In this document: positions 1-64,000 of the stretch, piece after piece
Layout: the number at the start of each line of letters is the position of its first letter
Position numbering within the stretch: the first letter of the stretch is position 1
Source: Asterionella formosa
Taxonomy: Eukaryota
Direction: 5' to 3'
Length of the DNA: 64,000 bases
NCBI GenBank assembly: GCA_002256025.1
Contig: NKIB01012903.1
Coordinates: forward strand, 1 to 64,000
Program-made: the position numbers and the translations under genes
Notes under the pieces: generated by a model
Database searches by the model: none
Told to the model about the DNA's origin: nothing
What the model saw: the letters and a program-made list of their open reading frames with translations, nothing else

Positions 1-1020
1 TCACATGAAACCGTTAAAAGTAATCTTTTTTACGTGAAGAGTGGCATTAATGCATGTGAAGTACCACATAATTAACACTCATACGTAGACGAAATTTCGA
101 AAAGTGGCGTATTTCGCGTCTTAGATGCAGGCAAGACCATGCAGGACCGTTAAGGAGTGTTGGAGTTGAACAGAACAATTGCTTATCAAAAAATTTGCGG
201 GAATCAAACCACGCAACTTCATATCAAAGGCAATGTGCTCAACCAACTACCATAAGCTAGAGAAATGAAGTGTGAATTTTGATGATTGCTTGCTGGTTTC
301 CTCATTGTCATTTGCATTATAGTATTGTTTTGGACAAGTTGCTTCTACTCAAATTTTTGTGGTGTGTTTGGTTTGCTGCCCAAGTTCACTGGTAGGGATT
401 GTTGAAATTTTTGGGCAGGTTTGTTCATCCAGTGATAGTAGCAAAGAACTCAGTTCTAATATCTGGGAGCCAATTCTGCAACAGAACATGACCAAATCCA
501 AAATGCCTTCGGAAATAAATTGGATGATACATTGCTCTTTTCAACTATTGACAAATTTGTGGGAGAAAAAACGAGATGAAAAGAATGCAGCAATTTATAC
601 AGGAACTTAAGTGATGCATAAAAAAACTTATTTTGACATGAATGCATTCATCAAGCAGTCCATGAATACTGCATTCATGGGACTAAATACATTGTGACAA
701 TTGTGCTCAGTCCTATTGAGCCTAAGGGTAGTTTCATCCATGATGACATCAATATTTCATACTTGCTTGAAAACAAGAAAATGATATGTAAAAGATTTGG
801 ACTTTGACGTGATCAGACGAAAAATATCAAAGCTAGAAACAATTCTTTAAATGTCATGGTTCCATTAGCTCCCATAGGCCACTATGATGAAAATTGTGTA
901 GAGTTGAGTTTTCTTGCATAGCAGCAAGATCAAACCATCACAATCATACCTAGAGTTGGATAACTATAAAAGAAATGTCATAAAACCAAAAATGATCATT
1001 TAAGAAATGTCAATAAATTC

Positions 1021-2733
1021 TTAGCTCTTTCCACCAAATGCACTCGACAGAAACTTCCTTACCCTAGATGTAGGTGCTCGGGGAACTTCTGTTCTTCCAC
1101 CCATGCGCCTAATCAACTTTCCCAAGCTCAAACTACGACGTGATCTACGTGATGATGGCACGTCAGTAGTACTGAAAGGAGCACTAGCTCGTCGTGGACT
1201 TGATGGTATTGCTGTAGCATTTCTTTTCATGGTGGAATGAGTGGTCACAGCATCATCATCATCACTCAAATTAACATCTTGTGGCAAATGTTGCATTTCA
1301 TATAATGTTCGACCAACCATATCCTTGGTTGTGGTGGTTCGTGGCGTCCCACAGACATACAAATGAGATGGGCCGGCCGCTACAGTAGAAACCTGTATTT
1401 GTGCCAGGGCATCCAGTCGTCGGGGTAATAGTACATTGTGTTGTGAATCAAATGTTTGAATTTCCAAGAGGCGTCCCTTACATGGTGGTGATGATGAGGA
1501 GGGTAATTCTAGCATAGGTAGCTTTGATGATGTTGGGGTCATTCCCAAGACACCTGTATCATTGCAACCCCATCCGTAAACATGTCCTGAAGTAGATATT
1601 GCCACGGAATAACTTCCAGATGCAGCAATTGATTGAATCTTTGGTACTCTGGGTAATATTTGAGACGCAGTTTCCATTTGGGGAAATGGCACCACCTCGT
1701 CGGCGGCTAAAGAAGCCATTTCGTCGAAACAGGGGGCCAATTGAGGCGATGCGTCGTCCAAATCGCTTGTCGCTTGACTCTTGGCCCACTCTTCCGATGC
1801 AACAATGGCCACAAAATCCAATTCGGCAATTAATTTCGGTCTTGACACGACATGCGAAGGAAGGCCCAACCCCAATTGTCCTTCGGTATTATTGCCCCAC
1901 CCAAAGACTCGTCCGCCTCCTGTCAGGGCCAATGAATGCGATTCTCCTGTTGCCACTTGAATGACATGTACTTTTGAAAGTGCTTCCATAATTCTGGGCG
2001 ACGAAATGTTGGTAGATTTCCGTGATGAATGTCCACAAACGGCCGCTGCACCCCACGAATAAACTTTCCCCTCTACTGTCAATCCAACCGAATGTGCCTT
2101 CCCACACGCAATCATAGCAAATGATTCTTGAGTGTCCACTGGATGTGGATACACAATAGTTGCGGGAGTGGCAATGCCGCATTGTCCCTTTCTGTTCGAT
2201 CCCCAGGAAAAGGCTTTGCCCTCCTTGGTAATTGCAGCTGCGTGCCATGCTCCCGCCGTGAGTGCCACGACAGGACTTGCACCTGTTGCTTTGGGCAGCA
2301 AATGCGGAACCAATGTTGGCTCCGACGTGACACTCACATGAGGTCCCAGTCCCAATTGTCCAAAGTGACCAGCACCCCAGGAGAGCACGGCCGCGCCCCC
2401 CTGCAGCAGTACCAAACAATAATGGCGACCACAGGCCATGTTGGCGACTGGGAGCGGATAGGGAATAGTCACCTGGCGAGGAATGGAGTTTAGGACTCCG
2501 TGCATCGTGCCGACGTGGAATATTTTTCCAGAGCAAGTGAGGAAGAGTGTGGACGACGTTGTGCACTGAATGTCTTGTAGGGAATCGTTGTTTTTGTTGT
2601 TCCAGGGATGCGAGGGAAACGTGTAGGCTGGAATGGATTGGTCATGATCCTTTAGCGCCACCAACTCGGACCCTCCGAAAGCGTAATAGTAGTTGCTACC
2701 AAATCCGTACAGCTGAAGCTCCGAGCCGCTCAT
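1021..2733 (-). CDS. RCC1-repeat beta-propeller protein (about 570 aa)
   Basis: Repeated RCC1 blades (ACGRHYC..VLSWGAGHFGQLG; AGAWHAA..FSWGSNRKGQCG; ATGESHS..VFGWGNNTEGQLG). First ATG is at 2733 (MSGSELQLYGFG); the ORF track extends to a GTG at 2979. Confidence 0.9.
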   Translation of the reverse strand: MSGSELQLYGFGSNYYYAFGGSELVALKDHDQSIPAYTFPSHPWNNKNNDSLQDIQCTTSSTLFLTCSGKIFHVGTMHGVLNSIPRQVTIPYPLPVANMACGRHYCLVLLQGGAAVLSWGAGHFGQLGLGPHVSVTSEPTLVPHLLPKATGASPVVALTAGAWHAAAITKEGKAFSWGSNRKGQCGIATPATIVYPHPVDTQESFAMIACGKAHSVGLTVEGKVYSWGAAAVCGHSSRKSTNISSPRIMEALSKVHVIQVATGESHSLALTGGGRVFGWGNNTEGQLGLGLPSHVVSRPKLIAELDFVAIVASEEWAKSQATSDLDDASPQLAPCFDEMASLAADEVVPFPQMETASQILPRVPKIQSIAASGSYSVAISTSGHVYGWGCNDTGVLGMTPTSSKLPMLELPSSSSPPCKGRLLEIQTFDSQHNVLLPRRLDALAQIQVSTVAAGPSHLYVCGTPRTTTTKDMVGRTLYEMQHLPQDVNLSDDDDAVTTHSTMKRNATAIPSSPRRASAPFSTTDVPSSRRSRRSLSLGKLIRRMGGRTEVPRAPTSRVRKFLSSAFGGKS

Positions 2734-3947
2734 TGCGTGTGGATTGTCGGTGGTCCTTGCTATTGATCGCTCTGATTGCTTTGCATGCGCAGCAATGCAA
2801 AATGAAACGTGTTGCTGAATGAGTGTTTGAGCGTTTGTTCTTGACGCACTGGAGTTGTTGCTCGACGAAGGAAAGGCCTCTTGCGGGAAACAGACTATTA
2901 CCTGGTACGATGACAACAATGTATCAAGGATGCCCAACGAAGGGGAAGTAATAGGAACACAATGACGGGTGATGTCCACACAGTTAAATAGCAGTCAAAA
3001 GTCCAACACAAACGAAGCAAAGAAATTTCAATTAGGATGAAGATTTCTATGTGATAGCATTACCGGTATATCTGTATGTGGTGTAAATAAGAGTATAATT
3101 TTGTTCGTTCAGCAACCACAAAGAAGAACCATACCGGTATGCACTGCATCATTACCGTTTTCCTGTTCGTGCATGTTTGCGTACCTCTACCACCCTACCG
3201 GTAGTACACCGATTTCACAGCCCATCCGATACGAAGCAAAGCAGCCATCCTCGCCACCTATCAATTACTGCGTACTATCAATAATTGCAATGATCGGGAA
3301 GTGAAGTTACAGTTAAATTGTAACGGTTTTCATGTAAAAAGCAATTACATGCCGGAATGTATAGTACCTGGTACCTGGTACCGGTATATGCATAAACATG
3401 ATTGAAGTTATTTGACGATGTGAAACCCGGCAAGTTGCGGTAAGAATGATGTAAAATTGGTTGGTGAATGCATACATACTATATGTATGCCGGTATCTAA
3501 AAATTAGTCATGAACGCCACCAATGGTCATTCCCCTTATGCATACTGTCTGTGCATACAGGATGCTGAGGAATACATACACCGGTACGTCAGCGTGGACG
3601 ACAGGTACGGTACCGGGTACCAGGTAGTAGTACCTGGTACCTTACATCTATCTCCTGACATCATCACGCCCTCGTCGCTAAATACGTACCGTAAATCTCT
3701 GTGTAATTAAAAAAAGCATACCGGTACCGGTATTGTACCTGCCAGTATACCAGTACCCTTCCTTCATACTGGTACCAGGTACCGGTATACTGATCCTGAG
3801 CAGAGGAGGAGACGATTATATCTTTTTAGCTGACAAGGTCAGGACTGATGGGCCTCCTTCACTCACTCCCCATCCATCCTAAAAGCAAAACAGTTTTTAT
3901 TATTTTATTATTCATAATTGACCTTCTACAACAACCCACCTATTATC

Positions 3948-5156
3948 ATGTACCAGCTTCCCGTCTCCAAAATCAAGTTAACCAACGTGGCTGTCGTGAA
4001 ACTCAACAAGGACGGCAAGCGCTTTGAAATCGCCTGCTATCGCAACAAGGTCCTCAACTACCGACAGGGCATTGAAACAGACTTATCAGAAGTGCTACAA
4101 ACGGAACGCGTCTTTGTCAATGCCCAAAAGGGGGAATTCGCCAATCAGAAAGTGTTGCAACAAGTCTTTGGAACCACCGACGAACTTGCCATTTGCCAGA
4201 TTATCCTCACGACGGGACATGTCCAAGTATCGGACTTGGAGCGATCGCAGCAATCGCAAGCCATGCACCGGATGATTGCGACATTTATAAGCGAGCACTG
4301 TATCTCTCCTCAGGATGGACGGTCGTATACAGTCACGCAAATATCGCATGCCATGAAGGAAGCGGAATATGCAGTGCACCCGACAAGATCTTTGAAAAAA
4401 CAAAGTATGGATTGCTTGAAAAGACTTCAAACGGTGTTGCCCATTGTTAGGGCTAAAATGGAACTTCTCTTGACCTTTGATGAGGGTGCAGAAGTTACCG
4501 AACAGCTGGAGGAATGGCATATCCTTCCCACCGTTACTACTCCAACGTCTGTGACCGTTCTAGTCGACCCTAGTCAGTATCGGCCCTTGGAAGAATTGAT
4601 GAAAAAACTTAATGGACGATTGGAGATTTTGCGACAAGTTGTGAAGGAAGCCCCGGTAGCGGGGTCCTTGATCGATCAACAAGCACCAGAAAAAGAGGAG
4701 ATGACTGTTCTATCATTCAAACAAATCACTGAAACCGTGCAAGATATAACACTTCGAAACAGCGAGCGGAATGATGACGGTGAAGAAGAAGATGATGATG
4801 AACATCTCCCATCAACACGACGGGCTGAACAGAAGAAACAACAAAAACAATCCAAAAAGGCAAAACGTCGAGACAAGGAAGAAGCCATGGAACGACAAGA
4901 GCGAATCCAAGCGGAAACAAAACGTAGGGAAGATCGAGAGGGTGTGGCTGTCACTGCATCAACGACTGAATTGACCATGAAAGATACCAACAATAAGGCA
5001 TGCAACGCCTGTGGAGGATCTTTCACAGCCAAAGAGTATCGGGCTCACTTTAAAAGTGACTGGCACAGATACAATCAAAAATTGCTACTCAAGGGTATGG
5101 CAGCAGTGAGTGAGAACGAATTTTTATTGTGTGATGCTGATTTCTTAGCAATGTAG
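3948..5156 (+). CDS. SBDS: Ribosome maturation factor SBDS/Sdo1 with C-terminal C2H2 zinc finger
   Basis: N-terminal KLTNVAVVKL..GKRFEIACYRNKV..DLSEVLQ..VFVNAQKG is the SBDS signature. C-terminal CNAC..YRAHFKSDWHRYN is a zinc finger. ATG at 3948. Confidence 0.95.
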   Translation: MYQLPVSKIKLTNVAVVKLNKDGKRFEIACYRNKVLNYRQGIETDLSEVLQTERVFVNAQKGEFANQKVLQQVFGTTDELAICQIILTTGHVQVSDLERSQQSQAMHRMIATFISEHCISPQDGRSYTVTQISHAMKEAEYAVHPTRSLKKQSMDCLKRLQTVLPIVRAKMELLLTFDEGAEVTEQLEEWHILPTVTTPTSVTVLVDPSQYRPLEELMKKLNGRLEILRQVVKEAPVAGSLIDQQAPEKEEMTVLSFKQITETVQDITLRNSERNDDGEEEDDDEHLPSTRRAEQKKQQKQSKKAKRRDKEEAMERQERIQAETKRREDREGVAVTASTTELTMKDTNNKACNACGGSFTAKEYRAHFKSDWHRYNQKLLLKGMAAVSENEFLLCDADFLAM

Positions 5157-7502
5157 CAATTGGAAAAGTCCATTAAAATAAATTTGTTTTGCAGCATAAG
5201 TTTGTCTAGAAATGACATACTCAAAAATCGTTTCTCGTGGGTATCGAAGCAGCAGGGAGCAAGAACATTTTTGTTATGTGTTACGATGGTTACATAGCGA
5301 TGTCCTACCAGTGCAGTTGCTAGTCTCAAAATGATGTAGTGCCTAACCATCCTTTTCGTTTGCTTAAACTTATCACTTTCACAGATTCCCAGTCATTTGA
5401 TGTGGAATGAACTAGGATTGAAAGTTGCCGAATTATGCTGAAACCTTCAGCAGAAATTAAATAGAAAGGACGCATGCTAACAAACCCAATACTTAAAACA
5501 GTTGTTGGCCCATTCAAAAACGTGTACCTTTGATTTTTGACAAGTGTATAACTATAGCCTTTGACTAAAAAACAGATCACATTCGTAGAAAAAGGAAAGA
5601 GTTAACAACATTTTAGTTTTCTAACAGAGGAAATCAAAGAGATCCTATTAAAATATGCCATTTCAAAATCATTATTCTTGAAAAATACATTCCTGACATA
5701 TGATTATCATCCAAAAATGATCTTATCCTTCTTTGCGTCAGCCATTTATCATTATGCTTAAATGTCATTTGTGACCATTGGTATCATGTTGTGCCTCCCC
5801 CTCTCTTGGTGAGTCTTCCCTTGGTGACTTTCATGAGTAGAGCACTCGGAAAACTTGTTCAGCTACCCGATGGGACCAACAATAAGAAATGCATTATTCT
5901 CAATGAAGACAAGCGAGAGCTGTGAGGAATTCGCTTTATTTCTAAAACAGGATCTTTGGTCCAAACTTGATGATGATGTAGCTATGAATTGCAAAGAAAT
6001 ATTTATTCCATGAATTTTCTCTAGTTTTGCTGTAATTTTTGGTCATCTGGTTATATAACGTTATAACCTTGTCACCTATATCATTGTGAAGGAGAGGGGG
6101 ATCAATTTATTTCTTTTGTTGGCTGGTCAAACAAACTCTTTTAATTGTGAGAGCAAATATTTGTAAAATTTACATGCTGGAGCTTTCAACTTTGGCTCTG
6201 AAATGCACACATTTAGACAATGCCAATGCCTTAGCTATAGTTAGTAGTTCTAAGGGTAGCTTCCATCCCATAGAGGTTCGGGTATAATTCAGCGCCAAAG
6301 TTATGTCTAATCTCCAAATAGGGCAGATTAACGTTTTTAGTACTACTAGCTACAGTATGAAATAATTGCTCGACTGCCGGTACCTGTATTAATGGGAATA
6401 GATTTTTAGCCCTACTTCAGAGTTGATACAGTAGCAACTTTCTTAAATGTGTTTTTCCTATATTTTATATGGCTTGAACTAGGTTACCACGTTTTGAAGA
6501 ATTCTGAGGACATATTGTTTCAGCAGTCAAGCTACCTAGTTAGTCCCATTACTGATTTCAGTAAATGGCTACATCAACTAGCTCCACCGCTCCCCGCCCC
6601 ATACTAATTCACTATTCTTGCCTAGAAATTGTTTCTCAATTATTTTGAACTTGCAGCTAGCTAGCCAGTACCATTATCCGGACTTCTTCGTCACTTCTAC
6701 ACTTTTGGCCCTGGATGACAACCATGCATGGCCAGATTTTTACAGCACCAAAGTTGTGACTGAGTCTACTAAACGCCTCATCGGAATTGTGTAAAGTCCC
6801 TGCTAGGAGCAAATACTGGTAGCCTTCTAGTATCTGTGACATCATGCATGAACCATGCTACACTGACTTTCAATTGTGGCTTATTGCCAAATAGCTTAAG
6901 CTACTACTTAGAATTAGCAAGTCCGACAGTCGTGCAAAATAAATCGTAAATATATATAGTCGGCCAATAAATTGTACTCTGTCTTACCAGCAGGACTTCA
7001 ATTTCCTTTGACACCACTAGAAACACCCTCAAGATCCAATCATCTTAACCTGGTACATAGTTAATTGTAAATAAAATCACACGCTGCACAATACTGGAAA
7101 GTGAGATACCCGTAGGTATCTAATTGACCAATTTAATGGCCTCCTTTCCCTCTGCTATTGTATTCAGCGTATGTAATGGCGTCCAGTTTGGGTTCGTATA
7201 ATGTTGTGACGATGAGACTTTATGACGCAATCATTGTTCCTTATTCACGACAGAAATTGCCCCTCCTTTGATTTCTCTATGATAAAAATATATGATTATA
7301 AATCAGTGGGGTTCTTAGCAATAATATCGGAACACGACGGGATTGAGGAAATTGGTGTGCAGTTGCGAGGAAAAATTAATGAAAAAACTATACGGATAGA
7401 GTAATGGTTTTGATCAAAGCAGTGTGTTCGATAATTGTTATTTATGCTAACAATACAGTTGTAAATGTAAGATGTAATAGATATGGAATCAGCCGTTTCA
7501 AA

Positions 7503-8411
7503 TTATGCCAGGACTTTCTCCAATAGGCATCCAAATTCATAGTCAGTATCCACATCGTCAAGAATATTCGAAAACATATGCCTTGAAATGTTCAGAATAT
7601 CTCGTAGATAATCTGACGAGTCCATTTCGTCTTCGCTGAAAGTTTCGATTTCTGACCGCTCAGCAAATACTTCGGGTTCGATGAAATGAAATGGTCTTCC
7701 CTCGAACAGGACGGTATCGTCAAACTGAACCGACTTTTCACCATCAAAGGGCACAGAGAAGGTCTCAAGAGGTGTTTGATGCGACATACTTGTAGTAAAT
7801 TCCGGAGTTATCGATCTTCCATTGTCAATTACAGGAGACATGGAATAAAAGTTGGGTTCGGCACTTGGGTTGCTTCGGGCTCTGACACCTGTTCCCTTGA
7901 TCTTCATGCGATGGATCTTGAGTGTCAACGATTTCTTTCCCCTGAGAAAGAGTTCATGGTAGTATCCTCCTTTGTCCGGTCCTTTAGTCAAGCGGTTGAA
8001 GCCGTAAAGGTTGAGCTGACGTTGGAAGGAGGCGAACTTCGACTGCTTGAAGTACGCAGGCATCACCTTTTCGGTAAACTCCTTGTGATCGTGCACGACA
8101 AAGCATCTACCGTGTGGTTGCCAAGAAACAACATGGGCGAGGCCATCGTCTTCAATCTGATCGAGAAGCTCGTGCAGTCTGAGAGGGAATGCAGTAGTCA
8201 CACCTCCTTTTACGGAAGGCGATGAACCGACTTCAACGTCGTCGTCGTTCAAGTGATCGTGGTAGTTGTGAATGACGACATGGTGATGGTCAGAATCTGA
8301 TGAGCTTGCTGCTGGTGACCAGAAGGAGACGTTAGGGAACATCTCTGGCTTGCAGGCTGCGGAGAGGACAACGGCCGGGCGTTCAATTCTGACTTTTCGT
8401 GAGATGCACAT
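7503..8411 (-). CDS. Heat shock factor (HSF-type DNA-binding domain), copy 1
   Basis: FPLRLHELL..VVSWQPHGRCFVVHD..YFKQSKFASFQRQLNLYGF..GPDKGGYYHELFLRG, plus the diatom-type HNYHDH and EPNFY motifs. Confidence 0.93.
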   Translation of the reverse strand: MCISRKVRIERPAVVLSAACKPEMFPNVSFWSPAASSSDSDHHHVVIHNYHDHLNDDDVEVGSSPSVKGGVTTAFPLRLHELLDQIEDDGLAHVVSWQPHGRCFVVHDHKEFTEKVMPAYFKQSKFASFQRQLNLYGFNRLTKGPDKGGYYHELFLRGKKSLTLKIHRMKIKGTGVRARSNPSAEPNFYSMSPVIDNGRSITPEFTTSMSHQTPLETFSVPFDGEKSVQFDDTVLFEGRPFHFIEPEVFAERSEIETFSEDEMDSSDYLRDILNISRHMFSNILDDVDTDYEFGCLLEKVLA

Positions 8412-9733
8412 CTTGTATTAAAGTAAGTACTTTTTTTGAAAGCATATACAGGGAGAAATTTTATGAGACCGAAGTGTCGTGAGGCATCATCATGAGTCAT
8501 TAGTATACTGGTACGTAGCATACTACCGGTATTTGTGCATTTACCTGTACCTTCATCATCCATAATATTGAACAGTGCTTTTTTACGAGTTTTTGGTACA
8601 GGTCCTGTCATATTAATGCTCTACTTCAACCTCTCCAAATAGATACGGTACCTGGTACTCCCTGGTACCATTGCCTTGGTCACGAGGTGGTACTCTACCT
8701 GGAGTACCTGGTACCTAAGATACTACGGGACCTGTGCTCCGTCGCTAATTTTCGGTTCAACTCTTCGGTGGAGTTTATTTTAGTTACCCCGGGGGAACAT
8801 ATCACTATTTTAAATACCGTGTATATGCGACACTTACTCATAATTATGGTTTGAATGACAGGTCGTACGTATATCCGATCATGAATGTACTTGATTACCC
8901 CCTGGGGCAGACAAATTCGTTTTCTTGTCAGTCGTAGAAATTCCATTCCTTTACTTTCTCTTCAAGCACGATCAACATGCTAAATAAGAAAAAGAGCAAG
9001 CCAATTCTAACAAAGAAAGAATCATACATCTATTGAAACTTTGACCATATGTACAAGACTATACGTGAGATTTCTCCGGAAGAGCATATCACTGATGAGC
9101 GATATTGTTCATATTAGTAACGGTAAGTAAATGGGATGAGACATCCAGGATTTTTATTAATATGCACCGGTTTTTACTTGTCAATGACTACCAGTGGCAG
9201 ACAAATCCGTAATATTGCAGGCAGTCTACCCGTCTACAGGAATGTCCAAGCACGATCACCATGAGGCATTTAACCTTCTGTCGTTGAAGTAATATACCGG
9301 TAAAAGCAAGCAAAACGCAACAAGAACAGCAAATATTGTCGTATGAATGAAGGCAGTACACTCAAATTCCCATGACTCAAATTTTCTAATTTTTGATCTG
9401 GTGGTTACCAGCAAGAAATTTTGCTGAAAATGAGAACACGACATTGAAGGTCTGATGATTGTATTCATCTGTAGAAGTAGGGCGTAAACATCATGAGAGG
9501 TACACCGAAATACCTATAGCTACCGGTATTTGACAATGTGACGTCGAGCCTGTTCACGAGGAGATTCTGCTAAACCATTTTGCTCCTCCATAAAGAAGTC
9601 TATTGCCTTAAATATATAAATATTATAAAAGACAAACTTAGCCGCTGACGAGGGAAGTAATTGAAGATCAGCATTCAATTCCATGCTCAGAGTTACGAAA
9701 TAAAATTCCTATCAACTCCTCCTGTAAATTTGC

Positions 9734-9966
9734 ATTCGACTCGAGCTACCATGCAACCTCACGTGTCCCATCTTATTAGTTGCAATCATTTGTGAAAAGG
9801 AAGACAAGTCAAGTGCGCAAATATGATTCAATTAGTAGGTTAAACAAATCATTTAAAGAATTCCTATGATCAGTATTCGACTTGAGTTACCATGTACCTC
9901 TCATATCCAATCTCATCAGTGAAAACTATTTTTGACAATGAAGAAAAGTCAATGTCGCAATTGTGA
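9734..9966. repeat. Degenerate tandem duplication (period about 141 bp)
   Basis: attcgactcgagctaccatgcaacctc...aagtcaagtgcgcaa at 9734 versus attcgacttgagttaccatgtacctc...aagtcaatgtcgcaa at 9875. Confidence 0.6.
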
Positions 9967-10048
9967 TGATGTAATTCGCTTAAGGTTAAAAAAATTATAC
10001 AGTGAAAATATAAGGAAAATGAAATTGTATATACCGGTAGACTTCAAA

Positions 10049-10921
10049 TTATGCCAGCAATACCCGCTCAAGCAGGCATCCGAATTCATAGTCAGTATCC
10101 ACATCATCAATGATGTTCTTCGAGACGTGCGAAATTTCTTCAAGAAAAATTTCCATATCCTCATCGCTGAAAGGTTCACTTTCGGGTTTGATGAAATGAA
10201 ATGGTCTTCCTTCGAACAGGTCGGTATCTTCAAAATGAACCGACTTTTCATCATCAAAGGGCACAGAGAAGGTCTCAAGAGGTTTTTGATGCGACATACT
10301 TGTAGTAAATTCCGGAGTTATCGATCGTCCATTATCAATTGCAGGAGACATGGAATAAAAGTTGGGTTCGGCACTTGGGTCGCTTCGTGCTCTGACACCT
10401 GTTCCCTTGATCTTCATGCGATGGATCTTGAGTGTCAACGATTTCTTTCCCCTGAGAAAGAGTTCATGGTAGTATCCTCCTTTGTCCGGTCCTTTAGTCA
10501 AGCGGTTGAAGCCGTAAAGGTTGAGCTGACGTTGGAAGGAGGCGAACTTCGACTGCTTGAAGTACGCAGGCATCACCTTTTCGGTAAACTCCTTGTGATC
10601 GTGCACGACAAAGCATCTACCGTGTGGTTGCCAAGAAACAACATGGGCGAGGCCATCGTCTTCAATCTGATCGAGAAGCTCGTGCAGTCTGAGAGGGAAT
10701 ACAGTAGTCACACCTCCTTTTACGGAAGGCGATGAACCGACTTCAACTTCGTCGTCGTTCAAGTGATCGTGGTAGTTGTGAATGACGACATGGTGATGGT
10801 CAGGATCTGATGAGCTTCCTGCTGGTGACCAGAAGGAGATAGTAGGGAAGATCTCTGGCTTGCAGACAGAACATTCGACAGCATCTAGGCTTTCATTTCT
10901 GACTTTTCGTGAGATGCACAT
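10049..10921 (-). CDS. Heat shock factor (HSF-type DNA-binding domain), copy 2 (tandem paralog)
   Basis: Same motifs as copy 1. The DNA aligns to copy 1 at an offset of 2510 bp. Confidence 0.93.
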   Translation of the reverse strand: MCISRKVRNESLDAVECSVCKPEIFPTISFWSPAGSSSDPDHHHVVIHNYHDHLNDDEVEVGSSPSVKGGVTTVFPLRLHELLDQIEDDGLAHVVSWQPHGRCFVVHDHKEFTEKVMPAYFKQSKFASFQRQLNLYGFNRLTKGPDKGGYYHELFLRGKKSLTLKIHRMKIKGTGVRARSDPSAEPNFYSMSPAIDNGRSITPEFTTSMSHQKPLETFSVPFDDEKSVHFEDTDLFEGRPFHFIKPESEPFSDEDMEIFLEEISHVSKNIIDDVDTDYEFGCLLERVLLA

Positions 10922-13404
10922 CTGATGTTACTTGCGTGGGTGAAATAAATATACTTTATGTGCTTTCCTTGTTATATTTTATATTTACTTTAACATGTGT
11001 GGGAAGGCCATTTCTCTGTCCCTCAGATGATTGGCTAGTTCGTTTCAATTAGGCCCACAGTAGTACAAATACTCAATGAGTCTGTTCTTGTTGACAATGA
11101 CTTTTTTTTTTATTTAACCAATAAATATGTTCGTTTTGCTGATGTCGACGAAGGAATCGACGTATCTCTTACATCGTTGCCTTCTAATATTGAGTTGAGC
11201 ATGTGTGGATTCAACAATACGCGGTATACAGGTCCACTTCGCACTCCGAGTAAGAAGTGATCAAAATGAAACACATCCAAGTCCTTCCTTGTGTATATCC
11301 AACACCTCTAACCACCGTTGGATCCAAACCGGTACTCACGTATGTCGACGAGGTACCATTACTCTATCAATATTTCCGAAGATGTCTCTAAAGATTTATT
11401 TCCGGTATCTGTAGTTTATAATTTCCTTGGAATTTTACCTGTCACCAGGTACCAGGTACCGAGTGCAAGAATATTAAATCTAACAACAAGTACCGGTACC
11501 AATTCCGGTAATAGAAAGTTTCGGATAGTCTTTATGACTATGATATATTTGTGAAACCGGGGGGGCATTGTCATGTGACATCAAGATTCAAATTAAAAAG
11601 GTGATTCAAATTTTCGGAGATTCTTCATGACCATGATTTACAAAGACGACGAGGGGGCATTGTCCTGTGACATCATCATTTTTTTATGCAGCACAACTTC
11701 AACTAACGTCTGGGGGCTGGATGCAAATTCCAGAAATCGTGTAGCCTTGTATAGACCTGATATGCTATCAAGTAACTGGAACTTAAATATTATATAATTC
11801 GCGCGTAATAGTGTTGATCACCGTGGTGCTCACAGTCGTTGCTTTTTCTTGTTATTACGCTCTGCCCCTTCAAGGCCTGGCTAAAATATTGCAATTGTCC
11901 TGATGAGTAGAACTTAACTGAGAAAGGGCTGCTGCACATTAAGGCATTAGTTTTGACATAGTTCACATTTGAAAGTGCAAATACCTGCTTTCTCACCTAC
12001 AAGCAAATATTGCCAATAGAATGAGTAAATGCTCAGATAATAAATAACTTGTTTCAAATCTTTTGTTTGATTTCATCATGTTATTGTTTAAAAGTGCTTA
12101 GTAATCATATTACTTGTTGTGCAGCTTTTGTGAAGGTGTCTGAAAATGACATGAACAAATGTGCCTTTGATGAATTCAATTTTCATTGTCAATATTGGTG
12201 TTAAAAATTCTATGTTTCATGGAGATATTTGCTATTTTCGTCAGTGTCAAGGCTGAGACGAATTAATTAAGGATACTCAAGCCAAAACTCACAGCAACTT
12301 CTAGTACAATCGAGCAAAACCTAAACTGCTGCACCCAACTCTGCAGGTTGCAGTGGGCCTTTTGAAATGTTGGTGGTTGATCTTGCATGCCATTGATACC
12401 CACAGTTGTCTTTTTTGAAACTCTTTGTACGGTTGCACTTGCACTGTGACGCGACGAATTACTGCCATTGTTCCTTGATGAAAGCTGAGAGACACCAATC
12501 AGAGAGACACCAGAGGAGGGATCAGCCCTGCTGTCATCATCACTGGCGCCTTTATCGGCATCATCTTTTTTCTCTTCCTCATATTGGGATTGCAACTCTT
12601 GTTCCTGCTCGAGACGGCGACATTCTCGCAGCCTTGGGGAGGAAGGGACACCCTCTCTGGCTGGTCTCCTTTCCATAATGACCTACATCGGCTATTACTC
12701 TCAACTTTAATGAGCATGCATTTCAGGCTAAAAATATTTCTTTCTACAGACGTTGAGTATTCAACCAGTATCTACAAATGGCAATGCGGGTTACTTAAGG
12801 TACTACTACCACATAAAAATCTAAGCCACCGCTCCCGACATGACGACTTTTGAACTTTAAAGCCACCGCTAAATGGAGTAAACGCACGATTTAAACTTAG
12901 TTTGCAAGATACACTTATTATTGTAAAGAAAGCCTTGTTGCTCAGATATATTTATAGAGAGGAAATACTTACGTACTTGTATTGTTGCATTGTGTAAGTT
13001 GTAAAATAATCATTATGGCCCAAAGGTTTCTGTCAACGCGAAATTGCGGAAAATGAATATTTTCATGTTTTCCGTACTCTATTGAGCTGGCATCGCCTTT
13101 TATATATGTGTATATGTACAATAATAATAATATTCTTTCCATAGAATTAATTTAGTATAGTAAATAATGAGTGTACGACATCATTGTGCTTTCGAATACA
13201 CTAGTATGCACCAGAAGAATTTGGTGTTGATGCAAGCGCAAGATGTATATGTACGGTATCGCGCATAACAGGTAAAGTAATACGAAAAGAATTTCTGTAG
13301 TATAAACGGAGTAAAAATAATCACGGTTTGGGGGAAAATATATTTATGTACGGGTAGAAAAATATGCACTGGAAGCCACAGCTATGCAACAATCTTAATG
13401 ACTA

Positions 13405-13580
13405 TGAAAAAATTAGATCTTCATGGCTTTGTACACAGAATCAAAACTGATTACTCATTCGTTGACTAGAGTGCATCGTCTAACATACACTTTGTACTTG
13501 CATTAGATTTCGTTTGATATATTTTTTAAATTACATAAATATTTTCAGTCGGAAGATGGAGAAAAATATGGGGGGCTTAT
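13405..13580. repeat. Dispersed repeat, copy A (copy B at 62081-62255)
   Basis: tgaaaaaattagatcttcatg...attcgttgactagagtgcatcgtctaac...gtacttgcat...aaatattttcagtcggaaga matches 62081-62255 in direct orientation. Confidence 0.75.
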
Positions 13581-14584
13581 AAGATTTAATTTTTTTTATC
13601 CTCTTCACACTCAAAATCAACTTTATTTCTGGCCAAAGTGATGAAGAGAACCTATCTTTACTTAAGGTTTCAAAGATATTGGTTTTTTAAATTCGGAACT
13701 GTCAGCATCTTTAAAACTATCCAATATGATCGCTCTATTATACTGAATGTCAACTATTTGAGATAGTATATGCATCAGTAAAATATATTGAATTTCATCT
13801 TCAACCTTCCATCATTCCGACTTCACAATATATTGTGTTACCATAAATTCTGATGAGGGATTATTTGAGACAGAACTTTAAAAGAACCCCAATATGGGCT
13901 CTCCCACCATTTTCCCCTTTTGACATTTTCGCATTTGGAAGAATAAAGCTTGCATAAACTTTCATTGTCATATAAATGATTTCAAACTGTGAATTGATGA
14001 CAGTCTCTATCTTGTATGATGTGCAGTTGAAAAGTTAAATAACAGCGACAGACAGCCCACCTTAGTGTACAACCCTGGCCCTTTTGGGGTCGTTGCTTGA
14101 AGTTTCCATGATGACAATTTTTTAGTGGTAAATTGAAATACAATGGTCTGACTTTGACATATTTTTCATCACGAGGGGATGCATGGCACAACATTGCATT
14201 TGGTCTGGCTATCAGAGGTAGAAATGTTTAGAGAGGTACAGAATCAATTGCAATCCTGACTATTTGGCTAACGGTGGCAATATGCATGTGATTGGGAAGT
14301 CACCAAACTATTCTAATGTTGATTTGACAAAATCGAAGGACATTTCTCATCGCTGTGAAATTTTGAAGGGGTATCCTCATAGGCTAGGTTCACCAAGTAA
14401 CAAGAATCCATTGAAGAAGCCAGCTCAAAAAAAAGAAATTTGAAATCGCGCTTTAGTTGTCAGTTTGAGCACTATTCTCACAAGAAATCTGAAAAATGTG
14501 TCTGAAGTTTGTGAAATTGGATGTTTGTTATAATTAATCCTCCATCATTGGTATTTCTAGCCTTTCTTACAATTGTTTACAATT

Positions 14585-15799
14585 CTAATTCAAGCTGCTG
14601 CAGTGCAATTCTTGAAATCTTTGTTGTGCTTCATCTAACTGCTCTATAAACCATTGTTCATTGAGAATGGGTTCAATCGTTGGAACACGAATCAAGTGCA
14701 ACCCTTGCATCTTCAAAATCTCCTTACTAGAACTCGAGTAGTATTTCCCATCCTCTGATGACTGTGCATGAACACTGGCAATACCATCATGCTCCAAATT
14801 ATGGATATTGTCGTCTAGTAAGACGTGATGTATGGAGTTGTCACATGGCACCCATACTGGTTTGCCTGCCCAAGGTTCGCAGTGATTCTCTGCCCAAAAT
14901 TCGTAGTCATCTTGTATGCCACAACATGCTTTTGTTGCCATCCATTCCATAATGGCATGACCTCCACTGGCAACGAGAGTACTAGCAGCTGTATCATTCA
15001 TGGTCCATAATTCATAAATCCCCGTCTCTCTGTTCCATCGGCCACGCACAAGATTGGATTGTTCCAAAACCAAGTCCGCGCATTTGAAATCCGAATGCAT
15101 GGGATGTTTCCCTTTTGCAAAACATGTAATGGCTTGTGCGATCAATGGCAAGTCAGTTCCAAAGGTACGAAACACAATTCGTGTTGTTTGAGGTCGTTCC
15201 ATAAGTGTCCGGAGCGTGGTAAAGACAGAGGGAAGGATGTGCGACAAAATCTCAGGGACGTCTTCGCCAACGGCAACATCATTCGGAAGAGTCACCATGG
15301 TTTGAAGGTGGTCATACAGAGTTTTGTATATCTTTCCGTGACCTGTTGTAACAAACGTACTGCACCGTCGTTTGAACACTGACCGATAGTAGGGAATGCA
15401 ATTTGGGGGCCATTCCCACCCAGTGTATAGAGGTGGTGGCGGTGTGTCTATTGATGTCGGCATTTCTAAAAGCGGTGTGCCATCCCACCAATGCGTTGGT
15501 TCCAAGTTATGGCCTTGGCCGTTGGGGGCTCTGACAAAGGCGGATTTGGCAAGGACTTTATTGAGACAATCATCACGTGTATCACCACCAGCATCGTCTC
15601 CTACCAGGATCGTTTCATTGATATCGAAATGAACAACCAGTTGTGTTTTGTAGGTCGCTTTCCGATTGTGCGACGGCTCATCATTCTCTCTGTGGAGGGA
15701 TCGAACAATGGAAACACCATGGACCTGTATCGGCGTGTTTGAATTGCCTGGCGACTGAACCAATAGCAAAGATGCAATGGCTCCCGAAGGTGCAATCAT
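14585..15799 (-). CDS. Conserved hypothetical protein with HAD-hydrolase-like motifs (404 aa)
   Basis: Long ORF with LVVHFDINETIL (motif I-like), IVFRTFGTDL (motif II-like) and LLDDNIH (motif IV-like). Confidence 0.8.
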   Translation of the reverse strand: MIAPSGAIASLLLVQSPGNSNTPIQVHGVSIVRSLHRENDEPSHNRKATYKTQLVVHFDINETILVGDDAGGDTRDDCLNKVLAKSAFVRAPNGQGHNLEPTHWWDGTPLLEMPTSIDTPPPPLYTGWEWPPNCIPYYRSVFKRRCSTFVTTGHGKIYKTLYDHLQTMVTLPNDVAVGEDVPEILSHILPSVFTTLRTLMERPQTTRIVFRTFGTDLPLIAQAITCFAKGKHPMHSDFKCADLVLEQSNLVRGRWNRETGIYELWTMNDTAASTLVASGGHAIMEWMATKACCGIQDDYEFWAENHCEPWAGKPVWVPCDNSIHHVLLDDNIHNLEHDGIASVHAQSSEDGKYYSSSSKEILKMQGLHLIRVPTIEPILNEQWFIEQLDEAQQRFQELHCSSLN

Positions 15800-16109
15800 C
15801 CTACGACAGGGACGTTCGTTCTTCGTCCTTTCTTGAGATGTTTTATAGAGAGTAAAAGGAAAGTTTCAACTTTTTTCTAGGGTTGGTACGGTACGAGCAA
15901 TATCAATGATTACCGGGTACATACGATTTGTCCGTCTACATAATAGTGGGCGCGCGCTCTGAGGATCTAAAACAATTGTTATATGATCATTAGACTGCAC
16001 AGGAGACGAAAAGTACCCAATTTGGAGGCATTTAGTACCGAATTTGGACTCCATTTTGGGATTTCGAGTTTTTATCGGTTTTTCTCTATGTCCAAAATCC
16101 GAATTTTGG

Positions 16110-16625
16110 TGTCCAAATTGGTAGCATTTCATTTTTACTACCAAATTGGTATCTATTGTTGGCATTAGGGTTAGGGTTGAAAACGATGCTACCAATTTGG
16201 ATCAAAATTGGTAGCAATTTTATTTTTACTACCAATCGGGTTTCAAAATTGGTATCAGTTGTTGGCGTTAGGGTCAGGTTTTGAATGTGGCTTGCTACCA
16301 ATTTGGATCCAAATTGGTAGTAATTTTATTTATACTACTACCAATTTGGTTTCCATATTGGTATCTATTGTTGGCATTAGGTTTTAGGGTTTGAAACATT
16401 GATAAGTTTACTTTTACTACTGATCGGGTTTCCAAATTGGTCTCTATTGTTGACATTAGGGATAGGATTTGAAATGTTGCTATCAATTTGGATCCAAATT
16501 GGCATCAATTTTATTTTTACTACTAATTGGGTTTCAAAATTGGTATCAATTGTTGGTGTTAAGGTTAGGTTTTGAATGTTGCTTGCTACCAATTTGGATT
16601 CTTGATTTCCAAATTGGTATCATTG
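16110..16625. repeat. Tandem array (units about 80-106 bp) with a 26-bp palindrome and TTAGGG-like motifs
   Basis: Perfect ctaccaatttggatccaaattggtag at 16295-16320, with variants at 16188, 16479 and 16585. Each unit ends in gttggcattagggttagggttg-like sequence. Confidence 0.9.
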
Positions 16626-16771
16626 ATATAAGTTACAAGATATATAATATGAAAGCTATGATATCGAAATCCAAATTGGTATCAGTAATACATATAGCCA
16701 GTATTATTTTAAAGGTAGTACTTTTTCTGAAATTGGAGAGGTCGAAATATAATTGGGGATGAAAATCAGAA

Positions 16772-19597
16772 TTGCAACCACCAAAAACAATCACATCAAC
16801 AATCGAACCAGAATCTCAACTAAACAGGAATCATCTAATCAACCATGATTCATTGCTGAAGTTGCTGCAGGAAGATATCTGTTGCAAAAGTTGTGTTAAT
16901 GCATTTGTAAATGAATATTGCAAACAATCACTTTGTGACTTTGTAATTTACTTTACATCAAATAGAAAACAAAAGCTGTCCATCGAACAGCAATTTAAAG
17001 CATTTCTAGACCAGGGAAGTATGCTTGACCAATCAATTGCATGCATGAACAAACCATTGATTGTTGTGTCTTCGGAAAATTTCGGCTTGGCAAGCGAATT
17101 CGAAGTCTCCTGTTTCACCTGTCAGGAAATTATTTCTAAACTCGAATCTGCAAGAAGCAACAACATTGATGACAATGGCGAGATAAAAAAACAAGGAATT
17201 AGAAGCAAAACACTTTTCTATCAACAAAGAGTTTATTTTGGGTTTTCATGAAGCCGGAATGGGACCAGCTGATGCAGATATCATTTGCTCTGCAATGAAC
17301 TTACCACTTACATTTGGATTTGGTCTACGCAAGGTAACTTTGGTGTTGTAGAGGAAATGGTAGGAACAGCCGAAATGGCTACAACAGCTCTTGCAGTGAA
17401 AGACGCGTGTCACGAAGAAATATATCAGACGCTCAATGTGCATGAACGAGGAGATTGGGCTGACAAAGGACGTGACTTTCAGTGGTGGAACAGTCTTACT
17501 ACTGCTACGGACCGCTTGTCTGTACTCAATATGCCGCGACTCACCGTTAGTTACGATATGGGCTGGCAGCAGCAATAAAGTGGGAATAAGTACAATTCTG
17601 TAATTGGACATGCTTTTTGTATTGGTGGCTACACGAAAAAGATACTAGACTATCGTGTGAAATCTAAAGTCTGTAAATGTGTAATGTGTGCGACAAGGCT
17701 ATACGGTACAAGAAAGTTGCTCCAAGAATCACCTAACTGGTGGTTCAAAGGCAATGGAACCAGACGCTGGTGTGTAAATGATGATTGATGCAGTTGCTAA
17801 GCACAATGTCATCTACTCAACAATCATCTGTGATGATGATTCTACTATTAGAGCTGTTTCCAAACGGTTCTATCAGGAGTTATTGAAACTACAGGCATCC
17901 TTCCACTGGCCAAGGACATTAAAAGGATTAAAAAAATCCGACAAAGGCTGATGCCTTCCGCTGAATATACCCAAACCTAAATATTTTTCTGACCCATCCT
18001 CCCACAGAATATGGGTCATACTCCGCTCTGCATTTCTGAAAGCCAATGACCCAGTCTCCCTAGAACTTCCTTCAAAAGCAGATTGCCTTCGACTAAAAAA
18101 TTATTATGTGGCCTGTATCAAGAAAAATCGCAACCTTGCTCTGACCGAATTCACTGAATCCTCCAAGGCACCAATCAACCACTTGTTTGGCTGCAATGAT
18201 TACTTGGTGCCCTGTAAAAGCAGGAAAAAATGTTAGCAACGGAAAATATCATGACAATGAAAAAGAAACGAAATTATATCAATGGTTGATGTTGCATGTT
18301 GCAACGAAAGTCGAAGGCGAAAAGCTGCTATCATTGCATCATCCCTTTGACAATCAGATTAATGAGCGATGCCATGAACAATGCAGTGTAATGACGATGT
18401 CCAAAAAACAAGGTGTTTGCTGGATCCGGTGGCCTGCAATAAGGTTCCTTTGGTTGCTGGGCAGCACACACAAGGAGCTACACAATACACAAAGGATGTA
18501 TACAAGCAATGTGGAAAATTGATGTCACAACTGCAAGAATCATTCTGGAGACAAAAGGAAAAGCAACGGAACGACGATGCAGCCTACAAAGCCCAATTTA
18601 AATCGAAAAGGAAATGAAACGAAAAATACATACCACATGATTTGCAACAGTCCAACAAGAAAGAAGGCAAGACAACAAATCAGGTAAGACTTACAAATCT
18701 GGTGTGGCACTAACAGAAAGTCATGAGACAGCAAGAAAGTCAAAATGATAATTCGTCAATATAAACATTGTGGCCAAAATGATCATCGAAGGGAAAGCTT
18801 CGCACTGTGTCCATTCTTTGAAGGCAGACTGTATTCTAGAACTGGTACACGTACGATCAGTGATGATCAGCTACCGGTAGTGGATGAAGAACCTGCAAAC
18901 ACGCCACAAAATGTTATATGTGCATCCAGTGGTGTGGCCAGCGCTGGTTTGCACGACCGCGCAAACCGGGCCAATCAAATGGAGGCAAGTAATTCATGTA
19001 ACCCAATCATATTATATATGTGAAAGCGGGCACTTACAATGGAATCTTTTGTACGGGAGATTTTACTACTAAATATTTTAGCACAAGACTACCATTCCGA
19101 TGATGATGTTTCGGCAATTATTGATTCTGATGCCGACATTTTGGATACCATTGGAAATGCCGAATTTTTGGAGGACGATAGCTCAACGTTGTTGGCAGGG
19201 TTTGAAGAAGAGTTAAGCACATAGGTAATCTTCATATAGCCCCAGCAGTTAACTTTCGGCGAGAAACTGCAGAAAGGAACTTCGGATATTTTACTAGGCC
19301 AAATAAACAAGTTGGCCCGGTAAAATCCACTATTTTAAGCATACTGTAGTTGAAAAACCGAAGTTCCTTTCTGCAGTTTCTGGCCAGATCCTATATACTG
19401 ACGTTATATAGAGTTGACCTTTACCCCTACTTCGATCAATGACTGTATCTAAGCATATGGAAAGGGTTTCCAATGGTGAAAGCTCCGAGTAGCGATATAA
19501 ATATTTATTTTAGATGTGAAAAGTATGTGTTTGATTAGTCTGATTCAATATTAGTTTTTCAACCCTACCCCTAACCCAGGGCTGACATGCAGGAACC
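16772..19597 (+). mobile_element. Decayed DDE DNA transposon (Mutator-like PF20700-type transposase; TTAA-flanked end suggests Kolobok), left end missing
   Basis: Fragmented frames: LTVSYDMGWQQ..GNKYNSVIGHAFCIGGYTKKILDYRVKSKVC, KAMEPDA, TIICDDDSTIRAV, CLRLKNYY..APINHLFG and a C-terminal HCGQNDHRR..CP knuckle, with many stops and frameshifts. The right end reads gctgacatgcaggaacc|TTAA (19597|19598). Confidence 0.85.
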
Positions 19598-19945
19598 TTA
19601 ATATAGCGGTAATAGATGGCGATTCCTTGGTGGCTGTATCATATCCGCTACAATAGTAATGGTGCCTTAAACAAAGCTGCAAGTAGTAGATCTAGTAAGT
19701 GATTCTATGTTAGCATGTTTTCTTGGTGCTGAACAAACTTAATGCTGAATGATAATGTTGTGGAGCCTTTGTGGGTCTTTCAGCAGAGCAGTTTTGTTCC
19801 TGCTGTTAAGAGTACATAAAAATCAGTGAAACCAGTAGTAGCAGCAGCAGTCCTATTAGAACCCATCCTGAATAGGTACATATTTCATTTTTAGTATGGA
19901 TAGGGACAGAGTATTGCCCCACCTCAATCTTTATTTTAAAATTTT

Positions 19946-21727
19946 CTATTTTGCCTTTCGAATCGTGAATTCTTCAAGATTGTCAATATCGATCCACCTT
20001 TTCGTCAAGGGCACTGCCGAGGTGCCAGTGAAGAGTGACCGACATTCTGATGCATTGTTGACATCTCGAAAAGTTCTCCATTCGATTTCCTCTTTGTTCT
20101 TCTTGTCTAGCATTACTCGATGTTCATAACATAAAATATCCATCTGACAGATTTGCATGCCAGTGTCGTTCAACCCATCAATGGTGCCAATGTCAAGTGG
20201 ATAGTTACCATCTCGCATGATCTGAGCACATATACAAACATCATAGATCTCCACATCCTTTTCATATTCATCCCAGAGTTGATCCTGTTGTTCTTCAGGT
20301 TGGTCTTCCCATGTCGACATGACATGTTTGTAAAAGTTGGAGTCCATCTCGAAGCGAATCATGGGATATGTCGCCATTTCTTTTAAAGCTTGCTCCTTGT
20401 TCAGTCGCCGCTGCTCTTCGGGAGGTGGGAATGAATATTGCTCAATGCAAATTTTGGCAAAGAACCAAGCAATCGCATCCGCTGTACGAATAGGATGCTC
20501 AAATTCTTCTCCAGCCAAAAACATCATGTTAGGATTGTCAATCATGGTCCATTTGTAGAGATCAGGATAGAAAACATGACTTTTCGACCAGAGGCAAGTG
20601 CCAGGTTCGATGTCACGTAGATGTTTTGGTAAGGCAGCCTCGTTCATTTTCCAATCGTTAGGAACTTCTAAAGTTTTACTTTTCACTTCAAATGGCTTTC
20701 GCAACTCCTCGCTTAACATTCCCATATTTCTCTCAAAACCAGTACAAAAAATGACTGTATCTATGTTGCGAACCTTAATTTCAATCTCGTCATAGGCAAC
20801 GAAAATACCCCCGTGCTTTTCTTCGACTTGTGCAAATAAAATACACTTGCCGTTGTCGATAACCTTGACTGGTTGCATCTCAACCAACAGCTTGACCTTA
20901 TTTCCAGGCCATGCATCAGTCCATGAGACGACATTATCTGACTGCCTTGTGCTAATGTATATCTTTTCTGCGCCCACTTTGATTGCAGTCAAGGCCAAAT
21001 CTTCGGCAGAATATGACCCACCAATCAGTAGAACGCGTTTTCCCTTGACATCGTCAACAAAGTTCTGAGTGTCAGTTGAGTGAATGATGCGACCTGTAAA
21101 CCCTCCCTTACGAAACATAGATACCATAGCTTGAGGAATTACTGGTTTGCCATTACTTCCTGCCCCCCAAATGCACTTGTCGTAGGTATCTGACAGAACT
21201 TTGCCGGTGATTGCGTTTTTCGAAATAACCTGGAATTTGTTTATCTCTGCATTCCATACAACCGATTGAATCTCCGTGTTGAATACAGCATACCTTTCCC
21301 AAAAGTCCGGGCACTTTCTTGTGACACGAGCTAACATGTACTCCAACAGGGCCGCTCGTGGCATGTAAACTGGCAGAGCTGCAGCTGGACCAAAGTGTTC
21401 TTCGTAGGTATAATCGAAGAATTCAACCAATTCTTTCGGTGAATTGGTCCACAACCCTTCGTACATGGTATGTGTCTTATCACCCGACTGATTATTAATA
21501 TTAGTATTTGTAATGGTCTGATGGTCACCATCATTCGTTGTTCGTGTTGATCTCCACACCCCGCCAGGACCTGATGCTCGTTCCATACAAGTTACTTTCG
21601 GAAGTAATACCGACGAGAAATCGTCTTCTCCCTCAGGTGATGATGCTGTCCTTTCTTGTCGCTTTGTTTCAATAGCATGACAGAAGGACATGCCAGCAGG
21701 ACCACATCCGATAACAAGAATCTTCAT
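19946..21727 (-). CDS. Flavin-containing monooxygenase (bacterial Tmm-like FMO group)
   Basis: FAD motif VIGCGPAG, GGVW, MYEGLWTNSPKE..DYTYEEHFG, FMO motif FTGRIIHS, NADPH motif IGGSYSAED and IFCTGF. ATG at 21727. Confidence 0.92.
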   Translation of the reverse strand: MKILVIGCGPAGMSFCHAIETKRQERTASSPEGEDDFSSVLLPKVTCMERASGPGGVWRSTRTTNDGDHQTITNTNINNQSGDKTHTMYEGLWTNSPKELVEFFDYTYEEHFGPAAALPVYMPRAALLEYMLARVTRKCPDFWERYAVFNTEIQSVVWNAEINKFQVISKNAITGKVLSDTYDKCIWGAGSNGKPVIPQAMVSMFRKGGFTGRIIHSTDTQNFVDDVKGKRVLLIGGSYSAEDLALTAIKVGAEKIYISTRQSDNVVSWTDAWPGNKVKLLVEMQPVKVIDNGKCILFAQVEEKHGGIFVAYDEIEIKVRNIDTVIFCTGFERNMGMLSEELRKPFEVKSKTLEVPNDWKMNEAALPKHLRDIEPGTCLWSKSHVFYPDLYKWTMIDNPNMMFLAGEEFEHPIRTADAIAWFFAKICIEQYSFPPPEEQRRLNKEQALKEMATYPMIRFEMDSNFYKHVMSTWEDQPEEQQDQLWDEYEKDVEIYDVCICAQIMRDGNYPLDIGTIDGLNDTGMQICQMDILCYEHRVMLDKKNKEEIEWRTFRDVNNASECRSLFTGTSAVPLTKRWIDIDNLEEFTIRKAK

Positions 21728-22283
21728 TTTTGTTTTATTCACTTGATGACTGTATAAGTTGTGTTTTATGAAGATATTTTGGGTGTGGCCAGGTCGTGTC
21801 GCTTACATTCCCTTACTGGTATTGACTCGTCCTCTTCTGGTAGCACTAACGGGCATTTGCAACAATTTTTAAGGAGAGCTAAAAATAGCGATACTATACA
21901 TATTTATCCTACATAAGCCAGCGCAGTGGCCAGCACCGGCGTGTGTCATATCATCTACCGGTATTTTCACCAAAGCTATATAAGCTAAATAGATAATGAC
22001 CATGCGCTTCTTCGAGACAAATATAACACATCAAGCAGTTAAAATGTCCATACCGGTATACTAGGTACAGAAATGTGTATTAGAAGTGAATACGGTATAC
22101 TTATTGGAGATTATTGTTAATCTTTTTCTATAGTAAACTGATAAATAATTTTATTTTCCATAATCTGCACTTTTTTAACAATGCAACTTGCAACTTTCTG
22201 CTGTATTTTACACCCTCTACACTAGCACTGGCCCCACGGCCCTCCCTACGTGCTGCTGCTGAATTTACCGCCCCCACCATGGT

Positions 22284-22891
22284 TGTCAGAGTGTGTCTGT
22301 TAGGCTGTTGATGTCGACAGGTGTCCGGAGACTAGGTAGTCTGAGGAATGTCTAAAACGGAAATAGACAGGATTTAGCTATATAGCAGAATAATCTGCAG
22401 ACGAGAGGTGCGAGAAAGATCTTGACTGGTCATTCCAGGGCAGTACTGGAGCGCGCTAGAGTACCGGTATATATTTTAACATGGTAACGGGTAGTACAAG
22501 TGGTACGAGGATATACGTGAAAACCAGAGGTCGACAGTTCGAGTCTTCAGGAAGAACAGAAAGAAAAAAGAAGAGAAAAAGACAAAAGAGATGAAGAAAA
22601 AAAGTGGGCACTATGAAAAATTCCTGTAGGAAAGGGTGTGTCGAGCATACACATTAGGATGATGTGCTATGTCGAGCATCAACAGGGGAGGGTGTCAGAG
22701 TGTGTCTGTTAGGCTGTTTATGTCGACAGGTGTCCGAAGATTAGGTAGTCTGAGGAATGTCTAAAACGGAAATAGACAGGATTTAGCTATATAGCAGAAT
22801 AATCTGCAGACGAGAGGTGCGAGAAAGATCTTGACCGGTCATTCCAGGGCAGTACTGAAGCGTGCTAGAGTAGGCGCCATATATTTTAACA
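22284..22891 (+). mobile_element. TRIM-like non-autonomous LTR retroelement
   Basis: Two near-identical LTRs (22284-22481 and 22693-22891), both TGTC...AACA. TGG immediately follows the 5' LTR, the purine tract ACAGGGGAGGG precedes the 3' LTR, and CATGGT is duplicated on both flanks. Confidence 0.9.
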
Positions 22892-25800
22892 CATGGTGTG
22901 GTCTTTGGACAAGGCACCAGCATGCGCTGCTGCCCCTCCAAGCAACCCTCCTATGGATAACATTAACCGCTTTGCTCCTGTCAAAACGCCACAAAAGAAA
23001 GCACCCAAATGCGCAAACAAGAAGTCAAAGCTTGACATCTGGAGATGAATGCCTCCTATATTAGGCGTACTTCAAGCACCATCCCGCCTCCTTCCCTCAT
23101 CCTCCCTCACTCATTGCACTCATCCCTCTCTCTGTCGTTACCATGCAAAACAAGAAGCAGAAGTGCTCCTTCCAGCTGCAATCGCCCACTCCCCTCATCA
23201 CAGTGGCATCTTACTTTACCTTCTTTTCTTTGCTGATCCTACCTCGACTTACTCTGCATGCACTCCGGCCAATGGATTCCATCGGGTGTCTTCAACCTTC
23301 TTGTTCTGCCTACTACATTTCATCCTGGCAATCGACTGCCAGGCTTCTCAATTCAAATTCACCAAAATGGCATACAGTTTGCCAAAACAAATTACTTTCT
23401 GTTTCCTCCAAGACCCTTCACTCTTGCTCTCTTATCATGTCTTCATTGAGATACTACGCTCCTCATGCTGATTCTACCAACTCCCGGATTCTGTTTTCAA
23501 AATAACTCTCCCAAATTGGCCTTCCATTTTGCTCGCTTTTTCCTCTACTTTTCTACACATGACTCCAAACCCTCTAAGGGCCCCAGAATGGGCTCCTTGC
23601 CCTAGCTCACAATCTCTATGGTTGTTTTACCCCCAAACTGCAACCCCTAAGAGTTCCTCCAGGAACTCAAGCAACCTCACTCGTCATCCCCTTGGTGCCC
23701 ATATCATGGGCCCTAGTGCGACTCCAAGTACTCCATTAGATTCGAGTTTCAATAAAAGCGTACTTTAAGATTTATTTGCCAACTATTTTCCATAATTGGC
23801 ATGTGTAAACCAGTATTTGGATGGCAGACACCCCCTCACAGGTGACGCAATTAATAGATTAGCCAAACATCAGACAGCGATTTGAATTGACTAGACATAT
23901 TTTGTGGACTCATTCTTATGTTGGTGAGAGGGGCAGCGCAATGCCAGGCAGTTCCAGCTCATTTGCAGGTAACAAGCCCTTGTCATTAAACTTCATCATA
24001 AACAAAAGAAGTCTTTCAAAACTTCTTTTTTTTTCTTATGTGAAAACAATCTTCATGGGGAAACATCAATCTCTTGATTGGCGTTTTTTGTATAAAGAGC
24101 AGTTTGTTTGCATATCTTGTGCCAGTGCATCCATGAGCTTGGCCCCTGCGCGCCAGTAGGTGGCTCCCTATACTTTTAATGGCACTGACAGCCACTTTTG
24201 CACTGCTATTTACTGATAAGCAATGATCACTCAATCCATATTTTACCACAAGGTGAAGGATGTACCACAACCCAAAGGCAAATTGGTAAGTTGGTCCATG
24301 AGGTGTCATCTAGTGTTTCCCTGAAATTCTTGACATTTTATGCTCTTCTAACTGTTTTTCTTGCTTTATTGAGGTGGAACAGGCACTACAGCATGCAACA
24401 CCTCAGGTTTCAACACTTCTCCAGTAAGCGCAATTCATCAATGGCAGCACAGTTCAGTGCTGTCTACAACAGGTGATTTTTAGTATAGATACTTTGGATA
24501 GACAAGTCCATCAAAACAAAAAATTAGCTGATAAGTCAGCAAGTATTGAGATCATTTTCTTTTAAGGAAGAGACTCAGGAAGGCGGACTGCAATACCAAC
24601 CATGACTGGTGTGGGTTGTTGAAAGAATACAGTTTTTGCACAAAATGACCAACTGAAAATACACAATTGGTCAATCAGGGGAATTAGTGACATCATCTTA
24701 TCATCGAAATTTCTAGTTGCCAAGTAAGGAACAAGCACTGTATTGTTGTATGTAATATGTGACCAATGGTACATAGCATTACCTATAAATCAGAATATGT
24801 AAATAGTTACAGTTAACCAAAAAATATAGCAATCGTTACCTAGTTATATCCATGAGCTTTTTACTAATTTAGAAACTAAACTAGCTCAATGGATCTGAAA
24901 TACCTTCCATGAAATAGCTTTGTCCGCAGTTGCGACTCTTTGGGAAGTTCAGGCCTTAGCACACGTTGTCTGCGCTATTTCACTCCACCAGAAGTGGTGG
25001 ATTTGATACCATTCGTAAGGTCGCGTCAAAAGGCTAGTCGCAACGGACTCACCATGCCCGAGTCCGTCCACAATTGCAACTTTATTATTCAGTTATAGAC
25101 CTCCAGGGCTAACATTTAGCTTGGTGAGAGGCATAACCAGCACTTCAGAACACTTCTGAATACAATGTTCGATCTCAAAGTAGGGACTCGTGCACTGACT
25201 CCCTTATGGTTAGAGCGTTACCCAGACTAACACGGAGACATATTCTCTAGTAATGCACGGGTGACCCATAAGAAATATTCACTTGTTACCAAAGCTAGGA
25301 TCAAACCGGGAAGAGATTATTGAATGACATGATTACCCTTAATTCTAAACCAAGGGTACTAACAGGACCTTATGGTCTATACAGTCTCAAGGTTTCTTTA
25401 ATGGCCATCCAAGTAGCACAAGGCAAAATGTAGCTATGTCTACATGTAACATTGAAATGACCTAATCAACACATCATCAAAGGAATATGAACCACAACAT
25501 GGTAAGTACAATTATGAACGTCAGAGGTATTTTCTTGCATTTTGAGCTGTTCTACCCTTTTCGACTTTTCATTTCTTAATTTTTCTTATTTATTTGAACA
25601 GAAGACAGAATTGATCATTCAGCACAAGTTTTCAAGCTAGATATTCAGTGGCGTCGCTACTTTGGATAATATCTTTGAAATTGAGCAAACAACAACCAAA
25701 ACAAATTCTGGTGACGATTTTAATATTTGTAAGCAATAATTATGCGTAAATTTCTATCATTGAGCGAACCAATACCTTGGCTATGTTAACTAGGCAAGCT

Positions 25801-26095
25801 ATAGGTACGAAATAGGAATGGTAAATTGTCAGTTTTCATGGAGATATTCAGTCTATAAGTTTGTCATGGACAAGACAGAGATGTTAAATCATTAACACCT
25901 ACCACAACAGCAGTAGAAATCAAACTTAATTATGGAAAGCCAAGCTGTCATAAACATGGAGAAAATTTCATGTGGCTGAAGATCGTAGGATTCAGATACC
26001 GGGGCAGTTTCATCATGTTTGAGATTTGTACGCTTTTCGCTCCCTAAAGGCTCTCCCAAGTATGCAACACAAGCAACAAAAATACAATTTTTATT

Positions 26096-26453
26096 AGGGA
26101 ATGGCTTAAAGTTTTAGCACATGTTGCCTTCTTGTTTGATCTGAGGCTGTGTGGTTCGATTCCCACAATTTTTTGAGAAGCAATTGTTGTATTCGAATTC
26201 CACACTCCTCACCGTCCCGCATGGTGGTCTTGCCCGGTGTGCAAGGAAAAGTGGGTTGTTGCCCCCCCCCCCACCACAAGCAGCTTGATTCGCCTTCCAA
26301 GGCGGTCGGAGTTTCTCCTGACGCTGCGGCTATGATGATCACCTTTCTCGAAGCACAAGTCTTGTCGGCAGGTGACACAATGAAATACTTGCCTAAAGAA
26401 ATAGGGTAGCACGAATGGGATATAAAAGAAACTAATTTTATATACCATTATTA
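26096..26453 (+). mobile_element. tRNA-derived SINE-like element, family 1 copy A
   Basis: Aligns along its length with 28434-28805. It has an A-box-like tggcttaaag, a B-box ggttcgattcc, a central C-run and an AT-rich tail. Confidence 0.75.
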
Positions 26454-28433
26454 GTCCTACATATGTAGCAACCAGTACCTAGTACCAGCATGTAATATTA
26501 TTCGCAACTAGCAAGTTGAGGTCATTTTGCGCATAGGGAAAACGTGACAACGGACTGGCGCTTATGTTCATCATTTGATATGATGGAGAACGTCTTCAAT
26601 TAATGAAAATCATCTATATCACAACTTTGTGATGTAAGTTTAATATTAATTATTCTTCCAAATTTGAAAAACGTCAAAATTTAAGTGAATGGCTTGAAAA
26701 AGCAAATGACAAAGACCAGTAAGCATAAGAATCAAAAGTTGCAAAAAGTAAGCAAATCTTACTTATTTTTCTTTATTTTCTCCAAACTTTAAATTCGCTC
26801 GCTTTTGCAGCCCAAGTGATGAAAACAACCTACCTTGATTAACTTTTTCAAAGGCATTGGGATTTGAAATTCATAGGAACTGCCAGCATCAGCCATGATG
26901 TCAACTATGCAGTATCACTATTAACATTCCGCCTCCTCTCCGCAAAAAATTCAAGTTATCAAGCCTCAAAGGCACAATTAGAAATGTAATGGTGTCTGAA
27001 ACTCTTCTGAACAGACAACATGATGAAAAGACACTCCATGACAAAAAGGAATGATTTGCACCAAGAAAATCTTTCTAATTGGTGTGAATGCACGAATAAA
27101 CATAAGCAAGGCATTAAATTTGGATAGAATTTCTACCAATTTGCAAAGATGGAAATGATACTGCTGCAAATGTTGAAGATGGAAATGTTACTAGAGAGGA
27201 GGAAGAGTACGGACCATCTAGAAGAATTTACCGCACTGCCTGACTGTAACACTGGTGTCAGGTGTCAGTTCTTGAACCCAGTGATACTAAGTTATAGATA
27301 ATATTCCTATCCAGATTCTGAGTACCAGTAGGCATTGAACAAAGGAGTCATTTTTTGGACAGTATCATTCGATGATAGTAATAATTACTTATTTTATTTT
27401 ATTGAATATAAATCATTGTACTATCTTTATGCACAATACATCCATAAGAATATCAGATTCTATGATGCTGATCAGGAAAGTAATTTTGGAATAGAAGATC
27501 AATGGATTTAAATCCAATAAGGTATCAATGACAGCTAAATGATGAGGGTTTAATTGACTTTCCTCATGAGAATAAATATATATATTTTTAAACATGAACT
27601 AACGCCACTAACTCAAAGTACTTAATTGGAAAATATAAAATTGTGATGCTACCAGCAGATGGTCCTAAAACTTTTGCTTTTAAAATAATATCCCAATTTA
27701 ACTGATTTAGTGTCATCAAATCTAGCTAGCAATTCTGTAGAACATTCTGATTGGGCATTCTGCTGAACACAATGCAAAACAGATTGGTTGTTCGATATTG
27801 GCTTTTTACGCTTTGCTTGTTGTGCGCGGGCGGGGTCTTTCAAGAACAAACTTCCCAAATTAGGTAACTCGTGAAAGAAACAATATAGGCAATCATTGTT
27901 GACTGTCTTGACCAAAATTTCAAGTGAAACTTGGCAAGAAGTAGTACCTCAAGGAAAAATGGTAAAACAACTTAATAAATAACGTTTGCCTGTACCGTAC
28001 TTGGCTTTTACATATCATTGAGTTCAAAATGAATTCACCTGGCTGGTTTACCCGCCATGTAAGCAAGATGCAACCATTTCAGTGACATGCAGTCAGAAGC
28101 AGGTCAATGCCTACATTTCCCAACTCCCCTTATGTACATAACCGCTCTTTGATACAGGTATAATCAAAATAAGCCTTCCTTGCGGATTCTTTTCAAAACA
28201 ATGCGTTTGTTCATCCTCATAGATTAATCATACATTTACTACTACAAGTACTTGTCACTGGCAGTGTTTGAAGTACATAATGCAAATGTGCACGAGTTGA
28301 AGACTCATTATAGGTAGAATCAGGGGTTCATTTACACACCACTCTACATATCTAGCGCTGCAAAATATTGTTATTATGACATCAACACCAGCAGTACTTG
28401 TATCATGGAAAAATAATATAATGCACATTGCTA

Positions 28434-28805
28434 CCAGGGAATGGCTTACGGTAGTTGGTTGAGCACGTTGCCCTTGATCTGAGGTTGTGAGGTTCGATTC
28501 CTGCAACTTTTTGAGAAGCAATTGTTGGGTTCGACTCCCACACTCCTTACCGTCCCGCACGGTCTTGCCTGGTGTGCAAGAAATAGTGGGTTGCCCCCCC
28601 CCCCCCCCTACAAGCAGCTTGTGCCGCCTTCCTAGGTGGTCGGAGTTTCCCCTAACGCTGCGGCTAAGACGATCATCTTTCGTGAAGGGTGGTTGGGGAC
28701 TCACCTACGCTAACAAAACTAGGGAAGCACAGGTCTATTCGGCAGGCAGCACAATGAATACTTGAAAAAGGGGAGTAGGAATGGGCTATAAACAGATTAT
28801 CATTT
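28434..28805 (+). mobile_element. tRNA-derived SINE-like element, family 1 copy B
   Basis: A-box-like tggcttacggtagttgg and two B-boxes (ggttcgattcc, ggttcgactcc). Flanked by TATAATGCACATTGCTA (28417-28433) and TATAATGTACATTGCTA (28806-28822). Confidence 0.82.
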
Positions 28806-28907
28806 TATAATGTACATTGCTAAAGGTGTAGATTTCGAACTTGAATTCCAATAGAAAAGTGTTGCACTTCAAAATTTTTCTCGAACCTGTACCTTGAGTT
28901 CAGAAAC

Positions 28908-30698
28908 CTAGTCTTTCCTGAGCATTTCAGCAAACCGACCTTGAATGTCAGTGCAAATGTAGTAATCCCACATTGCTCGCCAAAGCCACTTTTCCAGCTT
29001 TCTATCAAAGTTATCAACCTTTTCATAACCTCCTCCCTTACTCTGCCACCGATCCAGGCAAAAAGCGCAATCCGAAAGCAGCTGAATGACAACATACCTT
29101 AGAAGGAGACGTTTTACCTTCAGATCATTATCAAAGAGGTTCGTAACTAAGCCATCCAACACAGTGAGAAAGCAATTGTATACCTTAGGGATGACATCCT
29201 TAGTTTCCCTCGTCAGTGCCAACCTGTCTTCCACAATGACGAACCTTTTGATCCAACTGCCCTCTCCATTGTCGTCCATTCCAAGGGTGTGAAAGAATGA
29301 CATAAGGAACTTGGTCAAGAATGCTGGTACAGGCATCAAACTGGGTTCACCCAAATCAAACAACCAAAGAAACTGGGAGCTCAAAAACATGTTATGAATA
29401 CCAGCATCTGTCAAACCACATGTCCAGATACGCTGAATGGCCGCTTTGCTTGTGCAACCAACTGCTTCCTTCAGTAGAATATGCCACCAGAACTCATGAG
29501 AAACCAAGCCAGACGTACCCGCTTCTGGAAGGTCCAGAAACACTTGGTCCAGTCTAGATCCCTGACGAAGAAGTATTCCCAAATGTTTTGCAGGAATTTC
29601 CTCTGCCTGTGAAAGGAACAATTTATGGTCTCGGAACCAGTCCCCAAACTTTCTCAGCTTTACAAATCGACCTGAGATTGGATGGTAATTTTTCTTAATT
29701 GCATGGCCCACAAAGGCATCTGCTGTTGACGATAGATTTGCTGGACTGAAATCTGAGAAATCTTCTTTTTTGCAAGCCGCTTTGATGCTCTTCAGTTCAT
29801 CCCGAACCTGTTCGACAGCATCCTTTTCATGTTCATAAGTCAAGGCTTGCAGACATCGGACGACATCGGTAAATTCTGCAGCAAGCTTGTTTAGAAGATC
29901 ACCAGTGAGAAGGCCTTTTGCGTGTAATGTGGCTCCATTTATGGCATTCGGACCTCCAATAGTCTTTTGGGCCAAAGTTAACTTCCATAGATGAATATCT
30001 TGAAGTCGCTGAAGCTGACCGACAATTTTTGAAATAGCGCTGTATCCATCCTGTATTTTGCCACATACGAATCGTCCGTCAATGTAATCATCGAAACCCA
30101 GCACAAGAGATTTTTTTTCAGGCCTTTCTTCGAGTATAACTCCTGCTTCACAACCAGTGCGGCATAGTCGTATTCTATTCAATTGGAGGGAGAGTTCAAC
30201 TGCAGAGCCCATTGGTTCTGAGTTTTTGCGACTCTCCTTGGTATATCGGTTCAATACGACTGCGCATTTGAGCTTGTTCCAGAATTCGGCTCCTCTGTTT
30301 CTGAGGTGTGAGGGACTGACATAAATCATCCGGAACTCTGGAATTCTCGCTCGCATTTTCTGTGCTGATTGGTCGTGTGTATGTTTCTCTCGTTTGCGTA
30401 GTTCTTGCTGTATAACAGCCAATGCAAAGACTTCCTTTGTATCTTTAGGCCCCCCATGCTTCATAACGAGCGATCCAAGCGTGGGATGGAGCCCATGAAA
30501 AACAGTCACTCCAGAGCCACCCCCATACAGATGTGTGACTTGTTCGAGCGAAGCTGGTGCGAAGATATTCGGATGCAATTCCTTCCAATTCGCGTCTGGT
30601 TCGACCTGGAGGCTGCAGGTTCCATCCCGCTCTAACACAATCAAGAGGCCATGATCCTCTGGAATGTCCATACAGTCGCCTTTGCCAACATTTGCCAT
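28908..30698 (-). CDS. Uncharacterised protein (about 596 aa) with atypical protein-kinase-like motifs
   Basis: Long ORF, likely start MANVGKG at 30698. It contains YGGGSGVTVF, LVMK..E, GLTDAGIHNMFL and LWLFDLG in kinase-like order. Confidence 0.75.
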   Translation of the reverse strand: MANVGKGDCMDIPEDHGLLIVLERDGTCSLQVEPDANWKELHPNIFAPASLEQVTHLYGGGSGVTVFHGLHPTLGSLVMKHGGPKDTKEVFALAVIQQELRKREKHTHDQSAQKMRARIPEFRMIYVSPSHLRNRGAEFWNKLKCAVVLNRYTKESRKNSEPMGSAVELSLQLNRIRLCRTGCEAGVILEERPEKKSLVLGFDDYIDGRFVCGKIQDGYSAISKIVGQLQRLQDIHLWKLTLAQKTIGGPNAINGATLHAKGLLTGDLLNKLAAEFTDVVRCLQALTYEHEKDAVEQVRDELKSIKAACKKEDFSDFSPANLSSTADAFVGHAIKKNYHPISGRFVKLRKFGDWFRDHKLFLSQAEEIPAKHLGILLRQGSRLDQVFLDLPEAGTSGLVSHEFWWHILLKEAVGCTSKAAIQRIWTCGLTDAGIHNMFLSSQFLWLFDLGEPSLMPVPAFLTKFLMSFFHTLGMDDNGEGSWIKRFVIVEDRLALTRETKDVIPKVYNCFLTVLDGLVTNLFDNDLKVKRLLLRYVVIQLLSDCAFCLDRWQSKGGGYEKVDNFDRKLEKWLWRAMWDYYICTDIQGRFAEMLRKD

Positions 30699-32199
30699 CG
30701 ACAAGCTCGTCGGTTGTTCCGCTATTCTTGTTACGTCTGTTTCAAATCTAATGGCATTAGAAGATTGAAACACTATATATATTAGAATACCGTATGTTGG
30801 CAGTCTACTCACCAAATATAGATACCGGCATATAAAATATAAAAGTACCTCTGAGGCTAAACAATTAGCATACCGGTATGTATAGTACATAGGGTAGACT
30901 AGATATCGCGGTATGTTTGTACATACATAATGGTCTGGGGGAGATCGTAAACAAGAAATATCTGCATATTATACCTGTACCTGGTACCAGTACTAACTAT
31001 AGTATTCCTTACTATCACCGACGGTACTGGTGGTACCAGGTACTGGCACACCCAGATTCAGCCTGTCACCAACGAATCGTTTTTATTCAACTCCCCCTCC
31101 CCCATTTGTTTCCCCCTCTACTCCTACATACCTGGTACTTTTAGGAACTGTCCTACGCCGTACATACCGTATTCTTGTGTTTGATGAAACAAATATTGCA
31201 CAAGTGTTTTGTGTATATAGCCGACAGTACATAGAGTCTAACCATTTATGAAAGCAGTATCATCAGGCTTCCGCACAGAAGTGGGGTGACTCAAACTATG
31301 GTTTTAGTAGATTACCAGTCAACTACAGTGCTCATGACTGCCAATTTTTGAAAGGAAAGCAGCAAAAAAAACTAATATTTCTGGAATGGGCAAAATATCG
31401 TTTTATTGCATCAAAGGCAATTACTGACACAGGATGAACATCATATCAAACATATTTCACTTGCAGGACATACACCAGACACATCCACTGCCAGAACTGT
31501 GGCTAAAAGGGAGCACTTTATCATAAAATTCTCCAAATGACATGAGAAGTGCAGTCAGAGTATCAAAAACAGCTACTGCAATTGCTTTTAATGCATACTT
31601 TCCACAAAAGGAAGTGACCAGTACCCAAACCTTCCACCACCCCACCTTCTTTGGGATATGGAGCGCAGCCAGCGACTGCACATCTAGAAATAGAGTTTTA
31701 AGAATGCGCTAATAAAATGCTTTAACATACATATAAACAAGTCGTTTGATGAATCATAAACACCAACATTTCCTGAACATTTGGAATATTTGACATTATT
31801 GATGAAACACTTCAAGAAACGATCCATAGTTATCATGGCATCTTATCCTTGTTGTCCTCATTTTTGTCCAGGAAGTGACAATGGCATAAGTTACTACCAA
31901 TTAAAGTGTACCAGGAGTCTACAGGTGAGTCTACATTGTTCTCTGGTGAAGGGGTACCTCCTCCCACCATGGCGGACGCGCCATTTCCCCTTAACAATAT
32001 GACGGTACAGGAGCATACCCTATATGTGACACCTACACCGGCATTTCACGATTTATTGAATACGGCCGGAACAGAGAAAACGACTAGTATACAATGATTG
32101 ATTTCGAAGTGGAAACACAGTTTCCTGCTGGCCCTCCATTTAATCCACTCTACGAGGATGACACAAAACAAAAACAGACGACTCGCAATGGCGATACTC

Positions 32200-32680
32200 T
32201 CAACAAGCAACCTCAACGACAAGCTATCACACAAAATGATTACTATTACAGAAAAGGGAATGATCATCAATACTGTCGCCACATTGTCAGCAAAGGCGCA
32301 AACTCAGCACAAACATCACAAAGATAGGAAATCACACACAAAAACAATAGGAATTGGAAAAATCATCGAAAAAGAAGCCACTCCTGAATCGGTTCATGTG
32401 CAAACTCATCACAAACATCACAATGACAGGACATCATCACACAAGCCAACTACAGGAGCAAGAACCACCATTGGTAATGCCGCCATTCCGTTGCAGGCAC
32501 AAAATTATAAGTAAAACAACAAAAGGACCTCAAACAAGACAAATACAGGAATAGGAACCATTATCAATGCAGCCGTCGCATTTTTGCCACTGCAAACTCA
32601 TCACAAACATTACGACAAAAGGACATCACACAAGACAGCACCTATAGCAGTAGGAACCATCATTAACAGTGCCACTGACT
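32200..32680. repeat. Degenerate tandem repeat, 4-5 units of about 100 bp
   Basis: gcaaactca(t/g)cacaaacat...ggac(a/c)tca...aggaaccat recurs near 32298, 32400, 32497 and 32592. Confidence 0.65.
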
Positions 32681-33191
32681 CTCTTCGGACCCACAGTGAT
32701 GGGTGAATGTACTTGGAAAGTTATGAAACAACAGCACCTTTGCCTATTGTCAATTTTCGTTTTCCTGCCATCCCACAAAGATATTTTTGAGAGTTTTTTG
32801 GCAGGCAGACTTCTCATGGCTGTATCTGAAATTGTTAAACCTGTATGTAAGCTTATTGCCATGCATACCTCCAGAAGCCTACAGTTCTGAAGATTTAGAT
32901 TAACTTTTCAGAAATGAAATATCAAAAATTGAATTGAGCTAGGGGCAAGGGATTGAAAACCAGACTGAATGCAGTCTATTAGACTGAAATCAGCCTAGCC
33001 GGAAAGAATCTGGTAGTATGTACCGGTATATATATTTGAATGTACCGGTACCGGTAGGTAGAGTCATTTCATTTCCTGCCCCGACATTGTCATTCAATTC
33101 CATTCATTCGATTGTCAATCCAGCAATCCCCTATGCCCACAGACTGTATACAATAACAAATACAAACAGCAATAACAAACGAATAGAAACA

Positions 33192-33650
33192 ATGTGCATC
33201 GCCAACAACGACTTGAGCAATCCTCGCCGAAGGCATCGAGCCGCATACCTTGCTCCAGCACGAACGATTCCATTTGGCAATACAGCAACGGCAGCAGCAG
33301 AAACAGCAATGGCCTTTCCGGCATTTGATCCAATGCAAGAATCTATGAATAGTACTTTCGACAACATGGAACAACGACAGCAACAGCAAGAAAAGACCAT
33401 CACATCCATCCTTTGCGTTATTTATCGTGGTATCTTGGACTTGATTGTATTGCTCGTCATGACCATAGTTGGTTTATTCCTCTATGATGTGGAGATTAAG
33501 ATTGTCAATAATATAAGTAATGGGCTACAGCAACAGCAGATAAATGGAGCTAGAGGGATAAGGATGGTTCGAAATGAGGTGGAGGCTGCTCCGTTGAGTA
33601 ACAGTGGATTACTGCCCAGACGAGGATTATTGCCAGATACGATTGTCTGA
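33192..33650 (+). CDS. Hypothetical small membrane protein (about 152 aa)
   Basis: ATG at 33192 follows an A/C-rich leader. One hydrophobic segment (ILDLIVLLVMTIVGLFLY) and polyQ runs. Confidence 0.55.
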   Translation: MCIANNDLSNPRRRHRAAYLAPARTIPFGNTATAAAETAMAFPAFDPMQESMNSTFDNMEQRQQQQEKTITSILCVIYRGILDLIVLLVMTIVGLFLYDVEIKIVNNISNGLQQQQINGARGIRMVRNEVEAAPLSNSGLLPRRGLLPDTIV

Positions 33651-34039
33651 GGCATGCACACTTCTTTTGGTGTGCGTGGCTACGATGGTTTGCGACCTTT
33701 ATTGATCCATGTAAATTATAATGCTTGTAAATTTGATAAAACATTCTGCATAGCGAATTACGAAAGCAAGAGCAAAACATGCTTCCCAGTCATTACGAAG
33801 TTTGATATATTTTTTGTGCAAAATGATTTTTGTTATCAAATTTCAGAATGCACCTTTTATTCCAGGCCGGGTGCATCACCTGAGTAGTTGATTTGTCAGA
33901 TATTCAATTTCGCTTCGCCACCTGTAATGACACCACGCCTCAATCCATCTATAACCACAGGAAGAAGTGCAGTGAACCACAGAAAATGTCGATTCTATTA
34001 TTTTCTATAACATTTTGCCATCGTCACAAGTTATTTATA

Positions 34040-35056
34040 TCAAAATAACTTCAAACATGTTTCAGGATCACAAGTTCCAACTGCTCCAAAGCCAATATCT
34101 ACATCCGCAAATGTTCTCAAGAAGGGCGCAACAAACAGGGCCCCGTATGCAACCACTTGAATAACAACAAACGTCAAGGCTGCCACCCCAGTCAAAGATC
34201 TGCCAAACAAAATGGCTCGTACGAGACTCCCTACATCCAATTCATTTGGCGTGGCATGGTATGCCTTCAATTGCCTTGCCACCTTGTCGGGAGTCCCCAC
34301 CGAAGCCCCTCCTGCCCACGTATCCCAAACAGCATCAAGGGCAGCATCAGCAATCAAAGCCCCTTGCTTGCGAATGCGGCCTTCTTCTGCTTGTTGCAGC
34401 TCTTTGCCTCCGATGGGTGCACCAGTCTTTGGATCGACTGGCCAGCCATTCCATTGTTTGGACTTTCGAATATTAACCTTGAATGCCGCCCTCGGTAACC
34501 ACAGTGGTGGGTTGGTGAGACTGACCTTTGGTAGTTTCGCCGAGGGCAAATTCTTCCAATCGCAGAGTGAATCGACAGTTTGAATGCGTCCCATGATTGC
34601 CACAATGTCCACTAGCTTAACAGGCTCTTGGCTAAAGAGAAAGGACGATGCCGGCAATAGCGGCCCCGACGCACCTGAATCTTCCACGTAGACTCTGTAT
34701 TTCGTTTCCAAAATGGTCGGATCCAACGATGTTTTGGGGTTCCCAACGTCGTCGTCCTTTGGTCGCTTCCCCGAGAGGGTTGCAATCATGGCCTTATTTC
34801 CATTGATAGTAGCGGGAATGAGACCTCCACCAAAGAGGAGAGCAATGAGAACTGTTTTGGCAATTTGGCCCATGTCCCCGTCGTTGACAACAGCAATGAG
34901 GGACATTTCAGGGCCGAGAAAGCCAGCAACGTGCAGCGATGATGATGATGATGATTGTTTGCTTGTGCGAACATGTGTTGTTCGCGGAGTAACAAAAGGG
35001 CGAAAGGCAGATACTGCCGTTACGACACACGTGAAGAGGAAAACAGCATTCTTCAT
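34040..35056 (-). CDS. Plastid-targeted hypothetical membrane protein
   Basis: MKNAVFLFTCVVTAVSA-FRP is a signal peptide with an ASAFAP-like motif, followed by a Ser/Arg-rich transit peptide. Hydrophobic helices lie near both ends. Confidence 0.85.
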   Translation of the reverse strand: MKNAVFLFTCVVTAVSAFRPFVTPRTTHVRTSKQSSSSSSLHVAGFLGPEMSLIAVVNDGDMGQIAKTVLIALLFGGGLIPATINGNKAMIATLSGKRPKDDDVGNPKTSLDPTILETKYRVYVEDSGASGPLLPASSFLFSQEPVKLVDIVAIMGRIQTVDSLCDWKNLPSAKLPKVSLTNPPLWLPRAAFKVNIRKSKQWNGWPVDPKTGAPIGGKELQQAEEGRIRKQGALIADAALDAVWDTWAGGASVGTPDKVARQLKAYHATPNELDVGSLVRAILFGRSLTGVAALTFVVIQVVAYGALFVAPFLRTFADVDIGFGAVGTCDPETCLKLF

Positions 35057-36150
35057 GGTAACGATGATGATGACAAGGACGACCACAAGAACAATGTCAT
35101 GAGAAGATTTTATGTCAAAAATCAAGCATCATTCATGGCCGATCAGAAACACGAGTCACGAGGATTGTGGACTCGATTGAAATCCAACGAGTCAAATCTT
35201 GCATTACCATGCCAATCAGCTAGCTACTGGTATATTACAATATCAAAGATTGAAGATTTCTATGGAAATCTTATAAAGTGGAAATTCGAAGAGAGTCTCA
35301 CAATGACTTTCTGGGAAGAAAAGATGGAGGAAACATTTAATTTAGCTCATAATTTTATTAGAATATCAATTGAGGAAAGAGTGTGTGAATTGACAGGAAG
35401 GTCAATTAGGTTATCTAGGCAGCAGGCTAGGAGAAGCAGAGCAGAGGAAAAATAAGTGGTACTCCAGGTGGGAGTGCTACTACTGGTAGCATGTAAGAAT
35501 CCTCTATGTAAAGAGACCCAGTCCATGGGAAGGATCACAGATCTTTTCAACACACATCATGATATGATCTGTTTGCTATATGCAGGCTGAATCACCAGTT
35601 AAAAATGGCTTTGAGCCACGACATTGAATGGCTTTCTGCTACTATATGAAATAATATTCACAGTGTATCATACATACTATAGATTTTTCTAATTATCTTG
35701 TATGGAAACCAGGGTTTTAGTACTCCAACCAGGAGTATCTGGGTACTGGTATCACACCAGTCATTCAGTCGCATAAGTATAGAGGATAGTGAGCATGTAC
35801 TGATAGTAGACTATGTAGACTACAGATACTCTTGATACAAAATGGCTGCATTTAATTGTTATTCATCGAAGTTGCTGCAGAAGGCGGCAGTACTACATCA
35901 GGTGGTGCCAGGTATCCCTAGTCTGTTGTGATACTCAAATTGGTTCAATAATAGGTACCAGTAGGTGGCTGAAGCACATAATGGTAATCATACTCAATTG
36001 TGGTTTTGACCTAGAGTCTCATCTATTGTACTGATGGGTATCTTTCAACCCTCCCCAATACAATGGCAATTTGCTTTTTCTGATCCTTATAGAGATTCTC
36101 ATTTTGGATTCATACTGCCTTAACTAAGAATGGCAACTCCATTTGGAAAT

Positions 36151-38126
36151 TTAAACTAACTCAAGGCTGGGTGCATTCTTTGCTTTCAAGGAAGTCGATG
36201 AGTTCTTGGGAGTAAATGGATTTCCAAGGACCTTCCGCCGTTCATTCAAATGCCTAAGCAACTCCTGAACATTTTTGCGTCGTTTGGGCTTTGGCCGAGC
36301 ATAGTCAGGCAACGTTTCAGGGACAAAAATGGTAAAAATGAACAACGGAATCAAACTCATAATTCCCAGCATTCGAAAAGCAGCAGGGTATCCATAATCA
36401 GAGGCAAAGGCTTGCCCAAGGTATCCAGAGATTGTGCCTCCAAGGCACATGGCTCCAGTCGTAATACCCAGCATGAGAGAAAATCGACCTGATCCAATGG
36501 AAATGTCATTTGTAATCAACACGTAAAGGGTTCCGAAAATACCTGCACCAACCGAGTCCAGCAACTGTGTCGATAGTATAAGTGCCTTAATGACTCTTGC
36601 GTCAGATTCATCTGCCACCTTGTCATGGTATGATACTAGTCTCACGAGTAAAAAGCATCGAATCGGTAAACTGGCAAGCCCTGTAATGAACAATCTCTTT
36701 CGTCCCCAAATGGGAGAATAGTCCCCACAAAGCTTGGCGAAAAAGGTCATGAATGCTTGCGCAATCACTATGCACAGGCCCGACAACAATATTCCAGCTT
36801 GAGGGTCTTTCAAGGACAAAGACTGCATGACAAGTGGCAAAACACTTGAATTGGCCAAGTGAAAGAAAAAGACAACAGCGGTGAAAACCAACAAATTCTG
36901 ACCCATCAAGACAGTCAGAGGTGATTGCGCGCGCTTTCTGGGTTGGGAAGCCATAACTGGTGCCCTAGCCCATGCAAAATTGAAGGATGGACGAAAATCT
37001 AGTATTTTCGGGTTCGGTTTAGAATCGGGAGGAAACTCCTGGCTTATTTCTTCTTGTGGCTGCAATTCTTCGCTCGACACAGTCGATTCAGTGGTCTCAC
37101 TTCGTTCCTTCTTCGTTTCTTCCACTTTCTCGGGCGTAATGTAGGTTGGGGATGCATCGAGAATCTTATCTTCTCCATATATTTGCTCCTGTCCTTCGTT
37201 TCGCGGGGATTCACAGCTGGTCCTCCACACCAAATTTTTTGCCTCATCCATGTGTTCGTACTCTGTCATGGTGGGCGAAGTAATGATTAAACTCCTAGCA
37301 GCATCCGTGTTGATATGAGACCTTCTAATACGGCGTAGGTTGTAATACAGACCAATTGCAGCAATTGGACTAACAATAAACAATTGTCCAATGTTGGGAA
37401 ACAAAAAGTACGCAATCAAGGATCCAACTGCCACAATCAGCGCCGTTCCAGTGTGATTCATCATTCGATTCCTGGAAACTTGATGTGTAAAGCCACTCAA
37501 TCCAACTATACCCAAGGTTATACCATTAAACCCAGGTGGTAAAATCGCCGTAAGACATCCCTGTAGCATCTTGAGGACAATCATGAGTGCCATGTTTTCT
37601 CCAAAGTCCCTGGCGGCTAAAGCTGTAATGACAGTCAGGGTCGAGCATCCACATCCAGCCCAAATGACCCATTCAATTTTGCGATTACTGTAATCCATTA
37701 GGTAACCAGCGGGTGCCAAGGCTAGGAATTGGAAAAGGCTAAAGACAAAGAAAAGTACTCCGACTTGTTTCTCTGTAAATGATTTTGAAGATATCAAGAA
37801 TGCTGCTTGCATGTTCAGCTGTGTATGAATGATTAGGTTGATTGTGTGTGTACAGCGAGATGAGTAAGAAAATGCATTAGTGGACATGGTGAGTCTGATC
37901 CTGCCCTGTGTTTTTTTCATGTGGCCCAGTAGTCCGCACTTACCATGGGCAATCCATCTCTCATATCTCCCATAAAGAAGGCAACTTTTGGCAAAATAGG
38001 CCGCGCATCAATGGCTGTGTCGGAAAGCCATTCGTCCCTCTCGAAATGCAGCGGCCCTCGAGGAGGCTTCTCGTGCACTGTCGAGGACATGGCGGCATCG
38101 GAGTGACTTATTTCACCGTGCATCAT
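36151..38126 (-). CDS. MFS transporter, two exons (38126-37944, 37818-36151)
   Basis: A phase-0 GTAAGT...CAG intron (37943-37819, 125 bp) joins FFMGDMRDGLPM to LNMQAAFL. Motif A-like AGYLMDYSNRK and CGDYSPIWGRK, FFHLANS, and two TM bundles split by a long acidic loop. Confidence 0.9.
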
Positions 38127-39337
38127 GAGTCAAAATGTGAGGCATTGGCTGTTGGGGTGTGTGGGACAAAAACAAAGGAAATCACCTGTTTTCTGGATAC
38201 AACGCGCGAAAAATAACGACAAGTCTGGACTAACACGGAACGTCAGTGCCTATGTAGGGCTCTCGACTGGACGACCTACTACCGGTATCCTAGATCAATA
38301 AATGGACAAGGCACAAGGGGGCAATGAACGGCTGTTGAGACGAGTTTGGAGAGCGCTGATAAATTCAATCCAATCAACGATAGAGTTGTCGCTGAGAGAA
38401 GGAAGGAATGCTAACAAGTGACAAGAGTGCCTCCCAGTTCCACACAGAACTTGGGGTTTTAGGTAATACCTGTAATTGCCGGATACTCTTGTAGCCCCCC
38501 GTCACAATGCAGATAATTAATGTAAAGCCAGGACACGAATGCATGATACCTGGTACCGGTATTGCACCCAACGGAAAGAAAACGAAAATTATGGCTTTAC
38601 GTACATATCAAGGGATGTACAAGGACTTTTACCTGTGATTTAACCTCTTTTGAGTTTTTCTGTATCATTGCTCCTTATTTTCATGGTTTTCTTCGCCACG
38701 CGCACTTGGAACCCATCCTCTTTTCAATGTTTATATACGTGTATATTTATATTATAAAAGTGCCGCCGTTGCTTTGTTAACGAAAACCAAACCACAGCAT
38801 CTTCACCTGCAGGGCAGAAAAAAAGGGGAGTTTTCTCTCCCCAAAAATAGTACTATCAAGAAAAGAAGATGCTGACATACGCACCGCATGAGGATGTTTA
38901 TTGATCATGGTCTGATTATGATTAATACAGGACATAATGTAGACCGGTATTTTAACATTATATCCGCAGCTATCCATGCGAACGTAGACTACAATAATGA
39001 TTGAATCTACCTCACACCAATACATGCTGGGAGGCTGCTCGTGTGGTAGACTATCCGTATGTAGCACTGTATTTTCAATATTGGTAAGACGACAGTTTAA
39101 ATAAGATACCCTGGTAGTCTTCATGGTTACCTGCAAGTTGTGGTAATTTTGCTTCTTTGTGTACACATTCCCAAAACCCACAAATAGTTCCCAACTCTGT
39201 AGTCATTCAAAAATCAAAGGAATGAAACTTCTAACAGTTCTTGGTCTGCCTGCTGACAACAGGACATAATTTGATCAATTCAGACAATTAGGGACAAGAA
39301 GACAGGTCCTGACAAATTGGGGACTATATTAGTTTAA

Positions 39338-40337
39338 GGTCCCTGTATTTCAACCTAGATTAGAGTTAGGGTTATAAACAAAAATTAAGTCAGAGATTTC
39401 ACCAATGTGCACCATTTCCATGTGCTTAGATACAGTCTTCTGACAAAGTAGAGGTATAGGCCAATGCTATATATATATTGTCAGGATATAGGATCTGTCG
39501 AGAAAGTGCAGAAAGGAGCTTCGGTTTTTCATTATGCTGAAAATAGTGAATGATACTACTAGGCCAACTCGTTTATTTAGCCTAGCTGAAAAACCAAAAG
39601 TTCCTTTCTGCACTTTTTGCCGAAAGTTAACGTCTGGGGCTATATGAAGCTGACCTATGTACTCAACACTTCTTCAAACCCTGCCAACGTTGGGCTATCC
39701 TCGTTCGAAAATTCGACAATATTGGCCTGCTTTTCAACGGTCTCCAAAATGTTGGAATTAGAATCACCAATCGCCGAAATGTCATCATCGGAATAAGAGT
39801 CTTGTGATTCAATTTTTCGTCCTACAATCTTCTGTGCAACAAATTCTACTTAAGTGCTCAATTCACTATAAATTTTTTGATTGGTCAAGTTCAATTACTT
39901 ACCGATATTTGATTGGCCCAGTTTGTAAGGTCTTGCAAACCCACACCGGACACACTGGATACACAATTAAAATTTTCTTGGGTGATTGGAGTTACGCCAG
40001 TACGACCATATCCACTACTGGTACCAGTAGATGATTATCATTTGACATATGCGTACTACCACTCCTAGGGTGCACTGCAAATAATTGCTGAGCCGCTGGG
40101 TCTATTAACACATAAACCGTCGATCAGTGAGTAGTGTTTATACCGGTATATATAGAGAGATGTACAATCTTTATCTATATATTTAGCAAATTCGAAAAGG
40201 GATCTATGCACATACGCGCATATTTTTACTGAAATCATGTCATTTAAATATAGCTCGTAAAAGTTCTTCTTTCCAAGGAATTTCGGCAACCCTAAGCAAT
40301 TTTATAATTCTTGCCTAAGGGTTGAAATGCAGAAACC
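39338..40337 (-). mobile_element. Non-autonomous 1.0-kb derivative of the TTAA-flanked DNA transposon
   Basis: TTAA|ggtccctgtatttcaacc ... ggttgaaatgcagaaacc|TTTA gives imperfect 18-bp TIRs. About 39340-39960 is the reverse complement of about 18920-19597. Confidence 0.85.
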
Positions 40338-40400
40338 TTTAGCAAATGGACTTAAGGTTTCAGCAAAATTTTGCTTGAACTAGACAAACATAGTCCTTAA

Positions 40401-42195
40401 GGTTCCTGCATTTCAACCCTTAGGCAAAAATTATTATATTGCTAAGGGTTGCCGAAATTCCCTGGAACTAAGAATTTATGGGAGCTATTTTTAAATGACA
40501 TGATTCCGTTTGAATTATTCAAATCAGTGGAAATTTGCGCGTACGTACCTAGATTCCTTTTTGAAATAGCTAAATATATATAGACATTGTGCATTACTGT
40601 ATGTATATGTACCGACAATTATTTTTCTTATAGATGACCCGGCGGCTCGGCAAATATTTAAAAGTGTAATCAACGAGTGGTACCAGGTACCACACGTTTG
40701 ATGTCCAATGATGATAATCTACTGGTACCCGCACTGGATATAGTACCAGTAAAAACTGCCATGACCCATTGAGAATATTTTTGAACTGCCGTGACCCATT
40801 GAACGCAGAATAACACGTTTTGCAATCAAAACTTAAATAAAAATAGATTTTGAGAGTTCTGGCTCCTTCCCGAGCATGTAGGCTAGTCAGCCATGTAATT
40901 AGTTTGAGATTTGGAGCAAATTGTTCATCTCGATAGATTGCCTGAAATGGTCGATCGACCGAAAAACCATAAAGAACACGGATTAGGGTAATTTTAGAAG
41001 TTACCGCATCATATGATATTAGACGATCAATATAATGATTTGAACCTTCATCTCATTTGCGACAATATAGTATATCTTATCTTGGTTTTGACTTCTGCGG
41101 AGATGGAAAATTATTTAGGCGTCATCATCATGCAAATGCGTTATGTATGATTTCGGGTATACCAGGTACGGAGTACATACCAAGTTTTCATCGTACCTTT
41201 CTAATAACACGCATGACAAGTGCTTTAACACATGACTTAATCCGTCCTCGAAAATGTCTATAAATTTATATTCGTTTATCTAGAAAAAAGTATATACTGC
41301 CATGACTTATTGAAATCACTTTTAAGCTGTTTTATTATCATCATATCTTCTGATGAAATCGTTCTATCAGAATTCTAACACGACAGCTTGATTGATCGAT
41401 GCAGCTTTGACACTTTCGAACAAACGGAACCGCAATTCGGTAGAATTTACCATCAGTCGGAGGAGTTAAACAAACACCCTAACTCAATGAGTCATGGCAG
41501 TTTTTTACTGGTACCGGCCTACCGGAACACCCAAAGAAATGTTACACGTGTATCCAATGTGGCCGGTGTGGGTTTGCAATTCCTCTCACAATCAAACGGA
41601 GTCGAGTTTTTCGCCATAGCTAATCAGGACATATATAATACTGCGCGCATTTACAATGGAATTTTTGATACTGGAAATTTTATCACTAAATATTGCATCA
41701 CAAGACTACCATTCCAATGATGACATTTCGGCGCTAAGTGGTTCTGATTCCGATATTTCGGAGACCGTAGAAAAGGCCGATTTTGTCGAATTTTTAGACA
41801 ATGATAGATCAACGTTGGCTGGGTCTGAAACCGATTTAGATACATAGGTAACCTTCAAATAGCATCGGTATATAAATTACTTCTGGCGAGAAACTGCAGA
41901 AAGGAGCTTCGGTTTATTTACTATGCCAAGCAAATAAAGTGATTTCCCCCGAAATTTCTGGTCTTTATAGCATAGTTCAAAAACCGAAGTTCCTTTCTGC
42001 AATTTCTCGCCAGATCCAATATCCTGACGATATATAGCGTTGACCTGTGCCCCTAATTTTGTCAATGACTGTATCCAAGCTTATGGAATGGGTGTATATT
42101 GGTGAAATCTCCGTTTAGCGTTATACATATTCAATTTATACGTGAAAAGTATGTGTTTGATTAGTCTGACTCAATATTAATTTTTAAACCCTACC
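40401..42195 (+). mobile_element. Internally deleted derivative of the same transposon family, right terminus lost
   Basis: Starts TTAA|ggttcctgcatttcaaccc. A remnant LEVTASYDI lies near 40995, and 41550-42195 aligns with 18920-19570. Confidence 0.82.
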
Positions 42196-42281
42196 TCGAG
42201 CAAGCAACCTTTTATATGTGTTTGATTAGTCTGACTCAATATTAATTTTTAAACCCTACCTCGAGCAAGCAACCTTTTATA
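42150..42281. repeat. Perfect 65-bp tandem duplication
   Basis: tatgtgtttgattagtctgactcaatattaatttttaaaccctacctcgagcaagcaacctttta occurs twice, at 42150 and 42215. Confidence 0.95.
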
Positions 42282-43311
42282 TTTTTCATTATCATCCACT
42301 GGTCAAATGGATAATAACTGCTTTTTTGAAACCAAGAACGATGCATTGAGCATGGTGTGACAATGGGTATCAAAAATAATATGTACCAGTAATGTGTATT
42401 TCCGGTATATTTAATTCCTTGAACATGACTCCGTGCTACATAGGATCTTTGACAATTTTATTTAATTCTTAGATAGAACACAAGTATCGCTAGCAAGAAG
42501 TACTAAAACAATTGTTGACATAGCTTTGATATTCATTGCAAATTACAATATCTCCGTGAATTATTGCCTGATCAAGAAGCAAATTGTTCATTCAAAAACG
42601 TCGGACATCAAATAGCCAGAGACTACAATTTACTGAAAACAACAATTGATTTATACATAATGATTCATCTCTTTACAAATGGCATATCATGATTGTCATT
42701 TAAATTGTTACTACTCCCGATAATGATGGTAGTAAAGACGATTCTGGAACATACATGTAAATATATATTCTATATCAAATAGAGATAGAAATATCCCAAA
42801 CATTTATGGATTTTCATTGCCTATGTACATCATTAGCTGTTGGTAATCATACTCTATTTATCTTCTTGCACCTCTAACCCCAACGGAATCTTGTTCTACG
42901 CCCAATCTCGTCTTAATAGAAGGTTTTGGATTGGAGGAATAAGTGTCACCCTAAAATACTGCAAGTTCCAGCCAAATTGTGTTCCAGTGGAAAAGTATTC
43001 AAAACATTCATGCTACAAATGAAAGAAAACCGTTTTAAGAGCTGGTCAACATATTTATTCAAGTATTGGAACAGCAGGCATGTATATCCGCCATTCTAAA
43101 ATCTTCCATTTTTCCACCTGATTAGCCTATTGTTGCCTCAAAAACTTTTTGATGCCACAAAATTATTAGTTCATTACTGAATTCTACCCTTTATTTATCA
43201 TCCCTTTCGATGTTCCCATAATAATAGTTGTTTTCGATGATACTCCACTACTTATATTTGGTTTCAGGTCAAATGCAACTTTAGTTATTTATCTTGGTGA
43301 CAATTTAAGTA

Positions 43312-43555
43312 GGTAAATGGCTTATTGGTTAGCACACCTCATGAGATGGCGGGTTCGATTCCTGAATTCTCCACCTGTCGTTCTTCTATGTACTCCCTAG
43401 GGTTCCGCGGTGTGTGGCTGACGAGGAGACAGGTCCTGTTGTACCGTGCAGACATATAAAACCATTACTAATTGCGTCCATTTATTTTCGGCACGATTGC
43501 GATTATTGCATACTAGCTTTAACGTACTATAAGATTTGATTGAAAACTTTTTGGA
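43312..43555 (+). mobile_element. tRNA-derived SINE-like element, family 2
   Basis: Head ggtaaatggcttattggttagcac...gggttcgattcc carries A and B boxes. Flanked by a perfect GACAATTTAAGTA at 43299-43311 and 43556-43568. Confidence 0.72.
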
Positions 43556-44081
43556 GACAATTTAAGTAATATTGAACTAAGTCTATCTTGTGACAGCAGC
43601 CTACTTGTTGTTTTTTGACAATTCTCATACATAAAATATGTAGGTCATACAATACTTGCTGGCTATGAAGCTGTGTCAACGTTATGACAAGGGTGTTGCT
43701 GATCAACAAAGGCATGACAATGATGTGACAATTTGGAACAGTTAAAAATTGAATTATAAATCAATAATTGGTTTTGAATTTTATCTCGGGTATATTACAG
43801 TAAATCGTAGATTGATACATCTGTTGTTCGAAAATGTCGTGTCTTGATGTGACAAAGAGGTATCGAGAAATCTTAGTCAGTGTCGAGCGCCATTGTAAGA
43901 TTTCCGAATTAACATATTCGACTATGTATAAACGAATACAGAAAATTCAAATGAAAATTGTTTCATATTATACTAGCGAATAATCTATTCTACACACTAA
44001 TAATAACATAGCTTCATGTTAGAAGATCAACAGATTTCATTTGTTTCGATGGTTGTCATGATAGTAATGTCGGCAAAGTAA

Positions 44082-44190
44082 ATGATTTTTCAGTTGAAGT
44101 TTTGTCCCATTGCTGAGGACAAGCTAATCCAAAGGTTCAAGACACATCGCTGTGCAATGGACTTTGATTTCAAGTTTGTTATGAACAAAT
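44082..44190 (+). pseudogene. Possible C-terminal remnant of a DDE transposase
   Basis: IQRFKTHRCAMDFDFKFV resembles a C-terminal motif I recall from diatom transposase-like proteins. The surrounding sequence is not readable. Confidence 0.3.
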
Positions 44191-44981
44191 TGAACAACAA
44201 TATACCTAGCTATAATGGAGCATCAGAGACTGTTCCTTCTGCGATCATAAATTATCTACATTTCATATATATATTGTATGTACAATTTCTCGTGACTGCT
44301 AATTATTTACATACTAGAACTACGGTAGCTACTCAATGTATTCAGGATGCATGTAGAGTAGTACATACCGGCATATCGGACCACCATTCTTGTGTACCAG
44401 GTACCAGGTACTAGATACTGTATGATGACTCTACATTTCCATGATGAAACGGCAGGCTTGCGTCAGCAACATCCGCTAACCGGCAGACAATGGCATACCG
44501 GTAATTCTGTTTTATGTTTTTTGACCGAACACCGTTCCAACCACGACTTCGGAGAAAGGACTGCTGGTACCAGTACCTGATAAAACAAAGAAGCAAGAAT
44601 GACACAATGAGATACGGGACACAACTGATGATGTGGTTGAGTCTTTTTTCCAATGCGACAAACATGAAATTGTCGTTCCCTGTCCGTACTACGGACATCT
44701 GTGCTGTACTCACCAAGAGGTACCTCGTGCCAGTACCGAAAACTTCATGATACGGCGACGTAGTAAAATATGATTGGTTTGCTTTCGTGGCTGTACGTGC
44801 TGAGCAGAACTATCGCTCTGGGATGTGAGTACCAGCATGAATCAGTCGTACTTGGCTTGTATATATAGATGAAGAAAGAAAATTATGTGGTTCATACCCG
44901 ATCACAATTTTGGAATTGTTTCCCCGGAACAAACAACAAATAGACCCTCTCGATCCGAATAATAGCTATTATTCATCAATC

Positions 44982-46358
44982 ATGTCCAGGACCCTAGGAA
45001 GCAGAGTATCACAACGCGAAGATTCTAATGACTTGCAGCCGGCAGATCTTGAAGGTCAAACGGCTCACAATGCTTCGAATCAACATTCCGCTGATTTTGG
45101 TCCCGACGATTGCAGTTCTGAGGATCACAATGATGATGCAACGAAGGAAGAATTGTCTGAGCCCAGAATTATCAAACCCAACTGGACTAGAACGATATAT
45201 TTGCTTATTGCACTGGCCTCACTTGTTGGAGTCGGCTATGGTATGTATGTCTTTTTGGAAAGCAAGGGCATTGTACTGAAGCCGACCAACACTGCTGAAA
45301 GCGCAAATACCGGTAACCAAGTTGAGATTACAAGGGAGGAACTGGCGCTTCACAATACCGCGGCTGACTGTTGGCTTGAAATATATGGCAGTGTCTACAA
45401 CTTGACTGAGTATGCTGGCAAACATCCAGGGGGTGCGTCGCTGATTACAAGTTTGGCTGGAATGGAAGCCACGGAACAGTTTAGCAATATTCATAATGAG
45501 AAATTGCTGCAAACCATTTCATATACAAAGATTGGAAAACTGGTTGCTTCTGTATCAATCTCAACGGGAAACACGACAGGCTCGGGAACAACAGGACAAG
45601 GATCATCCACATCTACTCAAATTTCCATGTCTGAGCTTGCAATACATTCTACGAATGACGACCTATGGCTTGCCATTCACGGAGTCGTGTACGACTTGAC
45701 AAGCTATAACCATCCTGGTGGTCGAAGTTACCTGATCAACTATGCAGGGACAGATGCGACAGACAAATTCGACGCAGTTCATAAGTTGAGTTATCTGGAT
45801 GCTTATATCAAGAATCGGGCTGTTGGCACATTGGCCCAAGGAAATACAATAAGCACAGCTACCAATGCTCCCACAAACAACGTTTTCAGCCAACCGTCAG
45901 TTACACCCATCACTTTTCAAGCTCCTGTACAAGCTCCTGTACAAGATCCCGAAGAGACTCCTGAAGAAGATCCCGAAGAAGACCCTGAAGATGATCCTGA
46001 AGAAGATCCCGAAGAAGATACTGAACAAGCACCTGTAACACCACCGGTAGCACCTCCAGTTGCAGCACCGGTAAAAAATCCAACTACAAGGTGCTATGTC
46101 AAACAATATACACTTCAAGACGTGGCAAACAATGGTAGCTCCCTCTGGATGGCTTTGTATGGACAAATCTATTCGTTTCAGGGGTTTCGGCATCCTGGAG
46201 GTGATAGTTACATCCAAACAGCAGCGGGGACAGATGCAGTACAATTTTTCGAGACGGTTCATAAGCAAAGTCTTTTATACGATAGCAGCAAAGGAGCTCA
46301 AAACTACTGGATTGGAGAGCTGGCAAATGTCACAGGACAACGAGAAGTGGCATGTTAG
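44982..46358 (+). CDS. Membrane-anchored protein with three cytochrome b5 heme-binding domains
   Basis: TM helix IYLLIALASLVGVGYGMYVFL, then three W..I.G.(V/I)Y...HPGG...AG.(D/E)A..F..H units and an EEDP-repeat linker. ATG at 44982. Confidence 0.92.
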   Translation: MSRTLGSRVSQREDSNDLQPADLEGQTAHNASNQHSADFGPDDCSSEDHNDDATKEELSEPRIIKPNWTRTIYLLIALASLVGVGYGMYVFLESKGIVLKPTNTAESANTGNQVEITREELALHNTAADCWLEIYGSVYNLTEYAGKHPGGASLITSLAGMEATEQFSNIHNEKLLQTISYTKIGKLVASVSISTGNTTGSGTTGQGSSTSTQISMSELAIHSTNDDLWLAIHGVVYDLTSYNHPGGRSYLINYAGTDATDKFDAVHKLSYLDAYIKNRAVGTLAQGNTISTATNAPTNNVFSQPSVTPITFQAPVQAPVQDPEETPEEDPEEDPEDDPEEDPEEDTEQAPVTPPVAPPVAAPVKNPTTRCYVKQYTLQDVANNGSSLWMALYGQIYSFQGFRHPGGDSYIQTAAGTDAVQFFETVHKQSLLYDSSKGAQNYWIGELANVTGQREVAC

Positions 46359-48121
46359 TGTGTCGTGAGCCTGAGAAAGTAGCTATGGAAATTAGTTCTT
46401 CATTGTTATTCGATAATGTGAAGTTACTTAAATTATGTAATTGTCTCATTTAAACCACTATTGTTTAAGTTAGAAATGTAGCGGCTTGATTGTAACAGCT
46501 GGTTTTGCAAGAGCACGTATCATGCCACTATACACTCAGTTGTAATTATTTGGTTCCCAAATCGCATTTGTTGGCGCTACAGGGACTGAGATTTATTATT
46601 AACCATTTGCTCATTGCAGATACCATACCGATCAAAGTATTAGTACTACTATTTACTCTTATCCATCTCTCGCTCTCTGTGCTTCTTGTACTATTACTTT
46701 TTAACATTTATAATTAGTCAAGTGATCAACCAATTACATTCCTTCATGATAGGGTACTACCTTCCTTTACTTTGTCCTTGAACTCATAAACTATGACTGT
46801 TAACATGCACCCAACATAGGTTGAATAACACACTGTTTCTTTTATTGTAATCACATTGAAGGCATGCGGAAACAGTAGGAAATGGGGTAAAAAGTCCCAA
46901 CCAAGTGCGTTCAATTTTGTACCACTGTAGGCCTACATAAATAATAGATTCACTACGAATGTCTAGTAGCCTGCTTAGGTACCAGGTACCACAGGTACCA
47001 CCAGTACCTGGGACCTGGTAACTGCTGAGAGTTGAGAGTATGTTACCATGGTACCTGTACCAGGTACGAGGTACTGGTAACCTGTGCTCGTCATCTACAT
47101 ACCGGTTGCGATGACCAACAGTCGACTAAACACATGATTTCATTCTGCTATAATGAGCTGGACAGTATAGACTATTTGGATGACCAATAGTTTGAATCAA
47201 ACAATCAATGGTTATACACTCATGATCAATAAGTGTGAGATAGACATGGGTCTATCTATGATTTTATGTTCTGACAAATGCAAACAGCATTTGGAAAAAT
47301 AGTTTGTTTGATTACTCAAACTGAACAAACCTAACTAGTTTGCTTAGTAACTCACAATAAGAATCTAGAAACGTAATAATGTCTCAATCTATAGTCTTCT
47401 TTGTCTAACGATAGATCTATCAACTGAAAGGTAATGCTTTAACACCATGTAGTATATTAGAGGCTGTGTGGACGAGGTATACCAGGTAGCTCTGTGGGTA
47501 TTCGCTTCTCTCATATGAAGAATGATCAGGATGAATCAAGAAACTACAAGCCCAGACATGTGTTTACAAATCCTGAGGATTTTGCAGTGTGTCCAATCAC
47601 TGCTTTGTTTGAGTACATGTGTGTCAACCCAGATAGTATCCAAAACCCAGATGGGCCACTCTTTCCAGGTGCAAATCAAGAGGATCGCTTTAGAAAGATT
47701 CTCAAGCACCTTTTCAAGAAGCATGAGAGGAATTTAGATGGGTATGATATTGATGAACTAGGCACCCACAGCATACGCAAAGGTGCAACAACTTATGCTT
47801 CCAGTGGATCAATAGCAAGCCCATCAAGTGTTGCCATTAATAACCGTGGGGGTTGGACTCTAGGCAGTGTCAGAGATGTCTATATGCTGTATGAAAAAGC
47901 AGGTGACCATTATGTTGGTCGCATTTTAGCTGGGTTACCATTACTCTCAGCTTGGTATCCTGTTTCTGAGCTAAATTTTTGGGTGAAATGCCCATGTAAT
48001 GATAGTGCCATACAAGACCAGTTGATTCTTGATGGAAAGGTTCTTGCTGGCTTGTGGGCCTTATTTGGTGATGTGCTTCATCGACAAGTAGCTCTCATTC
48101 CATTTCTACAAGTGAGTCTTG

Positions 48122-48339
48122 AGAAATTTGATGACATTGCCATCATCGTCAATGTATTCACTTTTCTTTTGAAGAACAAACCGTTCAGAGAACTTGGTCA
48201 AAATCTTGTCAGTTGTCAAGAACTCCACAGAACCCTCATTCTTATTGATGGACAAAATCTTGGGAACCAAATCGGACGCCACTTCTTCTGGTTGGGCAGC
48301 CAGCACACCAAATGGAAACTTTTGAAGTTCGGGGGTAGA
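48122..48339 (-). pseudogene. Inserted fragment resembling the C-terminus of a NOL/NYC1-like short-chain dehydrogenase
   Basis: The minus strand reads STPELQKFPFGVLAAQPEEVASDLVPKILSINKNEGSVEFLTTDKILTKFSERFVLQKKSEYIDDDGNVIK without stops. Excising it restores the Crypton frame (QVSL-ACVLHH). Confidence 0.65.
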
Positions 48340-49131
48340 CTTGTGTGTTGCATCACATGAGAATCTACAAATACTGGGAAAGGATAAAACATCATCGATG
48401 CATTTAACAGGAGTGTGTACATCAAATGAAATTGCAGCACTTTCAGATCAGGTTGTTGTTCGATATCCATTTGAAGAAAAGGATTTTTTTGCAATTAAAT
48501 TGACTGGCATTCTTCTACATGTTGCGCACCTTGCTGCCATAGAGCAAATGAGAGGTGACTTTCTCCGACTTGGTCCATCATTGCTTAGTGATTTTGAGAA
48601 AAATGCTCAATGATCGAACTTATGCTGGTGTAATTTCAGAAAATCGAATGGAGGCCATCATGGAAAAAATTATTGGGCAAAAGCTCCTTGGGTTGACTGA
48701 ACGACTAGACCAAGCAGCAACAAGGAATTATGCTGCATCAAACAACCACCCAACAACTCCAAACAACCAGAAATCATCCTCCCATCTGTTTTTGCATCCT
48801 CATGATGGATTTTTCCGGAGAGTTCCAGTTGGATGGCAGTTCCCGCTTTGTGCTGTAGCTGTTGCTTACTGTTTATGGCATATGGGAGATGATAGGAATA
48901 AAATTGGTCCATTACAGTTTTTAGACAATCGTGATGTCAGTTTTGAGGCTGTCACAAGGGCGAATGCTTACGGTGCCAATGGTGAGGAGCAAGGTGTTGT
49001 CTGGAAAGGATGCAAAAGGGGTATCAAGTATTTAGACAATGAAAAGATTGGATGGCAGAGCAAAAAATCGAGGCTTCCTGCAACCTCCATTTACAAGAGA
49101 AAATGTGGTCCTTGTTGCTCTTGAGCAATGC

Positions 49132-49219
49132 AAAGACTGTCTTGGCATTTCACCTGTGACTGCTCAAGGGAGGAAAAAGACTGTCTTGGCATTTCACCTG
49201 TGACTGCTCAAGGGAGGAA
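49132..49219. repeat. Perfect 44-bp tandem duplication inside the Crypton
   Basis: aaagactgtcttggcatttcacctgtgactgctcaagggaggaa occurs twice. Confidence 0.95.
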
Positions 49220-51944
49220 GAGACGTGTTGCAAGTCTGAAGTGGAACACTGCTTTTAGACAAATGCCTACAGAGAGAAATGTTGTAAAAAGTTGTGGCAC
49301 TAATACTGGAAATTGTATTCCATACATTGGTGATACAATGGTTAGTATTGCCATTTTGAAAGATGGTGACGAAGCATCAGCAAACTTGCAAGAAGTCTAA
49401 ATTTTCATTCGTCACTTTCTATCTGATTAATTAAATAATAACCATATACAAGTACATTTGCATATACTTTATCACTAGATTGGTGCTCTACCCTGCTTTA
49501 TATCATTCAGCCAAATACTAGCTAGGATTAACACTCTGGCTATCTATGGCCATATCACCATTGCTTTGTACATAACCGTTAATACAGTATCAGTGTGGTT
49601 GTTTCAATACTGCTAGCTATACTACTACAAGATTTGATCGACAATTTATCAGTATAAAGTACAACTGGTAGTATATTTAGTGCATACCTCATCGACCACT
49701 GATGGTACCTGGCACCTGGTACCAGGTACAAGTAGTGCTAAATCCTGTTCTATATGGCCATAAAATTTCGTGTACAGGTATACCGAGTATCTTAGATGTA
49801 CGTGTGTAGTTAGTATGTCGATTCGAAATGATCAACCATAGAGGACTACTTAGCAGACTAACATAAACCCGGTATTTCAAATCTGTGGGGAAAATCATCC
49901 ACATTTTTCCGTCTAGTTGAGGAAGGTGTAAGTGATGGGACACCAATAGAAGGTGAAGGAGGGAAGTCTGAGCTACCATTTTTTGAACTATATACTTGGG
50001 TTCTACTCCCAGCAGATTGAGATGCAATGTCACCTAGTTTTGAAAGTAAGGTGGATGACATCAGCCAGTCGACTCTCTTCTTGAAGGAGTTTGGACTTCT
50101 GACTAATAGTATTATTGGTGGAAGCAGGAGTGACAAGTATGCAGAATGATGATTGAGAGTCAAGAAATTCCTCAAATGTGGTGCTTGAAGAAGTTTTCAA
50201 CAAATAACAAGTTGATGAACCAACAGAAATGATGCAGGATGTGCATCAAAGATGTAGGAGGGAGGAAGCAATTCTGTCAGTATTGTAGTCTTTCTGTTAC
50301 ACCAAAAACTATTTGTTCTTTGGTAGGAATGCAAAGTTGAAATTAGGTCTGTAAGGTGGCTAAAAGTGCTATAAGGGTTGTGCAGGATAGAGTAAGAAAG
50401 GTGGAGTATTGTTGCTTGGCAAAGCGTTGTTTGCCATATTGCAAATTGACAAAATGTATGAGGTTTATATTCCAGATAGAACAGTGCCACAGATTAGATT
50501 GCCAATCAATTGATATCTGCTGATAATCACACTGGTGGTCATACACAGCTAGTATGTATTTAGGCTATTATTACACAAATACACGATTTCATATTACCCG
50601 GTACAGTAGTTACATTTATTTTTCAAAAAAGTATTTTTCATTAGCTATACATTGATTGTTTTCACTTCATTTCGAGTATATGTACATTAATCATATACAT
50701 ACCTACCAGTTATAGACTTGGTCCTCTATTTACTGTAATATAGTGCAATAGTATATGTACTCGTGGTGACTCCATCATATTAAATACTCCAAATATATGC
50801 AATGGTCTATTCCCCACACAGACGTACCCTGGTACCAGGTACCAGTAGATAGGAGCAATGGTACCTGGTACCGAATTCTTCTGATGCATACCGGCCGGAA
50901 ACGTAGACGTAAAAAATTGAACTCCCAGTTAAACCCGTAGTGGAAGCTTTGCTAAAACTATAGATTTAGCTATCTTTATCTTAGATTAAAATGTTAGTTA
51001 GCTAAGCAAAATGACCGCAACTTGGAGGTACCTGGTGATGACAGATACAACCGCAAAAAGCATGATAACAAGTAAAGCGAGATGAAAAAGGTAGTATAAT
51101 GGGAGGAAAGATAATCATGGTTTGGGTGAAAAATATATTCGTCATGTACAGATTCAACAATCTTAATGGTAGTCATCCGGAATTTTAAATACAACTGGAG
51201 TTCACTTTCATCGTTATTCATTTAAATAATTTCAATCAACTATCATTTTTTCTCACGTTAGGGTCATTGAATTTCCTTCCCTTTGTCCTAGTAACATATA
51301 ATCTATAACTGTAGTAGACATGGACCCAACAACGCTCTAGGAGCAGTCACGTCATCTGTTTCTTGTATCTTTCGCTTGCTCAAGGCAAAAGGAAACAGTA
51401 GATAAAGGGGGCAAAAGTCCCGACCACTTTTCTCACGAAATAAATTCGAGTACGTGCCAACTGACCAAGTTCATTGCCAAACGAGTGTCGATTGTTACTT
51501 GATACCTCAGACCAGGTATCTAGTTTAAAATGCCCAACCGTGGCAATCTTTGTCCAGCTTCCAAAATAAAATTAAAACCTCAGAGGGTTTGATTTCTAAT
51601 CATGCCTTCATCTTCATCCCCCTCTCTTGGATATTTCTTCACAAGGGGGCCGAAAACTTCTAAAAATGCGGAAAGCTTTGTTTTACGTCCGTATAATGTC
51701 CATCATTCACAAATGTGGATTTCCTCCTCTAGCCCTTTCTTCCTTCCTCCAACGATTATTTGCTTCAGCAACTTGAGGTTTGACTCTTTAATTTCTAGCA
51801 TGAGTAGCAACTCCTCGACGACAAGATCTTCTTATTCCATAATCTTCTCTAACATCAACCTCTGCATCCATCAGTCCAGGATAAGACTCCATCACAACTT
51901 CCAAACATTGTTAAATCCTTCAGCATAGTTCCGAATTGTAATCA

Positions 51945-52378
51945 CGTCTTTCTTTGGCCCTTGCAATTTTGTCAATCGGCTAAACCAATCGCCTGGGTGC
52001 AGCCCAGTCGCAGTGACATTAACAAATGGCATAAGATGATACACCTCACCTCTTATTCCTTTGAAACGCCCCCACATGGCAACAACGATATGATGAGGTA
52101 TCTTGTTTGTGCTCCCGGGATTATGCATCATGTTTTAAGCAACCTCCCGAATCAATCAACATGAGCTCTTCTCCTGGCAATCCAGTGCAAAATCCCACGA
52201 TACATATAAAGCCTAATTCTGCCACTTGGCGACGGCTCGAGACAGTAATGCAGTTTCTCTAATCAAGTTCCAACAAGTTCTGAACAGCATGCCGTACTTC
52301 TATTGATGTAGCAGTATCTTGAACAAGAAGGTCCCCCACCCTTTTATGAAATCCGACCATAAATCGATCATACCACAT
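51945..52378 (-). pseudogene. Remnant of a second, different tyrosine recombinase
   Basis: WYDRFMVGFHKRVGDLLVQD.ATSIEV..GFCTGLPGEELMLID (box I-like, GL[R>P]GEE), then after a frameshift HIVVAMWGRFKG..GEVYHLMP..TATGL. Contains an internal stop. Confidence 0.6.
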
Positions 52379-53123
52379 GTTTTCGGAAAAGAAGATGAAC
52401 AAACTTATGAAATCAATCGAAGAATCCTTTGAATACACTCAAATAACAAATGAATTTGAACAGACTCATAATACTCCAGAAAAAATAATGAAGCAAGTAT
52501 GCCGATACAATAATGGCAGAGATTGAAAAGAAGGAAAGATTGTTGCTTTCAAAGGCAAGAGGAAACCCAAACAGTTGTTCTTCGCGGATGAAGACTCTAT
52601 TCCTACAGAGTCAGCCACAGTTCCATCCAGTGTCGTATTTTGCTCCTCATTCTCCTGAAATTGCTGATAATGAAGAAGAAATCAGTGATTCTCATTCATT
52701 TGATGAACAAAATCATGCGATGAATGAATATATCGGTGGAAATGTGGCAGACATCACTTCAGAAGTAGAAATGGCTGGTTGAAAGGTTGCAAAACCAAGA
52801 AATATTTCTCACTATTCGTCCAGAACATCAAGATGAACATCATGAAAGCAGAGCAGAGAAACTATTGCATTTTTATAAAAATGATATTGAAGAAAAAGTC
52901 CGAGCTAGATCAAGACCTCGAATTCAAGAAGATCAATGCAGACAGAGATGTGATGCTGGCTAAGGCAGTTGATGCGCGCACTGAGTAGGGAACGAAGTTT
53001 GAAGAAAAAATTCAATCTTTTTCCAAATCATACATGGAAGAAAAAGATTAGGATTTCTTTGTAAAATCATCGAGAACAATCCCGAAGGCAGCTACCTACT
53101 TTTGTGAAGAGTCAGCATGTGAA

Positions 53124-54118
53124 ATGTGTAGAGTTATTATATCAAAGCAAACTGCATTTTCCATGAGTTTGCCGAAAACGCATGGACAACTAAAATTGTG
53201 GAAAGATTTGTTCACACGTACCCCACAAGAAATATGCAATTACGCCTCTGTATTTTATGGAGTCAAAAAGGTATCAAAAACTCATCTTCAGATTTTAAAG
53301 ATCTTGCATATTGGGACCTTGAAACAATTACCTCGCTCTATGATCCATTATATAATTCATGAACTTCATCCAACTGATGTAAAGGGTATATTTGATCTGG
53401 ATGAGAACCCAGAAGAGGGTAATGACAACCCGCATATATACCAAGGTGATTGTCATCCACTTCATCATGACAGTAACTATGTGCTAATTGTTTATTGCAA
53501 AAGATCAGATGAGGAGCGAGGAAAACAACCATTTTGTGCATTATCTTTTTGCTATAAATGATGGATTATGTCAGGTCCGTGATCCAGGAAAAGATGCAAA
53601 TTTGGATGAACATTATAATCAAGTATTTCACCTTGCCCGTAAGTACTGCATCATCCCTGGATGAACGATACAATTGGAAATGTTATGCAAAGATGCAGGA
53701 TATCTTCCACAAGAATCCCATACACCTGAAGAAATTGGTTTATCGGAATCGTTCTATACTGGAACCAAAGCACCATTGCAGAGCAATCATTATGGCCACT
53801 GAACATGATTCCATGTTATTTCAACCAGAAGATGATAGTGGATGGTTATGTGGACCATTAACAATTGTGAAAGTATTGGAAACTCTATTGCAACTAGAAA
53901 GGAATGGCAAAACCAAATTTCTTGGCAACCGGGCTCAATTACGTTTTGAGACGGAGTCCTGGACGTTTCAAAACGACACTAGGCAGGTGGTAGCAACTGA
54001 TCGAACAGACGATTTGGTATCTGTTACATCTGACCCACCAACCAAGTCAACATGCTTTCATCTTGGATCAGTTTGGCCTCAAGTGACAACGACAAACATT
54101 CGTGAGGATGTGTTTTAG
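53124..54118 (+). pseudogene. Fragmented ORF, possibly a Ulp1/C48-like cysteine protease carried by a transposon
   Basis: PLHHDSNYVLIV..D followed by FQPEDDSGWLCGP (Q-x-x-D..CG). Interrupted frames, convergent with the Plavaka-like transposase. Confidence 0.35.
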
Positions 54119-54649
54119 TTAGGAATAACTGTTCTTCAATTTTGTATCGACAAAATTTTGAGCTCCTATTTAGATTTAAAAATGTTGAACGAAGTATTTA
54201 GACTACTTCCTTGCAATTCATCTTTTAAGAAGGATGCTGATGTTGTCAACGTGAAATCCATGATCCAACAAATGAATGAAAAAGTTGCTCCCATAAAATG
54301 GTAAAACCATCTACCTCTTGGCCAAATTTCTGGATGCATCAAAATTGACAAAAAGTTGAAAAAATATTTTGTAACTAATGATAGCCCTTCTGGAATCAAA
54401 TTGAAAAAGTTTACAGACTCATATCGAACTGCAGTTGAAAAGTTGAGACGAAAATTTTCGGACGAAAAAAGAAGGACTATCTTAGGTTCTTTGGGAGTGA
54501 AAAAGAACAAATAATGGACGTACCATTGGGATCATCCAAACTCATCATTCCTCAGGACATTTTTCGTTTGTGAAAACCTTCTAATAGCTTAACTAGTATG
54601 TGAAACTATATTATCACTATTATTTATATTATTCTTGTGTATTTATCAA

Positions 54650-57030
54650 CGTTCGCTTGTTAGTTTTTGGTCCCACCCGATTGATTTCCAGAAATGACGT
54701 GGAGGCATGGCAACATAAAAATTATCTTTCCGTATCTGTTCCAAAACTTCTTGCGGTTTCAGAGATTTCCTTGGCTTGATTCCTGTGGTTTCAAAGCAGG
54801 AACAACAAATGCTGCCGAAAGTATGTTATAATTCAACAACGCTCAATTCAGTTGTATCATTGCATAAGGTGTCTCCTCTTGCAAAAAACATTCGTTTATG
54901 AATTTTCATTTCAGTTGAACTTTTCAAGGAACGAATACACGCTAAGAGAATGGTTGTTGTGTTGGAGAAAATAAGCAACATTTCCCCAAAGAAGTAGTTT
55001 TGCCGGAACTAAGTAGGAACTTGATCCATCTCCTTTCTCCCAGCTCACATCAACCCAGTCAAACCATTCACGACCAGAGATGCATTCCTGCATTTGAATC
55101 ATTATTCCATTTCGGATGGCATCTGAAAATAGTAGTTTGGCCGGGAACGTTACTTTCAATTTTAACATGATAATAAAAGTCAATCCTTACGATGGAAACA
55201 GCACCAGGCCCAACCCCATCTTCAAGAATTTTTATTCTTGCTATTTCTATTGCTGAATTTGCAATGCTCTTTACTTAGTTGGCCCCCTTCGGTTAATCAG
55301 GATGAACGAATTGAGACCACAAGAAGGGTGCATCCTTACTCCGTGATACATGCCCAATCTTATTAGGGACACCTGCTGCCTGCTATAGTCCATAGACCAT
55401 TTGATGATGAAGCAGAGAATTGAACTTTAACATGAAGGGATAGTGAATGGATCTTGGTGGGCGATATTCCCAAATTATCAGGCGACATACTAGGCAACAT
55501 CCTTATATCCGGAATCATTCCTTCGAAATCAATTTCTTTTGAAATACCCTCAGTTACATTCATATGTCTGTACTAATTTAATCATCTTCTTTTGTTTGTT
55601 TTTTGTATGTAATGTATCACTTGCAAAAACAATTTTTCGTGCCAAGGAAAACTGCCTTGTTTCACATGACCTTTTTAAAATGTCATGCTTTAATCGATGT
55701 AATTGTCCACTGACTCGCTTACTGGGTCGCTCGTTTCAATTTGTCTTTCAAAAAAGAATCCAAATAGTATCCATCAAAGAAATTAAGAGGAGATCCGAGC
55801 GAACATAACCATAACAGCAATGTGAAATCCTTTTCTAGGTGCATGTTCTCTGAACCCATCATTCCACCCGTGTGTCCTTTTTGGTCTTTGTCCGTTTCTT
55901 CGGTTGCTCTTGATCAAAAAAAGCAGTGTCTGTTGTTTCAGTGATTTGTTTCTGATCAGAGATGTTCTTTGAAATATTTGGAGATTTTCTTTCTTTCATT
56001 AGATTGTGAGACATTGGGAGACACAATACTCAGGTGGGATACATGGCAATTTTCCATCGGGATATGTATTTTTGTCAAGAAATTTGTTAAAAACTTTTTA
56101 ACACATGACACTTTACAACGTTCACATCCAATATCAGGATTATCAGCATCTTCAGTTGAAACCAGGCAATCACGACAAACATACGGTCGATAAAATCCAT
56201 TACCACCCCTGAAACCACAAATTTTGTTGTGCTCTTCTGTATCAACAATGATCATTCCAATCTGGAAATAAACTTTGTCATACCAAGACCATGAACCCAA
56301 ATATCGTATGACTTGTTTGGATCTTCGAAAGGCGACAATAGAAATCCTGTAACAGAATGGTATAATTTGAGTCGACATAAGGACAAGTCGTCACCAGATA
56401 ACATATCATTCATTTGTTTCTCCAGATCACTGACTTCAATCTGGGGGTCTGGCAAAAGACATACCAATTGCCATCCATCAACTTTTTCCCTTCGTCCTTC
56501 TAACGTTAATTTTTACATTGTCAACAAAAACGGAGGCTTGGAATGTTTCATTTGTTTATGAATAGGTGAACCATCACTGAAAACTGCTAGGGCAACAAAT
56601 AAACACCCTGTCTTCAACACTCCATTTTCTGATGCAGGAGAATTGTTGAATGCTTTATCAAACCAAGTCGCGGAAGTTACTTCGTCATATATGCGTTCTT
56701 CACAAGTTGTAAGTTGCACTTGTGGGTGACATACAAAATGTTGCATGATATCGGAATCATGTAGCAATCCTGCCATGAGCTGTACTGGTTCGAAATAATG
56801 GAGTGTGCGTTGGATGATCATGCTTGAATTGTTATCAATCTGTATTGTTTGTTTGGTCAACAGTTGACCACCAGCTAATGTTGGTGGAAATGAAATATCC
56901 ATGCGTTTTTTCAAAGTCTGGTAGGATGGAGCTTGATACCACCTTCCATCAAAATATTTCATTGCTTTTGCCTTGAACAGCCATTTTATTAGATGATCAA
57001 AGTAAACTGGTCGAAGGTAATTCTTGTTAA
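54650..57030 (-). mobile_element. Decayed Plavaka/CACTA-related transposase
   Basis: YDEVTSATWF..VALAVFSDGSPIHK..PFLLT, R..W.LVCLLPD, GMIIVDTEEHNKICG..CRDCLV..DADNP and WFDWVDVSW..PAKLLLW, with many stops. Fragmented upstream frames to about 59740 probably belong to the same element. Confidence 0.75.
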
Positions 57031-59954
57031 GAAATCACATGAGTTCTAATTCGATTGGATGCGCGCATGTTCAGGGAATGTTTATTTGGAAGTTGAAATT
57101 GAGAAGGAAGGGGCATTTCCATTGCATTTTCAGGGAGAAAGCCGGTGTGATCTTGGAAATCTGAATATTGCTTGGTTTCTGAAGTCAATCCTTGGAGAGT
57201 TTTTAGTCTCAATTGTTTGTCTTGTTGTCACTGAATATTGTTATAAACTGAATCATCTCTGTCGTCATGAAATGGATGATTGTGGCCACTTGATTCAAGG
57301 ATAGGACACATAATCTCTTCTTGTTGTCTACTCTCCCTAAATGCTGCAGCAGTTACACTGCCATTCACCTCTTTCCTTGAATTATTCGATGCACTACCGC
57401 AATACATAGTTTCATTATGTATTCCAGGAACTCGATGTTCTTGCATGCGATGTTGACAGTGACCATATGCATAGAAAACACGCTTGCTACAATTTCGGTT
57501 GTGAGACTCAGCCAGATGAGGATTTGTTCTTCCGAATTTTGTAGTTACACAGATAACACCATTGCAATTACACATTGCAAATTTCAAATGATGACAAAGT
57601 CAGGATATGAACAGGATAGAATGAAAATGAATTATTAATAATAAATATAGCATCACTCCGATCATGCTGTGCTGGACAATACAGAGTCGTGAAATTATCA
57701 CTCCACCATAGTAGTAAAAATGGATGTGTACCGCTACATACAATACAGGCGCTACTACTAGTAGTATAGAGCAACATCAATGTTTTCCTAACATCTATGA
57801 TATGGTTTGTGCTTTGTAGAAGTCTCACACTAACTATATTTATTATGTCACTACTAAGCATGCATTGGATTCTATTAGATCCATTCAAAATCAACGTTGT
57901 AATCAATGTCCCATTGATTAATGCGTTCATTGTAATCAATATTCTTCTCAGGAACATTTGGTTGAAGTGGTTCAACATATTGATGCATATCCTCTTCACT
58001 TACATTGGGAAATGAGAAGTATGAGTGTGGGTAGATGATATTTGTTGTGGAAGTAGCGATTTCACAAAGATTCCTTCCATATTCAGATCGATTCTTTTGT
58101 GAAAGTCCTGTGTCGATTTCCTTATATTAACCGAGTAAATCAATATCATCAGTCCATTGATCAGTGAGACCATTTGAAACTGAACTTTCTTCCCTCTCAC
58201 TTTTTTGATAAGTGGTTTCCCACCAATGTCGACAAAATCAGTAGAATGACGAATATCGTTCTCTGAAACTTCCTGCATATCTGGATTGAAACCCAAATAT
58301 TTTGGTTGCAAACGGAATTTTCCTTTCAGCACCAAGAAGCAAAAGGCTTCTGTACTGGCATTGATCAGCAAACCAACATAACGTGATTGCAATTCACATT
58401 GTGCCCAAAGACTTAGTTGAAATTTGGTAATACCAGATTTGTTTCCTGTTAAAAATGTTTCTCCATGGCTTGCTTGTCCTGCCTATAAAATACACTGGAG
58501 CAAGAACATCACGCCAGACTTGGTATCCTTGGCTTCCCCTGTCAACGTCCTTTGACTGCGAGTCATCAATATCCACTGTCTGGAAGTTAGCTATATTCTG
58601 TTAGACCAGCTGGTGTGTCATGAATTATGTTAGCATTTTTAAATTCAAAAATATTTGATAAGAATATAGTCGCCGACTCAAAACATCATGCTTTCAGAGC
58701 ATCTCCCACCCTGCAAGAACTTACCTAAGACTCCTTTAAATTGATTAATCAATACATTCTGACATTCGCTCATCTTTTTAATGCACATGCCACCAAATGT
58801 TGATTTGATGTAATCTAAACATGCCTTGTTGGTTTGTTCAATGGTCTGATTCATCGGAAGTAGCTAGTGCATCAGAACCATTCCATATGAAATCGGCAAG
58901 CTCTGGGTCATTCTCCAATTCTTTGCCTAACCCCGGTTTCACTGTGTATAGCCGAGTTAGGCGACATTGGGCAAACCAATCCTGTTTGTGATTGGAAATG
59001 CCTTTCATACTACTCGGACCAGATAGGCAGGGCGGGATGTTTGATTCTCTTTCGGACCAGAAAAAAGCACATTTGAATGATATTCTGCCTGTTTTACAAT
59101 ACCTGCAATTCACGAACTATAACCTCAAACTTACATGTTCACAGCAAAACTTCTTGGTCTTGAAAATAAAACTCACAAACTTTGTAACAATTGATGGTTC
59201 ACTTTTAGCTAAGAAGCGGGAACGACGTTCTGATAAGGCTGCTGAAATTGAAGATTCTTGATAACCTCGTATGGACGAGTTTTGAAACGAATTACGACCT
59301 TTGCAGTGATTGAGTTCATTGATCAATTGATAATATCCTTTGGCAAGTGCAAAATTTTTTTCCCTCAGTTTTTCATGTACTTGTTGGTCCGTGCGATTAG
59401 AAAATTTGTGATATGGTACAATGTCGTCCATCTGCATCTGGGAGTTATTAATGATATCATTGACAGGAGCCATTTTTCTTGTATCAACCACTGAAAAAGA
59501 AACTTCATCATCGCTTTCAGTATCAATTACGGGACCCTTTGATCTAGTAGCTGATGGTGTCCCCATCGACAATGGGGTAGTACCCCCACTAACTCCCTGT
59601 CGCCGATTGGGTTCCTTTGGATAAGTGCCTATTCGCTTTTTCTTTATTAACTCATTTTGGTACTTGCTTCGTTGTTCCACACCGGCAGTATTTGCCACAT
59701 GTTGATTGTTTCCATGAACCTCTTTATGGTTTTTTGATGACATTGTACTACTAGACTAGATAACTGTTGTCATTGTCTTCCTTAAAGTTTGATGATCTTA
59801 AAATCAGGCGTTGCTAGCTACAATGAAATGAATCATCAACCACTAGTACATATAATATTTTACGCTGTCTAGATATGATACCACAAAACCAACGGTGCTA
59901 TTTACATTATCATATACAATATCAGAATCGAGTTTGAGTAATAGCATATCTTGT

Positions 59955-60160
59955 TTTCAATTATACGATTATACGATCCTGAAACTATGATGCTTTACTG
60001 TCCCACTGTGGTAGCAACAGTCTTGAACATATGGTGTTCTTTTGCTCTCTTACTTCTCCAACTACCCTCTTTCAATTTTACGATCATACGATCCTAAAAC
60101 TATGATGATTTACTGTCCCGCTGCAGTAGTAACAGTCATGAACATATGGTGTTCTGTTTA
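59955..60160. repeat. Imperfect tandem duplication (period 115 bp)
   Basis: tttcaatt.tacgat.atacgatcct.aaactatgatg.tttactgtccc...gaacatatggtgttct at 59955 and 60070. Confidence 0.85.
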
Positions 60161-62080
60161 ATACCTGGTACCCCAAGTATATCACTTCATACCTGCTACT
60201 GGTACTCTGTATATTTATGATAAAATGTTATTGTTTTATGATGTACTGGTACACATGAAGAACTCCCTCCCAAAAAAGGGGCTTAAACAATTTGCTACCA
60301 AAATCCTTGCATATAAATAATGATACAAATGGGTTATGACTTAGCTAGTGCACCAATTGAATGGTCTAAATAATTAGTTCCAACGGACATAGAAAATATT
60401 GATGCAAACAAATTTCAAAAAAACAGTACCAGTACACGAAGTCGTGGAAAACAATGGACATATAGTTCATTGAATATTTTCGAATTATCTATATGCAAAT
60501 ATGATCATCTCAACAATACCAGACATTCCATATTGAGAGTGGCTTTGATTTTAATAAATGTACGGCACTTGATATATTTATATATTTACAAATTTTATTA
60601 ACTGTATACATGACAAATACATTTGAAATCGTTCTGTCATGTTAACAAACAATGCCTGCTCATGAAAAGAAAACTTGTAATAAAGCACATGACAAGAAAG
60701 GAAAGTTTACGCAATAAAGAAAAACATTGTGGCTTCGACACAATGCTTGTGATTAGATTTATGATCATGTTTAAGATAGATTTACAATGAAACAATTCAC
60801 ATGATAGCATAGAGTTGAGCTAATTTAAGGATGCGTTGCAGTAATAATTTACATCGGGCGATCATGAGAATTGAAAATAATATGAGAAGGTTTATGATGT
60901 TGATGAGAAATGTTGTTGATCAGTTGATAGACATTGTGTGATGATAATGTTCTTATAATCATTATACTTCAAGTTTTGTAAAATATAAATGAATCATCTT
61001 AGTCATAGGATACCTTGATCATAGTTTTGATCCAAAAATTATCATCTATACGAAAATCCTGTGCCACTTAGTGTACGATACCCTTGATCCTATATGCATG
61101 ATTCTTTTCATTTGCAGACGAACTAGGCCATCTCCAGAAGAAGGGGCGAGACCCACCATCCCAGTTTCACCTGGTGGCTTTTGTACTAGCTCACTTCACA
61201 CAATCTGCTTCTGCCATTATATCTGGCTGTGTCCCCCCGACCATCTGTCCATTGTTTTCTCCAGAACTTATATTCCTGTTTTTCATCTTGTCCCCGCCCA
61301 CCAGCCAGTACTGATCCCTTTTTTCATCATAATGCACACATGCACCAGTAGTACAAAACCAAATATTTAAATACAAGGTAATCTTTTGGCGCCAGAAACA
61401 TAATCCCTAAGTACGCAACTTATCCAAGGCTTGATCCAGAATTAAAATTGAACCCTTGAAGACCAGCACCCCCTCCAAAATTGCATCTCGTCAAATATGA
61501 TGAGGTATTGCTGTATCGTCATGTTTAAGGGCTTGAATGTTCCGGGTTTCACTTTCATACAAGTTATTCACTTGCAAATCAAACTGTTGACATTCCAAAG
61601 TTTCATCCCATAGCCTAGCCTTAACCATCATTGGCAAGGCATCTTCTTCCCATTCGTGTTTGTGTGCCGATATTCTTCTCTGTATTAATACTGACCAAAT
61701 GAACTAAGCCTGATCAATTGCTTGAACAAACAACCGTATCAACCGAGGATCAACAATTAACAACTCTTCAGAATTTCGATGGATTGTGCAGCCTGAATTA
61801 AATTTCAATATTATTCTGAGTAACAAGAAACAACAGACCAGTACAATTCATACTTAGTTGATTCCAGAACTGAGTACCAATAGCAGTTATCATTGGTACT
61901 CATTCCTTGAAGACCTATTTTGATTCATCGGCATGAGAGATGAATCTGTCAATCATTCTGACTCATCAGCGCCTGATTCCAGTTGGTCATCAGGCATCCC
62001 AATTCTTTCGAGCTCCCCAGAAGTTTTAAACACCTTTCGTCCAACCTTCTTACCGGTAGCCTGGCAGCACACGAGGCCTT

Positions 62081-62255
62081 TGAAAAATTAGATCTTCATG
62101 TCTCAATACACTGAATGAAATCTGATGACTTATTCGTTGAGTAGAGTGCATTGTCTAACTAATACACTAAGTACTTGCATCAGGTTTCGATTGATAAATT
62201 TATACTTAAATATTTTTAGTCGGAAGAAGAAGGAGTAAAATGACAGTGGCTTACA
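62081..62255. repeat. Dispersed repeat, copy B (copy A at 13405-13580)
   Basis: Matches 13405-13580 in direct orientation. Confidence 0.75.
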
Positions 62256-62916
62256 TTATTTAGTGGTACCAGTACCGCTTGAGTAATCGTGCTTTGCCAT
62301 TTCTTCGAGCTCCCCAGGTCCAATGGTGCCATCCTGGTTAGCATGTAGAACATACGAGGTACCCGGTGCCTTGCACCAGTACATTGCAAGAATGGTCCAA
62401 TGTCGACCGTTTAAGATTTCTACATTGCATGTCGTAACGGTATACATGAAGTCCTACTTCGCGTTCAATGCGCCCACCAAGATCCCAAGGTCGGTCGTTC
62501 GTCCAACTCACGTCCCTCGCCTGTTCGACTTCAACGATTGGGCCTATTCATATCGTCGTTTTCGGGAGTCCCATGTGGTCGAGGCAACAACACGACCTTG
62601 CGACTTTCATCACCACCGCGAGAAACAAGGGACAACGAGGCGAGGAAATCAATAAAACAGAAACAGACACCGCAGACAACACAAACAAGGCGAGTTTGAT
62701 ATATAAGAAGACAGCATTGCATTGCTTCCGCTGCAACCTCGAACGGAAGCAGGACTCTATACGCTTGGTGTGGTAGAACTCATAGTGGCGGCCCCGTAGC
62801 AATCAATCTGGCAGCAGCGCAAATCAGTTTCAGATTCAGTTTCAGTTTCAGTTCCTTCACACAATCAACGACCAAGGCACAAACCCATGCCAGTCAACTA
62901 CATAACAGACAGCATC

Positions 62917-64000
62917 ATGGATGAAGAAGAAATGTCTCATGCGTCCAATTGGTCCGGCCCCTCGACCCATTCAGCTCCCTATCCGCACTTGGCCGGGGGC
63001 AGGCTTCCGTTCGGACGCTTCTCCTCCACTCAGACGGCCTCCTCGGAAGGGGATATCTCGCTCAAGAGGGACCGCGAGCGCGAAGGCCGTTGCAGCGAAT
63101 GTGGATTGCAGACGCACGAGTTCAGGCCGGATCCAAGGACGGGCCAGTCTCGCAAAGTGCCGCTGACCGTGGAAAATGAAGTACATCGCGGCCGGTGCCT
63201 CCTCTGCCACCCGCTCAATGCCGCGCATCTGTCGAGGTATCAATCGACCAGATCAATCAATACGGTCAGTTCGCAAGGAGGCAATTCGGTGCACTCCTCG
63301 TCGGGAGTGCACCCAGACTACACGGAATCATCCGTGGTGACCATCGTCAGCAACCAGGCATCGGCGGTGGAGGAAGCCTTGCTACAATTTGAAAACGAAA
63401 ACTGTGACTTGCTTGACATCTTGACCGCCATGCGCCAGTTCCCCAGCGAGCGACGCATCCAAGAACGGGGATGCGAGAAGTTGTGGATTCAATCGTGGGA
63501 CGATGAAAACTCAAGCGCGATCGGCCGGGTCGGTGGAATTCACATTTTACTCAACGCCATGAGCAACTTTTCTCGATCGCAGCGTTTGCAGCAGTCGGGA
63601 TGCGAAGCCTTACAGAACTTGGCATTGAACGACTTCAACAGAGATGCCATTGTGGAGAACGGAGGAATTAGGGTTATTGTCAATGCCATGACCAATCATC
63701 GGGATGTTGTCGGAGTTCAGCAGTGCGGATGCACGGCCCTGGCCAATTTGGCAGCGTCTTCAGAAAATCATTTGAATATTGCGAATGCAGGGGGCCTTCA
63801 TGCTATTATGAATGCAGCGACTAACAATCAAGATGAAGAATCAGTTCTCAGGGCAGCTTATCAGGCACTTCGCGCCCTGGGATATGATCCTAATAGGCAT
63901 GGTCCTGGAGCGCAGCAAGGACAACAACAACAATCTCAACAACAACAACAGCAACCTCAGCAACAACCAGAACCGCAACATTCACAACCATCACCGCGGC
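62917..64000 (+). CDS. ARM-repeat protein with N-terminal Cys4 motif and polyQ tail (runs off the window)
   Basis: Manual translation from ATG 62917 is open to the window end: GRCSECGLQTH..PLTV..VHRGRCLLCHP, then ARM units (IQERGCEKLW..IGRVGGIHILLNAM; LQQSGCEALQNLA..GGIRVIVNAM; VQQCGCTALANLA). It is absent from the ORF track because it has no stop in the window. Confidence 0.9.
   Translation, partial: MDEEEMSHASNWSGPSTHSAPYPHLAGGRLPFGRFSSTQTASSEGDISLKRDREREGRCSECGLQTHEFRPDPRTGQSRKVPLTVENEVHRGRCLLCHPLNAAHLSRYQSTRSINTVSSQGGNSVHSSSGVHPDYTESSVVTIVSNQASAVEEALLQFENENCDLLDILTAMRQFPSERRIQERGCEKLWIQSWDDENSSAIGRVGGIHILLNAMSNFSRSQRLQQSGCEALQNLALNDFNRDAIVENGGIRVIVNAMTNHRDVVGVQQCGCTALANLAASSENHLNIANAGGLHAIMNAATNNQDEESVLRAAYQALRALGYDPNRHGPGAQQGQQQQSQQQQQQPQQQPEPQHSQPSPR

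Follow-up and report, generated by a model that had tools for sequence, protein, structure and literature searches.

Upstream of a gene for an FMO-like protein, a 64-kb stretch of Asterionella formosa DNA (64,000 nucleotides, hereafter the window) contains a compact 608-bp unit in which two direct repeats enclose a 211-bp interior, with CATGGT on each side. The unit had initially been annotated from the sequence as a miniature LTR element of the TRIM type, and the question is whether it represents one copy of a mobile family or a remnant private to this locus. Direct reading and measurement reproduced the annotated CATGGT flanks, the LTRs of 198 and 199 bp and the interior, with all coordinates in agreement (Table 1). 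Given the anatomy, the existence of copies that share the interior, the 6-bp duplications at three of three sites and the clustering of LTRs with their own partners, we consider it very likely that the 608-bp unit is a member of a family of non-autonomous LTR retrotransposons of the TRIM type. The proposed TRIM architecture and miniature LTR family are thus borne out by the anatomy, the lack of coding capacity and the occurrence of the same short interior at at least two loci.

Table 1 Features of the window element and of its relatives in metagenome contigs. Positions refer to the window or, for relatives, to the named contig.
Feature	Position	Strand	Basis or details
Target-site duplication CATGGT, left copy	22278..22283	+	Read directly; identical to 22892-22897; exactly 6 bp
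5' LTR, 198 bp, TGTCAG...TTAACA	22284..22481	+	Repeat search, blastn
TATATAG, TATA-box-like, inside 5' LTR	22379..22385	+	Read directly; twin at 22788-22794
Non-coding interior, 211 bp, 71% purine	22482..22692	+	Reading-frame and Rfam search; interiors of relatives
Primer-binding-site-like TGGTAACGGG, directly 3' of 5' LTR, degraded relative to relatives	22482..22491	+	Read directly; compared with L004 and L006
Polypurine tract ACAGGGGAGGG, abuts 3' LTR	22682..22692	+	Read directly; family alignment
3' LTR, 199 bp	22693..22891	+	Repeat search, blastn, LTR tree
Target-site duplication CATGGT, right copy	22892..22897	+	Read directly
Complete copy in L004	913-1526 (614 bp)		LTR 195 bp, interior 225 bp, LTR 194 bp
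Partial copy in L006	2136-2605		5' LTR, 221-bp interior, first 55 bases of 3' LTR, then contig end
Duplication, window			CATGGT / CATGGT
Duplication, L004 and solo form L001			GGAGTC / GGAGTC
Duplication, L005			TACCCA / TACCCA
Duplication, partial			L006 and L002: left GGAGTC; L003: right GGAGTC

Both LTRs of the window element have TG..CA termini, and blastn aligned them at 95.0% identity (E 2e-87). A global alignment of the pair contains nine substitutions and one 1-base indel, where roughly ten differences had been annotated. Within the 64-kb window, blastn detected no further LTR match beyond a 17-base chance match (E 0.12), and the best matches of either the LTR or the interior to the rest of the window were chance matches of 17-22 bases (E 0.12 or worse). 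With a 17-base chance match as the next best, the LTR pair far exceeds chance expectation, and a single copy of the element is present in the window. The left CATGGT is preceded by C and the right one by the A of the LTR, and the following bases are T and G, respectively; because the bases bordering the two copies differ, the duplication is exactly 6 bp long. Two other direct-repeat pairs of the window (16141-16619 and 26096-28687) were considered as LTR pairs and rejected, as they have no TG..CA ends.

The interior opens with TGGTAACGGG and closes with ACAGGGGAGGG. It is purine-rich (71%) and non-coding, as annotated, the longest reading frame overlapping it in the window element comprising 65 aa. 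An Rfam search of the window element returned no match at E values up to 1, and neither a 5S rRNA-derived segment nor a hammerhead ribozyme was found in it; likewise, no 5S, hammerhead or other Rfam family reached the gathering score in the metagenome loci described below. Motifs recalling A and B boxes suggested a tRNA-derived interior, which was rejected on the basis of ARAGORN and Rfam. ARAGORN called nothing in the interior at the default, 90% or 80% thresholds. At 70% it gave inconsistent calls in two related copies (L004 and L006), which we regard as noise, since the same threshold yields 237 'tRNAs' in the 64-kb window.

For a family search, the collection metagenome_contigs was scanned using the initial 20 LTR bases as a probe, which returned six contigs (L001-L006). 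These relatives are short-read metagenome contigs and may come from other strains or species. The LTR is present in all six contigs with 86-93% identity to the window LTRs, the values for the 5' LTR being 87-93%, and the interior is present in three (L003, L004 and L006). In particular, the window interior aligns with that of L006 over 206 bases at 93.7% identity and with that of L004 over 211 bases at 87.2% identity, and L003 carries the last 36 bases of the interior at 94.4% identity. The alignment of L004 and L006 with the window copy is colinear throughout the stretch bounded by primer site and polypurine tract and is interrupted by small indels only. Outside the element, the six contigs show no match to the 22-kb region of the window and therefore represent other insertion sites and not the window locus. 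The sole other piece common to contigs and window is a repeat of 58-82 bases at about 50.95 kb of the window. The full miniature form hence occurs at no fewer than two independent loci, namely at least the window and the L004/L006 locus.

The annotated primer-binding-site-like sequence holds in so far as TGG forms the first bases past the 5' LTR, in the window as well as in L004 and L006. Compared to its relatives, which read TGGTAGCGGGCT (L006) and TGGTAGCAGGCT (L004), the window site is degraded, with one substitution and the next five bases missing. A tRNA whose 3' end reads ...GCUACCA would pair with the L006 form; the eukaryotic initiator tRNA-Met has this ending (A1:U72 pair, A73). Judged from the TGGTAGC... 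form of the relatives, initiator Met is probably the primer tRNA; tRNA genes were found neither in the 64-kb window nor in the metagenome loci. At the other end of the interior, the purine run AGGGGAGGG adjoins the 3' LTR in all four copies that span this junction, which agrees with the annotated polypurine tract. The window, L004, L006 and L003 agree in the last ten bases of the tract, CAGGGGAGGG, which are preceded by A in three of these four copies and by C in L004. Inside the LTR, TATATAGCAG is retained in every copy covering that site in the LTR alignment, and TATATAG is a putative promoter element of the LTR.

Cross-comparison of the contigs revealed a 3' flank common to L001, L003 and L004 (97-99% identity) and about 1.1 kb of 5' flank common to L001 and L004 (96.8% identity). 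L002 is a variant of L006 (97.3% over 1,764 bases), and L006 is identical to L003 over their 91-base overlap. L006 and L004 have about 200 bp of 5' flank in common before they diverge and carry the same left duplication, so that both are counted as one insertion event rather than two. Insertions were counted on this scheme: L001-L004 and L006 represent one event in variant contexts, L005 a second and the window a third. In L001, the two flanks known from the L004 element enclose just one LTR, which is tentatively regarded as a solo LTR, since an assembler collapsing two LTRs would give a similar picture, and L005 contains a solo LTR with unrelated flanks. Solo LTRs are the usual product of LTR-LTR recombination, but contigs of this type may also stem from the collapse of two LTRs during assembly. 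The lengths of the target duplications were tabulated across the family, as had been suggested initially, with boundaries set by the family alignment. A perfect 6-bp duplication is present at three of three independent sites, the chance of all six bases matching at one site being 1 in 4,096. This indicates that the 6-bp length is a property of the family's integration and not an accident of the window copy.

Divergence between the two LTRs of a copy amounts to 9 of 198 aligned sites in the window (K2P 0.047) and to 6 of 194 sites in L004 (K2P 0.032). A FastTree phylogeny of the eight complete LTRs placed the window's two LTRs as sisters (support 0.93), and the same holds for the two LTRs of L004 (0.77). 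This clustering is what reverse transcription predicts, since both LTRs of a copy are identical at insertion and diverge later. Several of the window differences are CpG-to-TpG or CpA changes. By its LTR divergence of 4.5%, the window copy appears to be an old insertion. It is most likely immobile, as its primer site is damaged and its LTRs have diverged to this extent, and probably represents a dead relic today.

A short element of this kind could also be a private remnant, left when one full-length LTR retrotransposon lost its internal part in a one-off deletion, in line with the single copy in the 64-kb window. However, L004 and L006 share the short interior, colinear from primer site to polypurine tract, and occupy another locus, whose 6-bp duplication is not that of the window copy and whose flanks exclude a misassembled window locus. 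As these copies differ from the window copy in both locus and duplication, the miniature form was inserted at least twice, and a one-off deletion is highly improbable. An interior found in no other copy had been named in the initial annotation as the sign of such a deletion; it is carried by L004, by L006 and, as a fragment, by L003. Alternatively, the arrangement of LTR, interior and LTR might be mimicked by a local tandem or segmental duplication that arose without reverse transcription. Nothing specific speaks for this beyond the direct-repeat pairs at 16141-16619 and 26096-28687, which are themselves without TG..CA ends. Against it stand the TG..CA ends of the element, the TGG after its 5' repeat and the purine run before its 3' repeat, as well as the dispersed copies, each with its own perfect 6-bp duplication (three of three sites), and the solo repeats flanked by the same duplication. 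We hold a duplication of this type to be extremely improbable.

A further explanation is compatible with the TRIM-type family and concerns the present role of the window copy, which may have been exapted and be retained for a function in the promoter region shared by the FMO-like gene and its neighbour on the plus strand. The FMO-like gene (Pfam FMO-like, E 8.7e-16) is encoded on the minus strand with its first Met codon starting at 21727, and the element, which is intergenic, begins 551-557 bp upstream of this start codon, close to the annotated distance of about 550 bp. This position and the conserved TATA-like motif in each LTR would be in keeping with exaptation. Still, the copy decays like other copies (9 of 198 LTR differences and the primer-site deletion), and no orthologous locus was recovered, which makes a regulatory role improbable.

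For the TRIM-type family, we infer mobilisation in trans, with the individual steps taken from the established LTR retrotransposon cycle. RNA would be transcribed from a promoter in the 5' LTR, and proteins of a separate autonomous LTR element (Gag, reverse transcriptase and integrase) would package this RNA and reverse-transcribe it. A host tRNA on the TGG... site would prime the minus strand and the polypurine tract the plus strand, and the integrase, making target cuts staggered by 6 bases, would then insert the cDNA with its two identical LTRs. The partner is probably Copia/CoDi-like. An autonomous element sharing the LTR ends, for which a search had been proposed in the initial annotation, or the primer site or polypurine tract was found neither in viral_contigs or genome_contigs nor in the six metagenome contigs. 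The element was matched neither in three viral_contigs scans nor in two genome_contigs scans, which used three LTR probes (one run in both collections) and one interior probe. Pfam searches of 18 of the window's 39 reading frames (130 aa or more) revealed no reverse transcriptase or integrase. L004 contains an RVT_1 fragment (4293-5057, minus strand, E 3.2e-9), which gives no support for a partner, since it is not bounded by LTRs of the family.

TRIMs are a well-known kind of element, to which the window family adds a documented example. The plant TRIMs described by Witte et al. in 2001 are reportedly shorter than 1 kb in total, and their LTRs, about 100-250 bp in length, have TG..CA ends. They are said to enclose a non-coding interior of a few hundred bases between a TGG primer site and a polypurine tract, and flanking target duplications, solo LTRs and a presumed mobilisation in trans are reportedly part of the same description. 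Target duplications of plant TRIMs are 5 bp long. The window family is likened to them by anatomy, namely LTR size, LTR ends, layout of the interior, total length, duplication and solo LTRs, whereas it differs in its diatom host and in its duplication of 6 bp at three of three sites, compared to 5 bp in plants. In a review (PMC6696364), the term TRIM covers non-autonomous LTR elements measuring between a few hundred bases and 4 kb, and the duplications of LTR retrotransposons range from 4 to 6 bp. Cassandra TRIMs and retrozymes are non-autonomous LTR elements with a 5S rRNA-derived or a hammerhead module, respectively (cf. PMC5680766). The window element resembles them in being small, non-coding and bounded by LTRs with a primer site and a polypurine tract, but is without 5S, hammerhead or any other Rfam family.

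Among diatom elements, the Copia-like CoDi elements have LTRs of 150-250 bp with TG..CA ends and are coding elements of 5-8 kb (PMC2806351, PMC8147415). CoDi6.2 of Thalassiosira pseudonana shows the 6-bp duplications AGGAAG and GTTGCC and LTRs of 242-246 bp (Filloramo et al. 2021, PMC8147415). Supplementary Table 10 of the same paper contains 22 reference rows for T. pseudonana, with duplications of 4 bp in 4 rows, 5 bp in 13 and 6 bp in 2 (both CoDi6.2) and none found in the remaining 3, and the rows for P. tricornutum in its Supplementary Table 11 give mostly 4 or 5 bp and, in a few cases, 6 and 8 bp. The duplications TTCC and ACAAG are mentioned by Maumus et al. 2009 (PMC2806351). By description, the window family is like the CoDi elements in its LTR size range and TG..CA ends and like CoDi6.2 (PMC8147415) in its 6-bp duplication, whereas CoDi elements are coding, 5-8 kb long and mostly flanked by 4 or 5 bp and the window family is miniature, non-coding and flanked by 6 bp. 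A CoDi-type element could supply the proteins for the window family. Calling the 6-bp duplication unusual was overstated as measured against these sources; it is uncommon, but lies at the upper end of the 4-6 bp range and has a precedent in diatom Copia elements.

The L006 insertion is located about 2.1 kb upstream of an 18S rRNA gene. It may be speculated that the 6-bp duplication at every insertion points to a hitherto undescribed lineage of autonomous LTR elements, possibly allied to CoDi6.2, whose integrase makes cuts staggered by 6 bases, and that the insertion upstream of 18S, which persists as full-length and solo-LTR variants, may be amplified by the ribosomal DNA array and not by transposition alone. 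We regard this combined scenario as rather unlikely.

The initial annotation had further suggested that TRIMs may not be well described in diatoms. This has to be qualified, since the Phatr3 repeat annotation of P. tricornutum already counts 27 copies (7,291 bp) in a class 'Putative TRIM/LARD' (Rastogi et al. 2018, PMC5859163), but it stands in that no curated description of a diatom TRIM family was found in open-access PMC and bioRxiv texts. By description, the Phatr3 class (PMC5859163) resembles the window family in comprising non-autonomous LTR derivatives in a diatom genome, but is an automatic class. In a haptophyte annotation, 240 potential TRIM sequences are listed that were unchecked by hand (PMC5963040). 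The family presented here documents a diatom miniature LTR family with exact boundaries, a conserved polypurine tract, a constant 6-bp duplication and solo-LTR derivatives. As the literature found contains only the automatic 'putative TRIM/LARD' class, it can seed curated repeat libraries for diatom genomes. Furthermore, the LTR ends, the primer site and the 6-bp stagger provide a handle for tracing the autonomous mover. The general understanding of how LTR elements work is unchanged by this family.

A search of sequencing runs returned 24 rows (20 with part of 21800-23400, 8 recorded as RNA, 13 studies). The runs sharing words with 21800-23400 are mostly freshwater or lake metagenomes, which reflects word sharing only and is no sign of expression or habitat. 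Elsewhere in the window, tandem genes for HSF-type DNA-binding proteins were detected by Pfam, which together with the affinities of the FMO-like protein gives a lead towards a diatom host. The nearest protein-atlas clusters of the FMO-like protein belong mostly to Bacillariophyta.

On the minus strand, positions 1-47 of the metagenome contig L006 correspond to the start of a eukaryotic 18S rRNA gene (Rfam SSU_rRNA_eukarya, 45.3 bits, E 7.1e-10). The contig end truncates this gene after its first 47 bases, and the TRIM copy in L006 is likewise cut by a contig end. The TRIM copy (2136-2605) is therefore situated about 2.09 kb upstream of the 18S gene, in the opposite orientation, and is probably sited in the ribosomal DNA spacer. 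Such a location could explain why multiple sequence variants (L002 and L006) are present. It perhaps also accounts for L001, L003 and L004, which hold an apparent solo LTR, a fragment sharing a 3' flank and a complete TRIM copy, respectively.

The L004 sequence downstream of the TRIM copy is a transposon-rich region, containing fragments of a reverse transcriptase and of a DDE_1 endonuclease, neither of which is flanked by TRIM LTRs. Furthermore, a repeat of ~110-130 bases adjoining GGTACC-rich sequence was found in L004, L006, L002 and the window. In L004, it starts ~36 bases past the TRIM end and is predicted to form a long hairpin structure with a folding energy of -29.4 kcal/mol (z -7.5), none of 200 shuffles folding equally well; the window copy has lost one arm (predicted fold, z 0.16). 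The repeat looks like a MITE-like palindromic element. Its similarity to the plant miRNA precursor model MIR7504 is weak and sub-threshold (36.8 bits, gathering score 83).

Coordinates of repeats, transposon fragments and duplicated genes in the window and the metagenome contigs
Feature	Sequence	Position	Strand	Remarks
Reverse transcriptase fragment, RVT_1	L004	4293-5057	minus	E 3.2e-9
DDE_1 endonuclease fragment	L004	2552-2836	plus	weak, E 1.5e-4, narrowly below cut-off
~110-130-base repeat	L004	1545-1675		
~110-130-base repeat	L006	1639-1771		
~110-130-base repeat	L002	502-634		
~110-130-base repeat	window	about 50925-51040		
~600-900-bp repeat	window	18932-19588; 39390-39955; 41589-42279		
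~250-bp repeat	window	26096-26353; 28436-28687; 189-257		189-257 inverted
~180-bp direct repeats	window	16141-16319; 16432-16619		89% identical
HSF-type DNA-binding gene	window	7453-8413; 9997-10923	minus	tandem duplicate

The window holds several other repeats. One of ~600-900 bp, present in three direct and inverted copies with 70-88% identity, ends on one side in a perfectly duplicated 65-base unit (42150-42279) and probably represents a further transposon family. Another, of ~250 bp, contains a C-run and two GGTTCGATTCC-like motifs resembling a tRNA T-arm, and may be a tRNA-related short repeat; since it has no TG..CA ends, an LTR pair was ruled out. LTR-type ends were not found on the two ~180-bp direct repeats either, which start 291 bases apart and each carry CCAAATTGGT at their bounds. 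Apart from these repeats, an HSF-type DNA-binding gene is tandemly duplicated, with ~96% identity across 300 reported bases.

What the first reader, a model, noticed from the sequence alone, without database searches (positions are those of the whole stretch)
26096..28822. tRNA-derived SINE family with two B-boxes and a 17-bp target duplication
Seen: two colinear copies of about 360 bp (26096-26453, 28434-28805), each with an A-box-like TGGCTTA.., a B-box GGTTCGATTCC, a second B-box about 35 bp later (intact in copy B, degraded in copy A), a GC-rich body with a C-run, and a TATAAA..CATT tail. Copy B is flanked by a 17-bp direct repeat with one mismatch. Established: a Pol III internal promoter plus a long variable TSD indicates a SINE inserted by LINE machinery. 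Inference: a diatom SINE family; to my knowledge SINEs are poorly documented in this group.
Basis: partly seen in the sequence, partly recalled or inferred. Interest (0 to 1): 0.72.

Follow-up and report, generated by a model that had tools for sequence, protein, structure and literature searches.

The report
Diatom SINE sharing a LINE's tail
These are two copies of a short, tRNA-headed jumping element with hundreds of copies in a freshwater diatom; its end resembles the end of a resident LINE retrotransposon that probably copied it, a familiar arrangement little described in diatoms, with one oddity: a stop signal for its presumed polymerase sits inside it.

Summary
Confirmed, with small coordinate corrections. 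Both copies belong to a dispersed family of about 360-375 bp with fixed ends and several hundred copies (110 exact tail and 96 head matches; rough estimate 600-750). Variable target-site duplications flank 39 of 65 full-length copies, against 9 of 1500 controls; no inverted termini, no coding frame. The head is tRNA-like; the parent tRNA is unresolved.

New here: the last 65 nt match the 3' end of a decayed resident LINE with reverse transcriptase and RNase H (66-76% identity, a shared GAAA hairpin, similar 16-18 bp duplications). A younger poly(A) LINE does not match. Partnership is inferred, not shown.

Oddity: a T6-T7 run follows the first B-box. It is as long as or longer than the run behind any of 20 nuclear tRNA genes, yet none of 83 copies ends there. 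Pol III transcription is untested.

Doubled B-boxes and internal T4-T5 runs are published for animal SINEs; diatom SINEs are reported only as annotation classes in the papers I read. The scan noted what seems to be this family, and SINE-LINE tail sharing in this genome, on other DNA before. A new member of a known kind.

The parts
26096..26438 (+). SINE copy A (subfamily II type: short A-box region, AACTAATTT-type end); 40-bp deletion after 26349; end branch 0.13
26102..26112 (+). Degraded A-box of copy A
   Evidence: sequence, family alignment
26153..26163 (+). First B-box of copy A
26169..26174 (+). Internal T6 run of copy A, followed by G (terminator-like)
26190..26200 (+). Second B-box of copy A, degraded
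26372..26438 (+). LINE-like 3' tail of copy A with the GAAA hairpin (2-nt insertion)
28417..28433 (+). Left target-site duplication of copy B (17 bp)
   Evidence: run X9 has the matching allele at 28424
28436..28805 (+). SINE copy B (subfamily I: 6-nt insertion in the A-box region, GATTATCATTT-type end); two extra bases (28434-28435) lie between TSD and element
28442..28458 (+). A-box region of copy B with the subfamily I insertion
28491..28501 (+). First B-box of copy B
28508..28512 (+). Internal T5 run of copy B (family mode is T7; most related contigs have T at 28507)
28528..28538 (+). Second B-box of copy B, intact
28744..28805 (+). LINE-like 3' tail of copy B (5-bp deletion just before the GAAA hairpin)
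28806..28822 (+). Right target-site duplication of copy B (17 bp)
128..257 (-). Third, truncated copy of the family (head and both B-box modules only, 85% to copy B)
31527..31722 (+). Old fragment of the candidate partner LINE's 3' end (67% identity, E 8e-7); related, not part of either SINE copy

Best explanation
A tRNA-derived SINE family of a freshwater diatom, about 360-375 bp long with several hundred copies, spread in bursts from a few source elements. Shown: dispersed copies, fixed ends, a tRNA-like head with A- and B-boxes plus a second B-box, no coding frame, variable TSDs, and a last 65 nt that resemble the 3' terminus of a resident, now decayed LINE with reverse transcriptase and RNase H. 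Inferred: the LINE protein recognised that tail (a stem closed around a GAAA hairpin), nicked AT-rich DNA and copied the SINE RNA in place by target-primed reverse transcription, leaving duplications of about 16 bp. Also inferred: the RNA was made by Pol III from the internal boxes, with a fraction of transcripts reading through the internal T6-T7 run. The second B-box most likely arose by a local duplication of the 3' half of the head.
For: Copy number: 41 matches among 40 scored of 757 candidates, 39 of them non-self at 85-93%; 110 tail and 96 head pattern matches, controls 0; 13 overlaps between 100 tail and 86 head hits give a rough estimate of 627 for that part of the list. TSD score of 10 or more in 31 of 50 distinct sites (32 of 51 before merging L177/L178) against 9 of 1500 mismatched-flank controls, and in 8 of 15 further copies; TSD start lies 13-24 nt before the element, median 16, in 29 copies. 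Head against 36 genomic tRNAs: best local score 64, shuffled maximum 51 of 300. A profile of 51 SINE tails over 116,836 bases of LINE-bearing DNA puts its five best hits (E 1.3e-4 to 4.9e-3) at LINE-type 3' ends; two body profiles give none. In 151,319 control bases the only hit under E 0.4 is itself a LINE-tail piece; the young poly(A) LINE gives none. Identity to these ends is 66-76% over 59-64 ungapped columns. LINE domains: RNase H E 4.6e-5, over cut-off; RT E 1.3e-5. LINE copies carry perfect 16-18 bp TSDs (L272, L278; L299, L300). 37 of 41 SINE tails keep all four hairpin pairs. Star-like tree, median end branch 0.065.
Against: No Pol III transcript was seen; only contigs were available. 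The T-run is 5 or longer in 51 of 65 copies, mode 7, and usually followed by G (23 of 28), while the first T-run behind 20 nuclear tRNA genes is 4-6: a Pol III transcript should often stop there. Identity to the best tRNA is 46 of 69 (67%), only just above the shuffled maximum of 65%; ARAGORN and Rfam see no tRNA in the window copies. The tail match is short and diverged; of the five best-scoring ends only L301 has RT frames, L299 and L300 are deleted derivatives, L302 and L303 are unclassified pieces, and the other LINE subfamily scores only E 0.14-6.6. The RT hit is under Pfam's cut-off (25.5 against 29.6 bits). Only two pairs change on both sides, no more than in shuffles (499 of 500), and I drew the structure from these same sequences. 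None of 15 5'-truncated SINE copies has a TSD scoring 10. No empty site was seen in four runs. 26 of 65 full-length copies have no TSD at threshold.
Confidence: 0.8

Rival explanations
1. The element is LINE-mobilised, but its full-length RNA comes from Pol II (host read-through or flanking promoters). The tRNA-like head and its T-run are a captured, complete Pol III unit that yields only a 70-nt RNA or nothing. It would work like a SINE in insertion but fail the Pol III part of the definition.
For: The T6-T7 run sits where a tRNA gene has its terminator and is at least as long as all 20 native ones. It persists in all three tree groups. Six of 80 copies lost it by unrelated deletions and none has a sister in the sample. 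A poly(A)-library contig of the neighbouring gene reaches 58 nt into copy B, so Pol II transcripts can overlap copies.
Against: The 5' end is fixed at the first bases of the tRNA-like head in nearly all full-length copies, as expected of an internal promoter; read-through RNAs would carry varying upstream flank. The overlapping transcript is antisense to the SINE. Mollusc SINEs carry internal T4-T5 runs and are read as Pol III read-through (PMC4758252, passage).
Confidence: 0.1
2. It is a SINE, but it was mobilised by another LINE (for example the young poly(A)-ended APE-RT family in this assembly, or one not found), and the tail likeness is an old relic.
For: The tail identity is only 66-76% and every RNase H LINE copy examined is broken. 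A young family with open frames of about 1000 aa and 98-99% identical copies exists. The RT profile search scored only 150 of 224 candidates and did not list the RNase H LINE, so other LINEs may be hidden.
Against: The young LINE ends in an A-run and shares nothing with the SINE. The SINE ends in TTT without an A-tail. SINE copies are 7-15% diverged, similar to the 84-93% identity among many RNase H LINE copies, and both have TSDs of similar length.
Confidence: 0.07
3. A non-autonomous DNA transposon (MITE), solo LTR, Helitron piece or segmental duplication with a chance tRNA-like start.
For: ARAGORN and Rfam do not call a tRNA. A few copies share flanks, as duplicates or alleles (L008, L010, L014; L081, L094).
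Against: No terminal inverted repeat, no TG...CA ends, TSD length varies from 10 to about 20 bp, and most flanks are unrelated. From established knowledge, cut-and-paste and LTR elements give short TSDs of fixed length and Helitrons none.
Confidence: 0.03

Closest known systems
tRNA-derived SINEs (SINE2/tRNA of Repbase; SINEBase definition, PMC3531059, passages read)
   Same: Under 700 bp, interspersed, over 100 copies, tRNA-like head, body, LINE-like tail, variable TSDs.
   Different: No parent tRNA could be fixed; Pol III transcription is untested; no diatom entry is mentioned in that paper (0 occurrences of 'diatom').
Stringent SINE-LINE pairs with a shared 3' end, in particular plant Au-like SINEs and RTE LINEs (PMC6007223, abstract and passages read); eel UnaSINE1/UnaL2 is recalled, not read
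   Same: Shared terminal sequence with a predicted hairpin, SINE ends in TTT without poly(A), TSD mostly begins with T or A.
   Different: No T-stretch ten bases before the TSD (44 T of 145 at -12 to -8, background 31%). TSDs centre on 16 bp, longer than the 7-15 bp given there for RTE. The candidate partner carries RNase H and a Cys/His knuckle; its clade was not determined (the diatom Ambal clade is a recalled lead; one search shows only the name in a Repbase list).
SINEs with a doubled B-box: jerboa Dip_a2 and Dip_b2, rodent B1 (PMC8466645, passages read); mosquito Twin (title in a reference list only)
   Same: A second B-box from a probable internal duplication (23 of 33 nt identical between the modules).
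   Different: Longer spacing (37-38 nt against 7-16 bp duplications), present in all subfamilies, with a T6-T7 run between the boxes and no second A-box.
Mollusc Vhc and Snail SINEs with internal T4-T5 runs (PMC4758252, passage read)
   Same: A potential Pol III terminator inside the element.
   Different: There the runs are 4-5 long and followed by C, the context said to favour read-through; here the mode is 7 and G follows (23 of 28).
Putative SINEs of Phaeodactylum tricornutum (13 pieces, 1,454 bp; PMC5859163), also listed for Cyclotella cryptica and Skeletonema costatum (PMC8147415, PMC7466962; passages read)
   Same: Same element class in a diatom.
   Different: In the passages read they are software-assigned classes without anatomy or partner LINE. 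I could not compare sequences; their supplements were not read and may hold more.

Membership tests
SINE (SINEBase definition) | Short (<1 kb), interspersed, non-tandem repeat | tested here: met
   360-375 bp; copies on many contigs with unrelated flanks
SINE (SINEBase definition) | [quoted passage not shown] | tested here: met
   110 exact tail-word matches alone; rough estimate above 600; some hits are allelic or duplicate contigs
SINE (SINEBase definition) | At least 60% identity to a tRNA over at least 60 nt | tested here: met
   46 of 69 (67%) to two tRNA-Ala genes, but shuffled heads reach 57% on average and 65% at most; local score 64 against shuffled maximum 51; tRNA set incomplete (36 distinct genes)
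SINE (SINEBase definition) | Non-autonomous (no coding frame) | tested here: met
   No conserved frame; only chance stop-to-stop stretches overlap the copies; many indels among copies
SINE (SINEBase definition) | Transcribed by Pol III from the internal promoter | not testable with these tools
   Only contigs were served; A- and B-boxes present; an internal T6-T7 run argues for at least partial early termination
Non-LTR retroposon (TPRT insertion) | Variable-length TSDs, no terminal repeats | tested here: met
   39 of 65 full-length copies against 9 of 1500 controls
Non-LTR retroposon (TPRT insertion) | 5'-truncated copies bounded by TSDs | tested here: inconclusive
   0 of 15 truncated SINE copies reach score 10; these look like later decay. 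Two truncated LINE copies do have perfect TSDs
Stringent SINE-LINE pair | SINE 3' end homologous to the 3' end of a resident LINE | tested here: met
   66-76% over 59-64 columns, at the terminus of both; controls
Stringent SINE-LINE pair | Shared stem-loop in the tail | tested here: inconclusive
   86% of cells paired against 78% shuffled and 19-47% slid, but only two pairs change on both sides and the structure was drawn from the same sequences; the consensus fold of the LINE ends did not recover it
Stringent SINE-LINE pair | Mobilisation in trans depends on the shared tail | not testable with these tools
   Needs a retrotransposition assay
RTE-related SINEs (Au-like) | T-stretch about 10 nt before a TSD that starts with T | tested here: not met
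   T at -12 to -8 is at background (44 of 145); the first five TSD positions are 86% A or T (29 copies)
Dimeric SINE (Twin type) | Two complete tRNA-like units, each with A- and B-box | tested here: not met
   Second module covers only the anticodon-loop-to-T-arm part; 15 nt between the T-run and the second B-box leave no room for an A-box
Ambal-clade LINE (for the candidate partner) | RT phylogeny placing it in the clade | not tested
   No reference sequences on hand; searches gave only a name in a table

The most novel reading that the evidence does not exclude
A SINE that carries a working Pol III terminator right behind its own tRNA-like head: most transcripts from hundreds of loci would be a 70-nt tRNA-like small RNA, and only rare read-through (helped perhaps by the second B-box or by the long hairpin predicted around the T-run) gives the mobile RNA, a built-in brake kept through three waves of amplification. 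Together with the shared tail it would be a SINE paired with an RNase H-bearing diatom LINE, a pairing not found in the papers I searched.
Probability: 0.2. Interest if true: 0.62.

Novelty: new member of a known kind. Interest (0 to 1): 0.42.

Why it matters
In the papers read, diatom SINEs are only lines in repeat tables. This family gives one with full anatomy, subfamilies and a candidate partner LINE, which extends the shared-tail rule to diatoms if confirmed. Hundreds of insertions with clean TSDs are usable as presence/absence markers among strains, and copy B overlaps the end of a host transcript. The internal T-run makes Pol III termination in diatoms directly testable: either this polymerase reads through seven T, or the element is not fed by Pol III as assumed.

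Tried and rejected
Young APE-RT LINE as partner: found with the RT profile, followed to its A-run end; no tail likeness; rejected. Weaker RT hits were Gypsy elements and telomerase. The endonuclease profile PF14529 gave 0 of 42 candidates, which shows no absence. Looking upstream of 40 of the 110 tail-word hits found no LINE frame; the exact word is SINE-specific. Parent tRNA: Ala, Asn, Gly and Lys score alike; a Gln-like reading, recalled from memory, was tested with a pattern and all 88 hits were SINE heads; unresolved. Head-only monomers ending at the T-run: 0 of 83. Empty site for copy B: none in runs X2, X6, X9, X11; contigs show presence only. TSD for copy A: not significant. The control pool held a LINE-tail piece (L125) and two observed rows held SINE sequence, so those scores were dropped and the test was redone with profiles. 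The PDB search for host identity was uninformative. A metagenome scan with a 30-nt word found one further copy, 96% identical (L306), too little to state a range. Literature searches that found no description of this family or of a diatom SINE-LINE pair; the library lacks most subscription journals and Repbase Reports.

Full report
Observation. The two copies are there. Copy A runs 26096-26438 and copy B 28436-28805, both on the plus strand. Each starts AGGGAATGG, has a B-box, a T-run, a second B-box 37 nt after the first, a GC-rich body and an AT-rich end. Copy B is flanked by a 17-bp direct repeat (28417-28433, 28806-28822, one mismatch). A third, truncated copy lies at 128-257 on the minus strand.

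Host. The window holds eukaryotic genes (SBDS, HSF, FMO domains). A plastid contig of the same assembly encodes a PetD identical to that of a named diatom, and the runs that hold the stretch are labelled mostly freshwater or algal. I take the host to be a freshwater diatom.

Family size and ends. Copy B finds 41 matches among 40 scored of 757 candidates; 39 non-self matches are 85-93% identical. An exact 17-nt tail word occurs 110 times and a head pattern 96 times, with 0 for reversed controls. Thirteen overlaps between the first 100 tail hits and the 86 head hits on the same range of contigs give about 630 loci; this is rough, and some hits are alleles or duplicate contigs. An alignment of 26 copies shows fixed 5' and 3' ends and two main types, differing by a 6-nt insertion in the A-box region and by the last ten bases. 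A tree of 52 copies is star-like, with three weakly supported groups and a median end branch of 0.065; B falls in one group, A in another.

Target-site duplications. Of 51 full-length copies with flanks, 32 score 10 or more; L177 and L178 are one site, so 31 of 50, copy B included. Mismatched-flank controls give 9 of 1500. Eight of 15 further copies pass: 39 of 65 in all. For the target profile I dropped L178 and two doubtful cases (L013, L075). In the remaining 29 the TSD starts 13-24 nt before the element (median 16) and its first five positions are 86% A or T against 62% in flanks; the T-stretch at -10 described for RTE-related SINEs (PMC6007223, abstract and passages) is absent. There are no inverted termini. 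In public runs the left junction of B is spanned by contigs of X2 and X9; the X9 contig has T at 28424, which makes the two repeats identical. No empty site was seen.

Head. ARAGORN and Rfam do not call a tRNA. Against 36 tRNA genes from 30 of 62 tRNA loci, the head scores 64 at best, shuffled heads 51 at most. Identity is 46 of 69 to two tRNA-Ala genes, which meets the SINEBase rule (PMC3531059, passages) but only just exceeds shuffled heads (maximum 65%). The parent tRNA stays open. The two B-box modules share 23 of 33 nt in register; other offsets reach 15 and genomic tRNAs reach 20 against the second module. That favours a local duplication, weakly. Doubled B-boxes are known in jerboa Dip and rodent B1 (PMC8466645, passages).

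Partner LINE. The RT profile gave one young APE-RT LINE ending in an A-run, Gypsy elements and telomerase; none shares sequence with the SINE. Earlier notes of this scan pointed to a LINE with RNase H. An RNase H search found it. It is dispersed with a fixed 3' end, all copies examined are broken, an RT frame scores E 1.3e-5, under the curated cut-off (Atlas hits to RT clusters at 0.92-0.93), and one copy spans 7.27 kb between 18-bp repeats. The last 65 nt of the SINE align to its last 65 nt at 66-76% for the closer LINE subfamily. A profile of 51 SINE tails, run over 116,836 bases around LINE copies, puts its five best hits at these ends (E 1.3e-4 to 4.9e-3) and the next two at second tail-like pieces; two body profiles hit nothing, and a head profile gave four weak hits elsewhere. 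Controls: in 151,319 other bases the only hit under E 0.4 is a LINE-tail piece, and the young LINE gives none. Limits: only one of the five (L301) has RT frames; two are 940-nt deleted derivatives with the LINE's 5' start; the other subfamily scores E 0.14-6.6. LINE ends have TSDs like the SINE's: 2 of 25 pass near the mapped 5' end (17 and 18 bp, perfect; controls 0 of 115), and a wider search without a control found 16 of 16, 16 of 16 and 17 of 18 matches among 14 ends.

Tail structure. SINE and LINE tails can both form a 4-bp hairpin with a GAAA loop inside a 6-bp stem. 37 of 41 SINE tails with an intact loop keep all four pairs, and the loop-closing pair is A-T, T-G or T-A by subfamily. 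On a joint alignment 86% of cells pair, against 78% shuffled and 19-47% slid, but only two pairs change on both sides, as in shuffles. I drew the structure from these sequences and the changes are few events, so this is a hint.

The internal T-run. Right after the first B-box stands a T-run: 5 or longer in 34 of 42 and 51 of 65 copies (the sets overlap), mode 7, followed by G in 23 of 28. All 20 tRNA genes on nuclear-type contigs have a T-run of 4-6 within 25 nt, against 15% for random windows; by established knowledge these are Pol III terminators. So the SINE carries a terminator-like signal at least as strong as the native ones. Yet of 83 head-anchored copies (83 of the 96; the other 13 were already in hand) 50 reach the tail, 19 pass the run and stop later, 9 meet a contig end, 5 stop at positions 32-89, and none ends at the run. 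Six of 80 lost the run by deletions with different breakpoints (read by eye). Mollusc SINEs have internal T4-T5 runs followed by C, explained there as read-through (PMC4758252, passage); this case is longer and lacks the C. The fixed 5' end favours Pol III with partial read-through, but nothing here tests it.

Transcription. Only contigs were served. A poly(A)-library contig of the neighbouring minus-strand gene (frame 28908-30968, no Pfam hit) extends to 28748, 58 nt into the tail of B, antisense to it. Contigs cannot show true ends, and this says nothing about Pol III.

Mechanism. Shown: anatomy, dispersal, TSDs, tail likeness. From established knowledge of non-LTR elements: variable TSDs of this length come from target-primed reverse transcription, and shared 3' ends mark LINE partners. 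Inferred: the RNase H LINE supplied the enzymes, Pol III made the RNA, and a few source copies amplified in waves. The family looks old: copy B is shared with a strain about 3% different in the next gene, and no intact partner was found.

Known and new. SINEs are reported in diatoms: 13 putative pieces in Phaeodactylum (PMC5859163, passages), and classes in Cyclotella and Skeletonema (PMC8147415, PMC7466962, passages; PMC12803021, passages, lists SINEs in Pleurosigma). I read passages, not whole texts or supplements, which may hold more. Searches found no description of this family or of a diatom SINE-LINE pair; subscription journals and Repbase were out of reach. Earlier notes of this scan describe what seems to be the same 350-385 bp family, and tail sharing with an RNase H LINE for a SINE of this genome; a look-up by sequence returned nothing, so the identity of families is not established. 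These notes are leads, not support.

Verdict. A real tRNA-headed SINE family, a new member of a known kind, with a plausible partner LINE and one testable oddity. Interest 0.42.

Noticed in passing
window 31527-31722 (+): Old 3' fragment of the RNase H LINE (67% identity), upstream of the gene next to copy B.
   Followed up: partly
window 28748-30968 (-): Gene of 686-aa open stretch with no Pfam hit; a poly(A)-library contig runs into the tail of copy B, so the SINE may form part of its 3' untranslated end.
   Followed up: partly
L299 and L300 (G000:C14770, G000:C1503): Two 940-nt elements, 88% alike, with the LINE's 5' start and 3' tail and different perfect 16-bp TSDs: an internally deleted non-autonomous LINE derivative.
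   Followed up: partly
L287 (G000:C15018:13000-22200), about 1714-8986: Apparently full-length decayed LINE of 7.27 kb between 18-bp repeats; useful for defining the family.
   Followed up: partly
L031-L044, L101-L120: Young APE-RT LINE (56% GC, copies 98-99% identical, A-run end) on small contigs, in nested or tandem arrangement and beside telomere-type repeats in L116 and L117.
   Followed up: partly
L121 (G000:C10287), 1058-aa frame on the minus strand: Looks like telomerase reverse transcriptase, by eye and a weak RT profile hit.
   Followed up: no
window 7503-8417 and 10049-10927 (-): Tandem duplicate of an HSF-domain gene, 96% identical over 300 nt (Pfam tested for the first copy only).
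   Followed up: no
window 18930-19590, 39390-39985, 41528-42280: Three copies of a repeat of about 650 bp with internal inverted repeats, two of them facing each other across a long palindrome at about 40005-40744; MITE-like.
   Followed up: no
window 16100-16700: Array of 100-110 bp units built on a short palindromic core.
   Followed up: no
window 47461-48360 (+) and 56513-57034 (-): Decayed frames that look like a tyrosine recombinase (by eye; no Pfam hit) and a Plavaka transposase (E 1e-4).
   Followed up: no
target sites of 29 SINE copies: T excess 17-20 bases before the TSD start (59 of 116 against 31%); seen after the fact and not tested on new copies.
   Followed up: no
L071 (G000:C1555) and L187 526-588: Diverged relatives: one has the body and tail behind a single B-box with a different upstream part, the other has the head on a different body. 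They may be related SINE families.
   Followed up: no
L066 and L087; L064, L072, L082, L083: SINE tail pieces carried inside another repeat, and another repeat sitting at different points within or beside SINE copies.
   Followed up: no
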